DNA of 64,000 bases, taken from assembly GCA_905178155.1 (NCBI GenBank), contig CAJINV010000020.1:1178001-1242000 (forward strand). Reading direction: 5' to 3'. The position numbers and the translations under genes were made by a program. The DNA comes from Amoebophrya sp. A120 (taxonomy: Eukaryota; Protista; Dinoflagellata). This document shows positions 1 to 64,000 of the stretch, piece after piece (positions within the stretch are counted from its first letter, which is position 1; each line of letters opens with the position of its first letter). The notes beneath the pieces were generated by a model. That model searched no databases. It was not told the DNA's origin and saw nothing but the letters and a program-made list of their open reading frames with translations.

Positions 1-409
1 CCATCGTGAGGTCTTCTTCTCCCTTCACGCTGCCGATCTGGCTTCCCCCAGTTCTTGTACCACCGCGTCGCTCTCCCCCACTACCTCGCTGTCGCCCCCT
101 ATGCAGTCGGAGTAGGGAAAACAGCCGCTCGTTCTCTTGCTCGTGCGCGAGAAAGACCAACGCGACCCACCAGAGGCAGGCGACGAACGGGATCAGCGTT
201 AGTGTGGCGAAAACGAGAAAGGTGATGCACATCGTGATCAGGTCAGGGATATTCGGTGTAAAAGCAACTCGTGCTCGTTGTTTTGTGTCGATCGCATCAG
301 TCATCCATGACAAATCTTCTTGTTGCTTGTTTCTATGTATACGGCGAAGGAAATCAGCAGTGCAAAAGCAAATTCATACAATTTTTCATACAGTATACTC
401 GCAAGCACG

Positions 410-1444
410 TTACTTTTGCAGTGCATAGGGAATGCCGCTCGTGGGAGAAGTTGTGGCAGTGGCGAGCCCTGTTTCAACGTGATCCGGCGGCTTTTCATCC
501 TTTCCTTTTCTTGCGGACGAGGAAGAAGCCGATGCGTCGTCGGTAGAACTTGAACTACTACTTGCTGCCGCTCCGCTGGTACTACTAGCACTACTTCCCG
601 TTGCACCGGTGGTGTGCAGCATGGAATCATCTTTTTCTTGGCCGATGTTGTCTATCACCTCCACGGGGGTTGGCGATGAGGCTTGATGTTGTTCCGCTAA
701 CGGTTTTGACGTTTTGGTTTTTGCTGCAAATGAAGAACTAGATGCAGCTGCTGCTCCACCTCCCGCACTTTGTACAGCCGCTGCTCCTTGCGACTGTGTT
801 CCACTGCTCTTTGCTGGAGCAGAATGGCTGGGCGTAGTCGGCAGCGGCACGGTGGCGCTAGGGGCAGGTGAAGAACTGCGAGTCTTTTGCTGCTCTTCCT
901 TCTCTTGCAAAGCGGAGCCAGGAGCTACGGTTGCGGTCGCTGGACGCTCTCCAGTGGAAGAAGGGACGACAGCAGCTTCTTCACGCCGAGGCTCTTGCTT
1001 CTCAACAAACGCAGAGGAAAAAAACGTACTGTCATCGGATGGTGCGGCACCAAAATCCGTTTGCTCATTCTGATTTTCTTTCATATTTTGCCCTTGTCTT
1101 GCCGTCTGCACTAATTTGCTGTTTCTACTGCTGGTCCGTTGTAAAGAGCCCGGAAACTCGTCAGGAACATCAAGCGACGTAGAGGCGATGCTCGGCCGGA
1201 GGCGTTCGTGTGCAGTTGTCGGAAGCAACAATTCGTCTTCGTACCCGATCACGACGTGGTTTTCCATGCGCGCAAGGGCGTAGCGCACAGGGAAACAGCA
1301 CTTGTGTATCATCATGAGCTCCTCCATGCAAACAGTGCAACACATCTTCAACAAGAGAAGCGCGGAGTTGGCTCGAAACATCTTTAGCTTGTACGGTTGT
1401 GCTATCTTTGCAAAGGAACTACTAAGAACTGAAACTGTCATCAT
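410..1444 (-). CDS. Low-complexity Ser/Ala-rich hypothetical protein (probably multi-exon, continuing toward position 1)
   Basis: 344-aa ORF on the gene-bearing strand; no recognised domain. Confidence 0.45.
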   Translation of the reverse strand: MMTVSVLSSSFAKIAQPYKLKMFRANSALLLLKMCCTVCMEELMMIHKCCFPVRYALARMENHVVIGYEDELLLPTTAHERLRPSIASTSLDVPDEFPGSLQRTSSRNSKLVQTARQGQNMKENQNEQTDFGAAPSDDSTFFSSAFVEKQEPRREEAAVVPSSTGERPATATVAPGSALQEKEEQQKTRSSSPAPSATVPLPTTPSHSAPAKSSGTQSQGAAAVQSAGGGAAAASSSSFAAKTKTSKPLAEQHQASSPTPVEVIDNIGQEKDDSMLHTTGATGSSASSTSGAAASSSSSSTDDASASSSSARKGKDEKPPDHVETGLATATTSPTSGIPYALQK

Positions 1445-4254
1445 ACAAAACTTGCGTTCTTCACTTCTGCTATAACATTTCTCTAGCTATTAGTAAGCCC
1501 AACTTTTATGGATGCTTCTGCACTACTGGCTGCTGTATTGGTTTTGTACCGCTGGTGCTGGGTTTGTATCCTTCAAAAATCGTTCCGCAATTAACGAACG
1601 ATTTTCACTTCCGAAAACGAAAACGACACGACAATCAAAAACGAAACACGATTTGGGTCGACTCTGGGCGGGCGCCACGACATGATCCCTCGGATGGCGC
1701 TCCGAGCAGGAGCAGAAGACTGCGCTTTTCATTGTAACGCCCGCACTAGTACTTTTTACCGAACGAAAACTAAGGTTACGCATGGCATGAGCCAATGAAT
1801 ACGGTGCATTGAAGACTCCATGATGCCGCTTCATATTCTTCATATTCTTGCAGTGTCGGCATTGTTTGCACTAGAGCAGCTGCGCAGCCGCAGGTGGGTG
1901 CTCCCAAGTGGCCGGCCTGAGTGGCGGTCGTTGTGTGCGACGCACGGCATGCACGACCATCCACCTAAACCCGGGTCCGTCCTCGTTGTAGCGTTCAACT
2001 TTAGAGCATAGATAGCGTATGTCGACCACGCCATGTTTGTTCGATAATTTCGATGCACTTTATTTCCTAGCGTTTTCCTTGCATGAAGGACTCTCGCCTA
2101 TCCCCGCGGCCCGGTAGTGCTTTACTTTTTCCCCCGTCTTGGTGCTTCGCGGTCGGATTCCGGTCGACCTTCCACGGCCGCGTAGCGTTGCTCCAGCTGC
2201 GTTTCGAGCTCCTTCTGCGCATCTGTTTGCGACTTCACGAGCTTCTCGACTTGCGTGGTGAGCTATCCAGCATGCAGTCCTTGCCCTCAACAACTTTAGG
2301 TTCGCCACTCGAGATGAAACTCATGTTGACAGTTTACAACCTACGTAAACAAATCGAATATCAGACACGTTTGTGCCTCAAAATCATGCAAGCTGCGACG
2401 GAACAGGCACTTCATCTTCACTCATAAACAGTATTGCAGACAACTACAAGAACTAAAAGGGTGCTACAAGTTGCGTCGTGCTGTGTGGGCAAGATATTTC
2501 AAACCGATACATCTCCCATGGTATAGTCGCGTAACTGCGGCTCCTCTTCGCGCAATCCCGTCCAGGCTGGCTCCCCATCCACATGGAACATGTTCTGTTG
2601 GTCGGAGGGATAGAAATATGCAGATCAACTTGTTGCTTTTAACATTTGCACAACACTTTCAGCATGTGTATCTGAACACGCATTCAGCAGAGTACGCGCA
2701 ACCACAATGACGAGAATGAACATCAGCGTATTGTTCTTCTTGTTGCTCTTGTTGATTGAGACGTAGTAGTACAACCAGAGCGAAAATATACATGAAATGT
2801 ACTCCTGTACCAGTATCGCCGCGAATTTCTGACACTCGAACGCATCCGGCGCTTCTCGTTCAGGAGCTCCTTCATCTTGCTTGCGTTATGAAAGGGCTGA
2901 AACCGAAAGCAACCAATGCTGTTTTTCGACGCAAAGAACAACAGCCACGCTGCCATGTTCCGATGTTTCCGCAAAATTAGAATGATGCCCACGACGCCAA
3001 TTCGTCATTGTTGTACTTCTACCCGTTCTTTTTCGTGCAATATACCATCGTATACCGCACTTTGGACGATCGGAACTTGCGAAAAAGTGCGTAATTGCAT
3101 CGATTTTTTCACTCCGTATGCACCTTGCACCGATGACATCCGGATCGGACTTGGTACTTCCACCGTACTCGACTAGACCCATGTTAGCCATGTTAGCATG
3201 CAGCTGCTTCATTATGGTAGTATACAAAGGGAAAGAAGATTTGTGATGCTCTGATGCGTACCATCGGAGACCAAAAAACAATCTCGAAAAACATCATGAA
3301 AAACACACACGGCTGCGCACCTGGACGCACCAAAGGATCTCCTGGATAGAGGCCGAAGTCAGTGCGCTGCAAAATAAACGTGGCTCATGATGATCTTAGG
3401 CATCTTTATTGTTCCTTCCCTTCGATACTTTTTCGACAGAGGGTCATCGAGTGACATTATCCTGGTCGTTCCGCCGGTGCCTTCGTTACGGTAATGGGAA
3501 AAGCTGAACGTATATGGTTGGTACGAGTAGAAGGTGGTGTCTTCCGCCTTTTTAACCTTTGAGGTCCCTGTATGGTATGTAAAATCACCCTCCGCTTTGC
3601 GCCCGTTGATGTGAATGCCGTGTAAGCACCTACAACTGTATCCCCATGCTTTCTTGTTCTGTCCTCACCCAGGTTTGATCATCCGACAACTTGCTGCAGC
3701 TGAGGATGATTTTTTTACATAGGATACGACTTCACCATTTCCAGAATGTCCCGATGATTCCGGCCAACCATGCTGGGAATGTACACTGGGCCAGGAGCGT
3801 AAAACGGAAACGCGGTGTATACTATTCAAATTTAGCATTACCGTACACGTAGAAGAAAGCGGCATCATAGCGACACTGCATGATATGCGGCGCGTCATGT
3901 GACTGCAACTACGTTAGCATCAACTGCAACTTCATCCAAAAAGACCAAAACGCTCACTGTTCTTTTCATCCACTTTGGTGACCGCCTCCCTTTATTCGCG
4001 CTTCTGCAGCTATGCACTGCGTTAGTGTTGCACGCAAGGGTAAGTCTAAGTGTACGATAAATCAACATTTCTTGCACATGCATATATCGCGCTCAAAATG
4101 TCTTTGATAAAAATTGTCTTTTTTCTGTTCAACTTCCCTTTTGGGGTTCCCGCCGTCGTCCTCAGCGATAAGAGAAGTACATGAGAAAGCCCAACTTCGT
4201 CCCCATATCCCAGACAATTTTAATGCATGTGCTTCCAGCTGCTCCATCCTGCAT

Positions 4255-7200
4255 TCATTTCTTTTCATTAACAACTCGACTGGACGACAGTGAGAAAGCA
4301 AGTTGTTTATGAGGACTCTGCCCATGTTTGCAGCGCTGGCGAATGTTGATCATACGCAGCGCTATCGACACAGAAACAAGCCTTCCAAGCAGTTCCAGCT
4401 TTCGGCGCTGCTGATGAACAACTACTTTTACATCAATAAAAACTCGACCCTTGGGCAGCGCAGAGCGGGACGACGAGTTTGAAGTTGTTTCAAAATCAAT
4501 TCTCATAACATGACTGGTTGCGCGGTAGGACAGGCCCGGGCACTGCGGGATATTCATTCCGGTGAGACGCACTTTAAACTCTTGGCAGGCCAACCTGATC
4601 CGCCTGGACACATTCTCATCTCCGAGATGCGTGGCACAGTCGCTGAGGGTCTGTTCCCAAGTTGACAAGTCGCGGAGCTTGCCCTTATTCCCTGAAAATT
4701 AACCATCCCCATCCACTTTTTGCATGACAAGCACAGACTTTCCTGCATGTTTTGCGTGACAAATTGGATGGGGATGGTTAATTGTTGTCGTGGAGAAGAG
4801 GTTCGTAAGTTATTTTGCTGAGCGACCGCACAAGCTCAGTACCCGTCACACACACGCGAGATCTTAGATCGTATTTTCCCACGAGGAATAGATCTTTTGG
4901 TAGGACCTGTGTATTCTAGGCATGTAGAACATATGGAGCACTGGCTACAAACCTGTAGTTTGTGCGCGTAGTGTCCACGTGTGAAACGGGTAGTGGCTTG
5001 GACGATTTATACAAATCGGGAGAGGGAGCTATCTATGGTTTTTGATATACGAAAACTGACCGAGTGTGGCGAACACAAGCCCAGAGCCAACACGTTTGGT
5101 GTGGGTGGGTGGGTTTTCAAAATAAAGTGTGAGTGTGGTGACCGGATGCTCACAGCCCCGACTTACGAACTACCATAGACAACTCCCACAATTGACGATC
5201 AACTATTTCCTTACGAAAACCTCAGATCTCATAATTGTTGTCGTAGAGAAGAGGTTCGTAAGTTATTTTGCTGAGCGACCGCACAAGCTCAGAACCCGTC
5301 ACACACACACGAGATCTTAGATCGTATTTTCCCACGAGGAATAGATCTTTTGGTAGGACCTGTGTACTCTAGGCATGTAGAACATATGGAGCACTGGCTA
5401 CAAACCTGTAGTTTGTGCGCTAGTTCCAAGGTATCCCAGAATAAAATGTGTGAAGGCAATCAAAGTGTGTACGGCTTCTCATAAATTGCAACATCTGTTC
5501 CTTGTCGAAAGGCAACGTCTACAGCTTTCGCAACGACTGCGCAATAGTCTTTTGTGGCACCGGCCCAGGAGCCTTGGCCGATTTTAAGCGGGATTGCGAC
5601 GGTGTCGAATTTGCTACGTGATAAAATGAAGTCGCAAAGTGCATTTTTGAATCTATACAGTCGGGCTTCTGCTGAATCGTCCTCAGTAAAGGCCTCTTCT
5701 GGTACAACGTCTGTAGGACGAGGAATTCTCGTTCCTGGGGATGTAGGCGCCCCTGGCCATACCATCGCGTAAATGTTTACTACTCGATTTATCAATTCCC
5801 ATTGTCCTAGTGGTTTTGCGGAGTATGGTTCGGAGTAGCGGTTGGCCAGAGGAAATCTTGCAAATAACTGCGCTGCTAATCCTTTAGGTTTGCAAGGGAC
5901 ACAGCATGTTATATGTACTATGTAATGCTCCTTGGCGTCACAAATGTCCTTGATTCTAAGTCTACTTCTGGCTAACTCAGGAAATTGGCGGAAGTAAGGC
6001 TTTTGTAGAATTTTTGTAATTTGTGAGCCTATCTCTGTTTTTTCTCTATCTATTCCCCAAAAGTGCAACGACACAGACGACAGCAAAACCCAGTCTTCCT
6101 CTGCTCCAAAGACCAGCGGGCTATGTGCTGTGCAAAACACTTTTGCTCCCTTCTTGTAGGTGCAGACTCCGGTAAAATTCGCCGCAAGACTGTAGAGCAT
6201 GGGGCTGATCATGGGCAGCATCAGTGCGAAGCGCGGTCTCTGTGCCATCGGGATTTTCATGAAATTCGACAAGAAGCGGGCGGCTACTACTGCAAGTTGT
6301 ATTGGTGGGAACCACCACGATCGTTTCTCGTAGAACAGGTCGAAGTTATCAAATGGATGACTGTTCGCGCAGTAGTATTCTGCGAACCGGTGGCTGTGTT
6401 GATCTGCAAAACAATCGACCTCGAGGCCTGGGAAATGCCGCATCACCATGCTCCATGACCGCTTACACAGAATTTTGCTGGGAAGGGGGTCTTTGAACGC
6501 GAACAAGTGGGCTTCGTGACGTGACAAAGCGTCCGCGATGATGTTCTCCTCACCAGCGATTTTTCCTGCTATTATCTCCGTGCCTGAGGCGGTAGCGAAA
6601 GCGGTGAGGTCGCGCGTGACTTTCTTCAGAATCGTTGTTGACGTGGAACCCTTGTTCGTCGTGCGTTTCGCGGTGGGGTTGTCTGTCTTGATTAACACCG
6701 CCTTCTTGTGAAAAAAGGCTTCCCCAAGCTTCTCTCGCGCGGCCTCCAACACATGAAGCACTGCCAAGGACTCCAATTCATTGATGCTGGCGGACTCTGT
6801 AGTAGCGAAGAGTGCATACTTTGATTGCGTTATCGAGAAAAAATTGGGCGTGCGCGTGGTGGACCTAGTCCAGGGGAGAGTAGGCCAGACGGACGGGTAG
6901 CTACCCCGAACTTGCTGGTAGTGAGTGGCGACCATACTAGGCGAAAGGGGCGTCCCCCATACCACCGACGCGGCTCTGCACGTAGGGGCAAAGGGAAAAC
7001 AGGGTAGCCAGAATATGGGTTGCTAAACACGTCAACTCGGGCGAAAAAGTGAAAATTCATATTCTTTGTAGTTTTTGACTACAGACAAATATATACCTGG
7101 AGCGCTGTCATCGAAGTCGCCCGCAAAGTACTGGTCTGACACTGTGCCGCCCCAGCCTCTGTTGCGTCTTTGGTCGCAATCCTTGGTGTCTCCTTTTGCT

Positions 7201-10200
7201 GCGTCCATGTAAACGCCTATAAACATGTCGCTACTTAAGGATGCAAAAAAGGCTTTTCCAAAGGCGAGCACTTCGCGTGACCAAATAAACGTTTGTTCTC
7301 CGTTGTAGAACATCTGCCTCGCGTGGTCCTCTTGCAGCAAATCTTCCCAGAGGTCCAAGTCGTCGAACACCGACTCGCTGATTGTCACCTGTGGGCTGAA
7401 CTGCTTGCTCAGCTTCGCCCACTGCTTCGGCGCTCCCGACTGTACCAGCACACGACTAAGCTCGTCCAGGGGACCTCTGGGGTGGATGAGTGCGCACGAT
7501 CCAAGCTTACCTTTGATGCTTGCGACGTCACGTGCCTTCGCTTCGTTATTCCTGCCTTTTTGCTTGAATTCCCTCACGGCTTTAAGGTGCTCTTCCCTGC
7601 GTGCTGGGTCCAGGATGATGTTGTACACTCTCGGGTCGGTGTTGAAGACGTTGCCTAGCCAGGGGAAGCTTGTGGACGGCTGGACTAGCTTCGATTCTTT
7701 GTGGTGGATTTTGATGCCCATCTTGGTCAAAATGTACACCGCTCTTTCCAGGTCAAACTTTGCTTTGTCGTAGTTCGGCCGTCCGTTCACTGGGTTGGTG
7801 ATGAAGCGAACATCATCCACGTAGTCGAGATATGGCGACGTTGCGCCGTTTCGCGCCACCGCGGCTAGGAAGGCCTTCACGAAGAAGTCACTTTCTTGTA
7901 TGCAAAGAAAAAAATCAGTGCTCTGTGTGATGCTGGACCTGGTCATGCAAAGGACAGGGCACTGATTTTTTTGCGATACCACCAGGAGCCGGTCCTATGC
8001 TAAATGGGCAATATAAATGCCCACCTTTCTGTGGTGTGGCTTCTAAATTTATTCCAAGCATCCTGCGGACGCGGGTATGTACTAGCCAGTGACCAAAGGA
8101 ATCTTTGAAATCAACCCCGCTGCCTAGTGAATTCGGCTTCAAGTGCAAGAACATGTCCCAGTACGTCTTGTAGTCAACTTCCGTGGAAAAAATCGACTGG
8201 TTGATGAGCGCCCATTCGGAACTATAATCGCTGATGACTCTGATCTTGTCGTCGCGTTGGAAAAGCAAATTTCCTGGCACACAAGTCAGGCCCGGAGGGT
8301 AGTCACAGAACTGGGCTTGTTCTCCCGCCTCGTTTTCCTGGGTTTTGACGTCGTACAAAATTATTTTCTTGTCCTCGAAGAACCGCTTGAACTCGCCGTT
8401 GTACACTTCCGGGTGCTGCTTGGCTGCTGGGTAGTTTTCGCACACGACGGGGTCAAGGTGTTCTGCGATCTGCTTGAACTTTATGCCGGTACATGCTTTT
8501 CTGAGTGCTTCTGGTGCGAGGCCGTAGCGGACGCATTCTGCTGGGTTGATGGTCAGACCTTCAAAGGCTTGATCATCCTCTGCTTTTCGCCATCTATCGT
8601 CTGGGCCATCTTGCTTCGCCAGCAGCGGCCTGACTTCTTCTCTCGTGATCGGTGCGCCTTCTTTGCGATAGTCATCAATCGAATACGGTGACACTGGCGC
8701 GAAGGCGTACGGGTCACCGTAGACGTTGGCTGGCGCCACCAGGCGGGAGAGGTCGATCTCGTCAATTTCATGCTGATAATGCTTTGGCGGCTTTGCTGGC
8801 TGCGGGAGATGCTGATCCCAGACTGCGGCGGGTGGCTGCGGCTTGAAATTCAGCCTGGGGCTTTCCCAGCACTCGTTGTACTGCCGCTCTGTATCCTTTT
8901 CGACCACTTTTCTCGTGGTGCCTCGTGCCGGAATGTGCACTTCTGGCAGCCTGCCTATTTGCACACCGCAAAACGATTTCTCATCGCGTTTTTGCTTCTT
9001 CGCGGCTCGACGATCGGCTTGCGCGTGTACTCTGGCTAGGGCTGCGGATCTCCCTATCTCGTAGCCGCAAAACATGGCTACCTCGAACACGATGCGAGGC
9101 ATCTAGAAGGGGTTTCGCATTATTAATCCTGTGTCTGGTCTATAAACAAAAAAGGAGTCTCTCTTTCTTCGTTCGTGCTCAATAATTGCGAGAATATTGG
9201 ACCTGCTTAGACAACATTGCGCGTCGGCGCATGCATCTCTGAGGTCTTGACGCACGCGCCCGCGAGCGACATCCTCGGGAGAAAATAGCCACGCATTTTT
9301 GTTTATCCAGTTAGTTTGAATTGTACATAATTGCTTATCAGAGCAAAGCGCACGCTGTGCTCTTAAGTTTCTATCGCTCCTGTGAGTGTTTTCCTGGTAG
9401 CGCCTTTCCTCTCTCGGCAAGCGCCTGATCAACTCTTGTGCTACTTGATACATCTCCTCATCAGCCTAAATGTGAATTGAAGAACATGACTGTGATGCGT
9501 AAAATGCGACAAGAAGAAAGAGTTTTGCGGAATAGAGACGACGACGATGAACAAACGAACTTGATAAGAATGCGGTCTTTTCTGATTGCCTGCATTTTTT
9601 TCATCGGGTGACTCAACTTTATCGCTCTTTGTGTATCGAAAAAGGATACTCAAGAGAATATTTTTTCAACAAAGATTCAAAGTGATGCTCACGATCGTTT
9701 TTGTTCAGTCGATGTGTGGGCGCAACACAGGTTCTTGGGGGCTCACAATCTCCTCATCAGAGCTCTCACTGCTCACATCAGCTTCGTTGTCGGACGAATG
9801 GTGGCTCGGTGGCAGGCTGCCTTCCCTGTGGTGAGATTTTTTGATGCGGGTCGCATGAGAAGTCGGCATGTGTGATGTGATTTTTTTGTGATATCCTGAT
9901 GCAAAATCATGTTGATCAAGAATTGCGATAAAGAAAAAACAAAACAACACACAAAAATATTGAGTACGGCTCTGGGTTTAATTCCAGGCATCGCACTACT
10001 GCCCGTCCGATGGCTCGTCCATGAGCATTAAAAAAGTTCCTCGCGGCGATCTGTGCTCCGACCAATCTTCCCACGCACCTGAATTAGTCATCATTGGTTG
10101 ATGGGTACGACGACTCGCTGGAGGAGTCTCTGGTTTTGTTTTTCAGATGCTCCGGGAGATCCCGCGGGTGCAGCAATTCCAGCAGCATTTTGTCACTCAA

Positions 10201-13200
10201 CCGGGCTAATTCTTTTCCTTCTTTCCGCAGGTTAAGCTCGAACATCCGGATTTTCTTGAGCTTCGTCTTTTCTAAGTTGAAGATCTTGGCGATTTCCGCC
10301 GGCGGGGCGTCGCGATGCTCGCGGTACATTGTTACTGCTGTGAGCGCGAAATTGCGGGTCTGCAACAAAGAACTCCACTTCTTTCCTTGCATCGTCTCGC
10401 TTTGAGCCGGATAGTGCCAAATTTCACTTAAATGGCTACGGACACTGTCCATCGCGCACGCCAGCGCTTCCGCGAGTTTCCCTTGGCAAGCCTGCCGAGA
10501 AGCAATTGCTTCCAAACAATCCAACAAAGTCACGCACGTGGAACGTAACTTGTCGGGGTCGGAGGATTTGGAGGCAATGAGGTTTTTGGACATGCACCAG
10601 CGGAAACCAGTGATGACTTCCATCAGCTGTTTCGAATTTTGTTCAGATTTTCCTAAGTCCTTGATGTTCATCAACATTGACTTCGCCTGCCGGTCTACCG
10701 GCTGTTTGACGAAGTAATCGATATGCTCGAGATTCATCCTAAGTCTGACTATCAAAAAGCTGATCGTGGCAAAGGTCCCTGTGGATGAAAAAAAGGCAAG
10801 GCACTAAAAGAGGCATGGGGTGACAGCTGTACTAGCTGTTTCTGTGCTCCAATTTTTTTGATCGTATCGTCGTGCCCCATTTGATCTGGGCTTTTACAGG
10901 GCGGCAAAAAATGCCCGTGCGCAGGGTGGGCCGTGCTCTAGGCTTTTTTCCCTCCAGGAGCCGGGGGCTACCCCAGAGCATATGGATCACGTGTGTGGGC
11001 GCTCTAGAGAATGGCACGGGAGCGTCCTCCATACCACTTACTGCGGCTCTGACATGTATGACAAATTGAAAGTCGGGTAGCCAGAATATGGGGTGCTAAA
11101 TACATCAATTCGGGTAAATTGTCAATAACAATAGAACCGGCAGCGTTCGGCTTTCTGCGCCACCAAGTATGCCACGCTCGCACACAGGAGGGAATAACCG
11201 TTGATGAGGCCGAGTTCGATCAGCATGTACAGAATCAAAACTCTTCCCGCGGACGTTGAGTAGAGCTTAATGATGTAGCACCAGTGCTGCGCGGACCGGT
11301 AAGTGCGCATGAACGATTCAAAGTCAAAACGACTGTCGTCGTAAGCGGCTCGTGCTAACAGTGCAGGCGCATTGTGCAGGCGTTGCACCAGAATCCAGCA
11401 CTTCTGTACGAAAATGCGCGTGACATAGGCCCAAAAGCGCCAGCCCGAGAGGTGCATCAACGGTCGTTCCATCTTGTTATGATTTTTGCTAATACTTAGT
11501 CTATCATTCGTCAAGGATTTTTGCTCTCGTGCAGTCGCTCGAGCAGTGAAGACGAGAAGGAAGGACGAAAAAGCGGTAGAAGAACAGAGCGAGACAAGAA
11601 TGTCCATGCTGGGCGTGGGCATCAGGGTGTGATTCCTTTTGTGTGGCGAGTGTTAAACTACGCTGTACAGATTTTCGCCACAGTTCTGAATGAAGTCCAG
11701 TACTTTCCCGCACACCGCCATGTCACAATTGCCCTCGCCTGCGTGAGCGAAAAGCCTCGGGCAGAGTTCTTGAAAGCTCGAAAGTGAGATTTTTCCCCAG
11801 GCTATTTTCTCAATGCAAGCTGTAAACTTGATCGCGTCGTCGTCGTGTATGAAGGACGCATGTGCGCTGTCGAGATTCCTGAGGGCTAAGACACTGTTGT
11901 AATCATCTATGGCTTTGCTCTCGTGCATATTCACCATGTTCCTGAGCTCTGTGCTGGAAGTGGGTGCATAGTGGATATCTAAACAGTAGGAATTTCTCCA
12001 GCCGCCCTGGTGATATGCTAATCTGCGTGAGGCGTCGTGGGCAATAAAATGCTTTGCCCCACCTTTGCGGAGTGAGATCGGCTTCTTTGGAGCTACATCC
12101 GGCAAGGCCGTTTCGAAGAATGTTTTCACATCTTTGCGAATGCCGTCCTTGCTACTCTTCTGCCCGCCCCTATTTCTAATGTTAGCGCTACCGATTACGA
12201 AAAAATAAGCGTCGTTTGGCGACCACTTTCTGCCAATAACAGCGTCGAAGAATGCCCTGCCGAACCTTTGGCAAGCTCCTAAGAGGGTCGTGAAGTATGA
12301 TGGTGCCCAGGCTTCTGAGCCCTGAGACAACTGGTCGCTTTTTGCGTGCGCTACAAAAGTTGCAAATTGGGGCGAGATGCCGCTTGTGCATGTTACAGTA
12401 ACATCCTTCGCCCTCAGCTCGCGCAATTCGTCGCTTCTTCTTACACAGAAGAAAGCGACAATTACCATCGTCAGCTTCTGCAACCGCATTACTAAACTGA
12501 TGTCTGATGGTGACATGTTGAGAACTGCACGCTTGGACCATTCCTTGTCTGCCTTGAGGAGGTGTCCATGGTGTTGTGACCAGTGATCCCATTCTGCGTG
12601 GTACGCATCCAGCATCTCGGTCGTGGAGGGACACCATTTTGCGTCGAGCGGGGCACCATGGTGTGCTTCTTTCTTGAGCCTGAGAATGTTAACATTATGG
12701 TATATCCATATGGAAATGATTATATGGCGCAAATAATTGTGGCAGTAGTAAGAAAAAAATTCTCGAGCAGTAAGAAAGAGCATTACCCTTTCCACAGCTT
12801 CTGGAAAAAGGCTCCTCTGTTCTTCGTCGTGTACCCACTGAGCTCTACCCGGGAGGCATTGAAGGCGTTCAATGCGGCGCTTAGCTGCAGGAAGGCGCCC
12901 CACCGTATCCGGTTCGTCTCTTTGTTTTTGTAGGCTTTATGAATCTCGTGGACGTGGGCAAAAGCTACGAGCATGAGGGTGGCCCCGGCATCGGAGGTTA
13001 TGGGCCATAAAACGAACCCAAGTTCTTTTGCTACTGCTGGCACAACTTTTGACAAAATTGCCGAGTATCCTTTCGAAGTGCCATCCGTGATGGACGCACT
13101 CGCGTGCTCTGCGGTGGCTGCGGTCAGGAGTTCGGCAGCCTGGTTCGATAGCGGGAACGCGTCGAATATGCCGTTGCTCGACGCTTTGATCTCGAAATCG

Positions 13201-16200
13201 AAAGTCACTCCGTCTTCACAGAATGGCTTGCACTTTACAACGGCTTTTCCTTTCGCTTGCTGGTAAAAATGTAGCACGCTCGCGATCGACGGAGTCGGCG
13301 TTGAGAGAATGACGTTGCCCGGTCTGGAAATGAGTGCAACTGAATCAGACGTGGCATCGCTCCCGGACGACGACGACGAAGCCATGCTGAAGTTGACTGA
13401 TAAAGACGATGCTGAACTTGACGAACTGCTGCTGCTGACAGGCTTGAAATTCAATAATGCGTCGAGCGGCTTTTTAACTTCTTCTTTCCGTTTCTCCATG
13501 TGCTCGTGGATGCCCGCCAAACGAAAAGCAGAGGAAGCGAATTTGTGCTGGCTGCTTGGTGAAGACACCGCCGTTACAAAACCTGAATCCGGGATGATTT
13601 CGCTGAACTCATCAAGTGCCTGCTCATGCCAGTCTTCCACTTGCACCAGCTCAGTTTCTACGGCGTCCATGATGGTATTGTAATAATCTGGGGCTTTTCG
13701 CTTTGATGGCTGTGATGGTCTTGCTGCGTCACTCAACTGTGGGTGGCTTTTTGTGGTTGACTTCTTGTCGGCTCCTGCTAGCTCCTTCAGGGAGGCTGCA
13801 ACTGCTGCTTGCTCTGCCAGTTTTTGTAGCTCGCGCCGCAGGACGTCCTCGCCCAGGGCTTCGTGACACGCATTATTTGCAATGAACTTACTCATTATTG
13901 TATTTACAACCTATTCGCACTAAAGAAGCGGCAGGACGTAAAAGTACGAAGCTGAATCGTAAGCGGCTTATCGCTCTGGTCAGAAATCACTCAGAGTGTA
14001 GCGTCATGTCGCTGATGCGCTCTGGAGATCTCAACAAGCAGCTGCTGCGTAAAAGGACAAAAAAGACGCAAAACAAGAAAAAAGGAAGAACACTGCGACC
14101 TGCTCGTAACCTCCTGTGCAGATTTGCGGGCTGGTGCTGAGACTTCTATTTCATCATTTAAAAAATTCGTAAGGAACGTTTTGCAGACTGATTATTGTCC
14201 GAACGGGTTGTTATACGCTGGAGCTGAAGCTTTTCCACCATTGTTTTTCTGTCGCTTCAAACCGGCCCCCTTCCCGCCCTGATTGTTAAACTGTGGGGCC
14301 TTTGGGAAGGGACGCAGCATATTACCACCTAGACCTTGCTGCTGGCTTCCATGCTGCTGGAACTGCTGGCTCCCCTTGCCTCCTCCTTTGAGGGGACAGT
14401 CTTTGTTCCAGTGCGCCTCACCACCACATTGCGGCTTTGGGCACTTGATGCAGCAGATGTTTCCCGCTGCAGCGCACGCTTTCAAGCCCAGCTGGCCGCC
14501 CTTGTGGTGGTTGCCCGGTCCTTTGCCTGCCATGATGCAGCTGACGCAGCTCTGCGTGTGGGACATCCAGGTAGACAGAATCGCGGGACTCTTCGCATTC
14601 GCAGCCTCCAGTGCACCTAGGCCGCCCGCGGTCGTTTTGGGTGCGTTATTCATGATGGCGTTGATTTCGTCGCACGCAATTTTGTTCTTCTGCTGCTCGG
14701 AGCTTGCACCACCACCGGGGTGCTGTCCCAAGTCCGGGACTCGATTTTTGTTGTTGCCGCCGATCATAGACATGAGATTTCCACCCAGTTGCATCATGCG
14801 TTGAATGATATTTGGTTTACACAAATTATCACACGCTGCCGCTGTCATGGCCGCCGCGTATTCTAAATTGTAAAATCCCTCGTCGGTTGGAGATGTGGTA
14901 TACTTGTTTTTGAGCTGGGCCGCGAATTCTTTGATGAAGAAATATCTGAGGAGAGTTTGTTTTTATCATTACTTAGCAAAACAGCTCACTCATGCGTGAA
15001 TATGCAAAAGGCATGGCAGAATACAAAGGATGAACAAACGATGAGTGAGAGTCTGGAAGCATCGGACAAAACAAACAGGATATACGTACACTTGGTAATT
15101 GTAATTCAGCGGTAGCTTCTTGGGCGCGATCGAGTTTTTGGTCAACGCGGCTGATTTTCGTTCGTAGTATGTCACTGGCCATAAGAAATACCGGGCCAGG
15201 ATAGTCCACTCTTCGTTCGGGAAGAGGTCTATCAGTGTCTGGAGGTATTGCCTCAACTCGTACAAGGAACCCGCCGGGGGCAAGATCATGTTCTTCCAAC
15301 TGCGCTTGGGAATATCTTGCTGGTTGGTACTGTCGATGAAGCTCTGTGAGATCAAAATGTAGAATCAAAATAAACCGATATGCAACATCCACATCATCAC
15401 ATGACCAGAAAAAACAAGATATGCCTGTGCTGCCGCGTTGGTGGTTGCCAGGTGCACGGCGAACAACTTCATCATGAACTTGCCTTGGTCTTTGTCGATT
15501 TTCTGAGATCTTCTGACCGGGGGGCGCTTGAGAGTTTCGTAGTACTTGGCCTTCAGGTCGATCGGTGTGGCCGCGAAGGTTGCGCACCACGGGTGGGCTG
15601 CAGTCACTTGCTGAGTGACGTCTGCTGTGCCCGCTCGCTGATCGATCCTGTCCTTGACTTTCGAGGAGTCCGAGAGTGTCTTCGTTCTTTTGCAGGCTTT
15701 GCATTTCCCAACTTTTGTCTGGAAATCGTAGCTGCCGAACTCGTCGATTAGGATGACCCCTCCAATCGTCTTGTAGCAGTTGGAGCAAATGCAGGAAAAT
15801 GCTGCACAGCTTGCTTCCGAGCAAAACAACTCACGATCGGCATCGGCGATCGTGCCGGAGAAGCAGATAACGCATCTTGGAGACATCGTGAGCGAATGCT
15901 GGTTGCACTCAAGTAAAGCTGTACATTGCACATAAATACAAATGAAGAGGTAGGAGGATCGTGTTCTGTGTGACGACGACAGGAAGACGAAAAAGGAAAG
16001 AAAAAATAAAAAAGCATGTGCACAGGACGTCATAAAAGTAGAACGCAACGCGATCATAAAACAACGAAAAACGCGAGCTATCACAAATGCTTTTTTGAAT
16101 TGGACTTTTTCGTAAATGAGCAAACTTTTGCGCTCAGAAAGACCTACTAGCGTCAGCTCGTATCACAAGACATGTTCGTCTGAAATCTAAAGAGCTCTGA

Positions 16201-19200
16201 TCCTAGCTTTCGGCTAGTTCTCGTTTTGCAACTGCAGGCGCTGTTCATTGCGCTGCAGCGGCTCATTGAAAGTATCGTTTGTCATGTTCGACGCCACGGA
16301 TCTTTCAGATAACAATTTCACCGCACCGGGTTCGGTGGGGGCTTGTCCTAAGAACCAGTCGGCGAAGGCCGGGCTCCAGGCCTTGGCGGAGGCGAACTGT
16401 GGCAAGAAAATAGTCGGAAACTCCCAGAGTAACGTCTTGAATCTCTGGGACGGCTTTGCCCCCATCGCCAGGCGACTCACCGTTTCCTGAAAGAATTGAT
16501 GAAAATGCACATTACAAAGCAATGCAAGAGAAAAAGCATCAGTATGTCATGCATAAGATACAATGAAACGCAACTAATACCAGCAGAGCGCTTGTAGTTC
16601 GCAACTTAGATTCTCGCAGTTCCTGGCTGTAGGCCATGCAGTTGGCTCTGGCAATTTGCGGGTCTTGGTGCTCATCATCCATGATGGTGAACGCACGCGG
16701 GCCTGCTGCTTGTACGCGCTGAGCATGAGCTTCGACGAGGTTGGCGACCGTCTCCAAAGACAGGCTTCCGCACACCAACGCACACCAGACGGGCGTGTGC
16801 AACGAAATGTCGTTGGCACACGAGGAGAGGACACGCTGCATCTGCAGTAGATCGGCAGCGGATAACGACAGAGCCATCTTGTTCTGTGTCCAAACACGAA
16901 TTTCTGTCTTCTCGCCTGCAGGGCAGAGGGAAAGTAATTCGCGGAGATCCTTTTTCAAACGGGAAACTACAAGCAGTGAACCGGATGAAAGCAGGGGCAT
17001 CGCGTGGTCTCGGTAACAGCGCGATGCAATAACTAACCAAAGTCACGCAAGATCAACGAAGTTGACACGTAACACAGATCTTGGAGAAATACGCGACAGT
17101 GATCCAGACAGGAGCCAAGAACACAGGCGCGTTGCAGACTTATGCATGGCGCGCACAAGGTGCGCTCCAATGACAGTGGCAGCTGCAGCCGAAGGCTACC
17201 ATGGTCCATAACGAACCGATGGCTTTCTGACATGTTATCAGAGATTATCGGAACTGTGTGTGCATCGCGGATGTGCAATGCCCAACAGGACCTTAATCGA
17301 CGACGAAGGAACCGAGACGACGAAAGGCGACGAAAAGCTGCTGGTGTGCAGATTTCGAACGCGAAAAGGAGCTGCCACAATGCCGGGCGACAAGGTCGCC
17401 GTGCGAATGTGTCATTCGCTTTTCAAAATAAAGCGTGAGTGTGGTGACCGGATGCTCACAGCCCCGACTTACGAACTACCATAGACAACTCCCACAATTG
17501 ACGATCAACTATTTCCTTACGAAAACCTCAGATCTCATAATTTTCTGTGAATAACCCTTCCCGCCCTGAAACTTGCACGTCCAATTTTCCTGGATGGTTG
17601 CAGCAATACCGGACTCGTCTGGCGCTCCTCCTGTTGCAGCCCATGCGGCCGGCGATGGCCGTGCCTCGAGTGTACTACTACTGCTGGGTTCATCTGACTC
17701 CTCGTTCTTCTTATCGGATGGCTCCGTGTCGGTGTCGCTACCGCCCTTCTCCGGAGGTTCCCCGCCCTTCTCCGGTTCTTGTCCCGTGTCGCTACCACCA
17801 GCCGGGTTTGCTGCCGTGTCGCTCCCACCGGCCTCATCTTTTTCTGCCGTGTCCTTGCTCTCACCGGCCGCCTTGTTCTCCGGTTCTTGTTCCGTCGTCC
17901 TGGTTTTCGTTTTCTGTGGTGGCGGTAGAGCTGCAACTATACTTTCACCGCCAGGGACAAACGACTCGACGAAGCTTTCGAGCGCCCCGGCCAGCCCGCC
18001 GCTGCGCTTGTCCAGCAGACCGGGGAGGGAGTTCCAAAAGGCCGCGTTCGCCTCACCTGCCTTCTGCGCCTCGTGGAACAGAGGCTTTTCGAACCCGCCC
18101 TCCATGAAGGATTTCGCGTTTTCCTGCTGCGCTTCCTCGAACGCGCCCGTTTCCACCACTTCCACCATGTCACTGGCGCCGGGAAATGCGTCTGCGCTCG
18201 GCTTCTGGCTGTCCACAAAGATGACGTTGGTGATCTTATCCAGGTCCTCGTCGGGGTCAAATTCAGCGCTCGCAGAACTGGAAGGTGAACTGCTTGCACC
18301 AGAAGTTGTACCATCAGCTCCTGTCGAAGAGGAATCTTGTTCCACTGTAGAAGAACCTCCTCCTGCTGCACCCTTCGTCCACGGCGCAAAGTCCGCGGCG
18401 GACCGTCCCACGCCAACCGTTGCTCCGCCGCCGGCCCGCTTGGCGCTGAGCGCACGCACCACCGCGTCGGCCAGACGCTCCAGCTCCGGCACCGCGTGGT
18501 AGCCCATCTCCGCCTTCTCCCGGGCCCGCTGTGCACGCACCACCAGGCGGCCGGGAATCGCCCGGTGCCACACGGTGTCGTCGTCTGCTATGGCGTTCTC
18601 AAGTGGTAGTACATTCTCAACCGTTACATGAATTTGTGACGCAAGAATTGAAATAAAAGTGAAAGGGGGGAGCATTGCGCGTCTTGCATGACAGACTTGG
18701 TACAGATTAACAGCCTCCTTGGCCTTTCCAGAATTTGTCATGCTGAGCAGCTTAATCGTGTAGATGATAATGGTAGTTTTGCATGACAAATCACGTAACA
18801 CTAACAGTTGAGAATGTCACGTTTGAGAATCCCATATCTGCTACCGCGATTAGGCTCTGGTACCCAATCCGGAACCGTCCCGGGTCGTTTGCGGGCGGGG
18901 GTGCGGGCGCTTCGTCAGGGTCAGCTGCAAGTGTTTTTTTCAGTTCCTCTCTGGTTTGTATTCTAATTCCTTCCTGCACAGCGGAGGAGGAGGATGCTGC
19001 ACTGGAGCTGGCACTAGCAGCTGACGTCGCAGCAGCTGCACTGGAAGTGGAAGAAGATGAGCTACTTCCCTCAGCCTTCTCCTCCGCAGGTTTATTGTTC
19101 AATGCGTCCATCATGCTCTCGAAGGGATACGGCACCTTGTTCAAATCTTCGCTGTTTTTCTCCTGCCCGAGCTTGCGCAGTGCCCGCGTGACCACATACT

Positions 19201-22200
19201 TCGCGGGGTATTTCAGGTCGTAGGCCTCGCGTTTCCGCTATCCACAGAAAAAAACCCACCCACATCCATTGTTTGCATGACAAACACATGACTTGATACG
19301 TGTTTTGCATGACAAATTGGATGTGGATGGATCTTTTTCTGTGGATATCCGCACTAGCGGCTTTATCTTCGCGGCTGGAGGCTTAGGCTTCGCTGACGCG
19401 GCGCCTTCCGTCTCTTTCTTCGTCGACACCTGCACTGCACTGGTCGGCTCTAAGGCAGATCCCTTGGTAATGGGGCTGTTACTCCCGTTGACCCCGCAGA
19501 GAATGTTCCGGATCAGCAGCTTTTTGTTTTGCGGAATCGTGTCGGTGTTCCACCAGCGCTGCACTCTCGCGACGGCTTTGTCCATCCGTTCGTGCGGGAC
19601 CGCGCGCGGATCCAGGCGGATCTCCCGATCGCGGAAGATCGGGTCCGTCCAGATGGAGCGGAGCTGCGCGCCCTGGACGCGCTCCCGCTCCAGGTCCGGG
19701 TTGCTCGCGGCTGTGATAAGACTCCGCACGGTGTCCGGGCTCCACACGTTCGGGATTTCGCCGGTCGCCCCGTCCGGCTCGTACTGCTTTGTCAACTCCG
19801 AATTGGGTTGCGCCGGCCCGGCGGCCTGGGTTTCGCAGCGCTCCTTCCGCCGGGTGGGGTCCAGCTCCTGGTCGCGCCACCGGTAGATCCCTAAAGAGTC
19901 CTGGTAGAGTATGGGGCTCTCAAGCGTTACATTCTCAGCTGTTATGTGCTTTGTCATGCAAAATCACCATCAGAACCGACACGATCAAGCTGCTTCGCAT
20001 GGCAAATTCTCGAAGCGCCGGGCAGGCTGATAATCTGTGTCCAATCTGTCACGCAAGACGCGCAAGGGCAAGGTCCCCACCTTCACTTTTGCCATTCTTG
20101 CATCACAAATTTATGGAAACAGTTGAGAATGTAGCATGTGAGAACGCCATACAGAAGATCCCGTACCGGCTCGTGCCCTCGTCCTGGTGCTGCAGGTCCG
20201 TATCCTGTGCAAAAGTATCGCACTCGTATTGCAATCATGCACTACAAATCTTTTTCTTGAGGCAGATCAGCATTACAAATCTTATTTCTCATGCTGAGGA
20301 AATTTGTGATGCATTTATACCAGTACGATACTTTTGCACTTCATAGTCCGGGTGCTGCAGCAGCACGCCTGGCCGCCATAAACAAGACTTCTCGTTGCCC
20401 TCGGAGCTCAATACGTGCACCAGGTCTCCCGGCGCAAACTCGCCGGGCATCACCAGTCCGGGCTGCGCCCGCAGCGACAGCGCGTCTGGGAATCGCACGA
20501 CGCGGGGCTTCACGTCGCCCTGCGCCAGGTCTTTCTGCCGGATGTTAGCCGCGGCCTCGATTGCAGGGGGCGTAGCTGCCGCCTTGTTCTCTGCTCCAGC
20601 AACAGCAGTCTGGTGTTCTTGTTGGACCTGCAGTTCCTGCTTCTTCGTGGTTTCGGTTTCGCCCACTTCGACAGCAGAACTACTGCTGGAAGATGATTTT
20701 TTCCCTGCCGTCTTGAGGCTGCTGCAGCCGGGCACTTTGACTTGCCAATATTTTCGCTTCTTGCCGTCCTTGTCTCGACTGAAAACGTAGTCGAGGATGC
20801 CACGGAAATAGCCAAGGCAATTCGGTCTGGTTTTGTCGTTCAAGTATATCCGGACCTGATCCCCCGCAGTGAAATGGTCCCAAAATTGGAAGCATCCTGT
20901 GCAAAATTATCGCACTCATATCAAATGGTGCTAGTCTTCTTGCATTACCGATGATCTAGACTAGTTTTTTACCTGAAGCTGCGTGACAGATTACATTCTT
21001 CCTGTTGGAAAAATTTGTCATGCGATAACTTATACATAGTGATAGTAGTGCGACAGTTTATTTGCAATGCTTAGAAAGGCCCCGGGGACGCGTGCGAACT
21101 CGTCGATGGTGCGGAGGACGCGTCGCACGTCGGGCAGCTCGGTGGGAGCCGTACCGTCCGCCGCGGGCTCCAGTAACTCCAGGTCCTGCAGCGCCCCCCG
21201 CACTTCCCCGGGCAGCTGACATTCGTGGTAGTGGAACGGGTCCTGTCGGTTTTTCGCCATCCGCTGGCCGCGCTTGGCCAGGTCCCGCACCAGAAACACG
21301 TCCTGCAGGGAGAGCGCGTCCACCGTGCCGCTGACCAGAAAATTCAGCCCCGGTTCCTTGCGGCGGACGACGCGTTCGTTCTGCGCGGCGGACCCGTCGT
21401 TCAAAGCGGTCACCACCTCGTCGCCAGCGCCCATCGACCAGTCGTACTGCTTACGCCCGCCGCCCGCAGTCTCGGTGGCCGTCACCTTCGCGAGATACGC
21501 TGGGTCCTGGAGCAGCTCCTGCATTTTTTCCTCCGTAAACTTCTGCCGGGCCTGCCGCTCGTCCTCGGCAGACTGGATTTTGTCCGGATCCGCCCGGTCC
21601 TCCTCGGACGGGGCGATCGCCGACACGTCCTGCAGGTCCACGGGCGCCAGCGCCGCGAGCCGCATGCCCCGCACCTCGGACACATCCACCCAGCCGGGCT
21701 CCGCGAGCCGGCTGTAGTCGCCGCAGGTCTCGCGCAGCGCGCGGATCGCCCGGGAGTTCAGTCCGGGAAACTTCCCGAACTTCCCCGACACCTGCCAGCC
21801 GCCCAGCTGCCACATCACGGCGTCGACTTGCACCCGGTCCCCCATGGTGCTCTGCGCGGTCCGCCGCAGGCTGTCCCCGGCCTTCAGTTTGTAGATCTGG
21901 ACGCGGGCGTGAGGGTCCTCGGCGTTGGTCGTGTAGGACTCAAAGATCGGCACGTCGTTGCTCGCCACCTGAAAGAAGGGGTGGTGGAGGCTCCGCCGTT
22001 GCACGAAGTACTTCGGCACCGGGTGCGCGGCGGCGCCGTCCCCGCTGCTGAACGTGATGAAAAGCTTGCGGATGTCGTCCGCGCGCGTTTCGAGCAGGTC
22101 GCTCTCGGGCGTCTCAGCCTGCAAGACCCTTGCGCCTTTCTGCGCGGCCGCGACCAAACCTCCAGATCCGGTGCCTGCTCGTCTGGTGTTGAGCTGCAAT

Positions 22201-23171
22201 GCACTGCTGGAGCTGTACGGTACGTCCGGATCATCAGCATTCTGCTCGTCCTCTACTTCAAACTCGTCTGTAGGAACGTCGTTTTGTGGAGCGGCTGCTG
22301 TGCCAGTAGCAGTCTCTGCTTCTGCCTGCTGGTGATCCCCGTCTATTGCTCCTTCCTGTGATGTTGTAGTTGTTCCTGAGGCTAGTGCTATTGTATTGCT
22401 GTCTCTCGCCGATGATTCTGCAGAAAATGCTGGTGCTTGCTCAGGTTGTTCACCACCGACTCCACTGCCTGAGGTTTCGGGTTGCATTTCGCTTGCAGTT
22501 GCATCATCTCGTCCCGGGGTAGGAGGTGCAGAAGTAGTTGCAGTACCTTCACTGCTCTCTTCACCAGAGGACGTTAAAACGGCATGATCCGCACTGCTTT
22601 CCGCCCAAACATTTTCCTCCTGCAACACTTTTCGATCAACATTCGACCGCTCCCATTGCCGTTCGATGTTTCCGTCTGTTGGTAGTTGTTCGGAAGACGA
22701 CGTGGTTGTGGTCTGCTGATTAGGTGCTTGCGATGATGTTTGTTGTACTTGCAGCTCCTCAGCATCTCCGTTCTTTTCTGCAGCCTGGACACTAGCGTCT
22801 GTAATAGCCGAGGATCTTTCCTCCTGCTCGGAGAGATCATGAAATACCGCAGCGCCAGGCGACGGGTCCTTTTCATCAGCACGCGAAGAAGGATCTGTTG
22901 GTGGAGCCGCGTCAGCTTCAGGCTCCGTGGCAGCAAGGACATCCTCGGTATCGTCGTCCGCCGCACGTCGACGGCCCGATGCAAAACACAAGAACGGGGT
23001 GACTCGGCTTCTATTCTGTTGAGATGAAACACCATGGTTGTCCAAAGGGCGAGTCAAAAGCTCATTATGGTGCAGCTGCAGTACTAGCAACACATGGCTC
23101 AGGCACGAAAAAACGAACCGACGCGACGCGAGGACACCAGAGGTGGGTGCAACGACTGCAAAAGCGCACAT
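4255..23171 (-). CDS. Large multi-exon host gene (hypothetical, possibly secreted, low-complexity) interrupted by six introners, one of which contains the retrotransposon
   Basis: ORFs 21030-23171, 20289-20843, a micro-exon at ~20152-20200, 19238-19957, 18791-19195, 17509-18801 and 4255-4668 join in frame when each introner plus one target duplication is removed (e.g. FQGGK|GKLRDLSTW). Confidence 0.7.
4779..4967 (-). repeat. Split direct repeat B2 (3' end of element), 189 bp
   Basis: Copy of 5232-5420. Confidence 0.95.
5114..5236 (-). repeat. Split direct repeat A2, 123 bp
   Basis: Copy of 17420-17542; overlaps B1 at TAATT 5232-5236. Confidence 0.95.
5232..5420 (-). repeat. Split direct repeat B1, 189 bp
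   Basis: Matches 4779-4967 with four substitutions seen. Confidence 0.95.
5460..9102 (-). CDS. Pol: reverse transcriptase, RNase H, DIRS-type N6-adenine methyltransferase-like domain and macrodomain. Exons 9102-7980, 7894-7097, 6796-5460; true 5' end may lie further upstream.
   Basis: RT motifs KIRVISDYS..IN, VDFKDSFGHW, CPFSIGPAPG and YVDD (7812-7823). RNase H motifs YMDAA..GWGG, SINELE, KTDN and GEENIIADALSR. MT-like VDCFA...WWFPP. Macro-like KDICDAKEHYIVH..GLAAQLF...VAIPLKIGQG. Removing two GT-AG introns joins three ORFs in frame. Confidence 0.9.
6849..7041 (-). ncRNA. Candidate structured RNA, copy 1, inside the 300-nt RNase H intron (6797-7096)
   Basis: Shares colinear blocks with 10916-11114 (36/40 identity at 7002-7041 vs 11075-11114). 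Complementary segments GCTACCC/GGGTAGC, CCAT/ATGG, TCTG/CAGA and a GCCGC-loop-GTGGT hairpin. Confidence 0.55.
7895..7979 (-). other. 85-nt GT-AG intron in RT that is itself an inverted-repeat (introner-like) hairpin
   Basis: Sequence GTATCGCAAAAAAATCAGTGC...GCACTGATTTTTTTCTTTGCATACAAG with internal TGCATGAC; removal gives GPAPG-ESDFFVK. Confidence 0.8.
10084..10755 (-). CDS. Element accessory ORF (~220 aa), unknown
   Basis: Long ORF with protein-like composition between YR and RT; no recognised motif. Confidence 0.5.
   Translation of the reverse strand: MIVRLRMNLEHIDYFVKQPVDRQAKSMLMNIKDLGKSEQNSKQLMEVITGFRWCMSKNLIASKSSDPDKLRSTCVTLLDCLEAIASRQACQGKLAEALACAMDSVRSHLSEIWHYPAQSETMQGKKWSSLLQTRNFALTAVTMYREHRDAPPAEIAKIFNLEKTKLKKIRMFELNLRKEGKELARLSDKMLLELLHPRDLPEHLKNKTRDSSSESSYPSTNDD
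10916..11114 (-). ncRNA. Candidate structured RNA, copy 2, inside probable intron 10779-11137
   Basis: Same conserved blocks and pairings as 6849-7041, with divergent loops and linkers. Confidence 0.55.
11122..11472 (-). CDS. Element accessory ORF, unknown and partly hydrophobic; probably followed by intron 10779-11137
   Basis: ORF starting MERPLMH between YR and pol; GT donor at 11137 and polypyrimidine-CAG acceptor at 10779. Confidence 0.4.
   Translation of the reverse strand: MERPLMHLSGWRFWAYVTRIFVQKCWILVQRLHNAPALLARAAYDDSRFDFESFMRTYRSAQHWCYIIKLYSTSAGRVLILYMLIELGLINGYSLLCASVAYLVAQKAERCRFYCY
11653..13895 (-). CDS. Tyrosine recombinase with long N-terminal extension (exons 13895-12787 and 12679-11653)
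   Basis: Catalytic motifs CVRRSDE (R), AKSDQ (K), ISLRKGG (HxxR-like), GGW and HY (Y). GT-AG intron 12680-12786 joins ...QKLWKG|LKKEAH in frame. Confidence 0.9.
14192..15886 (-). CDS. Gag-like protein with N-terminal Cys-rich zinc finger and C-terminal Cys/His knuckle-like region (multi-exon)
   Basis: N-terminal CVIC...CSEASC..CICSNC...CKAC and C-terminal CPKPQCGGEAHWNKDC. GC-AG intron 15344-15424 restores the frame (AAAQ|SFIDS). A second intron at ~14946-15090 has unresolved ends. Located upstream of YR/RT. Confidence 0.6.
16214..16877 (-). CDS. Element ORF0, unknown function (exons 16877-16581 and 16486-16214)
   Basis: GT-AG intron 16487-16580 joins two ORFs in frame (SALL|ETVSRL); lies inside the element boundaries. 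Confidence 0.5.
17420..17542 (-). repeat. Split direct repeat A1 (5' end of element), 123 bp
   Basis: Matches 5114-5236 with one mismatch seen (aaagcgt vs aaagtgt). Confidence 0.95.
18589..18836. mobile_element. Introner, family 1 (TATGGCGTTCTCAA..GTTACATTCTCAACTGTTACATG TIR)
   Basis: TIRs; TSD tctgc; removal restores frame (IAVA|DDDTVW). Confidence 0.85.
19239..19347. mobile_element. Introner, CCCATCCCCATCCA-type family
   Basis: TIR tatccacagaaaaa / tttttctgtggata; TSD tccgc; frame restored (PLVR|KREAYD). Confidence 0.85.
19910..20151. mobile_element. Introner, family 1
   Basis: TIR tatggggctctcaagcgttacattctca / tgagaatgtagcatgtgagaacgccata; imperfect TSD. Confidence 0.8.
20201..20345. 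mobile_element. Introner, family 2 (TATCCTGTGCAAAAGTATCGCACTCGTA TIR)
   Basis: TIRs; TSD gtccg; frame restored (QHPD|LQHQ). Confidence 0.85.
20893..21073. mobile_element. Degenerate introner, family 2
   Basis: Left end catcctgtgcaaaattatcgcactc; flanks ggaag/gaaag; frame restored (PGAF|QFWDHF). Confidence 0.7.
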
Positions 23172-24635
23172 ACGTGATACGGAGGAAATAAGGAGATGTG
23201 GGAATATTTCATCTATTTAGATTCCCGAACTAACATTAGGGTCTCCATGAGGCCGGGCATTCAAAATCGAAACACAAATCGCACAGTTGAAAGGCGAACC
23301 CTTTCGTTGTAATCGTCCCATGCATATGAAGACTAGACCACCACAACAAAGAACGAACTAAAAACTAACCTTTTCGACGTCATTAATCGCGTTTCATCAG
23401 ATCACACGAAAGAAAAGCCAACATTACACAAGACACAAAGTAGAGTACGCAATCTTCACACCTGCCAATTTATGATCAGGATTGGATCTGCGATCCGAGG
23501 GCACTGCGCGACTGCATTTGAGTTTGACACGATGGCGGTGCATTATCACAATCATGTTCATGATGAAGTTCCTTTTTATTGGATGATCATTTTCATTGAT
23601 TGTCCTAGTAGGATCGTATGGCAACACGAATAAACATGAAGGATACGACAACGAACCCCAGGAGACACAAATAATGGCTTCGGCCGTCCGTGCGCGTGCC
23701 GCTAAACTATTTTCGATCAAAACAATAAAAACGTAAACACATTTAGCTTGATCTTTCTGGATATCTTTCTTCCATGCGTGCCACACACATTAACGAACCA
23801 AACTAAACTTCGAAGAATGGTGCAAGGTCAAACACAAACACAAGCGCTCCGTTGTTGTGAAAGATCACGGGACCACCACCGGAATCAAGTTTTTGCTATG
23901 TTTCATGTTGCAGGCAACTGAAGCGCGAATGCCACTGCCAGGTGGACGATGTCAAATTCGAATGTTCGAGTACATTGCGGGGTAATGCTTCTGGAATTCC
24001 AGTTCTTCGGTTTTTGGGGTGGGGAAACGGAAAGATTTTGGAAGAAAATCTAAAAATTCGTGACATTCCCATTTCTTAGGAATGAATAGTTCGGCTGCTA
24101 TGTTTCTGAAAAGGAAATTACAATGGCAATGAGCACAGCAACTCACGGTCTTCCTCTGTGTGGACGCCTCGAAAAACAAAAAAAGATCTGTGGCGCGTGG
24201 CTACAACCTTGCCAAGCGGCATCAGACGTTGTGAGCGGTGGACGAACTTGGTGAAGCGCCATTATCATTAAAGGTAAAAATGTTACCTTCTTTGCTGATC
24301 ATCCTTTCGTCGTGCGAGAACACCGCGTCGTAGGACAGCATTTGTCGCCCAGCAGGCAGAAGCTGGTTAGAATCTCCGTACAAGTCGAGTCGCTTCTGCG
24401 GGTCGTAGTCATTCTTCTGGGCACGGGTATGCTAAGGAAAAATTATATTTGAGTTGTCACGTCGCATAACGCACAGCTTGTTTTGCAGTGGAACTGTTGG
24501 CGCATTTCGTTCCGTATACAGAGATGGTATAATTTCAGTGGAAGCAACAGAATCTTCCTTGTCTTGAGTCTCTTCTCTATCCTCAGCATAGACGTACTCA
24601 TGATTTTTTTTTATTAAGATGCATCATAGTCGTCC

Positions 24636-25022
24636 TCAGCCAAAACTAGTACAACACTGGCAGTCAGTGGTCATACTTACACATGCGTAGTTAGATAGTG
24701 TGACTCCCAAACAGGATAACAATTTTTCCAAAGGATACACGGACCACACGAATTTCTCCTTTTCTAAATTCTCCCCGTGCTTCCGGTACATGCAATTGAT
24801 GACGACGATGAGCAGGACTACGCAGGTTCCCAGACCAAAGACAAGCACAAGCATGCAGAAAGGAATATGCGTCTTCCCACGCTTGGTTTGCTGGTCATCG
24901 TCTACAACTTGGTGTGGTGAAACCCCGCGAGCCTGCTTTTTACCTCCGCCCATAATTGTGCTACTTGCAAGAGGTGGAATAGCTTGGAGGTCTACTCGTC
25001 CAGCATTTTGTCGCTTGTTCAT
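24636..25022 (-). CDS. Small hypothetical membrane protein (probably partial, multi-exon)
   Basis: Hydrophobic stretch FCMLVLVFGLGTCVVLLIVVINC. Confidence 0.4.
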   Translation of the reverse strand: MNKRQNAGRVDLQAIPPLASSTIMGGGKKQARGVSPHQVVDDDQQTKRGKTHIPFCMLVLVFGLGTCVVLLIVVINCMYRKHGENLEKEKFVWSVYPLEKLLSCLGVTLSNYACVSMTTDCQCCTSFG

Positions 25023-25124
25023 AGGATCGTCCGCTGCCAGATGAATCTCTTGGCTCTCTTGTAGCTGCAGTTGTTCTCCTTTCCTTTCGCTGCCATCCGA
25101 AACTCTCGGACAGGTGACTCCGTC

Positions 25125-27652
25125 CTAGTCCTTCACGTTGGAGCATAATTCAATTCGCCCAATGGCCATGTCAAACAAGTGACTTGGATCGCGAGCGCGG
25201 CCGTCCCCGTACTCCCAATCTACACGCTTTGTCGCGCCGCGTCTGTACTCCCAATAGGTATTTGGCGTGTGGAAATGAAAGGTCAGTATCCCCCCGGTGT
25301 CCGCTAGCTTCTCGGTGGCTTTGGAAAACGAAGCGCCGCCGGGCACGTTCTCGTGGTGCACGTTTCTCACTTGCCCGAAGAACTTGCTTTCACGATCCGG
25401 CCCAACAAGGTTCCATTCGCCTCCGGACGCATCTTTCGTCTCGCCGACCCGGAGCGCGAAACTGGTTCGCTCGAGCTCCCCCTGCGGTAGAGGTTGTCCA
25501 GGAAGACCGTCAAAGCGAGCGTAGTAGGCGTTCGCGGCTTGTCGTTGTTTTGCTCCTGCTTTTCGTTCCGGAAAATAGTCACCGTCTACTTTGGATTTGG
25601 AGGTAGTGCTAGACGAGTCTGAAGAGTCGTAATGGTGCCACCTCGGGTCGAAGGGCAGCGATTTCATGTCAAACGGCATCTGGCCTTCCCGGGAAAACAG
25701 TTGTCGCCCGTCGTCCAGCGCCACCACCGTATTCAGGACGTGCGTGCGGCACTCCGCAGTCACGAGACCCACGTTGGTGTTTGGGCTGTACACATGGAAC
25801 TGGTGCTGTGTTGGTTCTTTAGTTCGTCCAGTACTTTTTTTCCGTGCGCTAGTAGAACTCGAGTCTTTATCTCCTCCTGTGGCATCATCTTCTCTTGAAG
25901 CCGGTCCTGCGTTTGCATTCTTCCCCCAGCAATTGATCTCCTTTTTCCGCCCCTCACCGCTCGGCTTGTGCACGAACTCTGTGCACTTTGGCGTGGCCGC
26001 GCACAGCTCCAGACACTGGTCCTGCGTGATGCCCGACCGCGCCTTGTGGTCCCCGGTGACCGCAGTTACTAAAGTTTCGTCCGGTACTAAACTGTCGCGC
26101 TGGTGCAGGACTGCGCACTTGTTTGTGCTTTCCTCGGGTAACCGTTCCTGCCGCGGCCACTTCCAGCCGCGGACCGGAGCCAGTTGATCGGGCACGTCGC
26201 GCATCAGAACCAGGCTGCTGACGCCCGCGGTCCAGCCCTGGGGGCCCTCGGTGACGATCTGGTAGGTCCAACAGGGCGGAATGGGCCCCGACGGGTCCCC
26301 CAGCCAGTCCTTCTCGTCGCAGTAGTAGTCTTTGCGCGGCCCGGGGTTGGGGGACATGTTGCCGTCGATAAAGTAGGCGTTGATCATGCAAACGTGCCCG
26401 GGTTCCTTTATAAAAAGAAAAAAACTGTGTAAGAAGTGTAGCTTTGTGTTGCAAACGATGCAAGACACTTACACCTGTCATGCTGGACATGCATCAGAGG
26501 CTCTTTTCGTACGTGTTTCCACGTACCAGCTACGCATAGCTGGTTTTCTGTGTCATGCAGAGAAAACTTGTCATGCTATTCCTTCAAGTTCAAGAAAGTT
26601 ACACCTACAATACACAGTTTTTTTCTTGGATATCCTTCCGCCCGCGATCAATCGTCAACTGCAGGGCCGTCCCCGGGGGGAACTTCCACCGCGTCAGCTT
26701 TTTCTGTGGCACCACGTCCGGCCCCGCCGGGTCGTCCCAGAAGGCCTCCTCGTCGGGGGTCGGCTGCCCGGGCGGGATATGGATGTGTCAGGATAATTGA
26801 AATCGACAAAGTTGAAATAACTTGCAATGCATAAAATGGATGAAAGTCCAAGTGGCGCATGACAAATTTGGGTAGAACCGAAATCCAGTTTGTCATGGTG
26901 TTTCGGTAAGGAAGACGCCTTTTGTCATGCTACTTTCGCAGTGCTCAGTTTCTACTCCTCAACAGGCCCACAATCTGCCTCGCTATCACTTGCCTACTCT
27001 GCAAGACAGGCGCTCTGAGGGCTGCAGTTTATGCATGGCAAACTATTTCAACTTTGACGATTTCAATCCTGACACTTCCATACGGGATCTTGGTCAGGTA
27101 AAATCCCTCGTGGTACATCGGCAGCCGGTCCCAACCGGGGCCGAACCGCACGTCCTGCCTGAGCCGGTTCACCCGGAACCCGGTCGTGCCGACTGTGATT
27201 GCGGGAAGATCCGACTCTTGTGAAGTAGAATTCCTCACCGGAACATCAATCTTTGTTCCCCAGGTTGTTTTCGATGTGTTCACATCCATCCGCTGTTTCC
27301 AAGTCACCAGGTACACCGGCGTGGGTTTGCCATCTTCCAGCATCCAAAAGCAAAACTTCGCGGGTGTGCACGAAGTGGCGGCGGGCAAGGCTGCCTGCTG
27401 CTCGGAACTACCGGTAGTGGGAGAACTTTTGGTAGTAGTTCTTGATGCGGTGTAGTTGAAGAAGCTATCATCGTTGGTGATATCCTCGATAACAAACGCG
27501 TTTGTTTCTCGTTTGTTACCCTCGTGTTCTTTGGCGCGAACGGCGTCCGTGCTGACCACTTCGCCTTTATTTTCATCGAGGTTTGTAGCACGGTCAGCGC
27601 TGGCGTATGCGTTCTGCAGGACGAGCAGCAACGAAATTTTTACCCGGACCAT
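25125..27652 (-). CDS. Secreted protein with PAN/apple-like motif (3 exons)
   Basis: Signal-like start MVRVKISLLLVLQNAYA; motif TQDQCLELCAATPKCTEFVH..C; exons join in frame across introners 26778-27082 and 26409-26632. Confidence 0.65.
26409..26632. mobile_element. Introner
   Basis: TIR aagaaaaaaactgtgta / tacacagtttttttctt; TSD tcctt; frame restored (GRK|EPGH). Confidence 0.8.
26778..27082. mobile_element. Introner, family 5 (GTGTCAGGATTGAAATCGTCAAAGTTGAAATA TIR)
   Basis: TIRs; TSD cggga; frame restored. Confidence 0.85.
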
Positions 27653-29358
27653 CGCCGTGCTTTATTTTCGCGGCACGGCGACCAGGAACAAATGTGATGA
27701 AAACCACTTGATTCTACGTCTAGCTCTAGGGCTGTTCAACAACCAAAATTACAGACTAACAAAATTATACATTCAACGAAGTTGACTTTGAGACATCACA
27801 CGAAAGTGAATTCATTCTATGTGAGAAACAAATAAAGCTAGTTGTGTCTCTAGCGATAAAGCTAAAGCAGTTAGTACTCTTTTGCACAAGGGAAGCTTGT
27901 GCGCCGGCGGGAAAAGCACCTTTGCAAAAAACGACGTTCTCCATGCCTGTAAAGGAGCTGGATGTGGAACATTTCGTGTATGCCGGTGGTGAATATCGCC
28001 TTTACAAAACGTTCTCGGGAACAACGGTATGGCTATTTATTTTCATAACTACTACAACACGAAGACAAAAGTAAGATAACAAATGAGGGTGTGATGCAAA
28101 TAGCAGGACGACTTTAACAACTTCATGAACGGTAGAACGATAGAACCAAGAACGATAGAACGACTGCCAGAAAGCACGACTTTGTACGACAAATGACACC
28201 ATATTCTTGAAAATCATTTTTCCACCAAGAAGAAGCTGAAGCAAGATAGCACCAGGGTACTGGCATAACGAAACGATAAAGAGACGACATCATGCAATCT
28301 AGGGCTCTGTTGGTCAACAGACCGCCCCGACTGGTTGGTGAACAGCCAACCTGAAGTGATCACGTAAGCCCCTTCAGGTCCGTCGCGGTTCTGCATCAAC
28401 ACAATATGTGTCGCAGCTCAAAGGAGTGGTCTAGTCTCCTTATTTTGTTTTTTTTTTTTTTACGATTACAAGAACTGACTCTGATTCTGTACGATATCCA
28501 AGATGGAGTCCATCGATATCGAATCGCTTTTGGTATACGCAAAACGAGTTGAGAAGCCTACGTCCGCCATAGGAAACGTGTCGACTACTCATTCACCTTG
28601 ATGTGCAATCTCCTCTCTTTCTTCCCAGGCCTCGAGGACCTAGTGCAATCGAGGATCCTTGTAGTCAAGGATCCTGCTCGGTTGCACTACTATGTTGTGA
28701 ATGTGATAAAAAACTTTCAGTAACACTGATATTGATATGCGCAAAGAAAGTAACGATTTAGAAAATTGCACTTGCGTGTACTGTGTGGTACAACTCGCAC
28801 CATGCATTCGTTTTGCCTACTAGATAAAAGGAAAAGGATCTACTCATATGTCAGCTGATAGTGATTTTTTACTTGGCCTCATCCGCATCAACTCATCAAT
28901 GTTGAATCGTGGCGCAAGCTACATCCAAGTAATATCGGCTTTTTACTAGTGTATGGTGTGGTGTATTCTGAACTTGTCACCCTGCGAGGACATGTTCCAT
29001 GCTAGTGGAAGAAAAACGCAGTTTCTCAAGCGGAGTTCGCTACTAAAAATAAGTCAAGAAAAACTGATAAAATCCCCACTCTCTCATTCCCATCGCACAC
29101 CACGTACACGTTGCGGTATGGCCGCTACGCTAGCAACAAAATGAAAATCATTTCATCTAGCATCAGTCAGCTCTTGTTGTATCCATCGGATTCTTGATAG
29201 TACTAGTACGTGGCTCAAGTAGGTGTCCCTGCTTCACGAAAAAAATCTCCCAATGTACATATATCAAACTGGTGACTTATGTTCACCGACCCATTAAGTA
29301 GAAAACTCCTCAAAAAGAAACATCAACATCATCTTCAGTAAAATCAAAGAAAACAAAT

Positions 29359-30873
29359 CTACGGCAGGTGTTCGTCTTCTGAGTCGAGGTCTTTGTTTCT
29401 GATTTCAGCAACAGCGTTCATCTCCGTGGGCAGTTTACAGTAGCCCAAGATGAGAAGGATGAATCCCGTGATGGTTAGGATGGGCATCCACATTTCGCAC
29501 AACCACAATGCTCCCGAGCCGAGTTGGAAGTTGAAGTCACCATCGATGTCCCCGCTCGCAAACTGTTGAATATCCTCCTTCGTCGGAATGTTTCCATATT
29601 TGGTCAGTAGGCTTGCATACAGGAAACCGGCGACGGCGCGGTAAAAGAAGAAATAGTCGGGGAAATCGATAATTGGCGGCGAGCCGTCGGCAGGGTAGAC
29701 CGGGGCCGGGGCGTTGGCCTGAATGCCGTACCAGACATTGTCATTTTCAGCATAGAACAACTGCGCCACGCGCGCCCACCGTAGCATGTGCAACACCCAT
29801 GCGGTAAACAGCATCGCGAGGGAGATAACGAGGAAAACGAGCAACCCTTTTCTCTTCACGATGCTTCCCTTTCTCAACATCGGCGTGCACTTTGCGAGCT
29901 GGAGTGCGAGCGCGAGGACAAACATGAGTACCACCTGGGCGACAGACACGGAAAACATGTTGGCGCCCGAGTCGGATATGGGAGTGTCAGGATTGAAATC
30001 GTCAAAGTTGAAATAGTTTGCGATGCATAAAATGCTAGATGCAAAGGGCCTGTCTTGCAGAGCAGGCAACTGAGGCCGATTATAAGCCTGTTTGGGGTGT
30101 GAGATAGAGCTGCTCAAATAGCATGACAGAAGCAGTCTTCTCTGCTCAAACAGCATGACAAATTGAATTTCCATGCTCCCAGCATTTGTGTTGCGCCACT
30201 TGCAAACTGGGTTCCAGCTTGTATCGCTTTTCTGCATCACAGATTATTTCAACTCTGACGATTTCAATCCTGACGCTTCCATATCGGAAAGAAAATTCGT
30301 AAACACGGTGGGGTCCAGGTTCTGTAAAAAGGTGGCAAAGTCCGCGAGAGCCTTTGGCACTGGGACGCCCGGCGGAAGCAGGTCGGGAAGGTTTTTCACG
30401 AACGTTGTTAGATCGGTGAGCAGTTTCGGCGTGTCCTTTGGACCCTTGTCCGCCGTTCCGTAGCCGTAGGCGAGGTACTTTACGAAGGAGTAGTTGAAAC
30501 TACTCTCCGTCTTGATAGCGTCGCGCATCCAGCCGGCCACGTGAGCGTCGTCCATCCGGGAGCCGATAAGCAACAACGTCAGGTACAGTAAGCCGAAAAG
30601 CCCCAGAAGACCTGAGGTGACATTCACCCCGACCCGCAGGAGAGTCTCCGAGGAAGTCTCGGGAGAGGAACGGGCTGCAGGAGCCGCTTCTTGCAGATAG
30701 ATCACCTTCTGCTTCTTGCGCTGCGGAACTAGAGTCGGCGTCGGGGCCTGACCCGCAGCATAATAACGAGAAGGGGCGGCAGGGTACTCGTCGGGAACGG
30801 AGTGGTAGTGCTGGGTGGCACCTCCAGTTATACTGAGCTGCGCTTTTTGGTTCGACATTTTTCGGTTTTTCAA
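29359..30873 (-). CDS. Multi-pass membrane protein (2 exons)
   Basis: Several hydrophobic segments; ORFs 30244-30873 and 29359-30240 join (NFLS|DSGANM) across an introner. Confidence 0.7.
29977..30283. mobile_element. Introner, family 5 (opposite orientation to 26778-27082)
   Basis: TIRs; TSD tcgga. Confidence 0.88.
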
Positions 30874-32296
30874 GAAAACGAAAAAGGGTGGATGAGAACG
30901 AACTGCTGGAAAGACGCGATGGTTTTTTGTCCCGGTGCTCTCCTTGTATCAGCTTTCTTCAATATTTTATCAATCAAGGTTCTGCAGAAGTTAACTTGGG
31001 CTAGTCAGAGTCAGACTCAGAAGGTGAGTTATTTAGCTTTATTTGAGCAAGATTACGGGAGGTTTTGATTTTGTGAAGGTGTGAAGATTTTTGTACAACT
31101 CATGCGGGAGTATGTTTTGCTGTGGAGAAGGACAAATGAACTCACATAACAAAGTGACAAACAAACTCTCAAACAACATGATCATGGCTATTCGCTAGTG
31201 TGTTCGTTCCTTTTGATTTGAATAGGATCATCTTTGCCCATCGATCATCTTCCTAAGAGTTTTTTCTTGCTCACAATAGTACAAATCTGCACGAGCACGA
31301 CCGAGCAGACCTCATCAGAAAATCATGAACAATGTTGTGATTTAGAATTCGGATTCGCGAATTCTGGTATGTTGTATTTCCAAATCACACGACCGAGGAA
31401 ATTTTCACCAAACCGACTGTTTATGTTTCGCTGCAGCTTGACCTTGAGATCTAATTATTCAATCAAGTCTTGCATATCGGGACCAAGATGAGAATATGGT
31501 GAATTTCAAACAGAAACTTTAGCGACAGCGGCCAGTTTTGACACATACTTTTTGGATTCCTTGTTGCGGCCATCTGATGGCCGCACTGGTACAACATACT
31601 ACAATTACTAGCCAGCAGAGCTTCTGATTATTTATCTTTTTGTTTACAATTCTTGCAAGTTCATGTTCATCATACAGGTCTTGGCAAATCATTCTGTTGT
31701 ACGTGTACCATATCGAAGATGGAGTCCATTTTTGAATCGCTTTAGGTATACGCAAAACTACATGGGGGAGAAACCACCTGCGCCTACCACAAGAATCGCG
31801 TCGACTACTGCTTATTCACCGGTGGATCTGCAGTCGCTTGTTGCGTTCGCAATTTGGTTTTGAGCACAGCCCCTGGTGCATCGAGCGTGCGTCTCATTCT
31901 CTTACCGCGTAAACGTAAAGAGGCTCTCCATAGTTCCCGCCTCGCATCACACGAAAATGTGTGTGGAAAAATCTTGATGCGCATTAATTTTCTTTCTTTC
32001 TTCCCAGGCCTCGAGGACCTAGCGCTAATTTTGGTATAATATTTTTCGAAACTCCAGCAAAGTGGACACTGTGTCCCGATGATCAAATTAGAAAAACAAA
32101 TCAGGTCATAATGATGAAAGTTGCAAAAGCGAACGCCAACGCGTCGCACTTGAAAAAAAATTTGCAAACCGAAGCTGCGCAAAAAAAATTCAAAAAAAAA
32201 CGCAAAATCCCGTCGCAATGTCCCCTTGAATTAGAATTTATGTCATGACGACATGATCGGGAAACTACATAGAACGCCAGAGCGGCTCTGGCTGAG

Positions 32297-33124
32297 TCAC
32301 CCTCTGGCAGGCGGTTGAAATCTTTGGGTAGTTGTAGAAGCTGCTGCAGCACTCTCGTCACTGCCGCCACCCTTCGTAGTACCACCGCCGGAGAATGACC
32401 CGAACAAACTTCCGAAGACACTACCGCCACTCGTTTCCTCTTGTTGCGACGTTGCCCCCGTTCCTTGCTGCGCGCCATTTGTTCGTGCGCTCCGCGAGGA
32501 CGTCCGGCCCCCGGAGCGGTGGTGCCGCACGGCCCCCGCTGCGGTCACCCCCGAGCTGGCCCGCCGTGGCGAGGATGGTTTAGTATTTTGGGAACGAAAC
32601 AGTTCCTGCTCTATGCCATCTAGCCGCGTCATCACCCGGTCCAGGGTGCTCCGGTCCACGTAGCTGGAGCGCAGCTCGTCGATCTGGTCCTGCACGCCGG
32701 TAATCGCCTTCTGCAAACGGGTCTCCACCTCGGCACGTATTATCTTCAGGGCCTTCTCCTCGTCCAGGTTATCGACCTGCTTCGTCGGGGAGGACTTCCT
32801 TGTGGCTGAGGAGAGAAAGGACGACGAGGACCCAAAGCCAAAGAACCCCCTTCCACCGGTGCTTTTCGGCGAGGTGGATTCGGCAGCGTCCTGTGCCTCC
32901 TTCTGGCGCGCGAGCAGCATACTGTTGCGGTTCAGTACGTTGGCAGCCCGCTGGTCCAGGTCCTGGGCCTGCTGCAGGGAATCCAGGCTGCCCTTGATCT
33001 GCGCCAGCGCCGCGTCGTCAATGGTGGCGTCGCATTTCCGCGTCAGGGCTTCGATCTGCGTGGTTATGCGTACGAGCGCCGTGTTCACTTCGACCCAGTT
33101 ACGAACCAGCTTGGTCTCGTCCAT
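32297..33124 (-). CDS. Coiled-coil hypothetical protein or exon
   Basis: 275-aa ORF with heptad-like helical N-terminal half and GC-rich codons. Confidence 0.55.
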   Translation of the reverse strand: MDETKLVRNWVEVNTALVRITTQIEALTRKCDATIDDAALAQIKGSLDSLQQAQDLDQRAANVLNRNSMLLARQKEAQDAAESTSPKSTGGRGFFGFGSSSSFLSSATRKSSPTKQVDNLDEEKALKIIRAEVETRLQKAITGVQDQIDELRSSYVDRSTLDRVMTRLDGIEQELFRSQNTKPSSPRRASSGVTAAGAVRHHRSGGRTSSRSARTNGAQQGTGATSQQEETSGGSVFGSLFGSFSGGGTTKGGGSDESAAAASTTTQRFQPPARG

Positions 33125-33249
33125 AGGAAGCTCAGTCGCCTGTAAGAAGTTTCTTTCGGCAGTAGAGCGCGACCGTCAGCGAGATGCACATACTTATCAT
33201 GAACGCTTCAAAATTGCTAGAGCGATTGCGGCAGTTCTTCTATTGTCTC

Positions 33250-33789
33250 TCACTTACAGGAGCGAAAAAAGAAGAATGAAAAAACTGCAATTTCGCAGAC
33301 TCGACTCGAAGTAGATACCTGTCTCAACATTTTCGCTCTCCTTGGGCCGTAGACAATTTCCTTTTCCGCGTCCAGTTCCCTTTTTTCGACATACCTTTGG
33401 CACCGCAGCATCACCTCGGTGAGCGCGGGCCGCTCGGTCTTGGCGGTCGCCTGCGTCCGCACCGGCGGCCGGAGTGCCAGGTGGTACCTGCGGGTCATTT
33501 TTGCGTCGTCTAGCTGGCTGTCGGACAAAGCCCCCGCGTTTTCCAGCAGTTTCCTCTTCGCACCCCCGGATTTATCGCCGGGAAGGTCAAACATGCACTG
33601 GGCGACCAGACTGTTGTGCATCGTGTCCCGGAACTCTAGCCTGCCTTGCAGATCGATGCCGTCCAGGGTGTATCCGATCACGTCAGGGTATGCGAGGGGA
33701 GAAAAATCGAAATCACAATGTGAATCCATCTGCATAATTGTGTGGAGGAATAAGTACTGATGTCCAGCAGCATGGATATGAACAACCAT
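33250..33789 (-). CDS. Hypothetical protein exon
   Basis: GC-rich 179-aa ORF preceded by a CAG acceptor-like site; may belong to a neighbouring gene. Confidence 0.45.
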   Translation of the reverse strand: MVVHIHAAGHQYLFLHTIMQMDSHCDFDFSPLAYPDVIGYTLDGIDLQGRLEFRDTMHNSLVAQCMFDLPGDKSGGAKRKLLENAGALSDSQLDDAKMTRRYHLALRPPVRTQATAKTERPALTEVMLRCQRYVEKRELDAEKEIVYGPRRAKMLRQVSTSSRVCEIAVFSFFFFRSCK

Positions 33790-34279
33790 CTGATTTGTCG
33801 AAAATCAAAATATTCTTTCAAAATCATGCAAAACAAGCATGCTAGTAACATGATGCAGCAGACACGGATTTCTTTCCGAAATTCAGAATCAGTAGCTTAA
33901 TCCTGATGGTCCTCGCAAATTTTATCATGATTTCGATTTGCCATGCGATATCACATCGGATTTTTTCACTTCGACCCGGAAGTATTCGTCTATTTTCTCC
34001 ATGATCATGTGTTCCCCGTTGGATTGCACCAGATCGGTATCCAAATCGTTGTAGCGAAACTGCTTCTCGGTTCCTGATGTTTATAACGAATTGCATTTTC
34101 ATCCATGTCTGGAAGATTGCTCGATGTTGCCCACATGTGGTTCCTCGAGATCTCCATACTCCCGGTCGTTGATGTAGCGCAAGCGTTATCCACTACAGCA
34201 AATAATTTTAAATGAATCGTACGTATTATGGTGCAACATGTACATGAACATCCATCGGCAAGCTCACAGAAAAAATATC

Positions 34280-37200
34280 ATACCGAGCTGCAGCTGGCAG
34301 TAGTACATCGCGATGCCCGCGTCAAACGGCTGTATTGAGTGCGTCGCCTGTATGGCGTTCTCATGCGTTACACTCTCAACTGTTACATGAATTGTCATGC
34401 AAAATGGCCATGAGTCGCAAGACAATCAAGCTGCTTCGCATGACAAATTATCGAAGGGCTAGACAACTCCTAAATCCGTACCAAATTTGTGATGCAAGAC
34501 TTGCAAGCTTGCCCCTTTCCCTCTTGCTGTTTTTGCATAACAAATTCATGTAACAGTTGTGAATGTAACAGCTGAGAGCGCCATAGCCTGCGCCCAGACC
34601 TCGACCACACACACCTTGGTCTTGTCAACCTTGCGCCTTTCACGGCGCTTTTTCTGCATGTGCGCGAGCGCGAGGACGGAAATGCCCAGACCGCCGATCA
34701 CCATCTCCGCAAACCCGCCCATCGCACCGATTACCACCTCCAGGTCGTACTGCGTAAAGCGGTTGGTTTATCCTGAGTAAAAACTTCCCCAGCACCCCAA
34801 AGCTGTCATGCTAAGCTGCATGATCAGAATGCTTCGCATGCGGAGCCCCATTAGATGCATTCTCTAGTCTTGTTTTGCATTTTGTAATGCTCCAAGCAGC
34901 GCGATGGGCTAGATCTACTGTGATGCTGCTGAACAAGCGAAACAGAATCACACTACGGGCAAAACTTGTCATGCGCAACAACCAAAGCTGATGGATTTGT
35001 CCCCCCCATCTTGAGAAGTCTGGGGTGGGGACGGTTTTGTTTAGGATATGGTCACCAAAGTCGTGGACGCCTTCGCGAACGTGACCCGGAGGTGCAGTCC
35101 CTCGACGAACGGGGTTTCGGATTCCGTGGCCTCCGACCCCTTGGAGAGGCTGCTGTACTCCAGTTGCAACCCCGTGCGTATGACGTCCCACTCCGGCCCG
35201 GAGTCGCCGAAGGTGTAGATCGCCGGAACCGCCTTGAGATTCAGCGTGCTCGGGTCGATGCCCTTGAAGATCCGCCTGCTCGACGGCGTGAACGTGGTCA
35301 AAATCTTGGACAGCGTGTCCGGAGTGTACTCGTCGCTGCCTTGCACGTCCTTCGGCGGGATCGAACTTGTCGTGCTCACCTCCGCCACCAGCCCGGTGGC
35401 CTGCGCGTCCGGCTCGCCGAAGCTCAGATCGACGATGCGGTCGTCCCCCACGCCGAACTGGCAATCTTTACATACCCAGGTCATCTTGCAGTTGGTTGTA
35501 TGCAATACAAATTTCCCGTACATGTACAACATGCATCAAAATAAACTTCAGCAACTTAGAGCAGACCACTTGTCATGCCGAACAGGATTAAAGGGAAGCT
35601 TTGTGATGCAGAAACGGCATTTGCGCGTCGTGTACGGGAAATTTACTGTGGATAGGTTGTCGTGTTAGACACCTCCACCTCCTTTTCGCAGAACAGCGAC
35701 GTTGACCCACCGCCCCCGCAGAACGGGTTCGAAGCTGCCGCCGAGGGGTGGCAGGCGTAGGAGTTGTTGACATTGCTGTACACGCAAGCCTTGTTGTACC
35801 CGAGGGCGGTCGCGATGAGGTACATGGTAAACTTGTCCTCGATGTTCTTGTCCATCTTGTCGCCCGCTTCCTATCCTGTGCAAAAACGTCCCCGGCCCCC
35901 GAAAGTTGTCATGCACAGTGGCACACGCGTATAAGTAAATGCTAATGCTTCTCATGCGCAACCCCATGCAGAGCGTTCTCTGATGCTGCTTTGGGATTTA
36001 CCATGCCCAAACCAGGATAAGGTAGTACGTTTGTGATGCGGCTCTTGCAATAGCTAGCGCAAAACAGGACTACACTACGAGCCGCAGAAACTTGTCATGC
36101 GCAACAGCCAAAACTCGTGGATTTGTGTAGCAGATGCCTCATCGCATCTTGACTTTGCTGTGGGGACGCTTTTTCTAACCATACTTCCTCCAACATGCTC
36201 TGGGCTACGAAGGTGGGCACCACCTTTTTCTCCTCTCGCACGGGATCCAGGAAAAGCGCCAGAATCATCGCGCCACAGAGATACAGCAAAAGTAGCACCG
36301 CAACAATGGTCACAATCCCGCCGACAGCGGTGGGGTGGCTGTCCCCGTCCTTGTCCGCGAGAATTGTGGAAAAGAGAAAATCGAACTTTGTAAACCGGTG
36401 CCGCACCCAATCTCCGCCTTTCACGGCGTACGCGGCATAGAGAGAGATGAGAACGAGGAAGAAAATGACGCAACCGGTCGCAAGGACGAAGCTGAAATAA
36501 ATAAATGTTGAATCATGATCATGATCATGTTGGGATTTGCTACAATACTGCTTCCACCGCCGGCGTCAAATCAGTTTATCATATACGTTCAAGTAATACA
36601 ACATTCAGTCGAATGCGATTCCTCAGAGCAAACAGAACGTGATAGTGTAAGGGCAGTGCCAGGTGATGACAAAGTTTTATCGCAAATGAATCATAATGAA
36701 AGAGAAATTTAGTACTTTTGTATCTGTTCAAGCAATTCCTCCGCTGTGCTATACGCTTCCGGCGGAGTGACTGTCACCGGTGAGACGGCACACGTCGCAC
36801 CGCTGCCCGTGAAGGACGGGCGTGCCGGCATGGGTCCTAGGCCCGCACTGGGGTTGGAGGTGCTGCCGATCGGACACACTTGCGCACCATGGTCGCACGG
36901 CTTACAACTAGTTGCACCCACAGTGTCACTGTACGTGCCAGCGGGGCAACTCACGCACCCCAGAGCGGAAGCCAGCCCCAACGCAGCACTCGCCGTCCCG
37001 GCGGGGCAGGGGAGACACGTCACGCCATCAGCACTGTATTTGCCAGCCGCGCAAGCGGTGCACATGACGCGATTTGTTAACGCGTTCACCTTATGCACTG
37101 CAAAATCTAAAACATCGCAATAGAGCGGAGTAACAACTAGGCCAACTAACTCGGGATTCTAAGCGCGAAAGTTTTTCACTCGGGCGACCGAGACTGGTCG

Positions 37201-40200
37201 CCGCGCACGAGTTCCCTAGCCAGGTAACTCGTGGCGACCACTAGTTAGCAGGCAACTCGTGCTGGCAAGGGCCGACGATCGCGCAGTCTGTGACAGCCGG
37301 AATTCCCTATGAGGATGTGTGCTTTTGTGCATGCTATTTGTGCGCTTGGGGTCTTTTTTGAAAGTCGGCGGGGCAGCGTTTTCGCTTTCTTTGCAACGCA
37401 GGCGGTCTGCCTGTTTTGTCACGACGAGATATTCCCTGCCGTGAAGCTAACATTTACGAAGCGCAACAACTTTACACGCTTTCCGACTTCTGAAGCTAGT
37501 TTTTTAATGAAAGCACAAAAACTATGCACAAAACCGCACGAATTGCATATGTTGCCAGGACGTTTTCAAAACACACCTCTGACGGAAGTCGTCGGCCCCA
37601 GAGTCGCTATATAGAAAAACTTTCGCGCTTAGAATCCCGAGTTAGTCGTCCGGCCGCCCGGATTCGGCCGGCCGGGTGACTAACTCGGGGAGCCGAGTTA
37701 GTTGGCTTAGTTGTTACTCCGCTCATAGTATAAACTGCATCCAGCATGAAAAATTTTAAAAATTTTGTCATGCAGCTAAATTACCTAAGAGACCAGATTT
37801 GTGGTCATGTTGCTAGTCTGGCATTTATACGAGTGCGATGCTTTTGCAGTGCATACACCTGTCGCTCTGTCCCGGGCGAGCAGATGGTGGCGCTTTCCGT
37901 GACCGTGTTCACGTCAAAAGTGAACATGGCGTTGGTTGCCTGGCCGTCGACCTCGCCGCCAAAGAGAATAAACCTCCGATCGTGGTGCACGGCCTTCAGC
38001 TGCGTCATCTGGAACACCTTGCCGGCCCGGGAAAGTGGGTTTGCAAAGCAGAAGCCGTCCGATATGGGCTTCTCAATTGTTACACTCTCAACTGTTACAT
38101 GAATTCGCAATGCAAGAATGGCAACAGGGAAAGGCCGGGGCGTGCAACTCTTGCATTACAAATTCGGCACAGATTCCCATGCACATGCTGTTTAGCCTTC
38201 CAAAATTTGTCACGCGAAGTAGCTTCGCCGTGTGAGCTGGACGGTGATGCTCTTTTTGCGTGACAAATCACGCAAAAGCTGAGAATGTAACATTTGAGAA
38301 CGCCATATCCACGGTCGGGCACTTGCTCACCAAAGACGCGTTGACAGCCGCTCCCGTTTCCTGGTCTAGCTTCAGCTGCAGCACCTGGCTACTCTCCGAA
38401 ACGTACAAAGTGCTCCACATTTTTCCGCCGAAGAAGTACACGGAGTCTCCCACCGAAGCGTAGGCCATCTGCCCGCGGGGAATCTCGCTGTCCACGGAAA
38501 ACGTCGGCCACGAGTTTGTCGTCAGAGTAGGGAGATTTGTCGTCCCCGCCTCGAGGTGCTTCCTGTTCGAAATACCGCCCGTCGCTGTCGTGAGTTGGCG
38601 CACGCGGGGGCCGTGAAGGGCAATGTCGTTCTCGATATGTTCGAACAGGGCACGGCCATCGAGCCGGTTTATTTCCTCATACACAAACAACTGGGGGTCG
38701 GCTCGAAGATGCTGGTGATTGTCCTCCTCGTCGTCCGCGGCGGAGTTTGCGTCTGCTTCGCGAGCAGGACCACTTCCAGGTGATTCCTGCCTCATCATAG
38801 ATTGGCCAAACGAAACGAACCCTGCTCTTGGAGGCCCTGCTCGGCGGCGGAGAAACCGTGTCTCGCTTGCTGGAAAAGGAATTTCGTCAAGATTACCAGC
38901 ATCCCTCACCGGCACCGACAGGTCGTTGTAATCCTCGCCCTCTAGTACTCGCCAGGCAGCACCTTTTTTGGTGGACTTGGACGATTCAGAGGGCTCTGAT
39001 AACTCTTCCCGCTTAGTAGACAGCGTTCTTTTTCTACTTTCAAAAACTTCCCGCAAAGTAGAAGATCTTCGCTTCTTATTTCCCCTCTCTTCCAATCTCC
39101 TGCTCAGCACCACGGCCGCCAAGTTCGTGGCACTCAAGGACGAAGCATCGAAGACTTGCGCCAGCTTTGGCGAGCTTTGTCCGGTGGTCTCGCCCAGCAG
39201 AATTGCGATTTTGCCGTTGAGAAGCGTGTTGGACCCGGCTTGTAGCAGCGGCACCATCGCGCAATCTGAAATGGGCGTGCCCGTGGCGAGTTGCTCCCAC
39301 CGCCTTCCCCGGACGTAGAAGCGAAAGAGTTTATCGTTCGCCCCGGTAGACGTCACACCGCCGAAAATGTACACAAAACTCCCAATAGCGGCGCCGCACG
39401 CGCGGGCAAGGGGGATCGGGGTCGATCCCAAGGACACATACTTGTTGTAAATCGGATCGTACAGCCAGGCGTCGTCTAGGTAGGTTGCGTCACTTCCCCC
39501 GGAGTTTCCACAGCTGCTGGCCCCGGGAAGGTTTCGGCACCCGCCGTGTATAAACATCATGTACTCCCACCGAACGACAAGCGCATGCTGTCGAGCCGGT
39601 GGCGAGTTGCTGGCACGACCCAAGGAAGAGGGATTTACCTGTTTTATTTGTAGGAGTCTTCACAGGTTGTGACCACATTCACAACTAGCTCCAATGAAAG
39701 AGAAAGAATGAAAAACACGAAGAAAAATGAAAATCTAAAAACGCTCTAACCGGTTCCCAGGTAGTCGGCGCAGCTCCGCTCGACATGAGCGACATCCGCC
39801 ACATGTCGGCCAACTCCGCCCCCGCGTTTCCCAGTCCGCCGAACACGTAAAGGTAACCAACCAATGCCACGGCTCCGTGGTTCCTGCGCGGCGCGGGCGA
39901 CGCGACCTTGGTGTGCACCGTTTGCCAGCGACAGTATTTTGGTAAAACAGCCCAGTTCGTCGCGTTCGCGCTGTCGGCCTGCGCCGCCCGGCAGTCCGTG
40001 CCCCACACCGAGCCGATGTTATTCGTCAAGCTACTACTATTCTTGATCTCCAAGAACCTGACCGCGTTCGAAGACCCTAACGGGCTCCAATACGCTCCGC
40101 CGAGATACAGGCGGTCGTTGAAGGCGCTGACCGCCATCCCCGTCCAGCCATCCCCGGAGTACGAAGCGGCCAAAGCGGCGCGGAGTGTGTGATTACCCGA

Positions 40201-43200
40201 AGTCCAACTGGCGTCCTCATCCAGGAGCGAGACCCACTGGTAGCTTCCCTTGGTTGTCGCGGTGGAGGATAAAGTATCCGTCCGTTGCAGCGCCCAGGTG
40301 TCTTGAAAGGTCGCGCCCGATACGGACGAATACCCCATCGTCAAATACACGTAGTCACCGTATTTCACCATACCGGTCAAGTACCGTGCCGTCGGCTTCC
40401 CACCCGAGGTCGCTGCAAAGCCGGTTGCGCGGGCTAGCACGACCGGGTCCGCAGTGATGTTCACGTAGTACCGTCGTAGAAACGACGCAAACCCGGGCGT
40501 CATATCGATCATGAACCCCGAATCGTAATCCGCCACGGAATTGGGGTACGCGGTGCCGCCCCACGCGAATAGCGTTGTGGCGTCGTACTGCAGTAATTCC
40601 ATGTCCGCCCGCGGCTCGATCAGGGGGCCCCCGGCGAAAACGGGACCAGCCCAGGCCTCCGTCGTGGTATTGAACGTCCACCAGTCTGCAAATTGCACCG
40701 TGCGGCTGTGGCCGCCGTAGAGCACCAGCAAATTGTGGCTCGCCTCAGGGCTGGTGCCGGGTCCCTCGTACAGCGCAAGCGCGGGTCGATGCCGTGGACT
40801 CGGCTTTGCGGCAACACCCGTGTTCACCTCGATCCACAGCCCAAACGTGGTCGAGGCGAGGGAGAATTTCCACAAGTCGTCTAACTGCATCGCGTTTTCG
40901 TCCTGGCCGGCATACAGGTATAAAACGCTTCCCTTCGGGTCATACACCAACGCGCACCCCGTCCGTCCCTTCGGGGTTCTTGTGTCATCGGTACTGACGA
41001 GTCTTTCCCAAATATTCAGCCCGAGGTTCAACCGCCAGAGCTCGTCCGAGCCGCTACCCCCGAAGTAGTAAATGTACTCCCCGACGCGCGTGGAACAGGA
41101 GTAATACCGCGAATTCGGCGGGTTGGCGACGGCCGGGACCTGGAAAAAGTACCCGCATCCAAACGCCGCCTTAATCGCGTCCAACGATTGCAAGCTGCAC
41201 TGCCCGTTTTCCCAGAGGCAGTTTTTGTTGGCCACGCCGCCGCAGTTTGCTTGGCTTCGCGCCGCGCAGTCCTGGGCAGCGACCGTGGTCTGGGGTGGTT
41301 GGTTGATAAATATCTTCAGGGACTCGAAATTTTTCTTTTGCCACGATGGTAATGTGGTCTGTCCTCGCATTCATACACATTCATTCGTATCGGGAGCGGT
41401 TTGCAGCAGCGAATAAAACGAGAGAACATCCAAAAAGCTACACAAGCCTACTCTATTTCCAGCTTCCTCTACGTACCTATCAAGATATAAAACTCAAAAA
41501 ATACGTCCACGGCATCCATGCAGAATTCTGCGTTGGCGTCCCAGCGACAGGATATGACAGTGGCAGTGCACAACTCCCCCTCCCCCTCATTTGTATAGCA
41601 TGAACAGCAGTACAAACGCCGTCGACCCTGGACCTGGAGCTTGTGCATTACAAATTTGTACATGCAGCTTCTATAGTACTGTTTGGGCTTTCGAAATTTT
41701 TCATACAAACTAAGGTACAGGGAAGCGACACGACTGGATTTAGGGTTTTGCATGACAAATGAGGGGGAGGGGGAGTTGTGCACCCTCATACAGGACAAGC
41801 TCGCTTCACATGCTGCCTTCGTCCCTTATCGAGGAAAAAACAGAAACACCCATCCCCATCCAATTTGTCATGCAAAAAACGTATAAAATCCAGTACTTGT
41901 CATGCAAAAAATGGATTGGGATGGGTGTTTTTTCCTGGACATCCCTCGCTGGTTGCACATGGCGCACGGGGCGTAGGAGTAGGCCAGGCCCTGGGCGGTG
42001 GGGTAGAGACTTGCGAACATGGAGGTCTGACTGATCACCCCAATGTCGCAGGAACAGGGGTCCACGTAGCACCATTGCTTTTTGCAGTGCGGCTGCACCG
42101 CCGTGGGGTCTCCACCGCAGGTCGAGGGGTCGTCGTACCCGTAAAAATCGAACCCCAGCGTGTCCATGTGGTCCCAGGGGAGGCAGTAGGCCCCGTAGTC
42201 CCCGGGGAGAGACAAATTCCGCACGGTCCCGGCCGCCGACGTTCTCGTGTACGCGATTTGGTTGTTCGCGTCGAACGCCGCTGCGGGTAAGAACCCCACC
42301 TCCTTCGGACTCAGGCATTTGCACCGATCGTCGCCGCTCTTCGGAAACGGGCAGCCCCAGCCGCTTTCCCGCTGCTCCTGCGTCGCCAGGCTGCAGGTCG
42401 CTGATGCGGCGTCATACTGACAGTTCAGATTCATCTGCCCGCCGCACGTGTCCTCGGTTTTGGCGGCGCAGCTGATTGCGGCGGCAGACAAGGCCGGGTT
42501 GCTGTTTTGCTTCTCCGTACAATTGGAATTCACGGAGTCCCATTGACACTTGCTGTGTGTATCCGGACCGACGGGGAGTTGGCAGGTATTTGAAGAAATT
42601 CTGCGGTGGCACTGGGCGCAGGTTTTGTAACTGTACGCGAGGTTTACTGCGGTGTCCGGGAACTGGGTGGCAAACAGGCCAGTCTGCTCTGCGTCGTCCA
42701 TGGCACATTCGCAGGGATCCACATAACACCAATTGTCGTGGCACCACGCCGGATCGGTTGCGGGGTTGCCGTTGCATCCTGAATATACAACGTCCCCGAA
42801 ATGCGTGCTGCCCAGATCCCACTGGTCACACGAGGACCCGTAGGTTTGTTTTAGGGTGTACCTTGAATGAAGATATTGAAAGTGAGAGTCGTTCTCTTGT
42901 GACAGACGAATCTTTTTTGCGCTCCTGCACCGTCTTTGCACCAACTACACGACTACACGAAAGGATCAACAGTCAACATTACGCGCCTCAGCAGAGATGA
43001 AACCACGTCGAGTCAGTAGTACTACAGGAGATGAAAGCAACTTCTTGTTCTCACGTCGTTCCGCCGCTTGTATACGACAGCGTCCCGTTATCGGGCACGA
43101 CCTTCCCCAGCGCCACGGGGTCGATACAGGGACAAACCGGGGAACCGCCGGCTTGGAGCTGCGCCAAAACCCCCCGTCGGTAGGCCGGTGAGAAGAGGAG

Positions 43201-43399
43201 AAATGGCAAAAGAACGAAACGCCGGCAGTAGGCAAAGCATCTGCTTCTGCAGAGCCGGAGCATGGCTCTCGACTTTACGACCTGCAGACTCATCTCTCTG
43301 CAGGAACGCGACCAACAGCAAAATTGTAAAAGCCGTTTCGTCGCCGCTCGTCGGTAATAAACCACTACTGGGTAGTTCTGTGGCGCGCACGAGAAGCAA
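34280..43399 (-). CDS. Large multi-exon membrane protein with Cys-rich WCYVDPC repeats, kelch beta-propellers, TNFR/GCC2-GCC3-like Cys repeats and TM segments
   Basis: YG..C..WD...WCYVDPC.C twice; kelch motifs (IYYFGG, LYLYAG, LYVFGG, DDLWKF); CTACAAGKYS..CLPCPAGT..CPAGTYS; hydrophobic helices at ~36250-36480 and ~34670-34740. 3' end uncertain. Confidence 0.75.
34351..34585. mobile_element. Introner, family 1
   Basis: Long TIRs; TSD gcctg, which supplies CAG|GC splice sites on the minus strand. Confidence 0.88.
34769..35048. mobile_element. Introner
   Basis: tatcctgagtaaaaacttcccc / ggggacggttttgtttaggata; flanks tggtt/tggtc; interior related to 35872-36183. Confidence 0.75.
35499..35654. 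mobile_element. Introner
   Basis: aaatttcccgtaca / tgtacgggaaattt; TSD ggttg. Confidence 0.8.
35872..36183. mobile_element. Introner
   Basis: aaaaacgtcccc / ggggacgcttttt; TSD cttcc. Confidence 0.75.
37092..37855. mobile_element. Family-2-like introner carrying a nested MITE
   Basis: tatgcactgcaaaa / ttttgcagtgcata; TSD cacct (CAG|GT..AG|GT on the minus strand); frame restored (TERQV|NALTNR). Confidence 0.85.
37123..37724. mobile_element. Non-autonomous DNA transposon (MITE, ~600 bp) with 3-bp TSD ATA
   Basis: 32-bp TIR gagcggagtaacaactaggccaactaactcgg / ccgagttagttggcttagttgttactccgctc; inner IR 37147-37176 / 37615-37644; repeated TAACTCG subterminal motifs. Confidence 0.85.
38063..38307. 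mobile_element. Introner, family 1
   Basis: TIRs; flanks tccga/tccac. Confidence 0.8.
41311..41487. mobile_element. Degenerate introner-like intron
   Basis: tatctt...aagata ends, flanks ataaa/taaaa; separates in-frame exons; interior lacks strong TIRs. Confidence 0.45.
41553..41790. mobile_element. Introner, family 4 (GTGCACAACTCCCCCTCCCCCTCATTTG TIR)
   Basis: Perfect ~28-bp IR core; TSD cagga. Confidence 0.88.
41827..41941. mobile_element. Introner, CCCATCCCCATCCA family
   Basis: aaacacccatccccatcca / tggattgggatgggtgttt; TSD tccct. Confidence 0.85.
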
Positions 43400-44780
43400 T
43401 TCGTTATGAGGTGTCTAACGTCGGCTCGAGGTAATTCGAATTCCTCCTGCTCGCTGCGCTACCGCTACCCGGCTCGGCGCCGAAGCGGGACGAACTCGAA
43501 CCACGGGTTGTGTCCTCACCATGCAGTTTCTTCCCCCGTGGTTCCCCTGTGGTGGTCGTGTGGACGAGCCCGGGCGACGACTCTTCAGATTCGTCCGTCA
43601 TTTCGAGACCGTCACCGTTTAAACATAACCCGCGGAAGATCGCAATAGTGACGCGCGCGAAAAGATCACGACGCAGAAGACGACAAGAAGATCGACATCG
43701 ACGCCAGAACCGAGCTGATAATTTTCGAGAATACTTTTGTGCTGTGCCACCTTGATGCTCACGAACCAAAATAAGTACTGGACGCCACTTGGTGAAAAAA
43801 ATCGCAGGGCGTCGAAGGCAGGTACTCCACAATAAGTGGAGAGTGCTACTTTAACTTTTGCATCAAGGTCTGTACATAGTCGAAGTGCATTTCAAGTTCA
43901 AGCGTCGCAAAAGTGGTGCAGCAGCTGCCCAAGCCCTGAAGTTTCCTGTGTCTGCGGCCATCTGGTGACGAAGATAATTTTCGTCATATTTACATCAACA
44001 GTGCTTACGCGATAAGGCAGGCACCAAATAAGCTACGAGGTTGACCGACATTGATGACCGACAAACGTTGATAGCATTAGCACCAAGCCGACGCGCTAGT
44101 CTAGTGCGGCATCTTCTACCGACATTCTTTTCAGAAATCAGAATAACGCACAAGAACCTCACAACTTTGCATCAATTTTGCACTTTGGAATGACGTGTCG
44201 TGCTGTTGCTCTAGGACTAGGCGTGCTGCAGGAGGTGGCATTTCTTCATCAATTCTTCGAAAGTAGTAAAATGCGTTGTAGTGAGTCCAGACACAAATAA
44301 CGCATCCTCCATCCGTTCGTCCTGCTCAAGTCACAGCGTAGAGGTAGAATGAGTATGAGATCCATTCAACATCATCATCGCGCGCTGGCAGTGGCACTAC
44401 AAACATTTCTTTCAGTTGACCACAGCCGCATCTTTTCTCACGTATAGTAAGTGCCTTTTCGACGCCCTCACATTTCCACTGGGCGTCAGCTTGTCTTCTG
44501 TGCTGCAACAACAGATGGAAAAGTAGGATCACAAATCCAGTACTGAATCCTTTCGTCCTAGGCCCCACTCGTAGAAGGTGAAGTGGTCGGGATCCCGCTG
44601 CCATCGGATGAATCTGATTATTTTGGTTGAGATTGACGTTCATCATGAGAGCATTGGAGGACTTGGTGCACCGCGGCCGGGAAGAAGAACGATTCGGTAT
44701 GAGAAGCTGCAGGCAGCAGCAGCACGTAGTACTCTTGAGTTGATGCATCAAAGTTCTTGGCAATAACAGCAGAAAGCATA

Positions 44781-45152
44781 TTATCCAAAAAAGTAAAAGT
44801 ACGACAAAATCAAGTGCACTGCGATCCCCGTTGCGATAACCAGTTTGAGCTGAAAGGAAATCGCCGGCTTCCCCTTGAATTCGCACTCAAAGGCGTCTAC
44901 CTTATCGCGTGTCTCCTTGTAGTGACCGATATCTTTGATCAACTTGGACGCTTGCACAAAGGGCTCGAAACCCGCAATGTATTTCCGCTGGCTGATCGGC
45001 GGCGCGCCGGACGGCACATGATTTTTGCTCGAACTGCTCGCCGAGCTCGGCTTGGCTCGTTGGTGCAACATGTTGGCTTGATATGCGGAAACTGAAGACG
45101 CGCCACTCCAAGCCGAACGAGGATTCCCAATGCTTCCACCCGCGGCAGACAT
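44781..45152 (-). CDS. Hypothetical protein (first exon)
   Basis: ATG-initiated ORF with protein-like composition. Confidence 0.35.
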   Translation of the reverse strand: MSAAGGSIGNPRSAWSGASSVSAYQANMLHQRAKPSSASSSSKNHVPSGAPPISQRKYIAGFEPFVQASKLIKDIGHYKETRDKVDAFECEFKGKPAISFQLKLVIATGIAVHLILSYFYFFG

Positions 45153-47149
45153 TTATTTTCAAGAATTAGAAGAGCAAGTAAAGCCACCTTACTTCGTACT
45201 GGTTCCTTTTTTAGGTTTCTTTTTCTTTTATGCGACGTCAATATGCGTCGAAACGCGCTCGACGCGCCGCCTTTGGAAAAATATTTTTGTGAGGTAGATG
45301 CACTTCAGACCACGCGGGCGGTTGACAAAACTCAAGCTGCTTCACTCAAAGTAAATTAGTGCTTCCAGATGAGGAGCTCCTCTCCAAGAGAGCTTCGACG
45401 ACAGCTTAAACTCGAAGCAACATCTCTCAGCCTCTCTTTCCACGGCGGCCCGCTCAGCCACCACACTCTTCACAGGCGAGAGGTGAAGACGTGAAGGAAC
45501 TTCCACAGCATCGTCCGGATCGGCTCGAGCTATTCATCAAAGTCCCAAGACGAAGCGCTGTGCTCTTCTCTGTTTTTTTCAAAAAAGTAGATACAAGGCC
45601 TGCAACAGCCTTTTCACAGGTAGATGCTGAAATGTTTCTTGCGATATTACGACCGCAGATGCGCTTCTGCTAAAAATATCGGGCTTGTTTTTTACATGGC
45701 ATTGATTGTGACATTTAAACTTACAAGTAGTGAACGTGTTTTCTCGATTTTTCGCTCGGAAAATTGTACAATATCGGGCGTTGAGCGCTAATCAAAAAAC
45801 TTTTGTTGCATGATTTTCCAAATAGTTGAAACTCAACTGTCGTGGCAAGTGGTACGAATTTCAAGTTGTAAAAGTATGGGGAATTATGGCTCTGAATCTA
45901 GATAAAACAGTCTACTTACATCTGGGAGAAAACGAAAAGTGATAGTTGTGAAGGCGACTCAGACTTTAACTTAGACATAGACTTTCTTCGGTGATTAAAA
46001 TATTTTCTGCTGCTCAGCTTGTGAATCTTAACTAATCTCAACAAACTTTATACCTTTTGCAAGTTTGCAAATGCAAGCGTGAATCTAATTATCGTCTTCA
46101 GATATTAGAGGGCTGGTTTATGAAATCTTGTTTTCTCTTGATTTTTGATTATGAGTTTGACGTTGTAATTTGTCGCGCCAACAACTGCGATACCGGACGA
46201 TGCCGTCCATCTGCATGTTGCTGCTTCAACATCTGGATGAAGGTCGTAGTCGTACCTAACTACAAGAACAACCATGATCATTTATTTTGCCGCACGAATT
46301 GTTCCAGATTCGCTCGGCGACTTGAAAAAGGAATCAGCATCTTGACGACGGTCGGCATTTTGCAAAAACGTCGAGTCCTCTCAGCCCCCGGCTTCTTCCA
46401 CCGCGTCGGGCTCGCTGCCCTCGGTTTCGCCTTCCGGTACTACCGGTAGATTCACCGGTCCACCTCCGAAGTTCGAACGCATCTGTAAGTAGATATCCTG
46501 CCGGTGCTGCGTAATCACCGCGGTGGCTGCCTCATCCTGCTTGCGCATCGGAGATTTGAGGAAGGTCGACCAGCTCTGTTTTGGAAGTAACAAAATGATT
46601 GATGTTGAAAGTTAAAGAGCATCATCGTGTAGAAAGAAGATCATCAACGAAAGCCGCACGGCTAAAAACCAAACAGATCGAAAACCGCAACAACATGCAG
46701 CGTAATGTTATACACGACGCTCTTGCACGCAAGAAATGTGATAGACTGTCACACCGTGGTGCATAACATGACGCACGATGGCATCACGTACGCATAGCGC
46801 AAAGGAAAACCTAGACATGCAGAATCGATATAAAGATCTGGTGTTTATTGCATTGACCAAAAATTACAACATACCCTGCGAATTTCGGAAGAAGGCCTCT
46901 GGAGGTGCGGAACATGTAGCGTAACGTACTTCGTATCTGGATCTTCAGGCACCTGGAGGTGGGTTGCGATTCATTTTTGACAAAATCGCATTCGCATTGC
47001 ACGTTCATGCAAGATGAATCAACATCGGTGGGTCGATCAGCAATCTAACTCTAAGTCTACAAGCACGAAAAACAAAAAGTAAAAGAAAAAGACGAAGAAA
47101 AAGAACAATCAACAAATTGAAATTCCTACGTACCGTAAACACGATTCTT

Positions 47150-50100
47150 CGTCCCAGTTTTCCCTTGAAGGCGCACTGCGTCCCCGGCTTGCTGCCCTTC
47201 GGGATCGCGACCCGGTAGCTCTGGACGGACCTCGCTTGCGATTCCTCCGTGCGGAGGGAGTGCAAAAGCGTTTCTTCCTCTTTCAGCACCGGATTTGCCA
47301 TCTGCTCCTGCAACCGCTTCGAAAGGCCCGGACCGTCGTACGGCTCGGCTTCAGCCTCGATTTGTTGTAGTTCATCAGGAAGCTGTTCTACTGGCTGTTG
47401 GTCCGTACTGATTGTTTCATCCGCAGTGTCTGTTGATGTGCTCGTCGGTGCAGTTACAGATGACAACTGCGCGGAGGTGCTTGCACCACTTGGGGCTTGC
47501 TTACCTCCAGCAGAGCTCGATGGTGCGTCTACTGGAACTGTGGATGAAGAGGCCGGTGCGGAGGTTTCATCTTCCGCAGCAGATGTAGCGTCAGAAAAAA
47601 GCGGTGCTGAAACCTCAGATGAACTGCATGCGGGGTCGTGTGGCTCCAGAGGTTTCCCCTTCTCCTCTTGCTCTTGCGGACCGACTGCGTCAGCACTTCG
47701 GAATCCTTTCGCGTCTTGAGTAGTACCGGCTGCGCCTCCTTCTTCTATCACAGCGCAATCTTCCGCACTGATGTCTGAAGCAACGGATGAGCCTTCGCGA
47801 CTGTTGTTCTGTTGCACCTCCTCGAGTTCCGGCTCTAGAACGCGGGGCTTCGCCGAAAAAGTAGCTGCCAAGTCGTCGGACGGCGTAAATTTTTTCGGCA
47901 CGATGTTGCTATCCGATTCGGGTGTGGAGGGTTCCGGAGACAGGGATTCACTCGCGTCCTCGAAGTGTAGATCGTCCTCGTCCTCGATGCGATTTTCCGT
48001 GATGTGTTCCTGCTTTGTCTTGATCTTCGCTTCGACGGAGGTCGCGACAGAATCGGCTACTTCTACTGAAGGAGACGTCTCTACTGCAACATCAGTCTCC
48101 TGCTGGTCTTGTGTTTCGCCCTCGTGTCGTTGTAGTTCCTGTCTGATTTCATCTTGCTCAACAGCGCCGCTGGGTGCGTCTGGTTCTTGATGTCCATCTA
48201 GATCTAGATGCAGCTCCCGAGAAAGAGGAGTAGTTTCAGCACTAACTACCGGCTGCACATTATCGCCTGGTGCCTTTGTTCTCTCCTCACTTTCATGATC
48301 TTCAGCGGGTGTACTAGTGTCGGCCATCGGCACCGGCTGCGTCTTTCTCGGTGGGGATTCCGACGGGGGCCGCGAAGAAGTATTTCCTCCTCTATGGAGG
48401 TGTTCTCAAGCGTTACATTCTCAACTGTTACATGATTTGCCATGCAAAATGAGCATCAACATCCACACAATGAAGCTACTTCGCATGACAAATGTTGAAA
48501 AGGCTAAACAGCGCCTGAAACTGTGCGGAATTTGTAATGCTACAGGTGTAGCCTCCCTTCTTTGTCTTTTGCCATTCTTGCAATTACAAATTCATGTAAC
48601 AGTTGTTGAGAATGTAACATTTGAGAACTCCATATCCTCCAGAAGACCGTTTTTTCTTGAACCCCGGCGGCGGACTTCCCCCGTAGCCATTTTTCGGTGC
48701 CACGATGCAGAATTTCTCCTTCGTCGGACTAGCTCGCGGGTTTTTGTTCCGGGGGTTGGACAGGCGAGAGTTGCTGATGTCCTTGTCGTGGCCCCCGCTC
48801 GAGGCTTTATTGCTAGTGCTGTTGTAGGACGCCTTCGCCGTGTTCAACATGTTACTCCTTTTGCTTTTACTCCCGACACTGGACGGCGAGCTGTTACTTG
48901 TGCCCTTCGAAGAACTCGGGGACGTGCAGGCACGAAGTGTGTTCGAAGCAGCAGCAGTGGTGTTACTTGGCCCGTTTCTGGTTTTCCATCTCCTCGCTTC
49001 GGGCGACCCAACCGCTTTCGTCCGCGGCGGTGGATTGATCCGAACTATCGGCGGCGCGTGTAGTAGTTGCAGCGAGTGCGAGGGGGTCGATGAAGAGGAA
49101 CTACTTTTCGAATTTCCAACTCCATGCACCTCCTTCGTCGGACTCTCATACGGCTGCACGCCGATGGGCAGTTTTCTCCCGACTATCGCCCCGCTGTTGA
49201 GTCCTTTTTTCATCTTGGGCGTCCATTCCGGACTGGCTTTGGCTGGATTCGATTTGTTCAAAGACTTATTGCTGGACTCTGTACTCCCCGGGCCCTTAAA
49301 GTAGTTCTCGACAATTTCGTGGCTCGAATTCGTGCTGGGGCTAAGAACTAGGTCGTCCACGACTTCCTGGGATGAGACGGGGCCCTTAGATGTTGACGAC
49401 GAGACCACACGGGGACCCTCTTCGCCGGGCGCAGGAGCAGCTCCGGCTGACGACGCGGACGCGCAGCTACTGGAAGAAGCAGATTCAGTAGCTGATCCTC
49501 TTTTCGACGTAGTTTCAATCGTTGTTTTCACTTTCACTCCACTGGCGTAGTGCGGGGCCGGCGTCTGCCCGGACCCGTCCTTTCGTTCGCGAAAAAAGTT
49601 CTTCAACTTGTCGTGAATGACCTCCTGGGCGCGCTGTTCCTCCCGCAGCCGAAACTGTTCCAGCAGCGCTTTCGCGTCGAGTTCATCCGAGTCAATGGGG
49701 ATGTTTTGTTCCTGCTGTTCCTCATCGATAAATTCCTGGATGCTCATCACAGGGGGGTGGGGAATGCCGGAAGGGGAAGAGGCTGGTACTGGTCGTGGAT
49801 GCTGATTCAGCCCTGTCGTCTTCCTCTTTGCGGTACTCGTGCTTGCTCCTCCTGCTGCTGCACTGGATGAAGATGAGCTCGAAGAAGTTGCGAATGACCC
49901 AGCCTTAATATTCCCTCCCGTCGAAGATGTAGTTGAACTCGAAGATGACACTGGACTCGCCCGTTTGTTCCCAGCGGCCGGGACAACGGTCACGTTTACA
50001 TGCGGCGGCTTCTGGTCGTCCGCACGTGGTTATGAGAGTGCACAACTCCCCCTCCCCCTCATTTGTATTGCATGAACAGCAATACAGGCATCAGCAAGGA

Positions 50101-50685
50101 TGCCGGTTTTGCATGACAAATTTGCACTGGAGTGTAGTTCTATTGGGGCTGCCAGAACTTGTCATGCAAACAGTGCCAAGGGGCAATGGGTGGATAGGGT
50201 ATTTTGCATGACAAACGAGGGGGAGGGGGACTTGTGCACTCACATAGTGGTCGCGACGAGACTGCGCAGTCTGACGCCACCTTGGCAGTGGTGAAAACAA
50301 ACGCTGGATTGGAATTATCCATGGCAGGTTCTTCCTGCTCTGGGTCTACTTGCTCTGCTCTCGTCGTCCTAACAGGTGCATTTGTACACCTACCGCTGCT
50401 CTTCATCTTCTCCCCCGTAGTGCTACTAGCCATCCTCAACGCGGCCCCGCCTGCGAGAAGTTTCGATTTGTTGGTGATGGAAAAGGCCGCGGGCACCCGC
50501 TCCTTCTTTGGCGACAACGCGATCCCGCGGGATTTGAAAATGTCCGCGTAGTCCGAGCTCCGCAGCTTCTCCTTGAACGCCCGGTGCTGCTCCAGCACGT
50601 CCGCCGGGTTGCCAGTTGAATTGTGGAAAGATGTTCCTCCAGAAGGCCTGGTCGAAGGCCGGGAAGTGCTTGGCTGGTTGTTCAT
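47150..50685 (-). CDS. Large Ser/Glu-rich low-complexity protein (at least 3 exons; probably continues at ~46380-46580)
   Basis: ORFs 50140-50685, 48584-49993 and 47005-48333 join in frame across two introners (SSRP|RADDQK; SSGG|GNTSS). Confidence 0.7.
48393..48634. mobile_element. Introner, family 1
   Basis: TIRs; TSD tcctc; frame restored. Confidence 0.88.
50031..50246. mobile_element. Introner, family 4
   Basis: TIRs; TSD gtggt (no AG available, so non-canonical); frame restored. Confidence 0.88.
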
Positions 50686-51590
50686 CTTGAAATGATCCTG
50701 GTGATCTTCAAACTAAAAACTCCGACTCTAGTACCACTTCCGTAGAAGCTTTGCCAGCGTGAGGAAGTCGCGTGCGACACTGCAGGCTTCGTCGTGGCAA
50801 TCCTCTCTATCAAAAAAATCGCTATCGCACGACCGAATGAAAGAGCATGTGGACTTTGTTTTCGCAACTACTGGCTCTCCTGATAGTTGCACTGACATCA
50901 AGCCAACTCATAACTTACGTTCGTCAATGATTTTCATCGAAACTACATGTGTCGACATCTTAAACTTAATGGAAAGCCAACAACGATAAAAGCAATAAAG
51001 AATAAGTAACCCACCAGCGCGAACTAGAAGCCAGGTCTCTCAGCAAGAAAGGATTTTCGTGGTTCTTCTTTATCGCTCTCGCTCACTCGTGACGCAAAAT
51101 GAAAATACTCTCACGGAGCGGACCCGAAGAAATTAGCTACCGAATAATTAAACGAGAACAAATTATCACTTGAACTACGAGCCTCCTCGTGGATGCAGAT
51201 GGTGGAAAAAGGTCCTAGTTTACGTGGTGCTTACTTTGGTCTCTGTAAAATACAGAAGAGCAAAATTTGTCGGCACGTAGTGAAACGATTGCGAGTAGCT
51301 GCCTATTCTGCATATACATTTCCCAAGTGTGAGGACCGAGTCCCCTTCGAAGGAGAAGATCATCTGCTACGATACTTATGGCGATTCCTAAATTTTCGTT
51401 TTACAACGGTTCGATTGAATATTGAGACGTAAGTATGTCGCCTTGTTTTGAAACATTTACGAGATGGCTGTGCAATTTTACATGATTGAATAATATTGTT
51501 CGTCGAAATACTTTTCGTAAAGCGGAAGTGTAATATAATGTGGTAGGTCCTAAGTAAGGTAGAAGCGCAGTGTCGAACGGTCGAAGTACT

Positions 51591-52960
51591 TTACTTAATT
51601 TTCTCAGCCAGTCTTTTTCTTTCCTTCCTCGCCAGCAGGCCGTGCGCAGGTGCAGCTGCTCGTCCTTGTGAATACAATCTCAGACTTTCGCTCACTTGAT
51701 GACGGGAAACGTTTGCTCCGCCTTGGGACACTCCACTGGCTTCCTCGTTCTTGGACTCGTGCCCGTCGAATGACTGATGTTGCGGTTGCTCATCGTCCTG
51801 CATATCACCGGCTGCATGCGGATCTCCTGCGGCCCAGGCTTTCGCTCTTCGTTTGCGCTCTCAGCGAGCTCTGTCAAGTTGCTGCTGCAAGAAGGAGATC
51901 TTCATGATCATCAACAAACGATTATCGGGATGATGCTTCTTCCGGCCTTGTTTCCTCAAATGCGCGCATTCTGCAGCAGTTTCTGCAGGAGCTTTTTCCG
52001 CGTTACTGCACTTGGACTGCTGATGCTTGCCTCAAACAACTCCGGGTCTGGGCTGGTTGCGAGTTGTTGTGCGAGCCCCGGGGCGGACATGGAGGTGCTC
52101 AAAGTTGTGGATGACAGTGTCGCCGTGCTCGCGGAAGAGTACAACGGTTTCGGATTTTCATTCCGAGTCCGAGTCCTCAAAGCGGATTTTTCGTTTCTTA
52201 TCATCCTCAGCTTGATCTCCAAAAAGTCGTTCGCGTTTGTCTCGCGCCGGTACGCCAGCGCATCACTGCTGTCCAGGCTAAGCGCTTTGCGGTGGGCGTA
52301 CTCAACTTTTTGGATCTCTTCCTTCGCCTGCAAGTGGTTTTCAGTGGTGATTCTCTTCTGCAGGGACAGTTGCTTCTCTGCAAGGTCTCGGTTGCTTTCT
52401 GTCATCGCGAGCTGTTGCTGTGTTTTGTCCAACTCCGAAGTTTTGTCTTCCAGCTGCTTTTTGATTTCAGCCACCGCCTCGTCCTTTTTCCGCAGGGAAA
52501 CGAGCAGTTCATCACGCTTCTTGCGCCATTCCCGAAGATCAGTGGCGTGCTCTTCCTCTAGCACAGAACGGTCGTGCGCTGCGGCGAGCTGGAGTTTTTT
52601 TTTGTAATACGTAGGCCGTACTAATGATACTGCAAGATAAGAATAACCACTGAAAAGAATAAAGCTGCAAGAGGGTGAACTACCACGACATCTGTTCATG
52701 TAACTGCACTTTTTCGATCATGCTAAAAATGGCGTGCAATTATCGCATTATACAACGAACAAGAAGACACTGCATAACTAAGTACCTTGGCATCCGCCTG
52801 TTCCTGTTCGTGCTGTGTTTTCAAGCCTTCAATTTCGGCTTGAAAACGCGCAGTCAACTCCTCGATCTCGACGGACCCACGGGCAGCTCCATCCTCGAGC
52901 TGCGCCGCAGCGTCCTTCTTCATTTTCTCGATCTGTGCCTCCAAAGCTTCCCCTGTGAAG
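51591..52960 (-). CDS. Coiled-coil protein (multi-exon, boundaries approximate)
   Basis: E/K/Q-rich helical ORFs 52723-53109, 51956-52699 and 51591-51803. Confidence 0.5.
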
Positions 52961-53285
52961 ACAATGGTGGTCATATGGAGGTTGGGAATCAAGATCATGA
53001 AAGAAGCGAGAGATGACCGTTTTCCTCCAAAATCAGCTGGCACAGCAGGAACTGGCGTAAAAAGCAAAAGAGGACGGTGACAAGTCGGAGTCAAAATAGG
53101 GGAGAACAACTATCGGGGGAAGCGGAAAGGTAGGCGGGCAAAAAGAAAATTATCGGATAGATCTGCTGAAAAGGATGTTGCGAACCGCTGCGGCTACTCG
53201 TATGATCTCCACGACGAGCTCCACAAACACTTCTGCTTTCGAATTTTTCTTCCGACGAGAACAATATCAGCACTACAAGACGTCG

Positions 53286-56200
53286 CTAGCCGAACAGGCC
53301 TCCGAAGAAGCCCTTATCTTCCTCTTCCTTGATGCTCCCGCCAGCTACACTTGTTCTCTTTCTCGCGGGCGCAGCGCCGCTCGCTCCCGCAGATCTACTT
53401 GGAGGTCGGAACGAAGCTGCCTCTTTTCCTGCTGATGCCGTTGACGGCGCCTTTCTCGGCTGACTGCCTGAAGCCGAGCCGGCTGTCGTCCTGACTGGGG
53501 ACGGACCGACAGTATCGTGATCCTGTAGCCTAGCCGAAGCCGCGCGCGATCCCGTGGAGCCAGCTGCTCGAACGGCGGTTGCCGTGCTAGGCTGTCGTTG
53601 CTCCGCTCCCGTTGTGCCAGCGCTTCCTCTAGTCGCAGTTGTTGCTCCTGTCGCTCTATGTTGCTCCGCGGCCGCGGCGGATTGCCTCTCTGTAGTTGTC
53701 CCCGACGGCGCAGCTCTCGCAGGAGCACCACCAGCACCTCTTCCTGCAGACGACAAAGTCGATCCGCCTGCTCGATCATTCGAACCTGTAACCCCGCTTT
53801 CCCTCGAACCAGTAGACGCCGCCATTCGCTGGGCCGCGCTGCCACGGGGTTGTGACGCTGCTGGAGGCGCGGCCGTAGTACGGGAACTCCCGGGAGTTTG
53901 TGATGCAGATTTCGCAGCCCCACCGCTCGCGCGGTCGGTTACGACGCTCTTTTTGTCCTCTAAAATGTGCGTATCAACGTACGGTTCATCGTCCACAAAC
54001 GCCTCGTCCTCTTCTTCCCCCGGCGCAGCCGCTTCCCCCGCAGAGCTCCTTTTACTTTCCGCGATCCGTTTGCTCGGCATGTTGTGACTCGGGTGCGCAG
54101 CTTTCGCCGCATGAATGTAGTCGTCGCGAGACATGCTGTTTTGCAACACCCACTTCGGCACTTGGTCATCCGCCGGCGCGCCCCGGGGCTTCAAAACCGG
54201 GAACGGGTGTGGTGGGTGCTGTGGATCCGCTACGGGTAGGGGTTCCTCCTTCACGACGATCTTCTCCACCGGAACGCCGAGATCGACCCCCCCATACATC
54301 GACTGTGTGTGCTCTTCCACTTCAATCCCGTCCCCCTTTTCCTTATGGTGCACGGACGTGTGCTTCGTCTCCTTCCGCAACGTCGGGATTAATCTCGGGT
54401 ACTCCGACATCGGTTCCCGCCCCTTCTCTGTGTGCGCGGTGGTTTTCTTCACCGCGTTGATCTCCTCCAAAATCGGTCGGGGTAAGTAATTTAAAATCTT
54501 TTCCACGTTGATGTTCAATTTTCGCTTCTTGATCAAGTACTTGGCCAGCGTCATCGCCTTCGCGCACTCGAAGAGTTCGTGCACGCTTGGGACTTTTTTC
54601 CGCAGAGTTTCCATGTTTTCCGAAAAGTGGTGTGCGTGGAGCAACGCCGGATCATCCGGCTCGGTCAGAGGTGCGTCGCGGTACCCCTCGGGACCCATTT
54701 CCAATCGGCGCGCGTCCACGATCATTTTCACGTCGACGATAAAAACCCGGTCCTGCGAGATCGTCACGTTCCCGTCCTGGATCACGAACCACTGCCGGGC
54801 TCCGGTGGAACTGTGGTCCGTGGCGAATAAAGACTCGAACTTCACCCCTTCCACCGGGGCGTCGCCGAAGCTGAATTTTTTCAAGAAGTAATCTGCCTGG
54901 AACATGACTTCGCCTAGCGGTCCGTTGCACATCTCATCCGGAATGAACCGCTTTTTCTGCTGTTTCCCGCCCAAATCGTGCGGGTCCGCCGGGTCGAGAG
55001 AGAACACTGGATCTTGCCCGTTGTTCAAGTGGATCATTTTACACGCCTCGACCAAATATTCCAAGTTGATGCTGTGCCGGATGTCGTGCGCCTTCCCCAC
55101 GTGCATGTTTTCGTCGGAATCTAAGAAGACGCAGCAGTGCTTCGGGTCCTTTGCCAATTCCGTTTTGTCCGCTTCGTCGAAGAGGTAGAGGGTGTCCTCT
55201 GGCCGCCCACGGTACGCGTCCGACCACACACACGCATGGCCGCGCTCGATCTCGTCCGTGGCGCGGATCTGCTTCTGCCGCTCCTCGTCGTGCTTCGCGT
55301 TCGCGATGTTCTCCGTGATTTCTGCGTAGCAGGGCTCGCACACGTAACGCGTTTCGTCTCCTGGGTCCGGGTATCAAATGCAAAAGTGTCTGGGTCTGGA
55401 AGAATGCATGATTTGCAATGCATATTTCTCATGACCCATGATGCCTGTAATGCATGACCTAGCATCGCAGACTTTTAGAGGGCTTCCTGATGCACCTTCC
55501 GCATGAGAAATGCCCTGTCCTCCGCGTAGCACAAATTGCATCCCTCTTGCTGGTCATGCAACACAATTTTTTTTCGAGTCCAAAAACAGCATGACAAGTT
55601 GCAATCTTCTAGACCTAGACATTTTTGCAGTTGATACCGGGAAGAACCCGTTATCCATGGCCTGGTTGCAGTGAGTGAACTATCCTGTGCAAAAGTATCG
55701 TACTCGTATTGTCGTCATGCATTACAAATCTTTTTGTTAAGGCAAATCAGCATTACAAATCTCATTTCTCATGCTGAGAAAATTTGTAATGCAGAAATCA
55801 TGTGTTATACGAGTGCGATACTTTTGCAGTTCATATGCACTTGAAGCAGCAGTGCCCGTCCGGCCCAACTTTGTGGTAGCTCTTGCCACCGGCTTGCATG
55901 ATCTGTGTCGACGTAAGATTTTGTTTTTCGAAAATCACTTTTGAGAAAAACATTAAGAAGACTGAAACGCACAAACAATAGTATCAGCAGGACATTATCT
56001 TCCATGAGGCGCGGGCACATCACGAGGCCAAACGCAAAGCAACTTCTGGCAATGAGGGTGTGAGCAGTCAAACGAACAAGAAAAACGACAAAACGAAACA
56101 AAAACGCAGCGGGCGGCTCAGTACTAACTTTACCTATCTCATTAAGGGCATCAGTGGGCGCAGCGCGGTATAAAGCGGTAACGTGCTACGCTGTAGCATG

Positions 56201-56991
56201 ATCGCGACCGCGTTTGAAGTTAATATCTTCGGTAGCATCGGCAACTTCTCGTCCGAGAATATGGGCGTTCGCTTTGGGCGGGCGCGGGCGCAAATGACCT
56301 GCAGCTCTCGGGCTAATTGTAGCGCAAGAAGTAGATCCGAGTTCGTCCTTAGCCAGCACGACAGCCAGCACGAAACGATTTCCATTTTTTGAGTTTGTAC
56401 CTGCCCGGACAGATTTTGGCCGCATCCAGCGCACTTCGGCACGCACTTCATGCAGGTGATCCCTTTCGATCCCTTGACAAACTGTCCCTTGATTGGGTCG
56501 CCACACGTGCTGCACTTGAAGCAGCGCGAGTGAAACTGCGATCCATCGCCCAGTCGCCCGATCTGCTCTCCAGAGCCCAGCGGCTCGTTGCAAAACGTGC
56601 ACACTCCTGGCTTCCCCGCGGGCGCTTGCTTCGCGGCCTGCGGGTGCTTCTTCTCCCATTCCGCCCGCTGGAATTTCTGCCCGCAGTCCGCGCAGAACCA
56701 GTCCGTGGGCTTGCAGGCCGCGATCGCCGCCGTGTCGGCCTTGTCTAAAAGCTTTTTCTTCTCCAAAAAGCCGCCGGTGATCGGCTTCGTACAGCTGATG
56801 CACTTGAAGCAACTGCTGTGCACATGGATGTCGCCCAGCGTCACACCGCCGTCGCCCTCGAGCATGGACTTCTTGCACGCGACGCAGTAGCCGGCTTCTT
56901 TCTCCGCGCAGGCCTGGCATTGCTTCCCACCACTTTCGGTCTCATAGTAGGTGCCGGTGATCGGCTTGCTGCAGTCGCAACAGTTCACCAT
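53286..56991 (-). CDS. LIM-domain protein with large C-terminal globular domain and low-complexity tail (multi-exon)
   Basis: LIM motifs CVACKK..HSSCFKCISC..CADC and CTFC..HSRCFKCSTC..CMKC; last LIM completed at CEPC; introners at 55372-55636 and 55681-55835. Confidence 0.75.
55372..55636. mobile_element. Introner
   Basis: tatcaaatgcaaaagtgtctgggtctggaaga / tcttctagacctagacatttttgcagttgata; TSD ccggg. Confidence 0.82.
55681..55835. mobile_element. Introner, family 2
   Basis: Close copy of 20201-20345; flanks tgaac/tgcac. Confidence 0.85.
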
Positions 56992-57806
56992 GTTGCTGTT
57001 GGTCGCGGATTTGGTGTGGTGGAAGGTGCGGGAAACGGAGGAGGAAAAGGTGGTGGAGGGGAACTAAAAAACGGAGGTGAGGTAAGAAAATTTGTCCGAA
57101 AAAAAATACACAAAGGCAAAAGTGTATGTAGTCAAAGCGTTGGTGGTGCGAGAAGTAGCTTATTCCTAATGTCAAGGGGGTCCCCTGATCGTCGTGATTA
57201 GATCTGCGCTGCCATGCTAGCTGAAGGGTAAAAAGGAGTTTTCATGTTTTTCTTGACAGGGCATGTTTGTTATATGTGTACTTTTGTTTATGGAGAGTTA
57301 GTGTGGTCAGCCTTACAATCCGAATCCTGGCAGTTTGTGTTTGACTTTGAGTTGACTGGAAATTCGAAGTAAAAGTAAGATGGCGCTGTTGCATAGTCTG
57401 CAGTACTTGAGGCACGAATGGTTCTGATGTACGATGCGACAAGGAAAGCGTGTACGAAGAGCATATGACCGATCTTTAGCTGTCAAATTCCTTCGCTGAA
57501 TCAGGACCGAAGTTTCCTTTCTTCCTGATATCTGTCTACGAATTCCAATTCGTGTACGAAAACGAAAATGTTTTCCACTGCAATGGTGTGTGTGGTGCCT
57601 TCTCGATACCGAAGATGCATTCAAAATTTGTCTGGTAGCTTAGAACGTTCTCATTCGCTATCATTGTTAATCTTCGATGTGGATGTTGGCTATTTGATAT
57701 TAGTGTAGTTAAAACTAGTCGTAGAAGTCATGCGAAACAAGCATGCGTGTTTTTCTTACAAACACAATGGCAACGGTGTGTTGTTCATTGTTCTTCACAA
57801 CTTCTC

Positions 57807-58094
57807 CTAACTAGTACAATATTCAAAAATACGTGTTATTATACTCTGTTTCTGCGCTTCAGCCTTGACAGCCGCCATTTTTCCGTCGTACTCCTTTTTC
57901 AATCGCGCTTCCAGCGCCGCCAGGTCCGCCGCCCCTTTGTCCCTTGCAGCTTTCACATCGCGATTCAGTTTCGAAATGTTACTTTCGCTGGACGATTTCG
58001 TCTGCTCCAAGGTGCCAGCCAGCTCCTCGTAGTAGGACCTGCACTTCTTGCACGGCTCCCACTTCGCGTCGCCCTTGTTGCTGCTTCCGAACAT
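57807..58094 (-). CDS. Small coiled-coil protein or exon
   Basis: 95-aa ORF, CKKC followed by a heptad-like region. Confidence 0.45.
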   Translation of the reverse strand: MFGSSNKGDAKWEPCKKCRSYYEELAGTLEQTKSSSESNISKLNRDVKAARDKGAADLAALEARLKKEYDGKMAAVKAEAQKQSIITRIFEYCTS

Positions 58095-61000
58095 AATTTC
58101 GAACGCTTCTGCTCCAGGGTTAGCTCGTCCTTATCGATTGTAAAGGCGAAGTTCAGTAGGCAGTAATGACGTTGCGACGATGCGGGCCTCAAACTAAACA
58201 TCGATGAAGACGTTGCGCCTCTTTATACTTCTATATGTCATTTGTAGGTACGCAGCATCGCGCTGCTGTTCCGGAAAGTAGAAAGAAAGTTACATCATAT
58301 CTATGTCATCATAGCTGAAAAAATGCACCATTGGCTACGCTCACTCTCCATCAAGTCCTGGCACGTCATCCGCTGCCTAGTCGTGCCTGCTATTTTCGGC
58401 TCTCCCCCTCTGACTTGTAGCTGAATTAATTGCAAAACTCAACCTCCAAAAAAATTTTCTTCTGACAAACTACGCCCTGCTTCTTTGCACCTCTTGCCCT
58501 TCCCCGTCCCTCGCCCATAGGCAAAAACATGCCGGTGGGGATGCTCGGCGCGGCTCTTTCTTCGAAATCAATAATCACGTAGTTGTGAATGTAACTACAT
58601 CATCTTGATCATGTGCTGGGGTTGTGTTTTCATCAGGCAGAAGGTAAAGCAATGTAGTCAGGTCAGAGTAATTCGCCAGTGCAACCTCAGTCGAGGGTTT
58701 TTCATTTACTTTTGTGGTGCTAAGTTGTTCACGTTCATGATACCTTGGCGCCCGCCTACTTCTCGACCTTGTTTTTCAGAAACAATCGAATTCACCGACT
58801 TTCGCTTTGCCTCGGCCTCATCTGGCACTGGATTTTGTTTTTGCGGAAGTAGATGGGGCTTGATCATCATTGCAGTAGGCACTGACAGACGCGAATCGGT
58901 TTAATTAACTTCAACAAGCTCCACGTCTCGGTGCTTTGTTCTCCATCTTCATTACAAGAAAATGAAAATTCGGATCAACGGCCATGCAGCAAAAGCACAC
59001 ATGCAACAATATACGGCTCCATACCAACATACTAGGGTGAGGCTAGCTTGAAAAACGAAAACGGCATCAATACCAAAGTGAAGATGAAAGAAACCCAACC
59101 AGACAAGAAAAGAAAATCATAATCTAGTGAACCAAGAATACCGAGCTGCATATTTCTATTTGCAGTACTGTGGAAAGAAAACTACAAAACTTCAACGAAA
59201 TATTGTAAGAGGGCTGGCCCTGCGCCCAACAAGCCGACAGCTCCTGTGTAATCTGACGAGGCTGAAATGAATTTGCAGTAACTGGACCGGAAGATAAGTT
59301 TCTTTTTGCGCTCAGCAATGAAACCATAACGCGAAGATACTCATTTCTCGCGATGACATTCTTTACTTTTCCACACGAATCTGTACATATTGAGAATTGG
59401 CATTTTCATGTTGTAAATGCAATATCATTGAAGATATTCCAGTGCAACGGAAATGGACTTTGTAGTGTAGCAAATTTCTAGAATTTTCTTAAGCGCCATC
59501 CTCGACGCACGTGTTCACTTAGAAGATAAAACTAAAAGTAAAACCGCGCCGCCAGCAGCGATTTGCATTTCGATCTGACTTAATGTTAGTGCTAGCCCCG
59601 CTGTAACAAGCGAGGCCACATGCACATTCAATTTTTTTGTATTCGTAATCTACTATTTTCTCGATATTGAAAGTATAATGTAGCAAAAGATTAAGTCAAC
59701 GCATATTCGTCATTTGTAGATGCTGCGCCCCCGCATTTTTGTGAATATTAAAAGGAAGATTTGATGAGTCTGATGCTTGGCAATAAGCGGCGAGATGCCC
59801 GCCCGGCCAAACAATCCAACTCAAAACCTAATGTACTTATGGTAAAACAAGTTCTGAATAATAAATTCGATCTTCGCATCAGCAGTGACACGCACGTTCC
59901 TGTCATGCTTCTTCTGCCACAAAGTGCGCTAAAACGTTATCCTCTGCGTCTGGCACCGTAGCAGAAAAATCATGGCGAAACAATACATGCAATTGGTGCT
60001 TGTTTCTAAAGGTACTACTGATAGCGGATTTCTGTATTCTCATTATACATGGAAATACTACTTCAATCCCGTATTTGTTCTTTGATGGTCTCGTCTGTGT
60101 CACATTGCTTCGTTCCGGCCGCTATGCAGCCAACAGGATGAAAAAAAGCGAATGCTGCCAGTCATGGTGGCACAAGAACAGCCTTTTGTGCTAGGAGTTG
60201 TGGAGCGCATGATCCTACGTAGTTGTTCGCGCTCCCATCTGTGTGGTTTTGGATTGACCACGTTTGGTCCGCTGTAATCAGATACACCTCCAATTGCCTG
60301 GTAAGTGCTCCGACTGCTACATGTCGATGTTCTCAAAAAAACCGTCGCCCCGAATCACCCATTGCTGCAGAAAGCTCCACAGTCCGCTCAAACACGTGCA
60401 CGCAGGACCAGGACCTCTGCGTTGGTTTGTATTTGTTCTGGCGGCAAGCGCCGTACTACTACATGAGGACCCGCCGCGCTGTCTGGTCGCCCGAGCGAGT
60501 CTTTGCAGATTGAGTTCCTCTGTCATTTGCTTGACATAGGCGCACAGGTTTTTTCCGCGGTGATCTATCGCATCCAGGATCTCCTCCACCTCTTCCTTAT
60601 CCAGCCGATACTCCTCGGGCCGAACAGTCTGTTTGATTGTGGTTGTGTACATGGCAAATAAATGCACGACATTGACTTGAGGAGAAGATTACGAGCGAAA
60701 ACAGGGATGTCATACTATATGGTATCAATCAACATGAAAAACCCCATGAGGGTGCAATCCGAAAAACATGTACTCTTCTTGTCTAGGTATCTTAAATGTG
60801 AGGTTGAGGGCAACGAGTTTTCAGGTGCGGCGCGCGATGCAAGTTGAATATCTTACCAGGACAACTGCTAGTAGTAGGTACATGTAGTTTACAACTTTAG
60901 GCAGCGGGCGGGCGGGGCATGCGGCATGGGCGCGCGAGCGGGCGGCAGCGATCACTTGTAACATTCATCGCACTTGCTATACTAGGCGGGCAAGAGCAAG

Positions 61001-61101
61001 TAGGTGACTTTGCGGGTGGCGCGGGGTTTTGCTGTCCCAAAATAATTTCGATCTCGATTCTTTTTCTTTCTTTAAGTATTCCCGAAAGACAACATGATTC
61101 A

Positions 61102-63905
61102 TCAGTCATAGCAGTGGAGCGCATTGAAAATGAGATACAGCGTAACAAAGCATTGTGAAAAGCACTGAGGTTGACATTGTACGTTCACTTCGAAATTCGC
61201 AAGCATGTTGAGCAGCATGCCGAAGAAGAGGTGGTTTTTCCGGATGTAGGCTTCGACTACCGCTGTTCGCTGTGTCCGCAGTTCCGGCATCCCGACCGGT
61301 AGATTCCGCACCCAGACTTTCTCATCCCTCCGTTTCGCATCGCCGGGGGCGGTCATGCTACGGTTCACGAAATAGAAGTGTTGCTGGTGCTCCCAGTTTG
61401 TCTGCCGGTTGCGCAGTTTTTTTAACTCCTCCTCCCGGCGTTCCTTCAGCATCTGGAACTTGACTGAGGATGTGGTGAACAGGGCCAGAAATTCCGCAAT
61501 TCTCTGCCGGGATTCGGCTGTGGGAGTAGCGTGGTCGAACGGTTTAATATTTCCGCTGGATGTCGGGCTCGGGGATGATGAAGATGATGCACGGGGGCTG
61601 CGGAGCGCCACGCTAGCGGAGTAGTGTTCCTCTTCTTCGAGGCGTGTCACGCTGGCAACCCACCTGAATTTTAGATTTGGAAGTTAATACAGTTAGTTTC
61701 TGGTTGGTAATAACTTGAATTTCCAGGCATGATCACTTTCACTAACTATAACTGGAGTTCTATTTTACCAAACGCGCGACCACGCATGAAAAACATGTAT
61801 CAGTACTTTTCCAAAGCGGGTCTTTTCTTTTTCTTATCCCACTCCGTGTCTGCGCCGGCGGTGGCGGCGCGTTGTGACGCCCGTTGTTTGTGAGACGAAG
61901 CGGAAAGCAGTCCGATTTGCTCGTGGAGCTCTACGCGGGCGGGAAACCGACTCATCAATGCTTGCATCAAGCGCACGTACTCCGCTAGGAGTGCGAGCTT
62001 GTCTGTTTTCTCCACAAAGGTAAAGTAATCCTTTTTGATACGCCTCTCAACTTCCCTCACATCCGACTGGAATTCTGCGGTTGTAGTTCTGGCTACTCCA
62101 CCTTGCGGCCATTGCTCCTGTTCAACATTAGTCGACCCAGCATTACCACTCCTCCCCGCCATCGCAGCCAGATCGTGCTCGGAGACCGAGGGCGGCAAGG
62201 TTGCGTCCATCAAAGGCGAGCTATCGTCGTATTCGTGATCGGTGTCCATCTCATCCGCTTCATCTGGATACAGCAGCTCCGGGGTGCATGTACTGGAGGT
62301 CGTATTTACCCTACTGCCGTTGATCGCTGCCATCGGCAGCAACGGCGCTTTTGGCGTGTGGTATTTGCTCCGACACAGTAACTGGCCGCTCGCGGCTGCG
62401 CCGGATGTTGAACAAGGGGAGATTGGGCCCCCGCTGCTTCCGACGCTGCAGACCGTGCTCGGGGTCGGAAAGTCTTTCAGGGAGCTGGTGTTCAGTTTCG
62501 AAAGGGAGTTCCCGCTCGCGCTCGTGCAAGAGTTCTTCGCTTTTTCCAGGAGAAACTCCCTCGGATGGAAAGTTCCGGCGCCAGCGCCAGCGGTGGCGGA
62601 CGCAGGCGTACTATACTCGGAGGACAGATCGTTATTTGTTCCCGTCTGCAAAAAGCTACTAGATCTTGACGCCGCTGGGGTTGTCCTTTCCTCAACCTCA
62701 TCCGATTTGCTTGTGGGGCCGTCGGTTGCTGCAGACAGAAAACTGTTGCCGCTCGTGCGGATTTGCTGGGGCGGATAGGGAAGGAGGTTATTAGCATCAC
62801 GAGCGGCTGAATCGCTCCCAATGAATGCATGCGGCTGCAGTTCCGCGCCTTCGCGCTCGCCCGTGTGAAACGGGAATGGTGTTTCTTGGCGCGGAGGCAT
62901 GTTGCAGCTGAAGTACTGAGTTCTTTTCAACAATTTTACTTCATCTTCGTGTCTCCTTTTCAATAATTTTACCAGCTCCTCTGGCGGTACCCATTCGCCC
63001 GGCAAAACAACATCGAACGCGGGCCCGTGGTCCGGATTATCGGTCGTGTCTTTGCCCCGTGCGTGGATTTCCGTGATTTCGTTGGCAAAAGCTTCTTCCA
63101 GGTCCCACCGGGCAATGAGGTGCAAAATCGATTGCTGGTCGAAATCTGGCTGTGTCAAAGCGGCCACTGGGAAGAACTCGAGCAGCAGACGGACTTGCGA
63201 AATGTCGGCCTTCCTCGCCGCTTGCAGCAACGGCGTTTCGCCGTGTGTGTTTGTTTGCTGGAAGAATTTTTTCGCAAACAAAAAGTAGGTCGCCCGCTCG
63301 TCCGCTTTGCGGGTGAGGGTGACGGCCGGGACTGGTGGGGCGAGGTCCGGGTATTTGTATTTCGGTGCGGGCTTATTTGGCTGTAGACTGATTTCGTCAT
63401 CTTTAGTACCGATTGCAACATCGCTCGCAGCCCATTCCCCGGTCGTATTCGTTCCGTCCAGTGAGCCCGCCCAGCGGTTCCAGATTGAATTTGAAAAATT
63501 TGCGCTTTCTAAGCCAGCGACGTCGGACACCGAGGAAGCCGCACTAAGCCGGCTTCGGCCGCTACATTGGCGTTCATAATTAAAGTCGCCACCCAAGTCG
63601 TCGTCGCCACCCAAGGCGGGCGCCGAGGAAGCCCTGCTACACTGACGATCAAAATTCGTTTCGCCCACGGGATCCGGGAGAACAGCAGAGACACAGTCTA
63701 GTACTCTTTGCATAGACATGGAGGTGGTGTCTCCGTTTCCTCCGGCAGTGCCACAAACAGTGGCGCCAGCTGCTGCTACCGTCCTTTTTCCCCCCTCAGT
63801 ACCGGCAAGTAGACCGGGAGCTGCTGCAGCTGCTGCACCTTCAGGCACAGTCTCCTTCTTCGGAAAGGAAAGCTGTGGCTCCGGTACGAGCAACTGCCGC
63901 AACAA
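61102..63905 (-). CDS. Ankyrin-repeat-containing protein (5' part beyond window; whether 61102-61650 belongs to it is uncertain)
   Basis: QTNTHGETPLLQAARKADISQVRLLLEF and DFDQQSILHLIAR ankyrin-like repeats in ORF 61800-63953. Confidence 0.6.
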
Positions 63906-64000
63906 TATCCTGTGCAAAAGTATCGCACTCGTACAAATCGAAATCGCTGTCATGCATTACAAATCCCTTTCTTTGGTGGAATCCGCATTACAAATTCCAT
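63906..64000. mobile_element. Introner, family 2 (truncated by window end)
   Basis: tatcctgtgcaaaagtatcgcactcgta plus gtcatgcattacaaat. Confidence 0.8.

Follow-up and report, generated by a model that had tools for sequence, protein, structure and literature searches.

A conserved 200-base motif with a predicted pseudoknotted fold in a split-direct-repeat retroelement of Amoebophrya sp. A120

Background

Because retroelements copy themselves through RNA, any introns they carry are expected to be lost. According to the accessible text of a 2021 preprint, intron retention is highly unusual among retroelements, has been noted for Penelope-like elements, and is of unknown significance (bioRxiv 10.1101/2021.04.23.441226). 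The retroelement considered here lies in a 64-kb stretch of the Amoebophrya sp. A120 genome (the window) and keeps several introns within its coding frames, at least one of which holds a conserved, uncatalogued predicted fold. The question raised by this locus is what the motif is and what it might do for an element that carries it twice.

Results

Host retroelement

The terminal repeats in the order A1-B1-A2-B2, together with RT and RNase H, identify the host element as a split-direct-repeat retroelement, probably of the YR kind (Table 1). These repeats are 97-99% alike, which indicates a recent insertion of the element. The RT/RNase H reading frame, which includes what we take from its motifs to be a methyltransferase, is interrupted by an inverted-repeat insert at about 7900-7975 as well as by intron 1, and the ORF at 11653..12936 resembles a tyrosine recombinase in motifs read by eye. 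The window's own RT/RNase H frame pieces matched no Pfam family, and the relatives P0009, P0010, and P0020 match RVT_1. Neither a Pfam match nor a homolog in the protein search was obtained for the recombinase-like ORF; protein searches with the 3' part of RNase H and with the ORF downstream of copy 2 gave no match, nor did the ORF upstream of copy 2 in Atlas.

Table 1. Coordinates of the motif copies, introns, reading frames, and repeats of the host element within the window
Feature	Position	Strand	Basis or remark
Motif copy 1	6849..7041	(-), element sense strand	blastn, alignment, pairing
Motif copy 2	10916..11114	(-), element sense strand	blastn, alignment, pairing
Most conserved block, copy 1	7002..7041	(-)	36/40 identical; also in other loci
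Crossing helix 3' strand, copy 1	6900..6906	(-)	7 bp with 7002-7008; never varies
Crossing helix, copy 2	10967-10973 with 11075-11081	(-)	7 bp; never varies
Intron 1 (GT-AG), inside RNase H, holds copy 1	6797..7096	(-)	Frame restored; homology
Candidate intron (GT-AG) around copy 2	10779..11129	(-)	Joins two long ORFs; alternative 10760-11137
Motif-free GT-AG stretch, skipped by one sister contig	9826..9967	(-)	Run X1 joint 9824-9967, intervening letters unread
GT-AG intron in recombinase-like ORF	12680-12786	(-)	Joins upstream ORF in frame
RT, RNase H, methyltransferase-like reading frame	5460..9102	(-)	Interrupted by intron 1 and insert
Tyrosine-recombinase-like ORF	11653..12936	(-)	Motifs by eye
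Split direct repeat A1	17420..17542	(-)	99.2% to 5114-5236
Split direct repeats B1 (5232-5428) and A2 (5114-5236)	5114..5428	(-)	Self-comparison
Split direct repeat B2	4779..4977	(-)	97.0% to B1

Conservation and distribution of the motif

Within the window, blastn aligns the two copies at 80% identity over 97 nt (E 3e-17), with 36/40 and 28/33 letters identical in the core, and the full alignment consists of blocks of 85-100% identity interspersed with segments of 35-39% identity; the intron flanks of the two copies are unrelated to each other. The blocks and coordinates proposed in the initial annotation are thereby borne out. Its description of the linkers as unrelated does not extend to the first, which is pyrimidine-rich and 23 nt long in both copies and, by eye, also in two further fragments from the DNA run (4/4 in total). 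The block at 7002..7041 holds the 5' strands of the closing helix, of helices A and B, and of the pseudoknot. Both copies have the same orientation and lie within the element. When the 64-kb window is scanned with a covariance model, only these two copies score as matches (next score 10 bits), whereas the inverted-repeat inserts of the window occur several times.

Sister-copy variants, assigned to contigs via matching depth values, change 2/198 motif places compared to 7/102 places in the rest of intron 1 (p 0.008), where a 2-nt deletion is also found. In the DNA run containing this element, at least five contigs carry further motif loci with different flanks and the same 5' core as the window copies, and summed depth is 445-526 at 6995-7024 versus 64 at 6740-6979. 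Diverged RT and RNase H relatives, detected through loose ends at 7125 and 8288, are present in the same run and could host these other loci. Beyond 7048, the flank in five other contigs contains an A/T-run motif that, by eye, reads as the other flank of copy 2 in reverse complement; this flank motif is of low complexity (21 one-mismatch matches in the window versus 9 expected), and no copy in the window is bordered by matching arms at its two ends.

Strict-pattern scans for homologs returned 23 and 0 loci in viral contigs, 12 in metagenomes, 0 and 1 in prokaryote genomes, and none in phages; none of the 36 matches the covariance model at E 0.01, and 35 lack the downstream blocks by eye, the patterns being too strict to pick up diverged relatives. 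No occurrence of the motif was seen in the searched parts of the supplements of PMC7789003 and PMC12130899 (12/14 files and 1/1, long cells in part), and the literature searched, a scope that most subscription journals lie outside, holds no description of such a motif. The low copy number, the lack of a further copy in the window, conservation between sister copies, and the absence of an Rfam match support the view that this is a new conserved structured motif and not a decayed genome-wide repeat.

Introns around the motif

The proposal that intron 1 restores the RNase H frame is confirmed both by the frame itself and by homolog P0001, which matches the two flanking exons back to back. RNase H is uninterrupted in the single protein records of P0001, P0002, P0004, P0007, P0008, and P0010, so an intron at this position does not look general to the clade. 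The ends of intron 1 share only a 7-nt match with each other. Runs X4, X5, and X6 gave 0 RNA reads on 5300-14300, and X4, X7, and X8 gave 0 on 6740-7160; these zeros carry no weight for splicing, as the presence of the organism in those runs is not established.

Of the donor/acceptor pairs able to connect the two long ORFs, none is the intron first proposed around copy 2 (10779-11137). Since it fails in frame and other splice sites do join them, copy 2 would, from the sequence, lie either in an intron or in an intergenic spacer, an assignment that is uncertain. A 1-nt deletion at 10788 in one sister contig fits non-coding DNA, and only ~15-23 nt of possible intron lie upstream of copy 2. Removal of the motif would leave ~100 and ~150 nt of the two host introns; the plain introns of the element measure 107 and 142 nt. 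Among the joints listed for the DNA run, none crosses either motif region. The skip of 9826-9967 occurs in one contig only and could reflect a gain in the window's copy.

Predicted fold and its strand

In a pseudoknotted model of 36 pairs, every pair forms in both copies (72/72 cells), including the helices predicted earlier (CCAU/AUGG, UCUG/CAGA, GCCGC/GUGGU, and GCUACCC/GGGUAGC) and the variable-segment hairpin, GUCC/GGAC in one copy and GCUC/GAGC in the other. Two further helices are added by the model: a closing helix with a bulged A, in which one pair differs at both letters and another at a single letter, and a short GACG hairpin with one double change. There are four double changes in all, each of them peripheral, and the 20 core pairs are invariant between the two copies. 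Four pair-keeping double changes are matched by 33/500 shuffles (three of the four by 31/1000), the seven Watson-Crick pairs of the crossing helix are reached in 8/1000, and the consensus energy in 0/300. The pseudoknotted fold is ~18-23 kcal/mol worse than the single-sequence minimum under an energy model that omits coaxial stacking, and neither copy alone folds better than its shuffles, as RNA or as DNA.

G-U pairs had been taken to favor the minus strand as the RNA. This argument does not hold, as the plus strand folds equally well with G-U pairs of its own (consensus energies of -36.65 kcal/mol for plus and -35.05 kcal/mol for minus), and two shuffle tests favor opposite strands. The minus-strand assignment is therefore not secure, and the folding strand may be antisense to the element. 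Scored by greedy helix selection, the minus strand does not exceed its shuffled versions (114/200).

Comparison against known RNA classes

The earlier failure to match the motif to known classes stands: Rfam 15 gave 0 matches to 6790-7100 at E values up to 10, one weak match to 10775-11140 (E 7.6) that falls outside the motif, and six weak matches across 3000-16000, none on either copy. Consensus patterns for hammerhead, twister, and HDV-like cores are absent from both strands of both regions, as are the group I R/S patterns and, on either strand, the group II domain V pattern. On the plus strand, GTGCG stands at the block edge in both copies (6850, 10917), and by eye AAC or AAT lies close to the opposite edge, resembling the group II start GUGYG and end AY, with boundaries chosen post hoc; the block is only 190 nt, and no EBS1 is found by eye at a position shared by the two copies. 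Consensus patterns for C/D boxes, an Sm site, an A-box, and a B-box are lacking on the minus strand, the only plus-strand small-RNA pattern hits are CTGA matches in the copy 2 region, and ARAGORN predicts 0 tRNA genes. The suggestion of an IRES fits copy 2 at best, given that copy 1 splits RNase H midway.

Several other candidates were rejected. As a guide RNA, copy 2 can pair with repeat B through its variable segment, at rank 26 of 8482 windows; that of copy 1 ranks 478, and one linker ranks 3 via a UG-rich repeat. The 5' splice site of intron 1 allows a P1 helix of group I type, which cannot be drawn at copy 2. Comparison by eye with RNase P CR-V, the SRP Alu domain, U6, the dinoflagellate spliced leader, glmS, and dicistrovirus IRES loops gave likenesses that apply to one copy only, have the wrong order, or are too short, and Rfam lends support to none of them.

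Discussion

We tentatively favor, at somewhat less than even probability, a role for this conserved low-copy motif as a signal for export, packaging, or RT template choice of the unspliced full-length RNA. Splicing would yield the mRNA for RT-RNase H and remove the motif, while intron-retaining RNA would carry the fold, recruit a protein of the element or of the host, and then be copied; motif-bearing introns would thus survive repeated retrotransposition and motif-free introns could be lost. Consistent with such a signal are the shared orientation of the copies within the element, the lower rate of change in the motif than in the sequence around it, and the skipping of a motif-free stretch in one sister contig when no listed joint crosses the motifs. 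Precedents exist in MusD, with its transport element, and in MLV, with the PTE, both of them pseudoknotted export signals for incompletely spliced retroelement RNA (PMC4588558, accessible text). Against it, one signal should be enough, yet two are found at unrelated sites; the RNase H intron is not general among relatives; the folding strand is possibly antisense; and the core is invariant in a pseudoknot that is energetically worse than the minimum, with folding no better than shuffles. If the fold does select unspliced RNA, it would show how message and genome are separated in an intron-laden retroelement and offer a testable handle on intron retention.

Other explanations account for parts of the same evidence. 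It is unlikely, though worth weighing, that the fold aids removal or processing of its own intron, either by helping splicing or as a new ribozyme that cleaves, branches, or caps; conservation of the motif would then follow from the need to take the intron out before RNase H can be made. Its length of ~195 nt with invariant junction letters, the closeness of the motif-less remainders to plain introns in size, a predicted minus-strand helix order (A5', B5', Z5', B3', hairpin, A3', Z3', hairpin) with the crossing pattern of GIR1, and the failure to detect U1 snRNA in two strains of Amoebophrya (PMC7789003, accessible text) agree with this, but known ribozyme patterns and Rfam matches are absent, no P4-P6 domain or bulged G-binding helix common to both copies is seen by eye, the other GT-AG introns of the element do without such a fold, and RNA cleaved ahead of splicing could no longer serve as pol message. 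In its strongest form, which we consider quite improbable, the motif would be a new catalytic RNA class with a double-pseudoknot core, able to excise, cap, or re-insert the GT-AG-bounded intron around it, that has spread into recombinase retroelements of a lineage in which U1 snRNA has not been found and non-canonical introns are the majority; a catalytic motif would add a new class of ribozyme to a genus in which splicing already lacks an explanation.

About as improbable as the splicing-helper or ribozyme reading is that of a non-autonomous mobile insert of small size, introner-like or retroposed, which would find safe landing sites in introns and retain the fold to serve its own movement. 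Flanks that are unrelated between the two copies and at five other contigs, an A/T-run flank at those contigs that, paired with the other flank of copy 2, resembles a terminal inverted repeat, an interruption absent from relatives, and an introner-rich genome (PMC7789003, PMC12130899, accessible text) all suit it. A passenger should decay, however, and the motif is conserved between sister copies; its copy number is low, and the flank motif is of low complexity without two-sided arms in the window. Slightly more doubtful still is an independent gene for a small RNA, encoded on either strand and carried along by the element, whose product would be freed from the intron or transcribed from a promoter of its own. 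The pairing of its 5' and 3' ends, its suitable size, and six T directly 3' of both copies on the minus strand are offset by the lack of small-RNA boxes, tRNA, or Rfam matches, by the short possible intron upstream of copy 2, by the commonness of T runs in these introns, and by variable loops that are not guides for the element ends. Least probable of all is an old, functionless duplicated or repeated sequence whose pairings arose by chance and from a former inverted repeat. Invariant core pairs, unremarkable single-sequence folding, and the minus-strand greedy helix score are compatible with it, but the alternation of conserved and diverged segments, the pair-keeping double changes, a consensus energy that shuffles do not reach, and reduced change relative to the flanks argue otherwise.

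Among known systems, Amoebophrya introners (PMC7789003 and PMC12130899, accessible text) are likewise repeated intron-borne sequences in the same kind of genome, and loose ends suggest possible inverted-repeat arms at other motif loci. Introners occur in many copies, and the two ends of such an intron bear inverted repeats of 8-20 nt; the motif has two copies in 64 kb, a GT-AG host intron, and an internal predicted pseudoknot with double changes in place of a long terminal hairpin. The host shares the A1 ... B1 A2 B2 arrangement, RT, RNase H, and recombinase-like ORF of PAT-, Ngaro-, and VIPER-like split-direct-repeat YR retrotransposons (PMC6681497, accessible text). It differs from them in having several introns inside its coding frames.

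The GIR1 lariat-capping ribozyme is similar in size to the motif. Its three-way junction (P15/P3/P8) is crossed by P7 in the order predicted for the minus strand (PMC2219692, accessible text), a likeness that depends on the predicted model, in which the core pairs are invariant. Unlike GIR1, the motif lacks a P4-P6 domain before the crossing helix, a G-binding pocket, and the R and S patterns, has an unbroken crossing helix of 7 bp, places ~55 nt between A3' and that helix where GIR1 has a 3-nt J15/7, and lies outside any group I intron with no Rfam match. Closest to the signal that we tentatively favor are the MusD MTE, the MLV/XMRV PTE, and the HIV RRE, which are likewise structured cis elements with pseudoknots or long-range contacts in retroelements (PMC4588558, accessible text). 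The motif, its fold being predicted only, is proposed to act on intron-keeping RNA; it has no sequence or Rfam match to them, and is distinguished by its 200-nt length and by its occurrence, twice, in small and in part putative spliceosomal-type introns of a protist recombinase retroelement.

Motif copies and host retroelement

Two stretches of about 195 nt that the initial annotation had described as copies of one structured motif (copy 1, 6849-7041; copy 2, 10916-11114) are present as claimed, with 7041-6947 matching 11114-11019 at 80% over 97 nt (blastn, E 3e-17). Identity alternates sharply between high and low segments along their alignment (successively 36/40, 9/23, 28/33, 17/44, 8/8, 13/37, and 12/14 letters), and beyond the block the flanks have only 5-10-nt matches in common. 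A covariance model built from the two copies found no third within the 64-kb window, the next score being 10 bits. The first linker of copy 2 (11055-11067) matches, apart from a single change, an internal word found in the introner-like repeats of the window, a pattern set post hoc; that of copy 1 has no match to this word.

Both copies lie inside a 12.8-kb minus-strand element whose repeats are ordered A1 ... B1 A2 B2 (pairs 99% and 97% alike), a layout shared with PAT-, Ngaro- and VIPER-like elements (PMC6681497). Protein search with the reverse transcriptase (RT) exon returned 26 relatives at E <= 0.001; among 16 whose records were consulted, 4 carry an Amoebophrya protein name, and RVT_1 matched in 3 of the 11 scanned. 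Together with the inverted-repeat inserts of the window, these relatives suggest an Amoebophrya-like genome. Assignment of the recombinase-like ORF as a putative tyrosine recombinase rests on motifs seen by eye, and this ORF gave zero matches in both a Pfam scan and a protein homologue search. Further ORFs toward the element's 5' end (15365-17042), one of them cysteine-rich (15365-16162), carry no Pfam assignment.

Introns and inserts

Judged from frame and homology rather than RNA, the proposed GT-AG intron holding copy 1 (intron 1, 6797-7096) is well supported, because its excision leaves a single open frame across RNase H and residues 1-190 and 196-388 of homolog P0001 match the two surrounding exons. 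The interval initially annotated as an intron around copy 2 (10779-11137) fails to connect the 176-aa and 239-aa ORFs; GT-AG pairs that join them include 10779-11129, 10760-11137, and 10745-11137, and the region is possibly a plain intergenic spacer instead. Several element proteins seem to require splicing. We note in passing that, on the evidence of one contig, the motif-free GT-AG stretch listed in the table may be an intron present in some young element copies and absent from others. Members of the five-member insert family are 69-78% alike and have a recurring internal word.

Introns and inserted repeats in the window
Feature	Coordinates	Strand	Remark
GT-AG intron	12680-12786	minus	excision fuses upstream 375-aa ORF in frame with recombinase-like ORF
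Inverted-repeat non-canonical insert in RT frame	about 7900-7975		introner-like, nested in retroelement
GT-AG stretch, motif-free	9826-9967		skipped by one contig of sequencing run X1; letters between not known
Five 240-260-nt inverted-repeat inserts	18581-18836, 19910-20158, 34351-34587, 38061-38304, 48399-48636		one family
Smaller related insert families	4686-4777, 19239-19347, 41565-41932, 50031-50246
Smaller related insert family	26776-27082, 29977-30285

Additional loci and selection

Thirteen contigs of DNA sequencing run X1, which may be the window's own sample, match 6740-7160 at 80% likeness. Because their summed depth rises at the core (64 over 6740-6979 vs 445-526 over 6995-7024) and five of them pass into different sequence past 7048, the motif's 5' core must occur at five or more additional loci. 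Contigs leaving the window sequence at 7125 and 8288 suggest diverged sister families of the retroelement in the same genome. Compared with the window, sister element copies carry changes at 2 of 198 positions in the motif, versus 7 of 102 positions plus a 2-nt deletion elsewhere in intron 1 (one-sided Fisher p 0.008, with variants given to contigs via depth values); one of the two motif changes turns a closing-helix C-G into U-G on the minus strand. The motif acts as if under selection within the element's lineage, from which it would follow that the element needs it, either in RNA that keeps the intron or on the intron's removal.

Predicted structure and folding strand

The minus-strand model, which rests on two full sequences, has 36 pairs in 8 helices, and 72 of 72 cells pair across both copies. 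It contains four double changes and one single change, matched by 33 of 500 shuffles; slid controls pair at 28-47%. Every change falls in the periphery of the fold (closing helix, GACG hairpin, and 3' hairpin). Helices A, B, and C and the crossing helix, 20 pairs in total, are invariant between copies and so uninformative on covariation. Column shuffles, which preserve the conservation pattern, reached a 7-bp Watson-Crick helix in 8/1000 cases, three double changes in 31/1000, nine short helices in 60/1000, and the consensus energy in 0/300. Counting against the pseudoknotted model, its score falls short of the minimum for single-sequence folding by ~18-23 kcal/mol. RNA folding of each copy on each strand was no better than shuffles (z 0.54, -0.70, 1.31, -0.38), and in DNA folding neither copy outdid them. 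A perfect 12-nt palindrome (6895-6906), peculiar to copy 1, includes the crossing strand and is a possible dimerisation site.

Loose-end fragments, read by eye, may offer hints for the pairing model. At 11093 the 5' strand of helix A is altered at 4 of 5 letters with both flanking sides kept (partner strand unseen); those at 6996 and 6990 carry CGGA and UGGA instead of the copies' CAGA exactly 23 nt past the crossing strand, and then CUCC instead of CCGC (partner strands unseen). Fragments at 7002 and 7003 fit the 23-nt register poorly.

G-U pairs had been taken to favour the minus strand as the RNA, an argument that leaves the strand unsettled, since the plus-strand consensus fold reaches -36.65 vs -35.05 kcal/mol for minus, using a different long-range helix that gains G-U pairs on plus. 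The greedy shared-helix score prefers plus (2/200 shuffles vs 114/200 for minus), and consensus energy prefers minus (0/200 vs 6/200 for plus), as do the closing-helix changes. Folding in DNA rather than RNA is conceivable, because first-strand cDNA would correspond to the plus strand and amplification of DIRS-1 goes through single-stranded cDNA (PMC7192593).

Novelty and possible roles

The motif is uncatalogued as an RNA motif, and Rfam gave zero matches on either copy. By consensus patterns, the minus strand contains no hammerhead, twister, HDV, or group I core, no domain V of the group II type, and no C/D, Sm, or Pol III boxes. Under strict patterns, no homologs beyond the host genome were found in viral contigs, metagenomes, prokaryote genomes, or phages. 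A literature search, at the level of listings for all but the cited papers, found no published description. The core words did not occur in the supplementary material covered, comprising 12 of the 14 files of PMC12130899 (cells up to 400 characters) and the text of the PMC7789003 supplement; introner consensus sequences outside this material might hold the motif.

Our favoured reading, held tentatively, is that the motif folds on unspliced RNA and singles out this RNA to be exported, packaged or copied: the fold would be present solely in intron-keeping element RNA and would mark that RNA. Such a signal would account for the persistence of motif introns and for the absence of the motif-free GT-AG stretch from a sister contig. 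Less well accounted for are the two motif copies and the relatives' RNase H as one uninterrupted protein. A splicing helper or ribozyme and a mobile insert with inverted-repeat arms are each not very probable, a free small RNA is rather improbable, and a functionless repeat is quite unlikely.

Two resemblances to known RNAs stand out. The predicted minus-strand helix order agrees with the double pseudoknot of GIR1 (PMC2219692), but the motif lacks P4-P6 and the G pocket. Like group II introns, the plus strand of both copies starts GTGCG (6850, 10917) and has AY close to its other end, with boundaries set post hoc; neither domain V nor EBS1 is present. For the tentatively favoured selection of unspliced RNA, the model is provided by the MusD MTE and MLV PTE, which perform such selection of retroelement RNA for export (PMC4588558).
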